A stretch of DNA of 63,476 nucleotides, filler included, from Hausera hauseri (taxonomy: Eukaryota), in the NCBI GenBank assembly GCA_046269625.1. It is 11 parts of 11 records of this genome, joined end to end, with 100 filler letters (N's around TTAATTAATTAA, not from the genome) between each part and the next. Parts side by side here need not be neighbours in the genome. Positions count along the whole stretch, not along the records: positions 50,070 to 55,141 come from JBJURY010344713.1; 10 more parts are not named here. The stretch is one strand, 5' to 3'. This document shows, in pieces, positions 1-63,476 of the stretch. The stretch's first letter is position 1; every line of letters starts with the position of its first letter. Position numbers and translations under genes: made by a program. The notes beneath the pieces are model-generated. The model was not told the DNA's origin, did not search any database, and saw only the letters and a program-made list of their open reading frames with translations.

Positions 1-975
1 TGCTGTCTTTTATACTCCTTTAATTCTATTTCTAATTGCTTCTTTACATGGTGAGGTAATGTATCGTTTATATAGTTGACACTTTCTTTCTTTTTATTCT
101 TAACTTCAGGTTCACTATCTTCCGTTTCGTATTCTTTGTCGGAGGATTCATCTGACGTGGCCGATGTATAATCTTTCTTCTGCTGCTTCTTCTTATTACT
201 TGATTTTGAAAAATCTCCTTTACGTGCTCTACATGACTTGGCTATATGCCCATATTTATTGCAATTGAAACACTTCAGTCTTCCTTCGGAGTCTATGTTG
301 GGTAAGGATCTTCCATCCTTTTTAGATTTCTTTTTATAACTTGCCTTTTCTCCATCATTCCTTAAATTGAATCTCACTTTCTTTTCTCCATCTGACTCAG
401 CTTCCGTAGCTGACGTTTGGGAGGGACTTCTATTTCTTTCATATCGTTGATACCTTTGGGTACTATTGTTTCGTCTTTTATCGTAGCCATTATTATTATT
501 TTTAGACTTATTCCACTTATACAGTTCCGCATCCCGTTCGGCTTTACGCGCCTTTCTTATTGCTTCTTGAAACGTAGGCGGGTCTGCTTGAGAGATTATC
601 GTACTTAATCTTTCTTCTAATACATATTGGAACTGGGCTAACAATGCGTTGTTTCGTATCGTTACGTCAGGGTATGCTTTCGCTGCAAGTTTCTCCAATA
701 CACATACGAAATCCTGGACTGTTTTGTCTTTTCGTTGCCTCCTTCTTATAAATTCTTCAATCCTACCCTTTCCAGAGGGATCTATTAGAAACTTTTAAGG
801 CAACCTTTCTTTAATTTCTTTCCAGTCCTTTTTTTCTTCTTCGGGCAGTTGGAAATACACCATTAGAGCCGTCCCTTTCAAATAAATGGGTAATTTCTCC
901 ATCTTCTTCGCCTCCTCGTACTCATCATTCTTCTTTTCCTCAAAAAGTCTCAAAAAACCAATAATGCCTCCAGAT
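1..975 (-). pseudogene. gag: Ty3/gypsy gag remnant with CCHC zinc knuckle
   Basis: ORF 795..1001 has LPIYLKGTALMVYFQLPEEEKKDWKEIKERL (retrotransposon gag-like). The minus strand at 231..272 reads CFNCNKYGHIAKSC. Frameshifted. Confidence 0.8.
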
Positions 976-979
976 GCCA

Positions 980-3900
980 CGGCACATTCTGGTACAGGCA
1001 ATATTATTCAATCTTCTGGCCGTTTCAACACCGCCTCTTCAGTCTTTCTGTTGAAAGCTGAAATGTTATTTAGAGATACATCACAAATAAATTTCCTTAT
1101 CGATTTAGGAGCTGCCTTTTCACTTCTTCCTTTATCTTTCGCTCCTACATTTAGCACAGTTTTCTCTCCTCCACTTTTCACTGCCTGTGGTCAACCTTTA
1201 AACATTGTAGGTATTACAAAACTGACTTTTACGTTCTCCAACCTACCATGGAAATTCTCCTGGAAATTTCACATAGCCAATTTCCGATCGCCCATAATAG
1301 GATCCGATTTCTTGGCTGCATACGATTTGTTAGTCGACTGCAAGCATAAATGCCTCCTTCGCAGAAATTTCGTTGCAAATTCTAACAAATGCTCACCAAA
1401 CGACCAGTCGGACACTTTGCCTTACTCTGATCATTCAAATGTAAATTTGACATCCTGTTCATCGGCTGATAATAACACACTTAACAATTCATCAATATTT
1501 TCAATCTCGTCAAGTGGGAACAAATCAATCTTGAAACACTCGGCTGAACCGAATGTGGTTAATGATTTATGCAGTCATTCTACATCAATTACAGCCACTG
1601 ACTCTTTCAATAATATGCATTTATCATTCTTATCGTTGGGTTCTTATCTTAAATCCTACATTAAAACTTTTTATTCCCGTACTATTAAGAAGGTTCATCA
1701 ATTTTAAGCCGCATTCTACTATATATCACCACGTAGTCACCAAACACAAAAGACCTATTAGAAAAAAGGTAAGGCCACTTTCACCTCGCAGATGAAAAGC
1801 TATTGAATCAGAGTTCAATGAACTCGAAAAGGTGGGCTTATTTAACGATCCAAATCACCATGGGCTTCGCCTTTGCATGTTGTGATGAAGAAAAATGGCA
1901 CATACGGACCATGCGGTGATTATCAGCAGTTAAATAATCTAACAGTCCTGGATGCTTACACTTTACCTTTCATAAATGACATCTTGCACAGCCTTACCAA
2001 CACTAACACGTACTCCACAACTGACTTGCATAAAGCATATCATCAAATTCCAGTTGCACCTGATGATATTTTAAAACTGCTATTATTACTCCATTTGGAC
2101 TCTACGAATATATCTTTATGCCATTTGGTTTACGTAGTGCTTCTCAAACTTTTTAACGGCACATTGATACCGTACTCTCAGGCCTAGACTTCGCTCATCC
2201 AGACATTGATGACATATTAGTTGCCTCTACGTCCGTCAAACAACAACAAGAACACCTTCGTATTATCTTTCACAGACTACATCATAGCAATTTGCAAGTC
2301 AACTTCTCCAAGTGTCACTTCTTTCAAAAACGTGTTAATTTTCTAGGTCACGTCATCACTCCTCAGAGCCACTCTCAACAACCGGATCGACTACAACAAT
2401 TGAAGAATATAACTCTACCAACGACTACCTCGGACATGAGAAGTTTCTTAGGCACACTGCACTTCGTCCACAGATACGTACCATATTTCTCTGAGCTTAC
2501 AGCACCTTTCGCACATTTATCATCCGGAAAAAAGTGGCAGTTGATCCACTGGACTCCTGACTTGGTAACAAAGTTTGATCACTTGCGCGAAAGTCTTAAA
2601 ACCGTAGAAATACGGGCTTATCCGAAACCCTAGGCAGATCTTATACTTACAACCGATGCCTCAACCACAGCTACTGGTGCTGTACTACACCAGATCTCTA
2701 ATGGCATAGACGAGCCATTAGAATTTTATTCTAGGAAGCTGACACAACCCGAGAGCCGTTACTCCATATTTGACCGTGAGTTACTCGCCATAGTTTTGGC
2801 AGTAAAACATTTCAAACACTTACTTCTCTCTCGTCCATTTGTCACTCAAACTTACCATAAGCCTCTGCTGCACATCATGTCGTTAAAAGAGCCATCACCG
2901 AGGCAAGAGAGACATGTATCGTGCCTATCTAAGTATAGTTTTGCTTTGGAATATATCTCAGGTACAGATAACTTGGTTGCTGACTTTTTATCAAGGTCGC
3001 TTGGATCCATTACAGTTGAGCCGATTTTCTCATCTGAAGTCTTAAAGTCCAATCAACCATCTGCTGATTTCCTCAGTGCCTTCAAATCCTTCGAGATCAT
3101 TGATGGAATAGCTTTTGATACGTCTAATACGGGCAATAAAAAGGTCATTCTAGCACCACCTTTACAAAAGTCAGTTTTGTTCATATGCATTCACTCCATC
3201 ATCCAGTTTCGAAAGCAACCTTTCGCCTGCTTTAACGTCATGTAGTATGGCCATCAATGCGCAAAGATGTACAGGACTGGGTTAAAGAATGCATAGCCTG
3301 TCAAAAATACAAAATCAACAAACATCTTAAACCACCATTTTACCACTTTCTCTGTACATCACGCTTTCATACAGTTCATTTTGATTTAGTCGGTAATTTA
3401 CCTGCCGACAACGGATATCAACACATACTTATTATGATGTATCGTGCTTCTCGTTGGCCTGAAGCCTTTCCTCTTCGTTCAATAAACACTGATTCAGTAG
3501 CCGACGTTTTTTATTAAAATCTGGATCAGTTGCTTTGGTTCCCCACGTTACATAATAACGGATCAAGGTCCACAATTTGAGTTTGAGCTTTTCAAATCCA
3601 TAGTCAAACGCTTGTGAATATCTCATTTTCACACTACACCATATCATCCTCAAGCAAACGGCCTTCTTGAAAGGTTCTATCGTACAATGAAAGTTTCCTT
3701 AAAAATTTTGGCTGACACTCATCGTAATTAGACGTCCATTCTACCTTTTGTTCTATTGGGGTTGCGCAACACACCTTCGACCACTACCGGTTGTGCTCCA
3801 GACGAAGCACGCTTTGGGACTCCTATTCGGGCCTTATTTGAGCTTTCACATCTCGGCGACAACCCTACAGACGAAAACATTCGTGTTGCACAATCTCATT

Positions 3901-4410
3901 TCGTCGAGGTCAGCTCAGATTCATTCTGCCGCCTCTTTAACAACAAATCATACATTCCGAAGGATTTATACTCCGCCAAAGTTTGTGTGGTTAAAAGATC
4001 AATCTCCTTCAGGTTTTAGACCTCAATATGTTGGCCCATACAAACTGCTGAATCTTTCACCTCACACAGCAACAACCTTACGCCAATATAAACCGTACAA
4101 CGTCCACATTTCGAATCTGAAGCCTGCCTTCTTCATTGACGGCATTCCAGATAACAATTCTACATTCAATTCAGACTCAGCTAGCACTTCTACTGACTTT
4201 CTAAATGATTTTTCATCACCTCCAATTGCATCGCCTTTTTTGCTGAACTCATCTTCGCTACCATTTCCATCACAAATTATTACTCAACAACCCAATTCAA
4301 ATCTACCGAATAAGGTACGCAGAGTGATATTCAATACGTACAGCAGAGAGACGTTTGTAAGAATGAGTCATTTTATTTTAGAAAACACTTCAACAAAATC
4401 AAATGTGTAA
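980..4410 (+). mobile_element. pol: Degenerate Ty3/gypsy pol (PR-RT-RNaseH-INT)
   Basis: Protease FLIDLGAAFSLLP..IIGSDFL; RT PWASPLHVV, DLHKAYHQIP, DIDDILV; RNaseH TDAS..YSIFDRELLA; integrase WPSMRKDVQDWVKECIACQ, HFDLVG, TDQGPQF, YHPQANGLLER. Many stops and frameshifts. Confidence 0.93.
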
Positions 4411-5233
4411 TCAGAAATTATGTACAAAAACTAGGGGTTTCGATAAGATTTACGTTTTTTCCAATTTCTTTCTGAAATATTATTGTTGTTGATATTTTCA
4501 TGATTATTGTATTCAGTTGACGTAGACCAATATCGCATTTTGTTGGCTTTATTGTGTTTAAGAATATTTGAACAGAATTTCTTCAGATTTTCAGAGTGTA
4601 ACCAAGTTTATAAATTATAACTGTATTTAAAACTTAAACAATGAATAATATTCAGACACAATAGAATAAGTCCAATATTAATATTTCATTTTACCATCAA
4701 AATTCCACTAGACTTCAATCCATTTTGATGAACTGGTGCAAAACTTCACGAAAATAATTAGTAATGTTTCATGCAGATAAATCCAGAATTTAAAAAAAAT
4801 TATCAATTACGATATTGACGTCGATTTAGCATGTTTAATTGTATATGATTAGCAGCAGATCGGATGTAACAATAATTCCTTAAAACTTTGTATCGTGAAT
4901 TGTACAAGATTTAATATGTAGAATTATACATTGTTATTTTTTGAGTGAGGTAATGTGGGCACCATATCACCCCCCGCTGACAAAGTTGGGTTGCCTGGGG
5001 GGACCCATCGGGGTCATATGGTAACCAAAGTTTGATTGGATTTTCTTGTGGTGATATATCATTGTCGAGTACTTTCTGTTTTGTAGATTTGGCTCTTGAT
5101 GAGTTTGATTCTAAATATGTAGTAATAGGAAAGGACCGAGAATTTTCGCTGGAAATTGGAAAAGGCAGCAAGAGAGAATGATAAGAATTTTTCATTTTGG
5201 ATTTGTTCCAATTGATGGTATTATTTGGCTGGG

Positions 5234-5674
5234 TTAACGAATTAGATGGTTGAGTATTTCTTGAATCTGTAGCATTTCATGCAATTTTCTTTTGACGCTG
5301 ATCAGATAAAAATAAATATTCTTCCGGTTTGCCTCGAGAATATGTTTGTGGTTCTGCTGCATCGAATCAGACTCTATGCCAACAATTCGAAAATAGAACC
5401 ATTGGATATGTTGATTGCTTTTAATATCGGGGTTGAGTATCCGACCGTACTCATATTGTTGGATTTGGATAGCTTTACGTAGATTTTCGCATTCAAACTG
5501 GGAATCGAATGATAGATGGGCTGTGTTTTGTGGCACATGGGCATTCAGTTCCAATTCATCCAAATTAATGTGTTGGGTATTTTCAAAGTTGTACGACGCT
5601 ATGTTGTTTTGTACAATTTCATCAAGATCAAACACAACATTTTCCAATATATCCTCTGCATCAATAACCCTCAT
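5234..5674 (-). pseudogene. Cytosolic carboxypeptidase (CCP1/Nna1, AGBL family) fragment
   Basis: SFDSQFECENLRKAIQIQQYEYGRILNPDIKSNQHIQWFYFRI matches the FESGNL...WFYF pro-domain signature of CCP/AGBL enzymes. The sequence diverges afterwards. Confidence 0.8.
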
Positions 5675-6257
5675 TACATCATCGAGAATTTTATTCTGTG
5701 CCAGATATTCGACGTTTGATGCAGCTGATATCAGTCGTTCTACATTACGATTTCGAACAACTGATGAATTACTTCTCGATTCTGTTGCTGCTGATAGAAT
5801 AGATCCAGAATAAAGTAAAATTCAAAAGAAAACTGCTGAACTACAATGTATTGTTTGCAAATGTTTTAACAGTAATATTTAATCATTAAAAAGTAAATCA
5901 ATTATCTAGTCAAATTGCCATCACAATAATATTCAAATTATTAATATCAATTATACGGAGTTAACTGTTTTGATATGATCTGCGAATTAAAATGAGCTTC
6001 GAATTGAACAGAGAAACGTCTAATGTTATGAACGTGTGAGATGATGTTATTGTATAAAATTGGTAGGTCTATTCATTGGCAATTGTAGTTTCATTCCAAT
6101 TGTAGTTTCATTTCAATATATTCACGCGACTTCCTTATTTACAAACAATGAGAAAATAAATGTATTTACAAACAATGAGAACTGCGATTAAAAAACACGT
6201 ATGGCCGTCCATATTTTTGTCCATGTTTTCTATTATTATAGGGAATTATTGTGAAAG

Positions 6258-6840
6258 TGTGAGATGACGTAACTACCTTTACAATATTTATATTCACTTA
6301 AAATACATCACGATTGTCCATTGTTTATTAAGTCATTAATATTCAACTGTACATTCGGCGACTCCTTCAACAAGTTGATGAAATAAAATAATGATTATTC
6401 ATTGTCTGGATTTGGTGTTAGAATTTTTTGATTTCTTGAGGTCACCAAATTGTACATCTTCTGGCGAAGTTCTTGAGATTCTTGAAATAGATTGAGGTAG
6501 AAAAATTGCCATTTGCACTAAATGAGAAAATTTATGGATTGACGATAAGCATCCCGGCGAGGAACCACACGCGCTCACGGCTGCGGCACCACATATAGTA
6601 TATTGTATTATTATATATACTATTATTATTGTTAGTAGATCGAGTCTATACCATACCGACCTGAACATCACTTGAGGAATGTAAGATTGAATTATTCATA
6701 AGATATTAACTTATTAAATGAGTCCTATTTTCCTCCTTTCCTGAATTTCCTTACTTTGTATTGGCTATTTATTTAATTAACTTTGAATTGAATTTAAACA
6801 TTAATATTCATTTAATTCCTCCTGACATCCCCCTCCTTTA
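6258..6840 (-). repeat. Gypsy polypurine tract plus 3' LTR
   Basis: Minus strand has AAAGGAGGGGGA (6828..6840) immediately followed by TGTCAGGAG at 6827, with TATA-like and AATAAA motifs inside. The distal end (CTCACA, ~6258) is tentative. Confidence 0.6.
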
Positions 6841-6969
6841 AGAATTTCCGCAGCTTTTCCATATTTTTTTCCAAAATTCTGCCGTCCGCTTGTTTCAGTA
6901 CGTATCTTCTGTCCTCCGAGTCTTGATCTTATAATTTTTGGACTCTTTGCGAGCTAAAATGCATTGGCT

Positions 6970-7450
6970 TCATGTGCCGCAACTGGTTCGGGATAATACG
7001 TCGGCGTTTGCATGATCTGTACCTTTCCTGTATTCCAATTTTATGTCTAGACTTGATAAATAGTTTATCCAGGTTTGGAATTGTGCTGTTATCGGCTTTT
7101 TTGTTTTTAAAATGAAGGTGATGGCCTTGTGATCCGTCCTCAGTGTAAACCTTCTCCCATACAAGTAATGATTAAAATGCTAACAGAAGTAATACATAGG
7201 TAGCAACTCCTTCCGTGTAATGCAGTAGCCATTTTCGTGATTACTCATCCCATGTGGCCAGTATGCAATCACTGTTTCATGCCCGGTGCTCTTTCTGTGA
7301 TAATACTGCTTCAATTGTATAAAAGCTAGCATCGGTATCCAGAATAAATTCCTTTTTGAAGTCTGAGAACCATAATATTGGTAAAGGTGCCAAAGCCATC
7401 TTCATTGCTTCAAATGCTTCGTTGCAGGACTCGGTCCATACCAGTTTTTT
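6970..7450 (-). mobile_element. pol: Gypsy RT-thumb/RNase H fragment, integrase deleted
   Basis: WTESCNEAF, FILDTDAS, YCITRKELL, YGRRFTLRTDHKAI, LEYRKGTDHANADVLSR. The PPT follows only ~130 bp later. Confidence 0.88.
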
Positions 7451-7467
7451 GTTGTTCGTTCGTTCTA

Positions 7468-8512
7468 TTGAATTTTTTATCCCAATCCACTGGTCCGATA
7501 GTGAGGTGGCTCTAATATGAAATTTTCCCTAACTTATAGGCAATGTATTAGACCAATTTCCATTATTGGGAAATTTTACCAGTTTAAAATTTTCCCATCG
7601 ATTTTCCCCCATGTTCCCATGGTCTGACGGACTTGCAGCAGTGTCCATTGCAATTGGCAATATCGACTTACCCTTTGGACACATTTTCTCAGTGTTAGAA
7701 ACATGTTTCGCGTTACACGTGGAGCATTTCCTGTTTTGCTTCTTACTCTTCTAGCATCTCTCATTTACATTTTTGTAAGTCGCACCTCTGTTATATCTTG
7801 TTTACCTCGTTATGCGCTATTGATATGAACTGGTTCAAACCTTTTTGCTCGACCTCATTTTCTGGGGGGGGGTCGTGAGAAAATTTTAGTAAAATGTTCA
7901 GTATAGCCAATGAGGTGGAGAAAAACTGGTCGGCGGACCAATCAGAAAAGTGTGGTGGAGAGCTCACTTCTACCTCCTGTTGGGTTTTCTGTACCAGATA
8001 GATACAGTACCTAAGTAGGTAGAATTGTGGGCTCCATCCCACTCCCTCCCACCTAGGACCTAGTTTTCCTCACCTATCTCGCAATTCTGAGAATTTCATG
8101 TCTCGAGGTCGGGGCTCCCCCCACAGGGAACGAAGAAGGTAGAGCAATGGACTTTGAATCGAGACCATTTGGTCGCGCCGGACGAGGTGAACAAAAGGTA
8201 ACAGCGCCGCGAAGCCGGAAAATTTAACCCGGCGGCAGAGGAGGCGGAAGAAGAAAAACGGACATTGTGCAACTGGCAATGCTACACATGTTGCTGGTAT
8301 ACTGAAATCTTGTACAGAGGTAAAATTAATATTGGCAAGTCGAATGGACACGATGTCGTAGTTGTTCGATCAAGACAACATGGGAAATTTCCCGCAAGGT
8401 AAAATTTCTCCATGTTCAAGTCTGCCGATAGTGGAAATGGGTGTCATACATTGTCCATAATTTCGGCAAATTTTCATATTATAACAACGGATCCCGGTAA
8501 AAAATGCAATTG
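7468..8512. repeat. Degenerate inverted-repeat pair (~7468-7600 and ~8378-8512), MITE/foldback-like
   Basis: AATATGAAATTTTCCCTAACTTATAGGCAATGTATTAGACCAATTTCCATTATTGGG at ~7516 resembles the reverse complement of ~8425-8480; the GGGAAATTTTACC..TTTCCCAT block is also shared. Confidence 0.5.
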
Positions 8513-8900
8513 AAAAGCCCATTGGTAAAAGTCAGCGTTGTAAATGCGTTCGTTTTTGTAGACGACGATTAAAACCGATCGCACAAATTACCACGAGCAT
8601 AATCGGACTCACCTCAACGAGTTGAGTCGGAAAAATTTTAGACTGACCCAGTTTCGGACACCTGCATATTCGGATTCACGACGACGACGACGACGAATGC
8701 ACAAATTACCGCGAGTTCATAATTGAGTACTGTCTACAAAATAATGAGTACCACCACCGTCAAATGTGTAACAGTGATACTGAAATGATATAACAACAGC
8801 AACAGCAATATAACAAATTGTATATATGAAAATCTCAAAAACAGTCTGTCTGTCCAATCAACAAAGCGGAATACTTTTACAATAATGTCTATAATGTAAG

Positions 8901-9234
8901 CTACAATATGCAGTAATGTCCACACAATACGGTAAGTGGATGTTGATAAGGAAATCCATTATATTCAACAAGATGATATGATTGTCTTTCAATTTGAGAA
9001 ACTAACGATGACGGGTAATAAAACCAGAGCGGATCGATGTACGTAAACCGCAATCCAATGTTCTCCTGGTAACAATGAACTATGTGTATTGATGATAAAA
9101 CCTCCGCCACCATTTTGTCGTAAATCACGCGGCACACGATCCAGTGGAAACACACCGCGGAATTTCACATCCAAGAGCAGTTTTCCATAGTGATTGAGTT
9201 CAGTTGAGCTAAACGCAAAACATGATTTAATCAT
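8901..9234 (-). pseudogene. Polinton adenain-like cysteine protease (PRO)
   Basis: FRGVFPLD..FIINTHSSLLPGEHWIAVY (catalytic His) and, after a frameshift, YQHPLTVLCGHYC (Gln/Cys). Lies directly downstream of MCP. Confidence 0.88.
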
Positions 9235-9265
9235 AATATTAATAATTGTAATAAATTACTTCATG

Positions 9266-10525
9266 TTACAAAGAGGAAGAAGAAGGTTTTATTTGTACAA
9301 TGACAGTTCCGTTTTTTGTTATTTCAACTTCGGCATCAGTTACACCTTAAATGTACATCACGGTAGATTTCTCCAACGCTTTAGCAAAGTGAACCGCCAA
9401 TCTCAGGTTTCCCTGCTGAGGTAGTTGCGTCTGTTCAACGTCATAATCCGGAGCCAGGGCAAAGGTGAAGAATGAATAAGTGAACATAAACAAATCCATC
9501 GATAAGCCATTGGTGACATTTTTGTTCAGCAAACCCATGTTGCGCACGATAGATTGCATATATGTACAAACGTAATTGCCGGTCTTGAAATCCTGCTTGT
9601 ATGCCTCAACGAAATCCGCATTCCGACCCAAACTGATGTAATTCATATTGCTATGGGTAAACGTTTCCAAACCGGTGGTATAACTACCCGTCTGTTGAAC
9701 AGTCGTTTGAAATGTAACGAGCACAAATTTCGGCAATTGCATGTCACCAAACAGTGAATCTTTGTAAAACGTTGTTGATCTTTCAGGTATGGTGTAAAAG
9801 ACGAGTTCTCTGCGTTGTATCGGGTAACAGGCATTTTGCGTTTCCAAGCCCAATCCATGTCCCATGAGCACAGATGGTTCTACTTTTACTCGACGTACGT
9901 ATAATCGTGCCTCGGTAATTATCAGTATGGGTTTGAGATTTGCAATGGCTGTTTTCAAACAAAAGACATTGTCTCTGCGTTTGAACCGAATCATGGCTTT
10001 AACACCGGGCAGTAGATATCTCGGCTGAACGAAAAAGTCAAAGTACAGCGGTTCACGCATTGTAATTGCTTTTGATTCTGCTACCCATGCCTGATGGTTT
10101 GCTGCAATAACGTCATATCCGATGGTTCCCGTCAAATGAGTCGTTTTCGAGTCAATACTGTGATTTGGATCCGTTTCAATGAGTGTTTTGATACTGTATA
10201 GACTGGTGTTGCCNNNNNNNNNNNNNNNNNNNNNNNNNNNNNNNNNNNNNNNNNNNNTTAATTAATTAANNNNNNNNNNNNNNNNNNNNNNNNNNNNNNN
10301 NNNNNNNNNNNNNGCGTCCTTTTTAACAATGACTTTTACATAGAGTAGCGTATCGTTCAAATCCAGGTATTCATTGTCCGATGCCATAATCTTGAATTGA
10401 ATGTCAATGTTATCGTCCGTTGACACCGAATCAACGGGGTAAATTTCTTCAAATGCCTCATTGTCAATAACAATTTCTGGAGCGTTTTTGTCAAATATAT
10501 ACGACTCAGATTTTGCAGATGCCAT
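9266..10525 (-). pseudogene. Polinton major capsid protein (double jelly-roll, PY/hexon-like), interrupted by a spacer
   Basis: N-terminus KSESYIFD..YPVDS..IQFKI..EYLDLNDTLLYVK (10314..10525); body QPRYLLPGV..EARLYVRRVKV..LPKFVLV..FTFALAPD..GNLRLAVHF (9347..10213); premature TAA at 9347. Confidence 0.9.
10214..10313. other. Artificial assembly spacer N44-TTAATTAATTAA-N44 (first of ten)
   Basis: Identical 100-bp six-frame-stop linkers also at 15620-15719, 21199-21298, 25612-25711, 33696-33795, 38404-38503, 45152-45251, 49970-50069, 55142-55241 and 59383-59482. Confidence 0.99.
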
Positions 10526-10526
10526 A

Positions 10527-10904
10527 TCAATTGAAAATCGTAGAATGACGACGACGACGTTTGTTTATAGTTGATAAGCTCAATGATTCTTCACGTTTTC
10601 GTTTTCTCGTCATCGTCAAACCACTGCCAGCAAATTTTTTTTTGACTGATTCAACGACTCCCGGTGCAGAACTTTTGATTTCGGACAAGGCGTGTTCCTT
10701 CAGTGACGATAAAATCAATTTGTTTTCATATAGTACGTCCTGTGCTGCTTTTCCTGCCACGGCACCAATACGCTTCAACACAGGAAATGCTAAACGTGTC
10801 AATGTACGCAGCCATCCAGAACCGTACTGTTTACCGACAAAATACGGCAGTTCCTCGCCCTGCTGTGGTTTGCTGTAAATGGAAACGATTTCGGAATCAA
10901 TCAT
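10527..10904 (-). CDS. Polinton PW-type small virion protein (adenovirus pVI-like by analogy)
   Basis: Y..QQG...YFVGKQYGSGWLRTLTRLAFPVLKR amphipathic segment and basic tail KRRRRHSTIFN. Sits between penton and MCP. Confidence 0.75.
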   Translation of the reverse strand: MIDSEIVSIYSKPQQGEELPYFVGKQYGSGWLRTLTRLAFPVLKRIGAVAGKAAQDVLYENKLILSSLKEHALSEIKSSAPGVVESVKKKFAGSGLTMTRKRKREESLSLSTINKRRRRHSTIFN

Positions 10905-11996
10905 GTTGTTGTTGCTGTTGTTGGATTCGATGGAAATGAAGAGTTAGACTAGTTGTGGTACCGTACGGAAATTCAATAAGGTAGCCCGCTTCACATCGAA
11001 TATTCACTTCAACATTGCTTATAGATGTAGATGCCATAGGTAGGTACATTGAATTATCGAGCTTGACAGTGACATTGTCTCCGGCAGTATACTTGCTGAT
11101 TTTCAAATAAATTGCACGGAGTAGCGGTACACGTACTCCATCGACGAAAATCGGTTCGGTGACATTCACGTAAATGTACATTTGACTTAGTCCCGTGTTT
11201 AGTTTGGGTTTGAGTGTTGCAACATTTGCCACCTCCGCCCCTGTCTTCATATATGATGTCTCAAACCGCTGTTTTTCAAAACCCAATACCATGGCCAAAG
11301 CTTTGTCCAATGAAATGTCGACAATATCCTTATCCAGTTCAAATTTAATGTACCCATTTGCATGACTCGAAAACTTTAAATATCTCTTTGTACTTTTGAT
11401 TTGAAGAAAAGTGTTGACAGAGATGTGCTACGGATTTGCAAGACATTGTCTCCAATCGATACGTATGAGGCTGACACCCTTTCTGCCGTATAGGTAAATT
11501 TTACCGTTGTCTGGTAATATACGGGACTTAATCTTGGACTAACTGCATATTCACTTTTAATATCTTTACCCTTGTACTCTGTATTTTTGAATCAAAATTT
11601 TTGCGTCATCTCAGAGGACTCAAAGGTAACAGTAAATTGAAAATCTGCCATAAAATTTAAGTTTCCCCCTAAAATAAAAACACCGATTTTGCCGTGTAAA
11701 CCGTAATTTGCTTCAGTCATGCAAATGCCCGATTCTCCGACTGTTATTTTATTGTTAGTAAGTGTCAGAGGACAAGAATGTGTTTTGGTTTCAATAACAG
11801 TCTTCTTGTACGTTATTTTCATACTACCTTTCAATGTCAGCGGTGTGTAGGGGAAGTTAAATTCCGTCAGTGCAACATCCCATTTTCCAGATATATCCAG
11901 AGGATTGTTCCAATCTACAACGTATTCACTGGTTAGGTTTTTCGGACGAGACGTCGGACAACTGTTGCTCGCAACACCATGTAAATACTCATTCAC
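10897..11996 (-). pseudogene. Polinton minor capsid protein (penton B)
   Basis: N-terminus SNSCP..N..SEYVVDWNNPLDISGKWDVALTEFNFP; C-terminus MYIYVNVTEPIFVDGVRVPLLR..LTLHFHR. Frameshifted. Confidence 0.85.
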
Positions 11997-12029
11997 AGTG
12001 ATGTCAATGATTAATATGCAGTTTGTTTA

Positions 12030-12780
12030 TTATCGATGACCACGTCGAAAATGTAACGTCAAATGTGTCGTTGACCCAAACAGAAATATAATTGGTTCCA
12101 AAAATCCATCAAACATATACACGAAAATACTGTGCACAATATTGTGAGACAATGATAAGTACATGGGTCTGATCATATTAACGCGCACAGTTTTACCCGA
12201 TGTTTTGTACGTGTCAGAATCCAGTTCGATAGAAGCCAGTAGTTGTTTACGTTCTCCACCAACGAGTACGAATTCGGTTAAGTCCGTTAAAATGTTGAGT
12301 CTATGAAATGCATTATAGAGTTGTGGTTTGTATTTGGCAATGATAGATAGTTCAACAATGTTTTGATAGAAATCGCGTTGTGAAAAACCCAGATTCCGAG
12401 CGAATAATTCATCAAAGGCAAAATACATAACATTGTCATGGAGTGTAATCGAAATATGACCATCTGCGTTCATTTTACATGTCTTTACGACTAATGTAGC
12501 CGTTTTCTTGAAGTATTCACACAATTCCAGTTCCGTTGCCATTAGTAAATCGTGTGGATAATACTTGAGCGGAAGACTGATTCTGACTTAGTCCACATTA
12601 CTATGATATCCGATTTCTCATCGGATGAAAGGTCCAATTTTTCACCAATTATAACATGTCAACCTAGCCGTAGATGTTTTGACTGTACATTGACTGATTG
12701 AAAACCCCATTCCTGAGCTTCAGCTGTAGAATTAAACTGAATTTCTATGGGATTTCGATGCATTGATTTCATACGGCGTT
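12030..12780 (-). pseudogene. Polinton minor capsid protein (penton A), 5'-truncated
   Basis: ILTDLTEFVLVGGERKQLLASI..PMYLSL..THLTLHFRR, a penton C-terminal motif. Confidence 0.82.
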
Positions 12781-12789
12781 TAATTGGTG

Positions 12790-13737
12790 GCTTTTTCATA
12801 AAGGCACATTTCCAAATGATCGATTACGTCAACCGGCCGTAATACATTGATGCCACGATGTGTAGAATGATTGTATGCATGAATAATATCCCGCAGTACA
12901 TCTACCAGCGTTTTTTGCCTTGCTTCGTGAAGAATTTGTTTAGGCGCCTGCGCAGTGTTCGATTAAATCGTTCAACGAGTTCAGCTTTGTATTGGGAAAA
13001 CACCGAGTGGTGGTTTACACCGAACCGTTTCAAGACCGCTACAACAGGGGCGTTGTAGAATTCCTTACCCAAATCCGTTTGTCAATGCTTCGGTGTCTGT
13101 TGTTGTATCAGTGTCTGAACAGCGTCGGCAATCTCTACCGGATTTAGATTTCACGTCAATTGCACGTGCAAAACGACTAAATATATCAACACATGTCAGC
13201 ACGTACCGATACCCATCGTTGATGCTGACGTACAGAATCATTTCCATCAGATCCATTTGCCATACGTTATTTACACCGGCAGCACGGTATGAACGAGTTG
13301 GAAACCGTCTTCTTATCGGTTTGTTTAGACTGTATGCTAAGTCTTTCCCGAGCTGAAATGCGGAAAACCTCGTCGCTCCAGTTCTGATTGAAATTCTTAA
13401 TGAATGGCGTCATACTTACTTTCTAAATACGTACGTAAGCACCGATTTTATGTATTGGGCGTTTAATTGCTTGTTGTTGTTGTCGTTGTGTTGTTCGCTT
13501 TTGATAAAGCCACATGTCAAAATCATCAATTATGTCAACCAGGCGCATTCCATTGATGCCACGATGTGTCGAGTGTTTGTATGCATAAATAATATCTGGC
13601 AGTACATCTTCCCAGAGTTTGTTGCCTTGCTTCGTAAAGAATTTGTTTAGGCGACTGCTCAATGCTCGATTAAATCGTGAAACAAGTGAGGCATTGTACT
13701 GGGAAAACATCGAGTGGTGGTTTAGGCCTAACAACAA
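12790..13737 (-). pseudogene. Two rearranged fragments of the Polinton retroviral-type integrase
   Basis: WQMDLMEM..YRYVLTCVDIFSRFA (13065..13256) and a second copy of LVSRFNRAL..HSTHRGINGMR (13423..13737). Confidence 0.85.
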
Positions 13738-13789
13738 AAGCAGCCACTAGACGCAAACTACCATCATAGTGGCAACGGCTATAAACAAC

Positions 13790-14144
13790 TACATCTCAGT
13801 ATCAATAGGTCCAAAAGTACATGACATTAAAACGTAGTCAGCCGTACATTATTGCTTTGCTCAAGGTACCTACGAGACATAAGCGAAACATGCTGTGATC
13901 ATTCCCACAATTTGTAGTAGACGATTTGATGGAAATTTTATACAATATCGTTGTGGGTAACGTTAACATTGGTAGTGGAAAGCGGAATTTACTAAAGTAT
14001 CGAAAACTACTCATTGGCCTTGCCAACATCCGTTATAAAGGATTGAAACGAGAGGTTATATACCAGCAAGACGGCGGATTCCTTTGTGCAATTCTACCGA
14101 TTATCACGTTATTACTGGGTGAACTAATTGGTGGAATAGTTTAG
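13790..14144 (+). pseudogene. Polinton small protein with adenovirus pX-like QxGGFL hydrophobic C-terminus
   Basis: LMEILYNIVVGNV...YQQDGGFLCAILPIITLLLG. Paralogous copies at ~42087 and 61813. Confidence 0.65.
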
Positions 14145-14182
14145 TATAAACAATGACGGTAAGTATATGATGATTTGGCGAT

Positions 14183-14300
14183 ATGGGTGCATGGTTTAAA
14201 TCTTTCTGTCCTAGTTTACCGAATCTTTCATTTACGTTTCGTTCTAATTGTTGTAATGCAAGCAAAACCGACACCATCGACGGCAACAATGGGCAATGTG
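14183..14300 (+). CDS. Small conserved ORF (MGAWF..SNCCN), putative myristoylated peptide; 3' end uncertain
   Basis: The same peptide is recognisable in three element copies (14183+, ~42457+, ~61787-). Confidence 0.45.
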
Positions 14301-15316
14301 TGGTTCGACCCGCGTCATCCCGTCGGGTATACTCGCGTCAACAAACTGCCAACGACTGTCAAACAGACTCGGCAACAGACCGAACGTTTGCTCGGGAAAC
14401 ATTTAGCATACAGCCTAAACAAACCGATAAGAAGGTGGTTTCCATCTCATGCATACCATGCTGCCGGTGTAAATAATGTATGGCAAATGGATCTGATGGA
14501 AGTAATTCCATACGCCAGCATCAACGATTAATATCGGTATGTGCTGACATGTGTTGATGTGTTTAGTTGTTTTGTACGTGCAATTGCCGTAAAATCTAAA
14601 TCAGCTAAATAGTTTGCCGACGCTGTTCAGACACTGCTGATATAACAACAGCTGCCGAAGCATTTACAAACGGATTTTGGTAAGGAATTCTACAATATCC
14701 ACGTTGCAACGGTTTTGAAACAGTTCGGCGTAAACCACTACTCGATGTTTTCCCAATACAAGGTGCACTCGTTGAACGATTTAATCGAACACTGCGCGGT
14801 CGCCTAAAGAAATTCTTTACGAAACAAGGCAACAAACGATGGATAGATGTACTGCCGGATATTATTCATGCATACAATCATTCGAAACATCATGGCATCA
14901 ATTGATTACGGCCGGTTGACGTAATCGTTAATTTGGACATGTAGCTTTATCAAGACCGAACCCAACAAGGACAACAGGCAGTTAAACGTCGCCCAAAATA
15001 TAAAATCGGTGATTATGTACGTATTTTAAACCATTCATTAAGAATTTCAATCGGAACTGGATCGACAAGGTTTTTCGAATTTTGGCAATCAACACAAAAC
15101 AAAGTCCGGTTATGTACGTCTTAGAAGATGAAAATGGTGACGAAATACGTGGCAAATTTTACGAACAGGAACTGCAAGTACTACCGGAAAAATCTGATGT
15201 GTATCGTATTTAGGAAATTCTACGTTCACATGGCAAAGGTTCGAATAAACAATATATTGTCATTTGGCATGGATACACTACATCGAGTTGGATTTTTGCA
15301 TCGCAGATTAAGTGAT
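14256..15316 (+). pseudogene. Polinton integrase with C-terminal chromodomain
   Basis: WFDPRHPVGY, WQMDLME, LQTDFGKEFYN, VERFNRTL, NWIDKVF, GKFYEQELQ, QYIVIWHGY..SWI. Confidence 0.9.
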
Positions 15317-15319
15317 TAG

Positions 15320-15619
15320 CATTTATTTGGTACTTGATAGTAACAGATCATTATCACAACATGATGAGGACGACGACAATGACGACAATACCGCTAAACA
15401 GTTTACTGTGCACTTGGACCAACCGATCGATCTAGGCTACGGAGCCTAGAAAGTGGCTTTAACAGAATTCATGTTTACATTTTCACCAATGACAATACGT
15501 CAGAACAGTGGTATTTACTTTACCCGACAAGAAATGTACCCGATTTCAAGTCGTTTGCGGACAATCCGACACAATAACCGATATGTTCTTCGCAATTATT
15601 CGCGAGAAAATTTTTCGGT
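15320..15619 (+). pseudogene. Penton A N-terminus, cut by a spacer
   Basis: IYLVLDSN..FTVHLDQPIDL..VALTEFMF. Confidence 0.78.
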
Positions 15620-15730
15620 NNNNNNNNNNNNNNNNNNNNNNNNNNNNNNNNNNNNNNNNNNNNTTAATTAATTAANNNNNNNNNNNNNNNNNNNNNNNNN
15701 NNNNNNNNNNNNNNNNNNNTTATAATCAAA

Positions 15731-16995
15731 TTGCGACAAAATTCAACCAATCTTTCAAATTTAATAGATATTTCCGGACCTACATACGCTGTATATATGT
15801 CAGTCGCCAGAGGAACTATCCAGCTTAAAAGTAAATCACGTTCTAAAGAAATTACGGATGTGATGGAAATCTTGAATAAAATAACAGTTTGTTTGGACCC
15901 ACGATTGTACGCTAATGCTACAATCACCTTACGAACAGGCGAAGGACCATTTCCAATAATTTATGTAGAGGTCATAAAAAAGGATCAGTTACCACGATTG
16001 GATTATCAGATCCCTAAGTATATTACCTCAAGGCCAAAAGAAATTGACGTTGAGAAAGGATTATCGTTTACTAGGAGATCAATAAGATCAAAAGAAGAAA
16101 TAGTAATAATAGATGTAAATCCCATATATCTATTTACCCCAGTCAGAAATACAGAAATGACTACAGCAGAAATAACTATAATGAATTTAAATGGTGAAAT
16201 CATCGTAGACGAAATTCTATGTCCACGAGAAAAAATTGACAATTATAATAGCCATATAACTGGGCAAAAAGAAGATCACATTATTGGACAAAAGGATTCT
16301 TACCATGAGGAACCCTTTTTAAGGAAAACGATCGTTGGAAAAGTATTCGTTGGCATTGATGTTTATCACATCCTTGCGAATATTTTTAGATGATTATAAT
16401 AATTTATTGGGAATTAGAGCTTTTGTACCATGATAATGTTAATCCCCAACGAACCTATACGGCCAAACAAATTCTCACACAATATAATGGTAATATATAT
16501 CCTCAAAGAACACAGAATAAAGCAATAACTATATTAAAAATCTATAATTCTATTCCGGAATATCAAAATGAGCAATTTGAAGAACTAGTGGATACATCAT
16601 TAACTCCTGACAATCCCATCTCATCAAGTTTGTCAATGACAACTTTACCTGATAACAACCAAGCAGGTATACTCTCATCGACTCAAATAACGAAAGATTC
16701 CTATACTGATCTTAAACCTTTGACACCAACCAGTTCTACCGAATCTATTTTCGTTGATCTTACAAAGATGACAAAGAAAAAGAAAATCCAAAAGATAGAA
16801 ACGATCACCCTAAAAAGGCAGATTAAAAAGAAAGGACGATTATTTGATATCAAGTCTGTTGATTACGAAGACTCCAATGGAATTATAGAAGCTTACGCTC
16901 TGATGCTGCGGACAGCATCATCTAAGGAGGGAGATGTGTACAAACAAAATATTGAACAAACAAGACCTAAAAAGGAAAATGAATTAAATTACTAA
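15731..16995 (+). CDS. ISG20/REX4-like DEDDh exonuclease-fold protein, catalytically degenerate, split by one frameshift
   Basis: IVIIDVNP..AEITIMNLNGEIIVDEILCPREKIDNYNSHITG..GKVFVG aligns by eye with the REX4/ISG20 pattern AIDCEM..ARVSIVN..G..LYD.YVKP...VTDYRT..SG..GRILVGH. Confidence 0.65.
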
Positions 16996-17395
16996 ACAAA
17001 TAAAAACCACTTACAATTTCTTGTTGTGATTTTTTCTCTGTGACTGAAAAATGATTTTATATTTTCCTTTAATTTATGGTAATAGATTTTTATTTATTAT
17101 GTAAATTTCTCGTAATGATCATGGACTATATATACTAATGTGAATTTGTAAATTTTAAACCACTGATAATTGTAACAACATGAATGTCACTTATGATGAT
17201 TGTAAGTTTTTCTTTGTTTCATTTTCTTGTTTCTTCTTTTGATTGTTAATCTAGTTTTAATTTTAATTACATATTTTGATCATTATTTATTTCTTTGTTG
17301 TTGTGTTATAATAAATTGATTAAAGTTAATTAAGTATACTGTATAGTAATAAGTGTAAATAAAGTAAATTTGGGTCCCTATTTGGTATACCTTCC

Positions 17396-17640
17396 TTTAA
17401 ACAGGTCGGTTGTCAAAAATCTCTAAGTAAGGGTGAGCTACGTCAGTGTACCTCCTGACGATACTCGCACATTAAGGTCAAATAATCATAAGTAAAAGAC
17501 GTCGGCGGACCCACAGGCCGCTGATTACCATAATACGATAAATTTAGCTTGAGGCAAGGAGAGGACTCAAGCTTTTAAGTTAAGAGTATAAGTTTAAGGT
17601 CGGAAGACCAAAAAGACTTAACCTATAAACCTATCAAACA
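17396..17640 (+). repeat. Possible weak PPT and LTR start
   Basis: TTTAAACAGGTCGGT followed by TGTCAAAA after a long AT-rich 3' region, with a composition shift. No second LTR is visible. Confidence 0.3.
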
Positions 17641-18359
17641 GGAACAAGAAAAGCAAGTTCAACAACAATAGCAGCAACTCCAACTTCAACAGCAGCAAAT
17701 TTATAAATCAGAATCATTCATCGACGATTCAATCCTCTATTCAGATGCCATGCCTTATTATTCCGTTTCTTCTGACCATGAGCCAAATTTCTAACAGCCA
17801 GTCCACGAAATCAATCGATTGATGGCAAAAATTTTTTTCCGAATTGGAAAACGTCGTAAAATGTGAAAAGAATTCGGCGGAAATGGGGAAAACATTGACG
17901 GGAAAATATGCAAAACTTGGAAGGCAAATTGCAGCGTCATTTCTCAAGGAGACCAAACAAAACAAACGAATTAATGCAGTCGAAGATGCCAATGCTGCAT
18001 TAAAAAGCCTCTGTCGAATATTCAACATAATTCTTCAAAACAATTGCTAGTTTTCGTAAACAAATTCTGGCGCCGATCGAATAGACCTAATGAAATGGGA
18101 CTTCGATATGCTTTACAAAAAATTTCAATCCCTCAAAAATGACAAAGATGTCGAACGAAATTCCATTCCACATTTAATGGAGATCGTTGATGTGTTTTTG
18201 AAAATATTTCCGTTTTCGATTATTCACGGATTTGGAATTGAAACTTGGTCGTGATTGGCAAATTTTTGTTTTAATAATAGAAAAATTTTTGTTAACTAGT
18301 TTGAAATAAAAAATCGTTCATTTTACGCCATTTTTTTAACTGATTCAACTTTAACAATT

Positions 18360-18770
18360 ATGAGTTTTAGTCGTAAATCGAAAGCCTCTTTTGACGGCAT
18401 TATTGAAGAATTAGATGATTACGTTCGAATTTCATCAAATTTACGTGAGTTGCTTCCACAGTCATATTGTGAATATTGCTCGACGCCGCTAAATTCATTG
18501 AATATTTGTATTGCTCATTACAATGATAAGAAATATAAACGACGGATGGGATTTTTCGGTGATGAAGATGTCTTGTATTTTGATCCAAAATTGCGACCAG
18601 ACCGCTTAACAAAATTTGACAATCAGTACTGCAACCTTTTCAATCGAATTGTTGACATTGGTGGACGGTTTGTGGTGGATGAATCAAATAAAATGGACGA
18701 TGGTCGATGCGATTTATATAGATCCGTGTCTAGCACCCATCATAAATGGTGTCAGAAAATTTTTTCCGAT
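18360..18770 (+). pseudogene. Matrin/ZMAT-type (dsRNA-binding) zinc-finger gene fragment
   Basis: YCEYCSTPLNSLNICIAHYNDKKYKRR (C-x2-C-x12-H-x5-H pattern, last His lost) followed by two decayed fingers. Confidence 0.6.
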
Positions 18771-19650
18771 GTCCTGCTGCTCGGACGTTTGCGTGTTGGA
18801 CAAGAATTTTTTCACAAAGGTAATATTTATATTCTTCTCAATTGTGAATCTTAAACTTGCCGATGTTAGGCAGTCTTTACAAAACTATTGTTTTATAATT
18901 GCTTCATCTGAATTTTCCCAGTATCAACCATTTACGATGCCCATTTTTTAATTTTGAATGAAACTCTTGGACAAACTGCGATATCCATATATAATGCACA
19001 TAAATGGCTTCACGTCGATGTTACAGAAGAAACATTCGGTCGACGATTAGAGACAGATTTTCCTGAGACAGATTTTCGAAATTCCCATTCTTATCAGCAT
19101 CTAAATCCAAAACGAAAAAGACGTCTCTGTCATTCGAACATCTTTCTGAATCCGAATGCATTCAGTCCAAAGAATGCTTACTGTGTACGCTTGGTTCTAT
19201 GTCGATGTGAATGTAAGAGACCAGATTAGTTAAATGACAAAGCAGTCGACTTTCAACTCGCTAAGGAAAACTCTAAGGGTGTGGACAAATATGTCTGCGA
19301 ATAAAAGTGTATGGTGAATGCTTTTTACCGTTATGTCCTCAACGTCATATTCTTCAACTGGAAGTTGATAAACCTATCCTTCCGAATAAGGGGAACATCA
19401 AATTTAGGATGTTATACTTTGACAATCCGAGTCATTTCTACATCCGTGTTTTTAATCATTCTGCAGAGGGCTCTACTGAGACATTCAAATGCGGTTATAT
19501 GCAAGTCGAATTAAAAGAAAACAGTTATTTCAGCCATCGTCATAATGTCTATGGTGTTAATGCCAAATTTATTCAACCCAGACTTATCGCTGCATACCAA
19601 TCCAAAGACGGCTTTGAACGAGTTAAAGTCCTCCAAAAGATAGCAAAAAA
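18770..19650 (+). pseudogene. TDRD12/Yb-like helicase-Tudor gene fragment
   Basis: GRLRVG (helicase motif VI-like), QLAKE..VCE*KVYGECFLPLCPQRHIL..D..P..GNIKF..NPSHFYIRV, then Tudor-like AAYQSKDGFERVKV. Resembles the TDRD12 CCCH/extended-Tudor junction. Confidence 0.6.
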
Positions 19651-19829
19651 AGCGGGGACCTCGGCTACCCCGCAGTTTGCGGCCCGTCACGGCGAGACTG
19701 AAGCCCCGGCGGCCCACTATATTCCATTGGGTCAGACGGCACCGCTCGTTGCCGTCCCACGACACGCCATCGGCCACACGACCTCTTCTTACTTTTTATT
19801 GTTTTTCTTAAATAACACATTTGCACAAA

Positions 19830-21198
19830 TGCAACAATGGACGTCTACCCTCTACCATTAATCAGCGATATCCTTCACAAGCTCCATGGTTCGACCATCT
19901 TTTCCTCCATTGATTTACACAAAGCATACCACCAAATTCCGGTGGCCCTAGCAGACATTCCAAAAACGGCTGTCATTACACCTTTTGGCTTTTTCGAATA
20001 CCTTTTCATGCCTTTTGGAATACGTAGCGCTTCCCAGGCCTTCCAAAGGCATATCGATACAGTTCTCTCAGGTTTAGACTTTGCTTATCCCTATATCGAT
20101 GATATCCTAATTGCATCATCCTCTACGAAACAACACTCCGAACACTTACGTTTACTCTTCCAGCGTTTGCACCAAAACAATTTGCAAGGCAATTTCTTCA
20201 AATACTCTTTTTTCAACATAAGATCAACTTCCTAGGACATGTTATTAGCTCCTCTGGACATTCATCTCAGCCAAAGCGCATCACACAGCTAAAAAACATA
20301 CAGCTACCACGTACATCAACAGAGATGCAATCTTTCCTAGGAACCTTGCACTTTATTCATAAGTATATTCCACACTGCTCCACTCTAACCGCTCCATTTG
20401 CATCACTAAGCTCTGGCAAGAAAAAGCAGCCTATTCAATGGACCGCCAAGCTAGTCAACGCTTTCGGTCACCTCAAAGATAATCTAAAACCGTGGAAATC
20501 CTGGCCTATCCCGACTCCCAGGCAGAACACTTTTTAACAACGGATGCATCCACAATAGCTGCAGGTGCTGGACAATATTCCTACAGACAAAATCATACAA
20601 GCGACTCATAGGCACTTCGTTGCGATCAGCAAAGACTCATTTTGTAAATTATTACACGGAAATAAACCTTACATACCCGACGATTTATATACTGCCAACT
20701 TCGTATGGCTAAAGAATCAGACGCCATGTGGTTTTCGACCTTACTATGTTGGTCCTTACAAAGTAATTCGTTTACACTGTCACAACATCATCATTCTTAA
20801 GGATGACAAAGAAGTAACAGTCCACATCAACAACGCTAAGCCGGCTTTCTTCATTGACGATATATCTTCCATCGAAATCACTTTTCCACCAACATCTTTG
20901 CACGACGCGCAGCAATCCAACAATTCACCTTCCATCTCTGCTCAATTCTTTAACCCACTTTTCCCTACGTTTTTTCCCAAGATTTTTACTTCAATTTTTT
21001 CTGACAGTTCAGCCTCTTTTTCCCCATCCAATTTTGCACCTTCAAGCCTTTTCACACTTCCTTCATCCCCTGGTGACAACCGGCTTTCTCCTATTACAAG
21101 ACCTCCTCCGCCAAACACCACTTCAACTTCACCCATATCTCCATCTACCCCTTTCATAATTCCAACCTCTTGCATACCACCTTCCAACTACTTTCCTT
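19830..21198 (+). mobile_element. pol: Internally deleted gypsy pol, same family as 980..4410
   Basis: RT YPLPLISDIL..DLHKAYHQIP..MPFG..YIDD. Jumps from LTTDAS directly to the post-integrase GPY region and a Pro/Ser-rich tail. Confidence 0.9.
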
Positions 21199-21569
21199 NN
21201 NNNNNNNNNNNNNNNNNNNNNNNNNNNNNNNNNNNNNNNNNNTTAATTAATTAANNNNNNNNNNNNNNNNNNNNNNNNNNNNNNNNNNNNNNNNNNNNGA
21301 TCGTTAGCATGTATTGATAAATCCGGACGCAACGATCTAATGTTATGAATATCGTTGAAAACTGATGAGAACAAATCTGATTTAAGTGGCTCAAATCGTG
21401 GTTGAAAAGTAAATTGATCATCGATCATTTGAAAATACATCCAACAGCAATGGAAAAAAAAATCGAACTCCGCATAATGTATTTTAATATTAAAACAAAA
21501 AGCTTTTATTTTACAAATTCCACATGTAGATCACCAATTGGGTGAATGTGGGCACCACAACCGCCATTG

Positions 21570-22856
21570 TCGATTGACGTTTTGAACATGGATTTGATTC
21601 TGCATCTGGTAAACTTGGAAAGATATTGGTTACTACAACAATGACTGTTTACAAAGAAACCATTTTGGACTTTTTACAACCACCAGCTAAATTTCATTAC
21701 ATGTTTGTTCTTCGAGACTTCGCCAGAGTTATTAACGGCGTTTTATTGATCCCCAGTACACATATAACCAACACAGACAAATTAATGAGACTTCGGGCCC
21801 ATGAGGTATACCGAGTATTCTAAGATAGATTGACAATGGATGAAGACCGAAAAAATTTTTCGAAATTGTCAAATCAACACTTACCGATTGTTTTAAGACA
21901 AATAGTGATAAAATCCTCGGTCACTTGAATCTTAGTGAAAGGCAGTGTGTCGAAAATGGCAACATGCATGGCGGAATATGAACTCTGTTATAAAAATAAC
22001 TTGGAATTATGGCCATTACGAATGACGTGATAATTTAGAAAAACTTTTAACAAAGGCTGGATGTGATGCAAAGCCAATCACATTCCTCTTTTCTGACAAT
22101 CAAATCAAACAGGAGTCATTCATGGAGGATATATCAATGCTTCTAAAAACGGGGGATGTTCAAAATTTATATGTAGCCAATGAGAAGACAGAAATTTTGG
22201 AGAAAATTCAAAATGCCGCAAGAATTGAAGGTCGAATAATTGATTCAACATCAATGGTATTGCATAACTACTTTACAGAACGAGTTAAACAAAATCTGCA
22301 CATTGTATTGGCAATGAGTACTATCGGAGACGCGTTAAGAAACCAATTGCATATGTTTCCATCTTTAATACATAGTTGTACGATCGACTGGTTCCTAGTT
22401 TGGCCTCAATATGCACTAGAAATGGCTGCCAATAAATTTTTGGAAGATATTGAAATGAATGACCATACGAGAGATGCAATTATCGCTGTGTAGATTTTAT
22501 TATGAAAGTGTTCGACATTGTCTAAGAAATGTCTTAGTACCTTAAGAAGGCATAATTACGTAACCCAAACGTCATATCTGGAGTTAATTAAAACTTTCAA
22601 GAAACTACTTAATTTTAATCGGAATGAATTACTCACACTGAGAAATGGATAGCTTACAGGTTTAGAGAAATTGGGTTTTGCTGCTCAAGAAGTGGGGAAG
22701 ATGCAGTTTGAACTAAAAGCTTTACAACCTCAACTAATTGAAACATCGGGAAAAATAGGTCGATTTTTAAAAAAGGTTGAACAAGATGCAGTCGAGGTAG
22801 AAGTCAAACGGGAATTGTTGGCTGCTGATCAGGCAGTAGGAAATGAAAAAGCATGA
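21570..22856 (+). pseudogene. Axonemal inner-arm dynein heavy chain (DNAH3/7/12-like) fragment
   Basis: PPAKFHYMFVLRDFARVINGVLL..HEVYRVF*DRL; FLFSDNQIKQESFMEDI..LHIVLAMSTIGDALR..PSLIHSCTIDWF; RRHNYVTQTSYLELI. Contains stops and an internal deletion. Confidence 0.9.
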
Positions 22857-22933
22857 ATTAACATCGTCAAATAATCTACATTTGGATAATTATGAAATAG
22901 AACGCAGTATCCGTAACTTTAATCAACCATCTC

Positions 22934-24170
22934 GTATCGGATGCTTTTTAGAGGTATAGAAATAATAACACGAATAAATTGTATTAATTGACATGAGATT
23001 GGCTTTATTTTACTTGAATATGATTTATGGAATATGGCCGCTGCGACTGGCTCGGATGAGGTCCAATCGGGAGATCCAATTTTAGATCACTTTTAGCAGC
23101 ATTTAGGGCCGTATATCGGTAATAACGCGGCGAATGTTGTCTTCCAAGTCGTCAATCGTCTCTGGCTTGTCGGCGTAGACTAGCGACTTTACATTCCCCC
23201 GATGAAAATAGTCCAGCGGTGTTAAATTGCATGATCTTGGAGGCCAATTCACAGGTTCAAAACTAGAAATTATGCCCTCACCAAACGTATCCTTCAATAA
23301 ATCGATTGTGGCATGCGTTGCATGACATATTGCGTCGTCTTGTTGAAACCACAGCTCCCAGACATCAAGGAGATTCAATTCAGAAATGAAAAAGTCATTG
23401 ATCATGGCTCTATAGCGGTCACCATTGACTGCAAGCGGCAGTCGTTCTTGACTGGACCAGTGATTCCACCAGCCCATAAGGTATACCAAACAGTCAGTTT
23501 TCCGGATGTAACTGCGTCTGAACAATGGCTTGGAAATGGTATGGAAGTTTTTCTCATTAACGTACCCGTTCAACCAAAAATTAGCATCGCTGAAAAAAAT
23601 CTCTTTTGGAAATCGGGATCATCAGCAATCACGTTTTGGGCTTATTTACCGAATGTACGCCGTGCCCAGTGGTAGTGCGGCTTCAATTCTTGCACGAGTT
23701 GGATTTTGTAAGCCTGCAAACCAAGATCTTTCGGCAAAATCTTCCATAAAGTGGATGGAAACAGATCCAATTGTTGTGCAAGATGACGGATGAACTCATT
23801 TGGGTCTTCCTCGATGCTACATTCTACAGCAGCAATAATTTCTTTAATATGAACTGTGTGACGTCTCGGAGGATGCATGTTATCATTAAGAGTAAACGTA
23901 ATACGAAAACGTTCCATCATTAATAGAATTAATTGCTCTGATGGACGATTATGGCGACCATAAAATGGACGTAGTGAACGATGCATTTCACAAAAACAGA
24001 ATCATGTTTTTCGAAATTAATTTGCACAATTTGCGAGCGTTGTTCAGGCGTTGTCTATTCATAACAAAATGGCAAATCATTATCCTTCAAATAAAGCCAA
24101 TTTCTTGTCAATTAATAAAATTTGTTTTATTTCATTTAAAGTTCCATACCTCTAAAAAACAAACACCAGA
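22934..24170 (-). mobile_element. Tc1/mariner transposon, rosa/DD41D-like, degenerate
   Basis: Transposase motifs YKIQLVQELKP, FSD..FWLNGYVN, WFQQDDAICH, WPPRSCNLTPLDYF. Inverted termini share TTTTAGAGGTAT(A/G)GAA at ~22945 and ~24142-24158. Confidence 0.9.
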
Positions 24171-25711
24171 TCCGTTTTAGAAATCCATTTCGGGAAATTA
24201 TCAATGTATTCTCCAACATCAGTATGTTTAGGAGACAATTAATTTGCAGACAAATTATTGATTGAATATCAACTGGAATATGCTCCATTTTCTACTTTTA
24301 CAATCTGCTAAAACATTTTATAGAAATACATCGGTTTTCATAAATCTTACTTGTTTTTGATTACTTTTCAGTCAACATTTAATCGTTCACTGTGGTGCCG
24401 TAATAACATTAGCATTTAAATATATTTAGAAATAAAAACTTAAATTTTTTATAGCACAACTTTAACCATGACTGCGATTAAAGTAAGTATTGTACTTCCC
24501 TTATATCAGCAGATTTCATGACCTAAATTCTTTTGATCATTTACATATTGATTATCAGTTAATACTAGTTAAAGTGAATCCCAAAATACTTTTTGCCAAA
24601 AATAGCGCTCAAAATTTTTGATAAATTTTAGTTTAAATAAAGTGAGTGAAAATAACAATATTTGAAATTTTTAAATTTCTAGATATTATGCGCTACTAAT
24701 AGATTTCATTTCCAAAGAAGGTCTTAGAAATATTTTCCCTGCATGCTTATAGAAAAAATAGCAGGGAAGAGTACTAGAGTGCAACCTAGAGACGAGCATA
24801 AGAAAGAGTACAGACAGAGATAATGAGAGCTAGAGTGAACTTAGCTGGATTAATGCCACATGCTTCAAGGAGAGAAGAAGTAAAATGTATAGAATTTTGC
24901 TTGAAATCGGAGGATGGAAACCTGTTCATAGTTTTTTTTTGTTTTAAATAAATGAGATGCCGTATGAAATAAGAAGTTCATATTATGAATATAAGTATGT
25001 GACTCTCCTTTTACTGCAGAAAAAAGACGGTACTGGATCTGTGATGTTGGTATCTCATACATTGTTTGCTCATACTCTGATTGACATATATACAAAGCTG
25101 TTCAGTCATATGACGCCTGCTAACATATCCAACTACCTGGCAATACTGGCAAGCCCAATGGCAAGATTTTATCAAGTTGACACTAAATTGTGCTCGGGGA
25201 AATTTTTTGCACCTTCAGTTTTGGTCAAGGTATGGCTGGCTAATATAATCATTGCTCTGAGTTGTTGTTTGTTTGTGTATGTGTTGTTTCATGATGATTC
25301 TGGGGATTTAATTTATAATCATTTCACCAGTCATTACACATTTAAAATGACACACAATTCACTTTTCCTAAAGTAAAGTTGATTATTCATGCTTCGAGGC
25401 ATGTTGGGGGAAGGTGTAGTCAGTGTCCACTTTTTACCTTAACCACTGTCATTTAATTGGGTTATATAATTAGAATAACAAACTATGGGAATAGCTGAAT
25501 CAGATTTCTGTTGTCTGTCTTCCTTAGTTGTTTGTTCTCTCCAGCAGGTGTCATTTGTAGCCTACTGTTTGTCAGGATTTCTTCTCCATGATGTTGCATG
25601 CATCCCACCTCNNNNNNNNNNNNNNNNNNNNNNNNNNNNNNNNNNNNNNNNNNNNTTAATTAATTAANNNNNNNNNNNNNNNNNNNNNNNNNNNNNNNNN
25701 NNNNNNNNNNN

Positions 25712-27850
25712 TGTGGGCACCACAGTAGTGTCTGAGCTTTAGCGACTTTTACATCAGCACTATCTTCATTTTTACTCCATCCTTCCGAAAATTCGACTCC
25801 ACTTTTTATCCATGATTCTAATCCACGCTTCCATTTTAGTAACGTTTCAGGTGATACTTCTTCAGGTTGTCCTAAGTCGATTGCTTCATCGAGCTTTCCT
25901 TCACTGCATAATTTTAAACTTTTATATAACCTCTCTGCAAATTGTTGCTCTTTACCAGATATATCTACCTGTTCGCTAATCTGCTTAAACCTTTGTAAAC
26001 TCCGTTGTAATGTTTCGGGATCGTGGCATCTAATTCTCATTTTTTTTATTTCATTGGCGTTTTTCCACAAACGTCGGACTTTCCACTTTCTTGGAACAAA
26101 ATCATCAATATTTCCCGTTTCTTCCTCACTTGTAGGAAGTGGGAAGATGTCGTTAATTTCGTTAATTAACTCGACAAATTCTTTTACCTCGATAGGCTTG
26201 AATGGATCAATTTCTGGTGTATCTAAGCTAGGCTCTACGTCGCTTTCCACAGCGATTTTCAAATTTTTCGTTTCTTCTATTTCTCTCCCTAGTTACTTGC
26301 GAAAATGAACGACTTCTATGCGTAGTTTTCAACGAAGGGATGCGGCTTCTATTTTTCGTAATTTTAAGTATTAATGGTTCCATAAATTCTTTCTCAGCTA
26401 TATCGTCTTCATTTGTCTTCTCTACTTTTTCAACCGTGAACTCGGGCTCTGAATCTAAGTAAACTTCTTTCAAAGTTTCTGGTTTATCTGCTGTTTTATT
26501 GCCTGTCAGAACACTCTTTTTGCGTGTCATATCAATTCGCTTTGGTGCTATTGCATACTTATATTTGGTTTCCGGTTCTACTAGACCATGATACACTTCT
26601 ATTAGTCTACGCTTATCTCCATATTCTTTCCTAGCCATCAAAACTTGTGGGTTAGTAGTTTCAGGTTAAGCATTTAGAAATTTTCGCAAGTCTTGTATGT
26701 CGATAATAGTACCTGTATCTCCACGAACACCATACTTCGCTTCTAAGTTTTCATCAACTTTAATCATACTAGGCTCATTATGCTCACTAAATGAAACGCT
26801 ACGTGGACTTGGACACGTTTGTGCAATGTGTCCTTCATTACTGTAAGTAAAACAAACTAAATTTCCATTTTTGCCAACTCGTTGATGGCCGTCTTCATTT
26901 ACGGATTATTTAGATCTATTTGTATCTCTACTATACTGGTTCGACAACCTTTGTGTAATATCTAAATTTCGTCTACTATCATTATTTCGATTATCATCAT
27001 AATAATTTGGATAGTTAAAGCTTTTGTAGTTCCCTCGATTTCTATCAGAATTGGAATTCGACTAATTTATATTTTAATTCTAGCGTAATTATTATTTTGA
27101 CTATTCCTGTAGTCGTTATTATTATTTCTATTTCCATTAAACCGTCTATCGTCTCTTTGGAAATTATCACTCCTATTTCTATCACTACGATCATTTCGAT
27201 CATTATTTCTATCATTTCTGTCATTGTGTCTGACATATCTATTAAGTGTCATTTCTAAGTCTTTGGCTAATTGAAGATTCCTTTCAAAATCTTCAGGTCT
27301 GGCCAAAATTAACTGTTTAACTAAATCTTGAGACCAAATACCATTAATTAATTGAGTTGTCATCATGACATCTAGATCTGGTGGAATTGCCTTTTCTGCA
27401 GCATTGCGTTCTGCGTCTGATTTAGCTTTTGCTATATTAGCTATTCTCAAAGTACTTACATAACCATTAGCGAGTATCTTCAATGCAAATGCAAACTGGG
27501 TTACCGATTCTGCCTTCTGTTGCACTCTATTCTGAAATGTCATAAGCTTCTGGTGCGGTGTTATGGTTGACAATAGTTTACGGTTTAATGCTCCTGCCAG
27601 GGAGGACCAAGATTTCTTCTCATCATTAGTGAGCTCGATATTAGCATCAGCGGCTAAATTCTTCAAATATAACGTCAAATGTTTAATCATCACTTTGGGA
27701 GAAAGACTGACACCTTCTGCGTACAATTTATAAATTCTCACGAATTCATTTAACCCGATCAGATCGCCGTCGTATACCGGCAAATTCAGAGTCCAAAGTG
27801 AACATATCCAGTTTTTGCGCTATTGGTGGGTTATCGGCTAACATATTAGT
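25712..27850 (-). pseudogene. gag: Ty3/gypsy gag with knuckle, followed by a long unidentified coding extension
   Basis: PVYDGD..HLTLYLK..RVQQKAESVTQFAFALKILA; knuckle CFTYSNEGHIAQTC at ~26815-26856; ORFs 26228..26641 and 25712..26262 have no protease motif. Confidence 0.8.
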
Positions 27851-28229
27851 CTCAAAATTTACTTTATTAGCTTTAGGTTTCACAGGAGGAATTTTAAACT
27901 TATCGCTTCGCTAAACGGCGGTTAAATCAGTATTAAATGAATTTACTCTGGTTTCATAAAATGAACGTTTATCTAACTTTTTGCTATTTCTATACATATT
28001 TCTAAGCGTCTGGCGTATAGGCGAATTTTCCTCATCGTTCAAATCAAGGTTCACTTTTAACTTATCAATATTTGTTCTCTGAAGAATTTTACTTTAAATC
28101 CTATTCAACATATAACCCGAATTTTTAAGATTTTTAAACTATATTCAATTACCTGATGTGGGCCGCTGATCGCCGATATGTCGTTAATTAACTTTAATCT
28201 GAATTGAAGCCTAGCGAAGCACTAATCTG

Positions 28230-28246
28230 TCCTGCTAGGGTCGCCA
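28230..28246 (-). promoter_or_regulatory. Primer binding site, tRNA-Arg-like
   Basis: Minus-strand TGGCGACCCTAGCAGGA lies 2 nt after the LTR end ...CTAACA and is complementary to a tRNA 3' end TCCTG..GGTCG-CCA. Confidence 0.8.
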
Positions 28247-28248
28247 AA

Positions 28249-28973
28249 TGTTAGTAGGGAAAAAATGGGGTTTCTGGCTTAAAGGGGGGAGAAACATAGA
28301 AAATAGAACGATGGTTGCCAAGAAATGAACTGTTTCCTGTCAAATCGACAATGATGAGTTCAGGGGTACCGTCGGATTTCCTGTGTCGCAAAAGACAAAG
28401 CCGGGAAATGCAGAAGAAAAAAGAAACCTTTCCCAGAAGCCAAATTTGAGTGGGAATGGATAGGAGAAAGTGTAGAGTAGAGTACGGGCGTTTGAATGAT
28501 ATGGGAAACATAGCGTTCGCATGTATGGAGAAAGTGGAAGAGTCGGTCAAAGAGGGAAATGTAGGCAAAATGAAAAAAAGAGGTCCACGCACGCACCAAT
28601 AGACCAATCAGAAGCGGCTAGCGTGCGGATTGATCAATTCGACCACGATGAGTTTAATGGTGCGGTTGGAATTTCTCTGTCGCAAAAGCCAAAGCCGGAA
28701 AATGCAGAAGAAGAAAACGTACGTCTTCCGGAAGCAAAATATGAGCAGTAATATATGGGAGAAAATGTAGGGTAAAGTGCGGGCAGTCGATTGATTTGAA
28801 ATAGGGGGTTGTGAAGAAGTTGGGAGGCGGAAAAAGAGCAAGAAAGTGCGTGGTTCTAGCTGGCTTAAAAGCGCACATGTGGAACACATGCACGTCATCG
28901 TCACACATGATTAATCGGATCACGATACGCGTGTGCGTCGCATAAGTAATAATATCGAAATAGTTCCAATACA
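28249..28973 (-). repeat. 5' LTR (~725 bp) of the gypsy element
   Basis: TGTATTGG...CTAACA termini adjacent to the PBS; internal imperfect direct repeat at ~28350-28500 and ~28645-28800. Confidence 0.7.
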
Positions 28974-29265
28974 ATCGTTGTTGTTCTGTAGTACGACGTA
29001 TTGTTTTTATATGACCGAAATGAGTTAATCGGACTTTGTTTGTTAACTCCCGTCAAAATGTTACATAATGAATAAACAAATGCGTCGTTATTTTTTACAA
29101 CCAATCCGTATTAATTGACAAACAGGTCGATTAAATTGTCAATTAAATGAATCTTAGCAAACAACGTGTATAAGCGTTATAAAGAAAAACCAAAAACAAA
29201 ACACATGGACGAAATAAAAATTTCTTCACAAGGGTATAAAATAAGTTAATGTTTTTGTACAAGTG

Positions 29266-32200
29266 TCACTCAGCAATAAATCCATATTGAGGATAACAAT
29301 GTCCGTGAGCTCGAGTATATATGCCATCATGCAAAATCAGTCGCTTATCATCAAAAGGACTTAGGGATTTCTTGTTCTGGTCAATTGTATTAACAAAATG
29401 ACGGTGGGATTTGATGGACTTCATGGATGAAAGCACAATCGTTTCATTTCTGAGGCAATTTACGTAATTGTCGAACGTAATCTTCGTCTCCAGTGTTACC
29501 CTCTGTACTCCTTTTGCACGTTTTTAATGCATCCCTCTACATCAGTGGCGTACATCTTCGGTCGTAGTCCAACGAATTTCCGTATTATTTTACTACCAAC
29601 CTCATCCTTGAATTTCCCCAGTACTTTCTTGTTTTCCGTTTAATAATTGATGTGTTCATTAAAGTAATCGGATGTATCAAAGTAACACACCAAATCCAGA
29701 AAATCCATGAATATATCATCCGTCTGAATGTGATAGATGAAGGAATTTGTATCCATGTACATAAGTTGTATCTGCTGTTGATATCGCGATTTCATTACAT
29801 TGTAATGGAAATAATACATGAGCGTTTTCAACAAGTCCAAGATGATCATGCCGACGTAGATTGGCTTATCGAATTTGAGTGCCGTCTTTGCCATGCAAAT
29901 GCTAACCATGTTTTCGGTGTATATGTCACTATGGAGGAAATTGGGTTTTGCAATTAATTTCTTTGCTCTCGTCCAGGCATTAACCAATTCAATACATTTG
30001 CGATTGCAGATATTTTCAATTGTCTTACCAAAGACCGAATTATTGTACAATTTGAATTGATCCTTTTCAAAATCATTAGTTGCAGCAGTCCTCAGATCTG
30101 TATTAAATTGTATGTAAAGCTGAAGCCACTTTGACTGACTGAACTGCAAAGCTCAGTGTATTTTCGTAATTTGTGTACCTGTTCTCACTGCCTGTTGTAA
30201 AGCAACATAGTTATCGACATATCGTTTTCGATTATCCAAGTGTAGTAGTAACTTTTTAAATTTTCCATTTGGTGGTGTTTTGGATTCCGGCAGGAATGGC
30301 AGCTGATCGAGTTCGTCATGTAACGATATGGGGTAAACTATGTCAACCTCCAAAATGTACCCTGTTTCCGCATCTGGTGGAATGTCCATGATATTAATTC
30401 GATAGGGATTATCAACCCATTGAAAATTTCCATAGGGCAGACTGCAACTTACCGCCCATCCATAGAGATTATTTGCGTCAAAGTACATAATAAATGACGA
30501 TTGTTTTGATGAGTCATAGTCAACCATATATTTGTTATTGGATTCTGCATACCGATGGACTACTTGATATATTCCTCATCGTATCCACTTCTCCAACATT
30601 AATATTATATCGTAGTCCTTCAATACTTGTAGCTGAACTCCAGAGTATTTTTACTTTGCCGACCAAGTCATACCGGGAGCTGTGAAGAAATGAGCAGGAT
30701 CAATTTTATGGCTTGCCATTGCCACATTTCGGAAACTCTCAAAAACGTCAGCTAGAAGAAGCACGTCGGTTAATAGGTATACATTACTGTAATCATCCAG
30801 TGTCTCACAGTTGAATAAGCGCCATACATTTTGAGCATGTACATAATCCTCATCACATATTTCCGAATCTAAAAATTTGTTGTAAAAACTTTCCATTGGC
30901 GGTAGACTAGCCTCATCCAATTTTTTCCATGACGTGATGTAGTAATATGGAAAAACACCTTTTCTTTTCACTAGATTAAATTTATCATTTTGGAAATATC
31001 TCCTGGTCTCCTTCAGTTCATTTTCGGGTAGATGTTATACAAGTTTATCCAAACTGCTGCTCATAAATTTCAATCTGTCTATAAAACGCAGCTGCATAAT
31101 TCCAAAATGAATGGTGAAGGTAATATATTTTTCTTCGCTATGTGGAATTACGGTAATTCTTCCATTCACATTTTCAAGTTCTCTGCTAATAAAAAGTGAA
31201 TCATATCCGCTTAAATTTTGAAATATCACGGGAATAAATTTGACAGTTCGACAGCGAAGATTACACAAATTACATGCAGGATCACGATATTTTCCAGTGA
31301 TGTGACAGTAATCCCGAACTTTGTGATTGTCTGTGGTAAATGATTTTGCACACAAATAACAAACTGAAGCTTTCTTCCATTGGGATTCTTCAATCGCTGT
31401 TACCACCATCTTCTTCGGTTTCATATTCTCAATACTATGAGCCAATTCTTCCAACCGATTCATAAAAAATGATGCTGCATTCAATCCCCTGTACAGGTAT
31501 GGTTCATTTAAAATTCCTTTTGCAAGCATACAAAAAGACATTGTCTCATGTAATTGGTAACTTGTACTACTCGAGTGATCCTTGTTTGGGTGACATATAT
31601 GCATTGGAGTTAGGATCAACTCAAAATCACAGTAGACTACAAACGGTACTCGGAACATTTTTTCATATTCCTTAAAGTATATGAAATCCTCCGTGGGGAA
31701 ATTTATTCTGGCAGATTTTTTTTTCATTGCAATACAATTTGTGCTCCTTCAACTTTACATCTGCTAATTTCCTATATCAATCATCAAAATGTGAAAAGCA
31801 CTTCTTACATATTAGTATGCGCTCCTTATGCTTTGTAATTTGTGATTTAATTAACCGTTTAAAGTTTTTTATCCATACATAGTGGTTTTTTCATCTTTAC
31901 TTAACTGCAGCAAATTCCGATGGTCCGATTTTTCTTCATTGCATACTTTGAGCGGAAATATTTTATCCTTTTCATCAATCGCAAAAACATTAATTGATAT
32001 GTCATTGAAATTTTCAATTTTTTTATATCCAGCAACGATGGAGGAAATGATATAGAGGAAAAAATATATAGATGATCTATGTTTGTATATTGCTCAACTC
32101 GTAACGGATTTGAATGTACAAATTTTGAGGGAATCGAATACTTGAAACATAAATTGTCATCATAGTTCTCTACATTAATACATGCCTTTTTATCTTCAAT

Positions 32201-32611
32201 CCATTGATGTAGCTTAATATATGATGATCCACGCATTGGGGAGTATTTGTGAATCCTCAAGATGAGTCCTCTGATGTTCGAAAGAGTCCATCCGCTTTTC
32301 TTAGCATGGTTTTCTATGGCCTCAGTTACCAATTTTATAAACTCTTCATCCAAAAAAGTGGTAATTTCTGAGGCTTGCAGGACTGGCTTGCTTTTTGTTT
32401 TGAAGGCCCTTTTTGACAGCTCACCATCCTTTTCAAAATTAGCCTCCAGAACCAGGTTAACTTTCAGGGCATTGAGTTCCGAGAGGTTTTCATTTAATGA
32501 CGTGGTGGCATCCGTTTTTAAGTATTCAAGAAATTCAGGGAGACTCTTCTGACCGGTGGCAGGAATAAAATAGGTAAGCATTTTTCGATTAAATGCTTCC
32601 TTATCCACCAT
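29266..32611 (-). pseudogene. Polinton protein-primed family B DNA polymerase (copy 1)
   Basis: YSPMRGSSYI..DNLCFKYSI..NHYVWIKN; ExoI VVYCDFE; EndoVII-like CYLC..DYCHITGKYRDPACNLCN; RKGVFPY; YFDANNLYG; KLYNNSVFGK; YMDTNS; DKRLIL. Confidence 0.95.
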
Positions 32612-34488
32612 TATTGATCGCTGAATCCTTCTCTTCTTTTTTGATTGCTGTGCGGGAACCTGTTGGCGACGTTTACTACCATTAACCTGATTGATTATTG
32701 GTTTTCATTGTACATCAACATCGTTTCTGTTGCAAGAAAAAATTGCCTATTTTGACTTGGTAAATGACTGGAGGTGATGTTAATGTTGTGTATAAAAGTC
32801 TGGGTATGATAAACTCGAGACTGATTTACATGATGGACATATGTAATACGTTGAGCCGTAATATTGGTGTCCATAATATTTTGCCATTGTTTGGTGGCAG
32901 AAACCTTCTGAATGAATGGAATTGTTACAGTAGCTGTGCGGCCAGGTCATTTGGTTCACTTGTATTCAGTAAGTAAAGTCCAAAATGGAAAAAAATTTAA
33001 AGTATAATATAATGAATAATAAAAAGTAAATGAAATTAATTCAAAAAACAGTAAGCATTACACTGTAATTACTTAACATTTTCACCGATTAAGTAGATGT
33101 TTCAATGCGGTAGATTTCAATTTAAGGTGACAATGTTTATACATGTATAATAATAATATTAAAAGTCCTAGAGCTAAAGTTTTTATGAATACTGAATACT
33201 ATAGTCATTAATGGTTACATTTTAAACAGGATGGAGAATATATTGAATGTTTTGATGTTGAAAATCAAATAGATATCAAACGTTTTTATTTTTACTTTGT
33301 TGTACAAAACTAAATCGTCTCTAATAAAGTAGGATCACACAAGCCACATGGGTTAACCAATTCAGCAGCAGAAGAAGAAGAATGATGGATTCCATCAGAA
33401 TTAATGACATTGAAATGTTGTTTAAAGCAAATCTGATCTGCTGATTGCCACATTGGAACGTAATCCATCACGTGATTGGCTTTTTTGATAAAATCATCCA
33501 CAAATTCCATTTGACGTTTATTATTACACAGTGCATAGTTATCCGCCAATTTATGCCAAGTACGAAAAATCTGACCGAATAATATATCCATGTCACCAGC
33601 AACCTGCTTCATATGTCGAATATAGGGTTCCCGTGCCTTCCAATTCTCCTCAGCACGTAGGAGTATAGTTTCAGGGGAATTATACCGAGCATTCTNNNNN
33701 NNNNNNNNNNNNNNNNNNNNNNNNNNNNNNNNNNNNNNNTTAATTAATTAANNNNNNNNNNNNNNNNNNNNNNNNNNNNNNNNNNNNNNNNNNNNTCCCC
33801 CATTTCCACTCAAATTCGTTTCCTTGTCAACTTCAATCCCTGCAGGAATTTGCTGTATTTTAACAATCACCGTAATTATTGTTAAATAGCTTTTTTGATG
33901 GTATAACTCAAAGAAAATTTCCAACATTCATTCGTTCCAGTCGTTCGAATAATTGATTTCTCTGAACGTTCTGTAAAAAAATTCTCTTATTTGAATATTT
34001 CGATAACCAAAAGTTTGACTTAATTATTTGGTTTAATTATTTTGCAGATCAATAATTTATTCTTTTCATTTGCATTTGTTGAACAGTATTTCTTTTTAGT
34101 TCGTTCGTTTTTGGTTCGCAAGAAAAATCTGTGGAGTTCAGCTGGACTCTCATTTGGGGAATTTAATTATTGCCGAGAATGTACATTACTGGAATACACG
34201 GAACCATTACGGTTATTGTTTGTAGCGTGTCGGTCATCTAATGTGGGAGGACCGTTCGTTGGAGGTGCATAAAACACGAGCAGCAGAGAAAATGATCATA
34301 AACAAATTACAGCTAATGTGGACGGAAGATGAGGAATTCTCTTTAATCTTTAATATGACTGAAACTTGTATTCAGAGCACTCTCTCACCTGTTGTTCTGT
34401 ACTTTATGTAGAAGATGCAGAGTGTGCTTCAGCATTTGCTAATGTCATGTTATCCTGAAACTTTTTAAAATTTATTTTTCAGAAAGAA

Positions 34489-34812
34489 ATGGAAGCCCCG
34501 AAAGTGAAAATTCTTGCTACAATATTCCTTGATGGGAAGGATGTCTGCAAGAAAGTCGTGAAAATCCAAAGTGCTACAGAATTAGTAGATGCAAGTCGAT
34601 CACAAGTACCTCCTGAAGCAGAGCTGAATCGAGTTTTGCACTATAACGCAGAGTTCAATGAGTTTATTGATTTTGATACGGACACAAACATCAAAGACTT
34701 AGACAAATTCCAAATACTCTTCAAGTTGGGTTTTCAGCAAACCTGCTCACAAGCTGAAGGAACATGTTTGGTAAAACAATGGAATAAGTGCCTCCTAACC
34801 TTTTTTTCTTAA
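34489..34812 (+). CDS. Exon encoding a PB1/ubiquitin-like N-terminal domain (SAMD3-like, transposon-associated?)
   Basis: Preceded by a TTTTTCAG acceptor; LHYNAEFNEFIDFD pattern. Family assignment is weak. Confidence 0.35.
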   Translation: MEAPKVKILATIFLDGKDVCKKVVKIQSATELVDASRSQVPPEAELNRVLHYNAEFNEFIDFDTDTNIKDLDKFQILFKLGFQQTCSQAEGTCLVKQWNKCLLTFFS

Positions 34813-35168
34813 TCCATGACATATTTAATTCTAAAAAAAATTCTAAAAGTTAACCTTACAATTTAAACAACAAAAGTTTTATTTTAATCAGTCTCTGATT
34901 AAGTTATTAGTATTAGATAAAAACAATTTTATATTTAATTTCTGAATTATTTGTCTTGTGTACAACATTTTTTTAAAATGTAAGTATATATCTTATTTTT
35001 TTACATGATACACAAATGACAGCAGGCTTAAATAAGAAGGCTATCAAGCCTACCTATTTCAAGCACTATCCATGTTGCGCACACAATTAGTGTGTTAGAT
35101 ATTTAAAAATACCTTGTGTTCTTTTACTTAATGCCTGTTCAAAATGGGACACCAAAACACCATACAAT

Positions 35169-35594
35169 TGAATATTTGAGTAGGATAGAAAGAAGTCATA
35201 CTACCACAGCGCTGGACCGTTTGCAAGATCCTTTATTCTCAGATCTCACAAAGCAGTGTCTTAAAACAGGAAGTAACAAAGTTTTAACACAAATCTTCAA
35301 GAATGACTCCACCCATCTCAACTACGTCACTGGGGAATCTATCCATTAACGGAAGTCATTCCTCAAACACTGTTCCTTCCCTGATGCATTTCAAAATAAG
35401 ATGTGTTGATATGTGCCAGGTATGTAACTACTCGTTCCAGCACACTCAGTGCCTCCTAAATCATTGAATAAATCATCACAAAATAAGTCACACAATAACG
35501 ATATTATTCACCTAATTAAAAACAAGAGCTATGTGATGCAATTATAAGTCAGCGAGTAAATACACCTTAATAATTCTCTACAATTCCCCCTTTT
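35169..35594 (-). repeat. ERV-like polypurine tract and 3' LTR
   Basis: Minus strand AAAAGGGGGAAT followed by TGTAGAG (35582), with AATAAA at ~35232. The distal end is tentative. Confidence 0.55.
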
Positions 35595-38500
35595 CACATG
35601 ACAATTCATCATGTGAACAATAAAAAATTATTAAACCCTATATTTTCGCAGTAAGGCACTATGTGTGTGTATTTAACTTAAGCGTGACAGCACATAATGG
35701 AAATCGCTTACATCCCACCCCTGATTAGGTAAAATTAATCATTTATTCCACCCCAACAATAAAAATAGTAAAATACATCCTGAGCTAACTCATAGGTTGA
35801 GCAGGTCAACTGTGTTGCACCTGTTCACTACCTCACTTAGATGGCATCCTAGTGTATGAAAGTATTAACATTAGCTCACTAACATTTCAAACAATAAAAC
35901 AGTCATTTTGATTAGAAATTGATTGGTTTTATACCTACAGATTCATACCTGCTACGTGTGTGCATACATATATCAGTGTTACCATTAATTGCTTTCAAAT
36001 GTCAGCTGGGGGAAGGGAGGGGTTGGTCCGTCGCGTCATCGGTCCTCCTCTGGTCCCACATGGATAGTAGAGAGGTGCAGAGGCTGGAGTTTCCTGCTGG
36101 TTCATCTGGTAGGCCACAGGTGGTGGTGACCTGGACCGTGCCCCAGCGATGGTCATTTGGTGGTCCACACCAAAATCAGACACTCATGGTAACTAATCAC
36201 CGTTACCCTGAGCAACAGAGAATCCTGAATTGCTATAAACCACATCTAGAGATTGTTATCTGCCACCAACTCTTTAAGAAAACAGCTGACACCTGTAATA
36301 AAGTTTTTCAATCAAAAATTATGTCGCTTGCGCACAAGAGATATTTTCACACAAAAATAAAATTCATTATGACCGCCAGCTCTGTGGTCCTGTAAATAGA
36401 GTAGATCATTAGTTTCACCACCTCAACATAAAACTTTTACCGAGTTGCATTCTGTAATTCAAATCTTTAGTAGAAGTCTGCCATTCAAACCTGTGGAATA
36501 TTTGTTAAACAATCAAAAAATCATAAAGTTAAATGTTAAACAATTTATACATTTTCTTTCAAACTCGATCACTACAGTTGTCCTCGGTTTCCCCTGTAAT
36601 AAAATGCACCACACCCAAATCTGTGTCCGCATTAACTTGTCCATGTAGGGTTTTTGCTGACCTGCAAGAATGCTGATCTGAATTCTCATCACAGATCAGA
36701 GCTCTCACAGAATCAACTCACCTTTCAATGGAACTGAACTGATACAGCTTTTTCTCTGCAGTGTGTGACCTTTAAAATTAACCTTTTTAGCATACATATC
36801 CCACAGCAAGATTATTATACACATTATACATTTTTAAAACCTTAACCAGTCATCCAGTCTGTCATATTAGTGTCAGTCAAGTTTTCTCCTCCCCCTTTCA
36901 ATCCAGATCCTTTGATTGGCCAAAAACCCCATTTCAGTTCCTGTAAAACAAAATATGTCATCAATATCAAATCACATACAACACACATTAAAACACTATT
37001 GATTTATTCTTCCCCCCAAATTCATCTACACCTTCTGTGTAGTTGAATTTTTCTAATATTAGACTTCCACATTGGTTTTTGTTTTTCTATAAGTCTCCAC
37101 TTCTTCAAAGTTTGGATTGACATCCGTTGGATGTTCAGATTCATTTTCTTTTTTATAAAATACCTCACAAATTTATGCTGCAGCAAGTCCAATTAAATTA
37201 TTCTTATTCACCCTGTCCCAGACTTTCACTCTGTTTGAGTTTATTTATATCATTTTCACCTCCTGAATTTATACACAAAGTCATATTTTGTTGGGAGACT
37301 GCATTTGTTTAAGATAATTCAATATTTACAAACAGCTAGTTAAACCACATCTGTGTACTCTCCTGATTAAGTAACCTGTTAGCTGTTTTAACTCTCCTTT
37401 ATGAAAAAAATTTTCAACTGATTGTCAATTACAAAATCACAAACACCAGTTTCAACTGGCCGACCCCTCAAAACCATTAAAACAAGCCTCTTATTCTTTA
37501 ATTAACCCCTATTCTGTGATCATCTAACGAGCCGACTGTCTTTGTTTTAACTGCACAATCTCTCCCTTAGATCCTCATATTCTTAGTGTTGTTACAAATT
37601 GCCATTAGAACTTTACCAATATATTTCATTTAATCATTTATTTCTATTAGCCATCAAATCCTTTTTACTCAGTTCACTGAACAGTCAAACATTTATTATT
37701 GTATCCGAAGTGAAATCAAATCTTTACCATACATCGACATATCCATCAAGATGTCCACTAAATACATTTTCATTAAGTAATTTTTACCCTCCTCACTGCT
37801 GTGTCACACCTCTAGGTTTGTCTTATCTGTTAACAAATTTAACATTTCTGTTTGAAAATAGTGGCCACCCATCCATGAAAACATTTTTTCTTCTTATAAA
37901 AAGTGCAACTATTTTAATCCCCCCTTTTTAAATCTGCTGTAAGCTGTTATGTGCAAGACATGTATCTTTTTCCCCCTTCTTTTTCAGCCAAGTCAGAGCT
38001 GAAGAGTCAGTTTTAAGCCTCAGCTATACTCAACTCTACCAATTTAAATAGTCATTACTACAGGAGTCCATTTGTCCTAACAATGTAATTTCTTCTCTAA
38101 CCATGTCAGGTTCATCACCTCAGAAGGTTTACTGGTGGAGTCACCTAAAAACAAAAAACAAAAAATGAAACAAGAACAAATTCCGCACAGAAAGTCATTT
38201 TTTCACACTCTTTGTAACTCCTATCTAATAACGTCCACAGTCGCAAACTCAACACTATTTATTTTTGTTAAAAAGAATAATGACTGTTACTGCCTTAGTG
38301 CCTCCCCGTAGAAGAGACAGTCTGAGCGCGCAAGTTTAAACCTGTCTGTAAGATACCGCTCCAAACACATTAATATTTCGCATCATAACACCATTTACGT
38401 CTGNNNNNNNNNNNNNNNNNNNNNNNNNNNNNNNNNNNNNNNNNNNNTTAATTAATTAANNNNNNNNNNNNNNNNNNNNNNNNNNNNNNNNNNNNNNNNN

Positions 38501-39380
38501 NNNACGTATTTAACTCCTATAATTTATTGTTTATATCATATTGTTTAAATTAACTTTTTTGTGCCTTAGAGTTGGTTATGTGTGTGCGGGTTATTAAAAA
38601 TCCAATGATTTTCTTATTATGCGAAACACTTGCATTAATGTCTAAAAAAGACATCTATAAAACCTAAAAAATCGATGTTTTGTAAAGTATTTGTCTAAAA
38701 CCGCATAAAATTTCATGTGTTCAAAGTTCATATGTACATAGAAAATTCATTTTCTTTTGCTATACGTTGGTTGACATGCTTAAAAACTTTCCGACACACA
38801 TAGCTATAATCAGTAACCGACGACCGATAGATTGAACCCGGTTATGTTGAATTTCTATAAAAATTTTTCCCGTTTCCAAAGGGTATAGCTTTTGCCGATT
38901 TTCAACGTTTCTCATCGCACTTCCGTTCGGGAATATGTTATTTCCATTCGAACACCATTATCGAATATTGCACGTCATGGGCTTTCGTTTACTGCACTAC
39001 ATTACACTGGATTCCATCATCAGTGCACAAACACACATCAGAGTCTGTACCACCATCCTTTTATCGTGCGTCGTCCGTTTGGTTCTGTTCGACTATTTAT
39101 AGGCCGACTGTTATGGGACCATCAATTTTTGGTCGATAACGTTTCTAACTTCATCATAAACCATACATGGATTTTGGATCTCTTTTTCTCCATCGTCTCA
39201 TGCGGCAGCGCGCTATCCGATCGATTTCGTTACTTCGGCATTTGATGTATCATCGTTCGCCCATAATTTCTATGTGTCACACTTGACCATCCATCATTTT
39301 CTTCTAACATCCACTTTTCTCGTGAACTTCCCCTGCATCTTGGGTGCACCGTGCACCTTTTCCGGTGTGATTTTTGACAT

Positions 39381-39770
39381 CTACATTATCGAATTGACAA
39401 ATCCAGTACCCGTATGCGCATCAATCACGCTTAGTATTGGCTGCATGTGGAATGATCTTCAACCCACATTTCTATACCACTTAACTGCACTGCTTTTCGA
39501 AAAAGCTTACGGTTTTCCGGATTGGTTTTCCAACAAAACCTTAATTTCACCACGAAAGTCTGAATAAATAACACCGCCCACAACCATCAGTCCAAGCTTT
39601 TCCAGTCCGTTTTTCGATAAAAGTTGGCCGTATTAACCGAGTGGAATCATCAATCGAATCTCAGTCGTTATGCATTTGATTGTGCTCTCCGAAATTATCT
39701 CACTGCTTGCCGTAACATACCTCGGTACAGTAAAACTTTCACCCGTCAAAATAATCTTCACATCATTCAT
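39381..39770 (-). pseudogene. dut: Trimeric dUTPase (absent from the ORF track)
   Basis: Manual translation: MNDVKII..ITTEIRLMIPLG*YGQLLSKNGLEKLGLMVVGGVIYSDFRGEIKVLLENQSGKP*, matching dUTPase motifs II/III (RSG; GVIDxDYRGEI). Confidence 0.85.
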
Positions 39771-40568
39771 TATCATTATTAATGAAAAGCCCATTACACA
39801 TGTATATTTATACTCATTGTTGAAGAAGAAAATTATAGCAACAATAACAACATTTATTGGTAATCAAAAAGTTCTTCGGATAAACGCCAAATCGGGCTTT
39901 TCACATCGTCCTTTTTGTATCCTTGAAATTCAATGTTGAGTCGACACTTTAAATCATCGGGCACATTAGACATTTTACAACCGATAAAATCAATCAGTTT
40001 AGATTTAGTGGCCGGTAAAATGGCATATTGCTGTTGTAAAGCCGTTTAATTTAACTTTAATGCCATGTTTAATTGAGTTAAAGCATCACCAAGTTTCGCA
40101 ACATTTTCATTCGATAGCTGCTTTACACGATAACTATACTTGGGTATTGTCACCAACATCGTATCATTCAACGAAATCTTTAGGAACGTTTGCAGATAAT
40201 GCATTTCATACTTTCGAAAACGTCGCGTCGGTAAAAATGTCGGTGTTTGATGTGTGGGCTTTAATTTTCGATCCTGTATTCCATTAGTCATTCGCGCTTG
40301 TCGTTTTAATTTAGGCTTTTTTAATTGTTATACAGGTTCTATTTTCGGTTCCAGACAGTTGATATTAAAATTGGTGAAATCAAGCACTCGCGACAAATCG
40401 GAACTAATCATCATCATCACCATTGAGTATAATCGCTTTATCTTCATCTGACATGCGTTTACCGCCAATAATTCGCCATTGCCGTTTTAATATCGGTTTT
40501 ACTAATTGTTGGACAGGTTTCGGTTCCAGGCAGTTAACATTGTCATTTTTGTCACCAAACAGCCATGA

Positions 40569-41158
40569 CTAATCTATACTTTCGTCATTGTCAGGAGTAT
40601 TATTCAGCAGAATCGTTTTATCGTCGTTTTCCACCGTAGTAATATTTGCACGAATATGAGATTGATATTTATAGTCCATTAGCCAGAGTATATTACTTTG
40701 ATTCAGTAAAACACTTATGTGGTGTTTAATTTGATTAATAGTCGTTTCATAGTTGATTGACCGAATCTCCAATGCGACAATTTTTCCACTGCTAAAAACA
40801 CATTGACACAAAGTGGGTGGAATAGTGTTAGTCGCAGTGCAGGAAACAGTTCGGGCTCATAAATACATTCGGTCGCCATTGCTAATTTGTGCGGATTAAT
40901 TGATGGTGGTGATGAGCAATCTAACTGAGTCGTTACCGTTACTGATTGAATTTGGTCACTGACAATTCCGAATGGTAGATATCTGTCATTTGCGATTGGT
41001 TTGCGATAACCCATAATACGGCACTTTCCCGATGGAAATATAATGCATGTAATATCCGGTGGACATTTCTGGATATACTGCCTCGGCTTCCATTGATTAA
41101 ACGGCAGTGCATTAATACACTCAGTAACATGTTCGCGGTAGTTGATATTGGCTATCAT
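40569..41158 (-). pseudogene. TATA-binding protein (TBP)-like two-repeat core, one frameshift near 40790
   Basis: Repeat 1: IANI..TCIIFPSGKCRIMG. Repeat 2: IQSVTVT..IYEPELFPALRL..CVNVF/SSGKIVAL. Compare TBP YEPELFPGL..LLIFVSGKVVLTG. Confidence 0.85.
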
Positions 41159-41214
41159 GATTTATTGAAACAGTGTTCATGTTGCACCTATTTATATGTG
41201 TGATTATAAACAAA

Positions 41215-41855
41215 ATGTACAAGAAATGCATCACCAACGAAAGGAATCTTAATAATAGTGCCATTTTCCAGATAATAGGCCCCAGTTGAAGTGGCAAAAC
41301 GCACTTTGTTTGCAAATTGCTGCAGAACTACTGTGACATATTTCAACCTCCGCTGTTCAATCACATTTACTGGGATCAGGGCAGTGGTCATGATGGAGAG
41401 TCCGGTTTGACACATCAGGAATTTTGTAAGCTAAAATCGATAACGGTAATTGATGGGTTTGATGAGAAATGGTCTATGAGATTACGCAACGGTGAGGTTA
41501 TTGTCATTGATGATTTATTTCAAGAGTCAATGAAACAAGCCTACTTCAACAACCTGTTTCCGAAAATTGCACGACACCGTGGGGTGACGGTTATATTCAT
41601 TACTCAAAACATGTTCCATCAGTTTGGACAGCATCAAACAATAGATCTTAACGTACACTATTTGTATTGTTCAAAAATCCTCGTGATCAGACTATCATTG
41701 ATTATGCTGCACGACAAGCACTTCTTCACAACCGAGCCTACTTGATAGATGCATATCATGATGCTACGACCGAGCCACACGGACACTTGTTCATTGACAT
41801 CACGCAACAGTGTCCCGATGACATGCGTGTACGAATAGACATTTTCAGACAGTAA
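41215..41855 (+). pseudogene. Polinton A32-like packaging ATPase
   Basis: IFQIIGPS*SGKT (Walker A with GGA>TGA), VIVIDDL (Walker B), RHRGVTVIFITQN, FKNPRD, PHGHLFID. Confidence 0.92.
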
Positions 41856-41894
41856 GGTGTATGTATCTATAAACAAATTTGAAAATCGACGAAA

Positions 41895-42079
41895 TGATTA
41901 TGATAAAAATGAAGAATTTCCTAAAAACAATTGTTAAGCGTAAACCTACCAAGCGGGTTTTCGGCAAAAAACGTGTCTCAAAACGAACCGCTACAGTCAA
42001 GCGACTAATCAATTCTGTGCTTCGATAAACAGCAGCAACAACTAGAAGCAAATTAGCGTCACAGTGGCAACGGTTATAA
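41895..42079 (+). pseudogene. Small Lys/Arg-rich protein (putative core/DNA-condensing protein)
   Basis: MKNFLKTIVKRKPTKRVFGKKRVSKRTATVKRL; paralogue at 62185..62397. Confidence 0.45.
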
Positions 42080-42086
42080 ACAACTA

Positions 42087-42419
42087 CGTCTCAGCATCAA
42101 TACGTCCAAAAAATTCAATTCAAACGTTGTCAGCCGTACTTTATTGCTTTGCTCAAGGTACCTACGAGACATAAGAAAAACATGCTACGATCATTCCCGC
42201 AGTTTTTAGTGGACGATTTGATGGAAATTTTATACAATATCGTTGTGGGTCACGTTGACATTGGTAGTGGGACGCGGAATTTACTAAAGTATGGAAAACT
42301 CTCGTAGTAAACAACTTAAACGAGAGGTCATGTACCAGTAATACAGAGGATTTCTTGGTTCAATTCTACCGTTTATCATGTCATTACTGGCTGGTCTCAT
42401 CAGTACTGCAACAGCATAG
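42087..42419 (+). pseudogene. pX-like small protein
   Basis: FIALLKVP..LMEILYNIVVGHV..GFLGSILP. Confidence 0.6.
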
Positions 42420-42559
42420 GATAAATAATGACGGTAAGTATATGGTGATTTGCGATACGGGTACATGGTTTTCATCCTTCTTTCCCAGTTTACTGAATCT
42501 TTCATCTACGTTTCGTTCAAAATGTTGTAATTCGGACAAAACCGACACCATCGACGACA

Positions 42560-43570
42560 ACTATGGGCGACGTGTAGTTCGACCCTCGTCATCCTGTCGG
42601 GTGTACTAATGTCAACAAACGGACAAAGACAGTCAAACAAACTCGGCAACAGACCCAACGTTGGCTCGGGAAACAGTTAGCATACAGCCTAAACAAACCA
42701 ATAAGAAGGCGGTTTTCAACTCGTGCACACCGTTCTGTGGGTGTAAATAATGCATGGCAAATGGATCTAATGGAAATGATTCCGTACGCCAGCATCAACG
42801 ATGGGTATTGGTACGTGCTGACACGTATTAATGTGTTTAGTTGATTTGCACATGCAATAGCTGTGAAATCTAAATCCGGTAAAGTGATTGCTGACGCTGT
42901 TTACACACTGATACAACAACAACATCCGAAGCATTTACAAACAAATTTGGGTAAGACCGCTACAACGCCCACGTTGTAGCGGTCTTAAAACGGTTGGGTG
43001 TAAACCACAACTTGGTATTTTCCAAATACAAGGCTACACTCGTTGAACGATTTAATCGAACATTGCGCGGCCGCCTAAACAAATTTTTTACGAAGCAGGA
43101 CAACAAAAGCTGGGTAGATGTACTGCCGGATATTATATGCATACAATCATTGACACATCGTGGCATCAATGGACTACGACCGGTTGATGTAATCGATGAT
43201 TTAAATATGTGGTTTTATCAAAGCCGAACACAAAGACAGGAAATTAAACGCCAAAAATATAAAATCAGTTTTTGTGTACGTATTTCGAAAATAAGCACGA
43301 CGCCGTTCATTAAGAATTTCAATCCGAACTGGAGCGACGAGGTTTTCCGCATTTCGGCAATCAACAAAAAACAAACACCTGTCATATACGTTTTAGAGAT
43401 TGAAATCGGTGAGTAAATACGCGGTAAATTCTACGAATAGGAACTGCGGGTACTGCCGGAAGAACCTGATGTGTGTGGTATTCAGGAAATTCTACGTTCA
43501 CGCGGAAAAGGTTCGAATGAACAATATCTCGTCAAGTGGCACGGAGTTGAATATTTGCATCGCAGATTGA
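42560..43570 (+). pseudogene. Polinton integrase-chromodomain
   Basis: WQMDLMEM, LVERFNRTLRGRL, NWSDEVFRI, QYLVKWHG. Confidence 0.9.
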
Positions 43571-43573
43571 GTA

Positions 43574-44625
43574 ATGACAATTTATTTAGTACTTCATAGT
43601 AACAGATTATCAGAACATGACAACAGCAACAACACTACCGCTGAACGGTTTACCATGGCGTTGGACCAGCCGCTCGAACTACGCCAGGGAACTTGGGAAG
43701 TGGCTTTAGCGGAATTCACATTTATGTTTTCACCAATAACAATACGTGAGAACAGTGGAATATACTATACTCTACTAATACAATCTCCTGAATCTAATCG
43801 TTTGCAATTAAACCGAGACTCTAGTGGAATGTTCCACGTTCGCAATTACAAGCTGCAATATTTCCCGGTTTATACTTTTTCATTTAAACAATCGATTGAT
43901 GCTAAAACACAAACATCCAATTAAATTGAAATTTAAATCACTAGCCGACGCTCAGGCATGGGGTTTTCAATCTGTCAATGTGCGCTCGAAAGGTCTACAT
44001 CTCGGTGGACATAGTATAATTAGTGAAAAATTAAACACCATGAAAACCACCTATATTACAGTGAACTGGCAAAAGACTGAATCATTATTTTACTCTCATA
44101 CAACAGGAACTGGTTTTCTTACGGAAACGGAAAAAACTGTGCGCAACCATCAAGTTTGTAGCTAAATTGGCTCTCAAGACATTTGAATTAAACTTTGATG
44201 GTCGTATTTCGTTTACACTACATGGTAATGTTACATATTTTGCCTTTAATGAACTATTGGCACGGAATCTGAGTTTTAAGAAATGAGAATTCAGTCAAAA
44301 CGGCGGCGGACGGCCCATTGTTGCTAAACACAAACCACGTCTGTAAGAAGCATTTCATGGAATCAATATTTTATCGGATCTAACCGAACTCGTATGGGTT
44401 GGCAAAGACTGTAAACAACTATTAGCTTCTGTCTGACTGGATTCGGACACATAGAAAACAATGGACGAAACTGCTCACGTAAATATAATCCAGCCAATGT
44501 ATTTATCGTTGTCTCACAATGTTGGGAAGAGTATTTCCGTGCATATAGTAGAGAAATTTTGGAAACCTATTAAATTTTTGTTTGCAGCCAAGACACACTG
44601 ATGTTAAATTTTCGTCGTCAATAAT
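43574..44625 (+). pseudogene. Penton A (full span, degenerate)
   Basis: MTIYLVLHSN..FTMALDQPLELRQGTWEVALAEF ... ILSDLTELVWVG..PMYLSL..LNFRR. Confidence 0.83.
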
Positions 44626-44659
44626 AAGAAAACTGCGTCATCACTATTATCATCATCGA

Positions 44660-45151
44660 GATCATCAGTATTTACATGGTGTTGCCCAGCAACAGTTGTC
44701 CGACGACTAGTCCGAACAATTCAGCCAGTGAATACGTTGAAGATGGAACAATCCTTTGGATTTTTCTAGAAAATAGGAGGTTGCACTGACGGAATTTAAC
44801 TTTCCCTACGCACCTATGACATTAAAAGGTAGTATGAAGATAATGTACAACAAGACTGTTACTGAAACCAAAATACATTCTTGTCCTCTGACACTTATTG
44901 ACAATAAAATAACAGTTAGAGAATCGTCCATTTGTACTACCAGTACAAATTATGGTTTATACAGTAAGATCGGTGTTTTTATTTTAGGGGGAAACTTACA
45001 TTTTATGGCAGATTTTGAAATTACTGTGACCTTTGAGTGCTCTGAGATGGCACAGAAATTTGGATTCAAAAATGTAAAGTACAGAGGTAAAGATATTAAA
45101 AGTGAATATGCAGTTGTGCCAAGATTAAGTCCCGTACATTACCAGACAACG
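44660..45151 (+). pseudogene. Penton B N-terminal part
   Basis: SIYMVLPSNSCP..VALTEFNFPY; closely similar to the reverse complement of 11510..11996. Confidence 0.83.
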
Positions 45152-46439
45152 NNNNNNNNNNNNNNNNNNNNNNNNNNNNNNNNNNNNNNNNNNNNTTAAT
45201 TAATTAANNNNNNNNNNNNNNNNNNNNNNNNNNNNNNNNNNNNNNNNNNNNTACTCTTTTTGTGAGGTTGAAGTCAAGTTTACTGGAAGGATCAACATTT
45301 TTGCACACGAACATATCTCCATAAGTGCTCCGTTTTCCTCTATTCTGGAGGATCTCAGCTCGGTGCATGAGATCAGTTACATCGGCGTAGACCCGGTAGG
45401 CTGGTTGATTTTGTTCTAGAATTATTTTCCCGGCAGTGCCGTCAGGCCTATTCTGTTTCGATTTCCAACTGCCACGGAGGTTTTTAAGGCGCACGACAAC
45501 GTATACGGACGTCCGATCTCACTACCCAGAGATCGAGGGTATTTTTCACTAGAAGATCCGAGAGCAGGATTTGAACGCCGCACCGCTAGCACCCGAGGTG
45601 TGTTACATCGACACCAGCTTATTATTATTATATAGTAATGTAATATTATTTATACATTATACTGTTCAGTTTTAAATGAACAACTTCCTGTAATTGATGT
45701 TATATAGTTCTCGCAGACTTCTGCCTGTCTTGCTGCCCAACAGCCTCTGTAATTGATATAGTTCTCGCAGACACTTTCACTCCGCTTATCCATATTTATT
45801 TTATCTACCACGTGCTATGTACCCGGACGTTCTTCTATGGAAAGCATGATATGGTATCTGATCTGGAACCATGAAACGCCATATTTATATTTAAATATAC
45901 GGGCGATTGGGTGCGATATTGACCCGAGCGGTTTGGCGTTCAGTCTGGTAAGGCGAAGGTCCGAGGTTGAAATCGACCGGCAGTTCTGGGTATTTAAAGA
46001 CATTTGGCTAAGGCGTTGCGGATAGGATAATACCTCAGCAGTGTCGCGCTCCAGAGTGCAGTCAGGTCAGGGGAGGTTCTTTTTAGGGTTCCAACGCCAC
46101 TGTATATAGCACTAATGTCACATCCATATTTGCCGTCTAAACGCCCCTGTAGATGGCTATATGTACCGCAAATTGTTTAAATGGTGACATAAGTTGCTTC
46201 TGTTTAAGGTGTTGACTTTTGGGCGAGAATGCCCCAGTTTAGACAATTGTAAATAAGTACTGGGGATTTCTTTTTGATGTTTTCAGGATACTTGGTGTGA
46301 TGTTGGCCACATCACTCCCTTCATTTACATGCTGGTGTGGGCCTAACACTGTATTCTTGTTTTCTTGTTTTATCTTAAGTGTATTATTTCTTTTTTTTAT
46401 TCTTTTTTGTGTGGAAGAGATGCCACTGCAAATGATTTA

Positions 46440-48200
46440 ATCCTGACATATGATGTATGTAAAGGCTTTCAAATAAAATAGGAAGCTGCCATTGTTGCAC
46501 TGGATCTTGAGGATGAACAACAGAGTTTGATATGACACAGTATTCCACCTACTAATTGACATGGAAATAGACCAGTGGATTGTTCGGTGGATTGTCTCCA
46601 TCCTCTTGGCTAGGAAAGTTGCTTTGTGATATGGTACCTGGACATCGGAGGTTAGAGATATAGCACCGGGTCTTCCTCGGGGTTCACCAATATCACCAGT
46701 GTTGTTCAACTTATGCACGCTAGGATCTCACAGTTGGAGGGAGCTCGACCTGGCAGAACACGGACTTATGCAGATGACATCATGGCGTATATACACGGTA
46801 AAGGCAGGGGTGAAATGATGGAACAACTAAAGGAAAACATGGATCGCATATCCCAACAGCAATTCGGTGATCAACCCAGCCAAGACCAAAATCATGTGGT
46901 GTTCTTTGAACAATATAATCGTGAGGGACAGCCTACCAGAGTTCAAACTCAAAAGAGTAGTCACTGAGAGGGAGCAAGATTTGAAGTATCTGGCAGTTAC
47001 CTTCAACAGAACCCTTTCCTACAACAAACATGTAGGCAATGTCATACAGAGAGCCAGGAAATGGGTCGGTGTTGTACAACTGATGGCAAATGCTGAAATA
47101 CCATAATGGATTATGTTTCTCTTAAAGCAAGTGCTGGTGCTAGCAGTTATTGACTACGGTCTGGGTCTGCTTACCTTGTCTCAGATGCAGATAGCAAGAC
47201 TTGAAAAAAATTCAGAATGCGTCCATGCGAGCAGTCCTGGGATTACAAGGGATCCAGCGATCGTGATCATGACTTGCCTAGCATGAATGTAAGACACACA
47301 CTTGCACAGGTGAAGGATTACTTGAAGGTTGCCAGCAGAACTGACCATCATCTACATCAGACGTTAGACGGGGTCAAAGGCAAGCGTGTCAAAGGAGGAA
47401 AGTCGTGGATGGTAAGCGCAGAGGAGTCTCTGAGCAAGATCTGTGATAATGACGAAATAGTGAGGGGCAACGAATAGATACAAGTGTGCTTTGATTAAAA
47501 TTAAAAATGAATGGACCAAAGTAATTATCACACTCGTGACTGGGCAAGCGGTGCAACAGATTGTGAGGTTCAGGAACGTATTCAATGTCACTCAAAACCA
47601 CATGACTCCATTATATTCACTGATGGCTCTGTCACTAGAAGTGTCAAAAGTTGGTGGGGTTTTGTTGTATATTAAAGCAGTTACACATGAATCAGGTGAC
47701 TATCAAAAACTACATCTAGCATGAGCATGGAGATAGAGGCCGTAACAGCAGCACTGAAATGGCTGATCGATCAAAGCATGGCACATACAGCGGTGGTGAC
47801 AGATTCACGGAGCATGCTGCGAAAAATTCCAAACGCACACTTCGAAGAGAATGGATTATTCTTCTGGACCACAGCATAGTTGAAAGTATTAAGGGGAACC
47901 AGAAGGTAGACATGCTGGTCGGAAAAGCAACTGCCCATGGTACGCTGGCAATGGACAAATCAGACACGATGCGGGCCTTAGGTGACAAATTGCGTGGGGA
48001 TAAAGACAAAGAATCGGAAGAGAACAGTTATATAAGAAAAATGGTGGATTCAGGAGTTATGAAGAGAAAAGGAAGAAAGAGTTTACTTTCTGAAAAGGCA
48101 AGAAGAACTTACTGAAACAGTGTTACTGGAACAGAAGGTACGAACACTATTCTGTGTCTGCTGGTACAGGGAGCAGAACAGATATGGGAAAGCCCTGAAT
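46440..48200 (+). mobile_element. Non-LTR retrotransposon (RT plus RNase H; I/Ingi-group-like), degenerate
   Basis: GLPRGSPISPVLFN, TYADDI, INPAKTK, KYLAVTF; RNaseH IFTDGSV, MEIEAV, VVTDSRSML, KGNQKVD. Confidence 0.85.
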
Positions 48201-48307
48201 GCAGGTTCCAATAGCAAATAGCACATAACTGTCATGATCGGTATACTTGTTGCCGACGGTCGTGCCAAGTTTGGATACGTTGATGGATACACTGATGAAA
48301 ATTGGAA

Positions 48308-49011
48308 TGTTATAGAAACTGGCTGCCCAAACCGAAAAGCACGCTTCCTAAACGGAACATAAATAGTTAAAAATCACGTCATGAAAAGAAGAGAAATGGC
48401 GCGGCGCATAAATGGGAATCGGAAGTATACATAGAATCTAATGACGTGGACAACAGGAGCAACAGAAATAAGGAAAGTTCCCTACACAATAGTAAACTCA
48501 ATTTGATTGGTCCACGCAGAAAGACAGTTCTTGTGGAGGCGCACTAGAAGTAACGGAAATGACGTTGGCTAGCAACGAGCTCTATAAAAGGAGGCAAGCT
48601 GCTGGCAACCGGACAGTTTTGTGCCAAGCTTCTGAAGAGAGCAGAAGTATAACTGCTTGTACAAATTCATGAAGGTCAGTTCATCTTGAGGAGCGGCAGT
48701 TAGCCATTGGATAGTAGCTTCTGAGTCAAGAAGAACGATATAAACTAGTCCATTTCAGTAACGCCAGCCTTGTAGAACCTCTGCGTAATTGTATGGTCAG
48801 CACTATTCTCGAAGACATCGTGTCTAAGACTGAGAACTAAGCTAGTGGACAGTCGTCCACTCGCGGACGTTTTTCCTAGACACCGACAGATCAGCAGTTT
48901 AAAGTACGAAACAAGAAGTGTATTTGAAAGCAAGCATCGTGCAATTGGCATAAACGACGTATAGAAAGGTGCATGTGAGTAAACGAGCTCGTTGCATCGT
49001 TCATATTACCA
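48308..49011 (+). repeat. Possible solo LTR
   Basis: TGTTATAG...ATTACCA termini, CTATAAAAGG TATA at ~48582, AGTAAA near the end. No matching TSD found. Confidence 0.4.
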
Positions 49012-49077
49012 TTAGTAGCCAACGGTGCTACTGTTGCTGTTGCATGCAACATGATTACCACGTCCATTATTCGTCAT

Positions 49078-49969
49078 TTTTGGCAGATGAGGCTCGTTAA
49101 CCTTGGTTGGTAACTCATCTAAGAGAAGAATAACTCGGATGTAAAACCTCTGCTGCCTTGCGGGAAAACCTGTATTCAATAAAGGCTTTGGGAGTAAACC
49201 CTGAGGAAAATCCGGAGGGAGGGACCCTAAGGCAGCTGATAGAGAGGGCTGTTCCAACCTATCTTCTGGCATCCCATGCAGCTCTTCCGATTCCCAGTTG
49301 TATTGCTTTGTCTTTCCCTGGGTCAAATCAGTGGAGATGAGAGGGGGGGGGGGGGTAGTGCAACGTGGGCATGGCACTTCCTCCATATTGTTAGCCCAGG
49401 CAAGCAGAAAATGTAAAATGGAGAGGCAACTCCATCCTTGCTGTACAGAAAGGATAACATCAGGTGTTGCAACAGTAAGGAAACAACACGGGAAGCGGCA
49501 GTTACGGGTTATAAGTCCTCCCAAATTGGCGAAGGGGAGGGCGCCACGGGTCGCTTCTGACGGTGGGAGCGGCTTTTTAGCTGCACTGGTCAGCTACCGC
49601 CCGCCTCAAGCTGGGCAGCCCCCAGTCAGTAAGGTGCTAACCCGTCACATCTACCTGCCTTGTGGGGTGCGCAAGTGCTAGACCAAAAGTCGAAAAGAGA
49701 TGAAAAAGAAAAAGGTACCCAGCAATAAACAAAAGAAACAAACCACAATTAGATTGGGCTCCTGGAACGTAAGAACCATGTGCCCAGGACTAGGAGACCA
49801 AGACATCGCAGACGACATCAGAAAAACAGCAATTATTGATAAAGAGCTCACAAAGTTGCAGGTTGACATCGCTGCACTGCAAGAAACAAGACTAGCAGAT
49901 TGTGGCTCTGTTCAAGAAAAGAACTACACATTTTATTGGCAAGGCCTGAGTTCAGATCAACCTCGACTA
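49078..49969 (+). mobile_element. RTE-clade (BovB-like) LINE 5' UTR and AP-endonuclease start
   Basis: IRLGSWNVRTMCPG..RKTAIIDKEL..VDIAALQETRL..YTFYWQG; RTE-type 5' UTR segment AAACCTCTGCTGCCTTGCGG. Confidence 0.88.
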
Positions 49970-50069
49970 NNNNNNNNNNNNNNNNNNNNNNNNNNNNNNN
50001 NNNNNNNNNNNNNTTAATTAATTAANNNNNNNNNNNNNNNNNNNNNNNNNNNNNNNNNNNNNNNNNNNN

Positions 50070-52840
50070 AGGTCCTACGATATCCATTGACATGGCCTGC
50101 ATGGGCCTATCGGGAACGTTAACTGGTTTTAATTCGGCCATATAGTTTTTTGTCTTTTTTGTTTAGTTGCACATACTTCGCAATCATTTACCCAATTTCT
50201 TACATCGATGTAGATGCTAGACCAAAAGTATTTAGTCATTATTCTTTCTAAAGTTTTCTTCCAGGACATGTGTCCGGCTAAGTATGAATTATGTTCTGAC
50301 ATCAATACTTCTGTTCGTAAGCTCATGGGAATAACTATCAACTTCCTTCCTTTTTTTCGTAGTATAAAATACCTCCTTTGTTCCGGTCGTTTAGAACGCA
50401 GTACTTATGCCCATATCTGTGTAAATGTTTCTTTAATTGTCGTCCTTTTGGTATAATATCCTTTCTAGCAAATTCTATAATTTGCTGGATAACTTTATCC
50501 TTTCTCTGTTCTGCTGAAACTTTGCTTGCCCTATCTATTGTTAACGCGCGTTGGCGGTCTATTAGTTCTTCAAGTTGACTTTTTTTCATTACAGTAATTG
50601 CGCTTGTTTTCGTCTTTAATCTTGATAGTGCTCAGCATCTACATGTTTATTCCCTGGCTTATACTGAAATTCGATAATGTATCTGGAGATTTCTTCGATC
50701 CACCTATTAAGTCTGCACGTTGGATTATTGGCTCGACACTTTAGAGTCGTAACGGCCTTGTGGTCAGTTACATTTATGATTTTCTGCCCGTAAACATAAA
50801 CGTTAAAATGCCAAAGTGCATCTTTTACTGCTAGAGTTTCTAATTCGGTAACATAATAATTTTTCTCCGCCTTTTTCAAGGAACGTCCTCCATAAGCAAT
50901 CAGATGTTCTAATTCTTCATCTTCTCTTTTCTGCGCTAATTCGTATCCTATGCCTCCTTTACTGGCGTCGGTTTTAATTAGGAAAGGTAAGTTAAAATCT
51001 GGATATCTCAAAACAGGTTCGCTTGTTAATATTTTCTTCATTTCATCGAAAGTTTTTGCTCAACGTCTGTCCATTTCCATTTGATTCCTTTTTTAAGTAA
51101 GCGATATAAAGGTGCATTGATTTTCGAGTTATCTGGTACATAAGTTGAGTAATACCCGCAAAGTCCTAGCCAGTGCAGTAATACTTTCTGATTTTGTGGC
51201 TCCATGCAGTCCGATATTTTGTTCAACAGCGATTTATCTGGTTTTTATCCGCCTTCTCCCACTATATGGCCAAGATAGGATACAGCATTTTGAGCCCATT
51301 TGCATTTCTTTGGATTTAATTTCAATCCCGCTTGTTCCAGACGCATCATCGTATGCTCAATATCCTTTAAGTGTTCTTCTTCCGTTCTTGATGCTATCAT
51401 CACATAATCTAAATATGCAAAGGCATGATCCAATTCCATTAACATTTTGTTCATCATTCTTGTAAATATGGCGGGCCCGGGAGTAATACCGAACGGCATG
51501 ATATTGAATTTGTAAACACCATCGTGAGTCTTAAATGCTGCCTTATAACGGTCTTCGTCCTCTATTTCTACTTGCCAATATCCGGATTGTAGGTCCAGAG
51601 TGGTAAATTATTTTGCTCCTGAGAGTCTGTCTAAGGCTTCTTTCACTGATGGTAATGGAAAAGAATCTTTCATTATCAGATTATTTAGGGCTCTGTAATC
51701 GATACAAAATCGGTGTTTTGTAGTGCCTTTTTTAACCATAAGAATAGGCGAGTACCAGGATCTGTAACTAGGCCTGATTATGTCGGCCTTAAGCATCTGT
51801 TCAACCTTCTTTTTTATCTCGCGTCTTAGCGAATGTGGCGGAGGGTACCATTTCGGCATCTTCTAATCCTCCAAATCTATTTCTTCATTTGAACCAGGCT
51901 CTTTCTTGAGCGGTATAGTCAATTTTAAAGCCTTCGTTCTGCCTATATCTTCTTCATCCTTAGCGATAATCGATTTATATCGACATAATAGTTCACAGAA
52001 CCGACAATAATATTCCGGTGAAAACTTGGTTTCGACATGCGGTGGAAATTCAGCATATTTGTACGGCTTTTCTTCAATAGTTATTGATGATACTTTGTAC
52101 GTATCTCCTAGAGTAGTGTAAGCGTGGAGTTTGACAGGAGTTTGCGAGTTGTTGGCTATTCTGATTGGTACTCGACCGGAGCGTACTGTTGTCAATACAT
52201 TGCTGAGCAATATATTCGGGTCTAACGTATCTCTTGGTTCAAAATATACCGGTTGATCGTCGTCTTGTTGTATTTGAGCATAAATTATTATCTCTGTTCT
52301 CGATGGGATGTTTTCGTCAACTGGTATCCATACTTCTCCAATTTTCCTATCCTTTGCGTTTCTTACGCCTTTGTTCGGTCTGATTTCGATTAGTTTTCCC
52401 GTTGGTAAGTCAATCGCTATATTCGATAGTCTTTTCAATAAATCACACCCTAAAACGACGTCGTCAGTTAACTGTTCCATAATCGCGAACTCATGTCGAA
52501 ATGTTTGCCCAACTAATTGGACTTCTGGGTTCCATTTAAACATCGGTTTTGACATTTGGCCAAAAGCTCCTCTACTTCCTGGGTCTTTCGTAGACGGTGG
52601 ATATAACTGTCTTCTTAGTGTTTGCAGTATTGAATCATTTTTGACATAAGACATCTCAGAACCCGTATAAATTAATGCGTAAACTTCCCAATTTTCGATG
52701 ATGATTTTGGCAAAGGGTCTTTTTTCTATTACTGTTCCAAAACAATTTGATGCTACTTTCGAACGTTTAGTCGATGATATTTTGTGTCCATTGATACGAA
52801 TTTCTGGGGAGGATACTATATTTTCCGATAGTTGTCTCAA
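50070..52840 (-). mobile_element. pol: Ty3/gypsy pol (PR-RT-RNaseH-INT zinc finger), degenerate
   Basis: ALIYTGSEMSYV..VVLGCDLL; RFCIDYRALN, DLQSGYWQV, MPFG, AYLDY; KTDAS..ELETLAV..VTDH; HNSYLAGH..YFW..CEVC. Confidence 0.93.
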
Positions 52841-52950
52841 TTCTTCATTTGGGTATAATTCATTGTTTTCTACGTGGATTTCTTACGCTTCATGAGTACT
52901 GATTAACGGTTCACGATTGTTAGTATGTAGTTCGGTATGTTGAATGGTTT

Positions 52951-54395
52951 TCAGTCTTGGATTATCCCAAACTGTTGATCTAGTTTCAATATTTTTAGGT
53001 TCTCTTGGCGAGTACAACATCCTAGGGTTATCCGCTGATTGCCGATAACACAATTACGTAAGATTTCATACCGCTTCGCTCCTTCGTAAGGATCTTCTAC
53101 ATTAATTGTCCTTTTATAGATTTCCGTCTGATATGAGCTTATGGATCGTTTGTCACAATCTTCATAGAACGGGGCGGTAGGAGGTAGCATAGGCAACGGC
53201 GCTTTGACCACCGAATGCATTTTGTGGAGGTTTATCCTTGAAAATGCTTCTCCTCCCTTAGGCTCATCATCATCTGAATTATTTCTTCTTATAATAGACC
53301 TTTTAAGTTTCCGTTTCCGTAGGAATATAGGTTTTCCTCTTTGTTTTCGATTTAAGTATCCGACATGACGTTCCACGTCCGATTTCCATCTACTTTCTTC
53401 GTACGCCTTTAGAATTTTTCCAAGGGGCGTTATGATTGCGGTCAATATCTTACATGAAAATCCGGTTAAGTAAATATATCATATCCATTTATTACCGCTT
53501 AAATTACGGCCTTTACCATTTGTACCAGAAAATATATCGCTAAAAATCCTGATATGGCTTGTCCGAATATCAAAAATCTTCCCCACATTTTATATAGTAT
53601 TTCAGTTGTTACTCGTTGATAATGGTTTACACTGAGTCAAGAGTCCCATTTAACTTGATATCTGGTATCGTCTACTACTGAAGCCATCGCTCGATTTAAT
53701 TCGTGCGTTCGTTGTCGTGGAAAATCGAGGAATTGTCTAAAGACCTCAATTTCCTTTGGTCTGTAAATCCCTTTTGACGAGGTGTCTTGAAATTTGTCGT
53801 CTGTAATTCCTTTCGCTAGATTCGTTCCTGTTAATTTGTTTGAAGCGGCAGTGATACCTCCATTTTGTAAACTAACCCAGTCCGTTTCACTACGCCTGAA
53901 CATAGGTTCTCCTAAGCTTGCCTTACAATCCTTGAGAATAGTTGGTCGCGTCGAATTTTCCAACAACACTCTCGGCAATGGTGTAGCTAATCTTGGGATG
54001 TTCTGGTAAATAATGGGAAGTTTCTGAATACAGCGTTTTTCTTCCACATTGATGGGTACGTCTTTCTTTTCGCATTCGTAAGTTAGCAGTACTTCGCCTG
54101 TGACTCGACCGAAAATTCCTTCTCTCATGGGAATTATTGGGGAAGCCAATTCCGGATTTGCATAAATCAAAGCCATTTTAGTTCTCATAATTTCCGTATC
54201 TAGTTTGCAGTCATTCGTTATCATTTTATGATATAATTCCATTATTCCGACTTGTCCTTTATATTAAAAGTAATCGTCTCTATTTTTCAGGTAATCTTCG
54301 ATCCGGATATCCTGCGTTTCTAACTTATACGTTCTTGCATTTATTTATCTGCGACGAAAAATGCTTCGTAGTTGGTAGCAAACATTACTACATCA
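52951..54395 (-). pseudogene. env: Envelope-like glycoprotein (chuvirus G / gB-type class III fusogen), C-terminal half with TM and tail
   Basis: LYHKMITNDCKLD..GIFGRVTGEVLLTYEC..CIQKLPI..C..KGIY..FRQFLDFP; manual translation of ~53480-53600 gives the TM region MWGRFLIFGQAISGFLAIYFLVQMVKAVI*AVINGY; the tail contains PTAP. Confidence 0.8.
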
Positions 54396-55311
54396 TAATG
54401 AGAAATCATTTCTTTCCTGATAAATTTTAGTCAAAAGGAGTCTCAAATGAACTCTTTGTGTGATCTTCATTCTATTTCTTTGCTTGGTAAACATTTAGGA
54501 AACAGGAACATGTTTCAACTAAACATATTGTTGGATATACTAACAACAGTAGCTCAAAATTTTTTGTCCAGTATTTTATCCATTCAGAAAGAACTCTTCA
54601 AATCCTTTATGAAAACTTCATCATCCTTGGCTTCAATCAATGTATCAATAATATCTTCATCGTAGTCTTACAGATTTACATTTTTCAACTAAATTTCAGA
54701 ATTAACTAGAATCAGTAAAATGATGCAGTAGTTAGCAAATCAATCTTTTTATACGTTCCATTTTTATCAAAGTCTCACCAGTACCCTAAATCGTTCACAA
54801 TCGGACACAATTTGTTCAGTTCTTTTAAAGCGCCGGGAGTGGGAATTTTGCCTACATTGAGAAACCCTGAATTAAAGGACTTAACATATTAATTTTAATA
54901 ATTGACAGAGGAAGAAGATTAAACAATGAGGATATTGTTAACTGTGAAGCACTGAGGCATTCCGGTTTGAGTAATAGTTATCAAAAGTATGACAAAATAG
55001 ATTCCAAATCGAACAAAACATTAAAAAAAATACAAATACTCAAGTAGGCTGTCACTAATCACCGATCTGCGTCAAAAATTGAATCCGAATTATAGCTGCC
55101 AGAATCAATAAAGGGGGTGCAATAAATATTAAGAATAATGANNNNNNNNNNNNNNNNNNNNNNNNNNNNNNNNNNNNNNNNNNNNTTAATTAATTAANNN
55201 NNNNNNNNNNNNNNNNNNNNNNNNNNNNNNNNNNNNNNNNNAATTAAATGATAATGAAACAAAAGGCAAAAACAACGAACAATATACATTATTTATACAA
55301 AACAGACAGAT

Positions 55312-58300
55312 CACACTGAATTGTCACAGTGAATGGGTCACTTTGATCTGTCTGTATCTTCAACCACTTACGTCTATCATTACATGATAAGGCGACTTTT
55401 GTATTGGTCACCATATACCGCTGGTTTTCAATCGACCTGATGATCGTTTGTGACACAACAGCCTTTGATTGTCCTTCTTCATAGATACGGCGATAATCAC
55501 ACTGGTTTATTTCTACCTGGGCTAACTGAACTCCTTTGGCGCGCCTTTTCGGCCTACCGTCAGTTAAAAGGCTATATCATTTTGGCCGTAGAAATACCCA
55601 TTCCCGATATTGAACTCGACCTTCACTTTCATCCTTGAAGCAGCCGATTTTGTTTGATGGCGTTGCTGTACAATGGATGATTCTGTGGGTAATTGGACGT
55701 GTCCAGTAATCCGCCTGCCATCACTTGCCGCAGTAGTTGTTTGCGATTGACGTTTTCCAGTTCCTAGAAAAAACTATCTGTGTCATCGACAATTATACTT
55801 ATTTTGCATCCGCCGCCGAACATTTGCCGGTAACGTGCCAAATCACGATTCTGCAGCTCATGCGCAACTTGCTCAGATCCAATACCACTTGTCCTATATA
55901 ACTTGGCCGGTCCAGTACGACTTCTTCCCTGTTTAAAAGCACGGCATCCAATGTGCATTGACCGCCGGAACTGTTATTTGCTGGTATACGTAACCAGCCG
56001 CTTTTTCGAGTTACATAGGCGCACATTGATGCGCTTTTTCAGAGAATTGTTTTTCACCTTGTAGTAGTTCTTTTTGTACTTTGTACAAGCTGCGACTCGT
56101 TACTCCGAATTTGGGAGCCTGAGTAAATCGGATTGCACGATTCAGTTGTGTGACGCGTACACCGAGCTGCATGTATGACTGTAGCAAACGCCAATGGTTT
56201 ACGTAATTCAGCTTCGGTTCATGCGTCATGAGCAGTATCTTCATTTTGAGCCTGGCGAACATTGGTTAAATGGTGCGACCGGTAAATCGTCCAAAACGTT
56301 ATGCAGCGCATCTGGTATCTCGAGATCGACCTCCATCAGGTATCCGACTGAACCTGCCATGTCTGCTCGTGGTAGGTTGACCATTATGTCATTCAGATCT
56401 TGTCTGTCGATTACCCATTCAAATGAACCGTACGGCAAGGATTGCGAAAGCGCCCAGCCGTACAGGTTATTAATATTAATATGCAGCAGTGATGTGGTAT
56501 CATTACTGGTTACATGATGCTTGTTGACAAATTTCATGCCTCCACGAATACCAACATCAAACAGCCGGTGAATTTCCGGGCCTTTCAGCAGCTCAATTAC
56601 TCGATCCAGTGACATTAGAGCTGACGCCCAACTCATTCCCGGTATGGAATAAAAGTTGAGTGGCTTCAATCTATCTTCCGTTAGCGCTTTGGTTCGAAAT
56701 GCTCGAAACATGTGGGCTAATAAGTACACGTCCAGTTTAAGATACTGGAGCATGTATTCCAACATGTTTCTACAGCCCAGGCCTGTCCAATATTCTTGTG
56801 ATCTCCGATATTTATCTGCGATACTTGTCCATCGCGCTGTAATTCCTCTGCTGTCCAGAGTCGCTCATATGATGTTGCAAAGTCATTGAAATATGCCTTT
56901 GCTGCGTGCAATATGTGCAGGGAATTTCGTCAGTGCTATCGGCACATCTGACAGGGCATTTACCAGCTTTGCCAATGATTCATTGAGAAATTGCAATGAA
57001 TCAGGGAAGCGTACCTGGAATCGGTTTACGCGTGCTGACAACGATATGTATTTCTCCATTGCCGTTGGGATTATGGACAGTTCCCAGTGCGGAAAGCCGT
57101 TAAAGGCTCATTTGAGAATATGGTGACAGTCAACCTCTGAAATTATGAAAGATCACCGGCAGGAATGGTCACACGCGCCTTGCTAAATTGCATGAATTGC
57201 ATGCTGCTCCCAAGTATCGACCGGTGAAACGTTTGTGATCCGGTACGAGCCGTTTCTGTACATCAAACGGTATTATTTTGTGGTACAGATAGCATTGATC
57301 GGTGACAGCGAAAAGCAACGGTTGATATTCGTCTGCCCAAATCAATGGCTTACTGCAATTGTTGCGATACCGCAGCGCAATTTCCGTTTCCACTACGGTT
57401 TTTAACTGCTGCAGGAAATCACGTACACAGTTCCAACCATGGTAAACGTAATACTGCTGTTTTCCAGCGGCTTTTATTGGTACTAGCAACATAGCGACGA
57501 CAATTGGAACGTGCTTTTGATCGTATACATTTTGGCGTGGTAGAATTGCTTTGATATGGGTATAAACTACATATGCCGGACTGTTTGTTTTAGACCAATC
57601 ACTGAATCTGAGTTCTTTTTTGACGGGCATGACGTACATTGTTGTCCCTGATGCGTTTTGCTTGCATAGCGTGACATGTTCTCCCACGTTGTTTCCGATC
57701 TGAATCCATGCAGACATACAGGACACCATTTGCATCGTATTCGCTTTTTGATGAACTGGTCATGCTCCATTTTCAACAGTTTATCCAGATTTGTCACTGC
57801 CACGTAATGAAATTTTTCGGCCTGCTCCAACAGCAACAAATTTACCGAGCGTCCATTTTGGTTCCGACTGTGATAAATTATGTCCACATGGGTGTTCTTA
57901 TAACTTTCTTCGTCTTCCGGTATTTCAACTGGTGTGTTGTACCGGAAAACGTTAATTGGCAGCGTCGGATTACACCTTTCAAAAGCCGGAATGGTTTTCA
58001 GTTTCATCGACATCTAGCATTCACCAAATTGCAATTCGGAAAAATACTGCCGCTACTGATTTGGACGATTTGCATTGTATGTGTTCACTTTGCTGTACTT
58101 CAATATAGCCAGAATACTGTACAGAAAACAGCATTCATCGTCAGTATTTTGTACATTCACTACCGCCAGAGACTGCTTTAGAGATGCAGGTGTCGGTATG
58201 AATGACCGACAAGACAAATATACCACGTCACTCGACTTTGTTATGATAGAGCCTAGTGTAACAATTCATATAATTCGCTATCTACTACCCTTTCCGGTAT

Positions 58301-58400
58301 AGTTGGCGATTTTCTCATCCAACTTTTCGCCTACATTGGTAATAAAATCTTCGGAATACGGTACGGCTCGATGTGACGGATATCATTGTTTCCTGTCGCC
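55312..58400 (-). pseudogene. Polinton protein-primed PolB (copy 2, divergent from copy 1)
   Basis: INVFRY..LLLL..HYVAVTNLDKLL..CPVCLHGF; PDHKRFTGRYLGAACNSCNL; YLKLDVYLLA; GIRGG; NNLYGWALSQSLP; LDRPSYIG; DTDSFF. Confidence 0.92.
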
Positions 58401-58410
58401 TTCAACGTTT

Positions 58411-59052
58411 TCAAATTCTGCATGTGCATAATATTGCACTTTGCAGTTGTTGAGTTTGAATTTCTTCACCTCTAATTCCAACCGGCTGCGCACACAGGAC
58501 GAAACATGCCTCAGCTGTAGTGTGAGTTATCCCCGACATGTTTACTTTCACGTCCACGTACGATTTGTTTAGATCGTACTTGACAGTAATAGAAAGTTCC
58601 TGCTGTTGCATCTGCGGCTGCTGCTGTTCGGTACTGTTTTGGATGTATTCGTCAAGACTTGTGGATGTTTGACGTTTCCTGCTTGTTGAGGGGATACTAG
58701 TTTTTTTGTCGCCATCACTTTCCTTTTTGGACCGCTGATACTGGTTCAAGTGGTCCTTGTGGGTGTTGTAGAAATGTTCATAGTTGATTTCATCAACTAT
58801 AGAACAACCGGGACAAACGTAGGCCCCTTTACCGTGCACCGTTGAGGTGCCATAGTACTGCTCCATTGTACTATGACAACCACTAACGTGCACTTTACTA
58901 TTGCAGTAGTGTGGGTATGTGGAGCAATGTTCCACCATCATCTTCTTAGACTGAGTAAACGGCCCGAGATGATGCTTGTGCACTTCATAAAAATCAGGAT
59001 ACATACAGCGGGTTGGAATATCACACGTTAGACACATACGTGTCCGTGCCAA
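58411..59052 (-). CDS. Cys/His-rich protein with two CxxC..FYxxHKxHL repeats, upstream of pPolB
   Basis: CLTCDIPTRCMYPDFYEVHKHHL and CPGCSIVDEINYEHFYNTHKDHL. Confidence 0.5.
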   Translation of the reverse strand: MARTRMCLTCDIPTRCMYPDFYEVHKHHLGPFTQSKKMMVEHCSTYPHYCNSKVHVSGCHSTMEQYYGTSTVHGKGAYVCPGCSIVDEINYEHFYNTHKDHLNQYQRSKKESDGDKKTSIPSTSRKRQTSTSLDEYIQNSTEQQQPQMQQQELSITVKYDLNKSYVDVKVNMSGITHTTAEACFVLCAQPVGIRGEEIQTQQLQSAILCTCRI

Positions 59053-59482
59053 TTGTGTAATACTTCGTCATTTGTTTATGGCACTGATCCTCAACATGTA
59101 TGCGCGAGACGCAATACATGACATATTGCTTATATTTCTAAATTTAAACAAATTAACATTTAAAATAGATTAAAATTATAAATAAAATAAATGATAATAC
59201 ATATACTTGTAAAATTAAACATTAAACATAACCCCGATGGTCTGTGAAATAGTCTTACTCTATTATAAACGTTTGTTCTCCATACCACTACTAATAATAA
59301 TGATCAAATGGAACAGTACATTGAAAATGAGATGCAGAAATTGACCGATGACATAATGACAGGACGTGTTTGATGTGCAGTTNNNNNNNNNNNNNNNNNN
59401 NNNNNNNNNNNNNNNNNNNNNNNNNNTTAATTAATTAANNNNNNNNNNNNNNNNNNNNNNNNNNNNNNNNNNNNNNNNNNNN

Positions 59483-59557
<75 letters not shown>

Positions 59558-59577
59558 GATGATGATTATTGTGATGA
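59483..59577. repeat. (GAT)n microsatellite
   Basis: Directly visible; abuts a spacer. Confidence 0.98.
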
Positions 59578-59579
59578 CG

Positions 59580-60640
59580 CAGTGTGTTTTGTATCCATGA
59601 CGTCGAAAATGTAATGTCATATATTTCTTTGATCCAAACAGAAATTTAGTGGGTTCCGATAATTCATCAAACATATACACGCAAATATGATGTACAATAT
59701 TTTGCGTCAATGATAAATATGCGGGTCTGAGCATATCAACGCGAACAGTTTCACCCGATATTTTGTACGTGTCAGAATCCAGTTTGATAGAAACCGGTAG
59801 TTGTTTACGTTCTCAACAAATGAGTGCGGATTTGGTTAAGTCTGTTAAAATATTGATTCGGTGAAATGCTCGATAGTGTTGCGGTTTGTATTTGGTAACA
59901 ATACATCATCCAACAATGTTTTGATAGAATTCGCGTTTTGAAAACCAAGATTCCAAGCCAATAATTCATTAAAGGCAAAATATTTAACATTGTCATGTAG
60001 TTTAATCGAAATGCGACCATATGCGTTTATTTCACATGCCTTTACGGCTAATGTAACTGTTTTCTTGACGTATTCACACAATTCCAGTTCTGTTTCCATT
60101 ACTAAATCATGTGGCATAATATATGAGCGTAAGACTGATTCTGACGTAGTCCACTTTACTATAATATCAGATTCCGCATCGGATGAAAGGTCCGATTTTT
60201 CACCAATTATAACATGTCCACTTAGCTGTAGACGTTTTGAGTGTACATTGACTGATTGAAAACGTTATGCCTGGGCATCAGCTGTAGAATTAAACTGCAT
60301 TTCCATGGGATTTCGATGCGTTAGTTTCACACGGTAGTTTGAAAAATAAGCATAAACCGAAAAATTTTCTCGCGAATAATTGCGAAAAATATATCGGTTT
60401 TTGTGTGAGATTGTCCGCAAACGACTTGAAATAAAGTACGTTTCTTGTCGGGTAAAGTAAATACCACTGTTCTGACGTAATGTGATTGGTAAAAATATAA
60501 ATATGAATTCCTTCAAAGCCACTTCCCAGGCTCCGTGGCGTAAATCGACCGGTTGGTCCAAGTGCAAGTAGACTGTTTAGCGGTGTTGTCATTGTCGTCA
60601 AGTTGTGATAATGATCTGTTACTATCAAGTACAAAGTAAA
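59580..60640 (-). pseudogene. Penton A
   Basis: IYFVLDSN..HLDQPVDLRHGAWEVALKEF ... PAYLSL..MTLHFRRH. Confidence 0.83.
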
Positions 60641-60656
60641 TGCTGCTGCTACTCCT

Positions 60657-61712
60657 TGAATCTGTGATGCAAAAATCCAACTCTGTGCAGTGTATCCGTG
60701 CCACTTGACGAGATATTGTTCATTCAAATTTTTGCCACGTGAACGTAAAATTTCCTGACTACGATATACATCGGGTTTCTTGCGCAGTACCTGCAGTGCC
60801 TGTGCGTAGAATTTACCGCGTATTTCTTCACCGTTTTCATCCTCTAAAACATACATTACAAATGTTTGTTTGTGTTGATTGCCGATATGCGGGAAACCTC
60901 GTCGCTCCAGTTTTGATTGAAATTATCAATGAATGACGTCGTACTCATTTGCGAAATATGTACGTAAGCACCGATTTTATATTTTGGGTGTTTAACTGCC
61001 TGTCGTTGTGTTCGATTTTGATAAAGCCACATGTCAAAATCATCGATTACGTCAACCGACCGTAATCCATTTAGGCCACGATGTGTCGAATGATTGTATG
61101 CATGAATAATATCCGTCAGTACATCTACCCAGCGTTTGTTGCTTTGCTTCGTAAGAATTTGTTTAGGGGACCGCGCAATGTTCGATTAAATCGTTCAACG
61201 AGTGCAGCCTTGTATTGGGAAAACACGGAGTAATGGTTTACGCCAAACCGTTTCAAGACCTCTGCAACGTGGGCATTGTAGAATTCTTTACCAAAATCCG
61301 TTTGTAAATGTTTCGGCTTTTATTGTTGTATCCGTGTCTAAACAGCGTCGGCAATCTCTTTACCGGATTTTATATTTCACAGCAATTGCACGTGCAAAAC
61401 GACTAAACATATTAACGCATATCATCATGTACCGATACCCATCGTTGTTGCTGGCGTACGGAATCATTTCCATCAAATCCATTTGCCATACGTTATTTAC
61501 ACCAGCAGCACGGTATGCACGAGTTGGAAACCGCTTTCTTATTGGTTTGTTTAGGCTATATGCTGTCTATTTCCAGAGCCAACATTGGGTCTGTTGCCGA
61601 GTCTTTTTGACAGTCTTTGCCAGTTTGTCAACGCCAGTATACCCGACGGCATGACGCGGGTCGAACCACACGTCGCTCGTCGTCGGTGTTGTAGTCGGTT
61701 TTGCTGCTTGCA
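60657..61712 (-). pseudogene. Polinton integrase-chromodomain
   Basis: WFDPRHAVGY, WQMDLMEM, VERFNRTL, GKFYAQALQ, EILRSRG..QYLVKWHGY..SWI. Confidence 0.9.
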
Positions 61713-61812
61713 TTACAACAATTAGAAAGAAACGTAAATAAATGATTCGGTAAAGTTGGATAGAAAGATGAAAGCCATGCATCCATATAGCCGGATCATC
61801 ATATACTTGCCG

Positions 61813-62148
61813 TCATTGCTTATACTCTGCTGCAGAACCAATGCGTCCACTCAATAATGACGTGACAATCGACAGAATTACACCAAGGAATCCGTCGTCT
61901 TGCTGGTACATGACCTCTCGTTTCAGTCGTTTACTAAGTGCGTTGGCAAGGCCAATGAGTCGTTTTCGATACTTTAGCAAATTCCGCTTTCTACTACCAG
62001 TGTCAACGTGACTCACAACGATATTGTATAAAATTTCCATCAAATTGTCTACTACAAATTGCGGGAATGACCGCAGCATGTTTCGCCTACATCTCGTAGG
62101 TGCATTGTGCAAAGCAATAAAGTACGACTGACTTCGTTTGAATCTCAC
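61813..62148 (-). CDS. pX-like small protein
   Basis: LMEILYNIVVSHV..YQQDDGFLGVILSIVTSLLSG. Confidence 0.62.
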   Translation of the reverse strand: MRFKRSQSYFIALHNAPTRCRRNMLRSFPQFVVDNLMEILYNIVVSHVDTGSRKRNLLKYRKRLIGLANALSKRLKREVMYQQDDGFLGVILSIVTSLLSGRIGSAAEYKQ

Positions 62149-62184
62149 TTTTTGGACGTACTGATGCTGATGAGACGTAGTTGT

Positions 62185-62397
62185 TTATATCAGTTGTCAC
62201 TGTGAAGGTAATTTGCGTCAAGTTGCTGCTGCTGTTGTTCGAAGCATAGAATTGATTAATCGCTTGACTTTAGCGGTTCGTTTTGATACACGTTTCTTGC
62301 CGGGTACCTGCTTGGTAGGTTTACGTTTAACAATTGATTTTCGGAAATTCTTCATTTTATTACTATCGTGTCGTCGATGTTTGAATTTGTTCATAGA
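62185..62397 (-). pseudogene. Small Lys/Arg-rich protein
   Basis: MNKFKHRRH..RKSIVKRKPTKQVPGKKRVSKRTAKVKRL. Confidence 0.45.
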
Positions 62398-63028
62398 CAC
62401 ATACACCACCCTTTTGATTGAAAATGTCTGTTTGTACACTCATGTCATCGGGACACTCTTGTGTAAAGTCGATAAACAAGTATCCGTGTGGCTCGGTTGT
62501 AGCATCATGATATGTATCTATCAAGTAGGCTCGGTTGTGAGGAAATGCTTGTCGTGCAACATAATAAATGATAGTCTGATCAGGGGGATTTTTGAATAAC
62601 ACCAAATAGTGTACGTTTAGATTTCTTGTTCGATGCTGGCCGCCATGATGGAATATGCTTTGCGTAATCAAAATAACCGTCACACCACCGTGCCGTGCAA
62701 TCTTCGTGAACAGGTTGTTGAAGTCCGATTGTTTCATTGCCTCATGAAATAAATCGCCAATGACAATGAGGTCACTGTTTCGTAATGTCTCTGACCAATT
62801 CTCATCAAACCCATCAATTACCGTTATCAATTTCAGTTTACAAACTTTACGATGTGTCAAACCGGATTTACCATCATCATCAACACCTTGATGCGCGTAC
62901 ATGTGATTGTACCGCGGTGAATGAAACATGTCACGGTAGTTCTGAAATAGTTTGCATACAACGTGTGTTTTGCCACTTCCACTGGGGACTACAATCTGAA
63001 AAATTGCATAATTCTGCAACTTCATCAA
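62363..63028 (-). CDS. Polinton A32-like packaging ATPase
   Basis: PSGSGKT (Walker A), LIVIGDL (Walker B, altered), ARHGGVTVILITQ, RTRNLNVHYLVLFKNP, PHGYLFID. Confidence 0.92.
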   Translation of the reverse strand: MMKLQNYAIFQIVVPSGSGKTHVVCKLFQNYRDMFHSPRYNHMYAHQGVDDDGKSGLTHRKVCKLKLITVIDGFDENWSETLRNSDLIVIGDLFHEAMKQSDFNNLFTKIARHGGVTVILITQSIFHHGGQHRTRNLNVHYLVLFKNPPDQTIIYYVARQAFPHNRAYLIDTYHDATTEPHGYLFIDFTQECPDDMSVQTDIFNQKGGVCVYEQIQTSTTR

Positions 63029-63182
63029 AATAATAATAATAAGACAACCTTTCTGTGGTGCCCACGGCGGCCAGTGCCCTTTGGCTTATTTGGTTAAGCG
63101 CGGCCGTGCGTCCGTTGCCGCCTTGCCGAGCCCATAGTCGGGCCCGATCTTCCGCTCGAAAATTTCTCCATCCAAAAGTTTT

Positions 63183-63413
63183 ATGTATTTCTCGTATTGC
63201 ATTTTAAAATGGGTGCCGTTCGCTTTGGGGATTCAATGCATCATGTTTTATATTCCACGTTTAATATGGCAAATGATATGCTATAATCATACGGGAACCT
63301 ATATTCAGCATTTGATTTTAAGTGCGAACCAAGCTGTCTATCCAAGTGATGATGCGAAAAGTAAAATCGTAATGTATGTGGCCGAGATAATAGCAGAAAC
63401 GTTTCCAGCATAG
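63183..63413 (+). pseudogene. Innexin exon fragment
   Basis: WVPFALGIQCIMFYIPRLIWQMICYN matches the innexin TM2 signature YYQWVP..L..Q...FY.P..IW. Confidence 0.85.
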
Positions 63414-63476
63414 AGAATACAGAAAAAAAATTTTCGCTAATTTCCGGCGAAAACTACATTCTAAATGCAATTTTCT

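Follow-up and report, generated by a model that had tools for sequence, protein, structure and literature searches.

A decayed Ty3/gypsy retroelement fragment with a gB/chuvirus-G-like envelope upstream of protease in the Hausera hauseri assembly

Results

On the minus strand of one Hausera hauseri contig (assembly GCA_046269625.1), we observed a retroelement fragment in which env lies directly upstream of the protease with no gag between them, the feature that marks GAG-ENV-POL and Burro-like elements. We estimate at roughly 90% the probability that this locus is a 5′-truncated, decayed LTR retroelement of the Ty3/gypsy group with gag-env-pol organization, from the Burro-like or flatworm-type HSV/gB errantivirus lineage. 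The copy is a decayed member of an already described kind of element.

The analysed stretch (63,476 nucleotides, hereafter the window) is a series of contigs separated by N spacers. The element is confined to the contig at 50070-55141 (JBJURY010344713.1), which has no other match in the rest of the window. The fragment covers about 4.4 kb of this 5-kb contig and reads, on the minus strand, as the C-terminal half of env, a tail, a gypsy protease, reverse transcriptase (RT), RNase H and an integrase that is cut by the contig end. Neither gag, LTR, PBS, env signal peptide nor the front half of env was found on the contig; the gag-first order is therefore borrowed from relatives and, as the contig holds no LTR pair, a repeat search cannot speak to an LTR between env and protease. 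In place of the env front half and gag there is unrelated AT-rich DNA outside the element (54437-55141), with no Pfam match in any of six frames and no clear protein or window match. Rfam and ARAGORN searches over the window returned nothing. A neighbouring contig in the window carries a DNAH3-like axonemal dynein fragment, for which the named matches come from sponge, octopus, fish, bats, an ostracod and a flatworm; to our knowledge, axonemal dynein is absent from nematodes.

Across the element we counted 7 in-frame stops and at least 6 frame changes. The active-site motifs of protease and RT are both non-canonical, and env, tail and pol each occupy a reading frame of their own. At least 5 frame changes, besides the break between tail and pol, fall in conserved domains and are plain decay. 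The earlier note had seen "only a frameshift and stops" and a potentially infectious element, which understates the damage to what is a decayed fragment. Nor does the copy have gag, pol and env as full-length continuous ORFs, which is the inclusion rule of PMC13524379.

The envelope is recognizable as a gB/chuvirus-G-like protein. Its main piece (53469-54350, minus strand, as are all features below) comprises the C-terminal half of the ectodomain, with central helix, beta domain and C-terminal arm, together with the membrane anchor, and is interrupted by stops at 54266, 53639 and 53501. The Pfam family PF24664 (Monjiviricetes_fusion) matches 53640-54263 (E=3.3e-16) and 53502-53636 (E=1.7e-7); with stops read as X, it matches 53469-54329 at E=3e-33, covering profile positions 300-577 of 653. 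A transmembrane helix is predicted at 53520-53576, where a hydropathy peak (residues 252-270 of P0001) aligns with the anchor of relatives. The most upstream remaining env piece (54329-54436), in a frame that differs from the rest, matches positions 276-311 of 643 in a profile of 11 relatives' env (i-E 0.002) and is also found by tblastn with P0016 (E=1e-5). The earlier placement of env was thus right, but homology extends past the limit of 54395 proposed there, across one more frame change, to about 54436. The approximately 275 profile positions ahead of this edge are missing from the contig.

Structure prediction bore out the proposed fold. An AF2 model of 53640-54263 (pLDDT 82.8) has its best VIA structural match in HSV-1 gB (2gum_A, Z 7.9, rmsd 3.2, 140 aligned). 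Six of the top 8 VIA rows were herpesvirus gB and the other two thogotovirus glycoproteins, with unrelated rows reaching Z 4.0. Foldseek with the window piece gave nothing at E<=0.001, and the rows it listed were all gB except the last; with the full env of a relative, it matched HSV-1 gB (E=6e-14) and glycoproteins of tick and insect RNA viruses (E=2e-40). These models, with their gB-like central helix and beta domain, support the assignment of the window env to the class III (gB/chuvirus-G) fusogens. The fold is common to herpesvirus gB and to chuvirus and other monjiviricete glycoproteins; compared with gB, identity is 11-15%, the window env is part of a retroelement polyprotein lineage, and domain I, the half with the fusion loops, is missing.

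Downstream of env, the order protease-RT-RNase H-integrase and the domain types are those of Ty3/gypsy, as the earlier note had recognized. The aspartyl protease lies at 52427-52726 (PF00077, RVP, E=0.002, under the curated cut-off; also tblastn with relatives). It is followed by a protease-RT spacer common to relatives (51740-52426, stop at 51865), which aligns continuously with P0003, P0007 and P0127. The spacer is possibly a dUTPase-like insert as reported for Burro; its comparison with PDB sequences gave no dUTPase match. RT and connection occupy 51053-51733 (PF00078, E=7e-34), with stops at 51610 and 51247, a non-canonical YxDD and a frame change near 51056. Then come a gypsy-type RNase H (50631-51059; PF17919 E=6e-29, PF17917 E=7e-28) and the zinc-binding H2C2 domain of the integrase with the first core residues (50070-50353; PF17921 E=3e-18 and tblastn), with a frame change near 50140.

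All named retroelement matches among the 120 listed were Ty3/gypsy and none was BEL/Pao; the tree held no BEL/Pao outgroup. A BEL/Pao element with a chuvirus glycoprotein was considered as an identity and rejected, given the gypsy-type domains and the position of env 5′ of the protease. The mosquito elements of that kind (PMC7642597, as described in the available part of PMC13524379) share the env family, PF24664, but carry env after the integrase, as does P0111.

A phmmer search with the env piece returned 123 matches. Eleven of them run from env into protease in one chain, although these are predicted proteins, among which spliced gene models may occur, and two have pol before env. Pfam annotation of 19 of the 123 added one further env-last case, of BEL type. 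Among the best 10 env relatives, 8 join env and protease in one chain, the other two being a fragment and an env-ending protein. A word-based homolog search of the X-read env against longer proteins found none among 1243 candidates, whereas the full phmmer search did find relatives. Five of the 11 single-chain relatives have a CCHC knuckle before env, one of them also with Retrotrans_gag, and a hydrophobic stretch precedes env in these chains. Some env relatives have a Bcl-2-like piece before env (PF00452 in P0009, E=1e-3; motif in P0002 and P0033).

Placement of env upstream of protease, RT, RNase H and integrase, the central claim of the earlier note, is thus real and a family trait. The gag-env-pol order and single polyprotein proposed there fare less evenly: env and pol form one chain in the 11 relatives, but gag ahead of env is seen only in relatives and the env-pol reading frame is interrupted in the window copy.

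The trees point the same way. In the RT tree, the window groups with all 5 of the 5 env-upstream proteins and 3 env-less pol proteins, apart from the env-downstream protein (FastTree support 0.93 with 127 sequences; SH-aLRT 89 with 43 sequences), so the RT phylogeny suggested earlier came out in favour of the layout. A 12-member RT clade that takes in three more env-less proteins has higher support (96) in the 43-sequence tree. In the env tree, a clade of 13 (support 0.93) includes the window and 9 env-protease chains. Since the env is only about 34% and the RT about 47% identical to those of the best relatives, we regard the copy as a distinct family.

These results bear on whether the layout could be a tandem or recombinant junction, in which env would come from an ordinary gag-pol-env element, or from a chuvirus EVE, and abut the pol of a different gypsy element. 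The incomplete 5′ end of env and the different frames of the three parts would fit such a junction, as would the env-after-pol proteins among relatives (P0019, P0080, P0111) and the insects in which, according to the available part of PMC10084718, chuvirus-like glycoproteins occur near gypsy fragments. However, env and RT independently select the same env-upstream relatives, the env-protease spacing agrees with theirs, an env-tail motif lies just ahead of the protease as it does in them, and no gag precedes the protease. A junction is thus already largely refuted, and we consider it very improbable.

Between env and protease lies an open frame of 175 codons (52951-53478), entered by a frame change near 53470, which we read as the env cytoplasmic tail or env-protease linker. 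Its first 20 residues extend env's second hydrophobic stretch. A post-TM profile built from 77 relatives gives this frame 8.7 bits and the other two at most -1.1; the scores are weaker in a window-wide tile search (E 1.7, not significant) and with a 13-sequence profile (only 1.0 bit). The tail has no Pfam match and no usable Atlas match. The anchor-to-protease distance is about 290 codons, within the 116-376 of relatives. Counted from the tail stop, the pol open frame follows after 69 bp and the protease motif after about 275 bp, figures that replace the approximately 110 bp given previously. The earlier remark that no LTR, PPT or gag intervenes stands for gag, of which we saw no signal. Purine runs of 11-13 nt are present in the tail, but the A-rich strand has 7 of them along its length.

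Could the tail itself be a short gag, giving an env-gag-pol order? Elements of this type exist in oribatid mites, where, in the available part of PMC13524379, an ENV-POL search found them because gag is short. The tail carries a basic stretch and a PTAP motif. In retroviruses, both are usually Gag features. We nevertheless rejected the tail as a gag: Pfam, Atlas and blastp gave no gag signal and it has no CCHC, although a very divergent gag remains conceivable. Moreover, its start extends the post-anchor stretch of env, relatives have gag ahead of env, and the table of PMC13524379, as far as available, places the mite elements in RT clade M and the flatworm elements in clade E. Identity with the mite type is, in our view, extremely improbable.

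It is somewhat less improbable, though still unlikely, that the element belongs to the same lineage but expresses pol through a programmed -1 frameshift out of the env tail, or from an ORF of its own. The tail reading frame closes at 52951 and the pol frame stays open between about 53053 and 52888, so that the two overlap in the -1 direction. Yet there is no canonical slippery heptamer in 52860-53060, another stop (52885) lies within the pol frame, the frame changes within conserved domains are clearly a product of decay, and the 11 relatives continue in one chain.

The earlier note had described a tail of about 170 residues with PTAP, and the motif is indeed there (53170-53181, residues 100-103 of the tail frame). 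As a conserved late domain of the family, PTAP was rejected: it occurs in 1 of 11 linkers, and 88 of 2000 shuffles score equally high. PPxY, likewise in 1 of 11, was rejected too. A hydrophobic-Tyr-Pro motif, by contrast, is found in 8 of the 11 env-protease linkers, 27 of 53 free env tails and 1 of 35 controls. In the window it takes the LYPx3L pattern in the pol frame (52838-52858), 61 residues ahead of the protease motif; relatives share it, mostly 31-55 residues ahead. P[TS]AP is enriched in the free tails (7 of 53 versus 0.5).

The hydrophobic-Tyr-Pro motif may serve either as a late domain of the ALIX type or in sorting. YxxPhi is an adaptor-binding tyrosine sorting signal that is common in viral glycoprotein tails. 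That the motif is such an ordinary signal for env trafficking, and no ESCRT late domain, has a little under an even chance: of the 42 Tyr-Pro sites counted over 64 tails, 31 agree with YxxPhi, as do 28 of 84 other tyrosines. On the other hand, 42 of 126 tyrosines are followed by Pro, whose frequency is 11%, and 35 of the 42 Tyr-Pro sites have L, M, V or I in front, which YxxPhi does not need. The P[TS]AP enrichment also counts against this reading, and the copy of the motif in the window departs from YxxPhi.

Discussion

The layout that the earlier note presented as a surprise is already in print. Burro/GYPSM1 giant gypsy elements of planarians have env in frame between gag and protease (PMC6431247, available part), and GAG-ENV-POL errantiviruses of the HSV/gB type are reported from Platyhelminthes, Nematoda and Bryozoa in the accessible part of PMC13524379. 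Our element resembles Burro in an env matching mononegavirus fusion proteins, gypsy pol and a protease-RT insert. With nothing left ahead of mid-env, the contig cannot show Burro's giant size, its LTRs or the BCL2, MATH, BIR and ankyrin domains that PMC6431247 describes before env. With the PMC13524379 errantiviruses it shares Ty3/gypsy pol, a gB-type env and env before pol; those elements are intact and often multi-copy (up to 215 copies in Schmidtea), as against a single decayed fragment here. The Schmidtea C1a env pieces in the available part of PMC13524379 share YQES with the window's best env relatives and look similar to them in layout when inspected by eye; the Bryozoa pieces are unlike. 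Because the env pieces of the eLife supplement cover domains I-II only, 4 of 6 motifs have no match there. Likeness to both groups was judged from layout, motifs and published descriptions.

Intact members would translate one long ORF. Gag would remain cytosolic. The gB-like ectodomain would enter the ER by way of an internal signal peptide, and the env anchor would bring the chain back to the cytosol, so that tail, protease, RT, RNase H and integrase stay attached on the cytosolic side of the membrane until the protease of the element releases them. Pol would thus travel with Env to the site of budding, and fusion of particles with new cells would be the task of the class III trimer. We infer this topology, cleavage, particle formation and infectivity from sequence-level observations, namely homology, gene order, the co-clustering of env and RT, and single-chain relatives; the window copy performs none of these steps.

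A certain nematode group of endogenous retroviruses reportedly has a continuous gag-env-pro-pol ORF and is said to be nematode-restricted. These are the elements of Sacco et al. 2022 (doi 10.1099/jgv.0.001739), metaviruses with env and pol flipped, as cited in the available part of PMC13524379. The axonemal dynein encoded on the neighbouring contig is a point of difference from this group.

More tentatively, the env-family cytoplasmic tail, and not Gag, might carry the ESCRT-recruiting late domains (ALIX-type hydrophobic-YPxL, often with P[TS]AP). As the same tail tethers Pol in gag-env-pol elements, Env would then both drive budding and deliver the enzymes, and a second membrane protein found after the integrase in some relatives could be the attachment partner of the fusogen. 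We consider this possible but rather unlikely; an Atlas search with the post-integrase domain of one relative gave no usable match. In the literature searched we found no mention of late-domain motifs on the gB-type env tails of these elements, and the available main text of PMC13524379 does not contain "late domain", "ESCRT" or "polyprotein".

The layout was reported in 2019 (Burro), in 2022 (nematodes, as cited) and in 2026 (three phyla), as far as the available portions of these papers go; the window copy therefore contributes no more than a single further family and perhaps a further host group. If the host lies outside flatworms, nematodes and bryozoans, the gag-env-pol layout would extend to a further phylum. 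A possible importance lies in the budding of such elements, that is, in whether Env rather than Gag may recruit ESCRT.

Layout and decay of the element

The contig at 50070–55141, one of a series separated by N spacers, carries a minus-strand element in which the envelope (env) lies upstream of protease, RT, RNase H and integrase, as the earlier note had observed. Its most upstream part is an envelope piece (54436–53469, minus strand) that matches the Pfam family PF24664, Monjiviricetes_fusion, with E = 3e-33 when stops are read as X. The piece includes a hydrophobic anchor (about 53576–53520) and is followed on the same strand by a tail frame of 175 codons (53478–52951), a protease (RVP, E = 0.002, under the family cut-off), a spacer, RT (RVT_1, 7e-34), RNase H (RT_RNaseH_2, 6e-29) and the start of an integrase (Integrase_H2C2, 3e-18), which is cut by the contig end. 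Near 52810 there is also a short segment that looks, by eye, like the degenerate start of a second protease.

The envelope piece begins at position 276 of 643 of a profile built from 11 relatives, and the 705 bases upstream of it had no match in Pfam, the stored proteins or the rest of the window. Thus, the fusion-loop half of the envelope, gag and the 5′ LTR are absent from the contig.

The copy in the window is a dead fragment. It contains stops at 54266, 53639, 53501, 52885, 51865, 51610 and 51247 and frame changes near 54340, 53470, 51056 and 50140 and in the intervals 53053–52951 and 50631–50350, and the active-site motifs of both protease and RT are non-canonical. The potential infectivity once proposed is not supported for this copy.

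A class III fusogen as envelope

The unbroken 208-residue envelope piece was modelled with AlphaFold (pLDDT 82.8). The top structural match of the model among 48,161 chains was HSV-1 gB (rmsd 3.2, 140 aligned), with a Z of 7.9, and Z below 8 can reflect a common arrangement. Herpes gB occupies 6 of the top 8 rows and thogotovirus glycoproteins the other 2, while unrelated rows reach Z of up to 4.0; Foldseek with the same piece returned no match at E ≤ 0.001. The full envelope of one relative (pLDDT 81.7) matched gB with E = 6e-14 and arthropod RNA-virus glycoproteins with E = 2e-40. In addition, a profile of 65 relatives searched against PDB sequences gave 34 rows, all of them gB chains (best E = 0.0025). 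The window envelope is therefore a class III fusogen, and its description as chuvirus-G/gB-like is borne out by the Pfam match, the best fold match and the PDB profile search.

Envelope before protease is a family trait

The relatives are 123 phmmer matches to the envelope piece, all of them predicted proteins, compared here as protein sequences alone. Eleven run from env to protease in one chain, which upholds, for the relatives, the proposal of a single env-pol polyprotein; 2 have pol before env, and one further protein, of BEL type, has env last (Pfam on 19 of the 123). The env-protease chains make up 8 of the 10 best matches; 4 continue to integrase and one more reaches RNase H. A CCHC knuckle precedes env in 5 of the 11, and a hydropathy peak at the env start, consistent with an internal signal peptide, is found in 4 of the 11 and in a further relative, P0033.

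A recombinant or tandem junction could also place env upstream of pol. An RT tree of 127 sequences unites the window with all 5 env-upstream proteins and 3 env-less pol proteins (FastTree 0.93), and the same group has an SH-aLRT of 89 in a 43-sequence subset (that clade, the nearest blastp matches, and some plant and other outliers). In an env tree of the window and 83 of the 123 relatives, those with too little coverage being left out, nine env-protease chains share the window's clade (0.93). Anchor and protease are about 290 residues apart in the window, vs 116–376 in relatives. That env and RT indicate the same relatives is evidence against a chance junction and, with this spacing, argues that the order is no recombinant or tandem product. 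Judged from these sequence comparisons, env before protease is a family trait.

Several relatives have further features. A Bcl-2-like piece lies just ahead of env in P0009 (PF00452, E = 1e-3), with the motif also in P0002 and P0033, and P0002, P0005, P0007, P0011 and P0014 each contain two or three aspartyl-protease-like motifs. In P0003, P0007, P0030, P0127, P0129 and P0130, the chain extends 600–1200 residues beyond the integrase core, with 1–2 hydrophobic stretches. Of the 48 retrieved proteins that have an integrase motif, 6 show such an extension, and all of these belong to the RT clade of the window; several extensions can be read as a signal-like segment followed by an ectodomain, an anchor and a tail, a putative second membrane protein. 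The extensions of P0127, P0129 and P0130 are mutually homologous, and one relative's extension had no Atlas match. The window contig stops short of this position.

Relation to published elements

In Arkhipova's review (PMC6431247), env of the planarian elements Burro/GYPSM1 is placed between BCL2 and protease, has matches to mononegavirus fusion proteins and is described as the first env to lie in frame between gag and pol. Env before pol is thus already in print (PMC6431247, and PMC13524379 for errantiviruses of flatworms, nematodes and bryozoans), and the layout is no novelty. The Bcl-2-like piece before env in some relatives recalls Burro; the corresponding upstream region is absent from the window contig. 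The YQES motif of published Schmidtea env pieces (PMC13524379, supplement) also occurs in 6 of the 123 relatives (YQE[ST] in 11), nearly all among the best, which these pieces resemble by motif and by eye. The window overlaps them only through its first ~28 env residues. The window element adds one more member, a decayed one, to a kind already known.

For nematodes, PMC13524379 cites Sacco et al. 2022. A neighbouring contig encodes a DNAH3-like axonemal dynein AAA-D4 piece (22026–22493, plus strand; PF12780, E = 3e-47). Nematodes are not known to have such dyneins, so if the contigs belong to one organism, the host is probably not a nematode.

Other content of the window

Gag-like frames at 1–977 and 26790–27819 (minus strand) weakly match the gag of env-upstream relatives (P0034, E = 6e-14; P0008, E = 2e-11 and 7e-7); they lie on contigs separate from the element and showed no env match. 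Further decayed gypsy pol fragments (886–4410, 6844–7456 and 19816–21254) are less closely related to the env-upstream family. Several copies, 75–90% identical, of a Polinton-like module whose frames resemble integrase and A32 ATPase lie in 10314–15619, 41000–45150 and 59483–63476, and 55242–59382 contains decayed Polinton-like pieces of a protein-primed DNA polymerase B and an endonuclease VII-like protein (Pfam, weak, E about 0.01). From ORF lists, by eye, we take 23103–24001 (minus) to be Tc1/mariner-like transposase remnants and 46500–50017 (plus) an RTE-type LINE remnant. Frames at 15722–16995 (plus) resemble a DEDD exonuclease by eye, with no Pfam match, and 5234–5821 (minus) weakly matches the N-terminal domain of cytosolic carboxypeptidase, a host gene piece.

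Motifs of the envelope tail

The first tail residues continue the post-anchor hydrophobic stretch of the envelope (8.7 bits vs at most −1.1 in other frames); two other searches for tail homology were weak, and Pfam, Atlas and blastp gave no gag signal in the tail frame. Motifs were counted in the 64 of 123 relatives with enough tail (11 env-protease linkers and 53 free env tails) and compared with shuffles, which ignore sequence relatedness. By this measure, P[TS]AP is present in 7 of the 53 free tails (0.5 expected; none of 2000 shuffles as high) and in 1 of the 11 linkers (88 of 2000 as high), and hydrophobic-Tyr-Pro in 27 of the free tails (2.2 expected) and 8 of the linkers (0.8 expected). 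PTAP is thus not supported as the late domain of the family; P[TS]AP is enriched in free tails, and hydrophobic-Tyr-Pro is the motif that most linkers share. As controls, hydrophobic-Tyr-Pro was found in 1 of 35 pre-protease regions (35 usable of 120 gypsy pol proteins, without env match) and in 4 of 53 ectodomain pieces (1.0 expected; a count that 11 of 500 shuffles reached). In five relatives with gag, the stretches ahead of env contain two Tyr-Pro motifs and neither P[TS]AP nor PPxY. The window carries the hydrophobic-Tyr-Pro motif in its pol frame, 61 residues ahead of the protease motif.

This pattern fits the ALIX-binding late domain LYPx(n)L, and it overlaps the YxxPhi sorting signal too. 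Pro follows Tyr at 42 of 126 tail Tyr sites, vs a Pro frequency of 11%, with a hydrophobic residue before Tyr in 35 of the 42; these counts lean towards an ALIX-type late domain over a YxxPhi signal. No report of late-domain motifs on such env tails was found in the open-access literature searched, the text of the eLife paper (PMC13524379) included.

Proposed mechanism

Order and homology are shown by sequence comparison; topology, cleavage, budding and infection are what we infer for intact members. These would make one polyprotein in which a cytosolic Gag is followed by an internal signal peptide, a lumenal gB-like ectodomain, an anchor, and a cytosolic tail-protease-RT-RNase H-integrase part, which the element's own protease would free. 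Env would bring Pol to the membrane, with its tail as the recruitment site for sorting or ESCRT factors. Of the original interpretation, the class III envelope, the gypsy-type pol, env before protease as a family trait and the single chain in relatives stand; infectivity of this copy and reliance on PTAP alone do not. The part worth following is the idea of a late domain on the env tail, with the Tyr-Pro motif as its candidate in place of PTAP alone.
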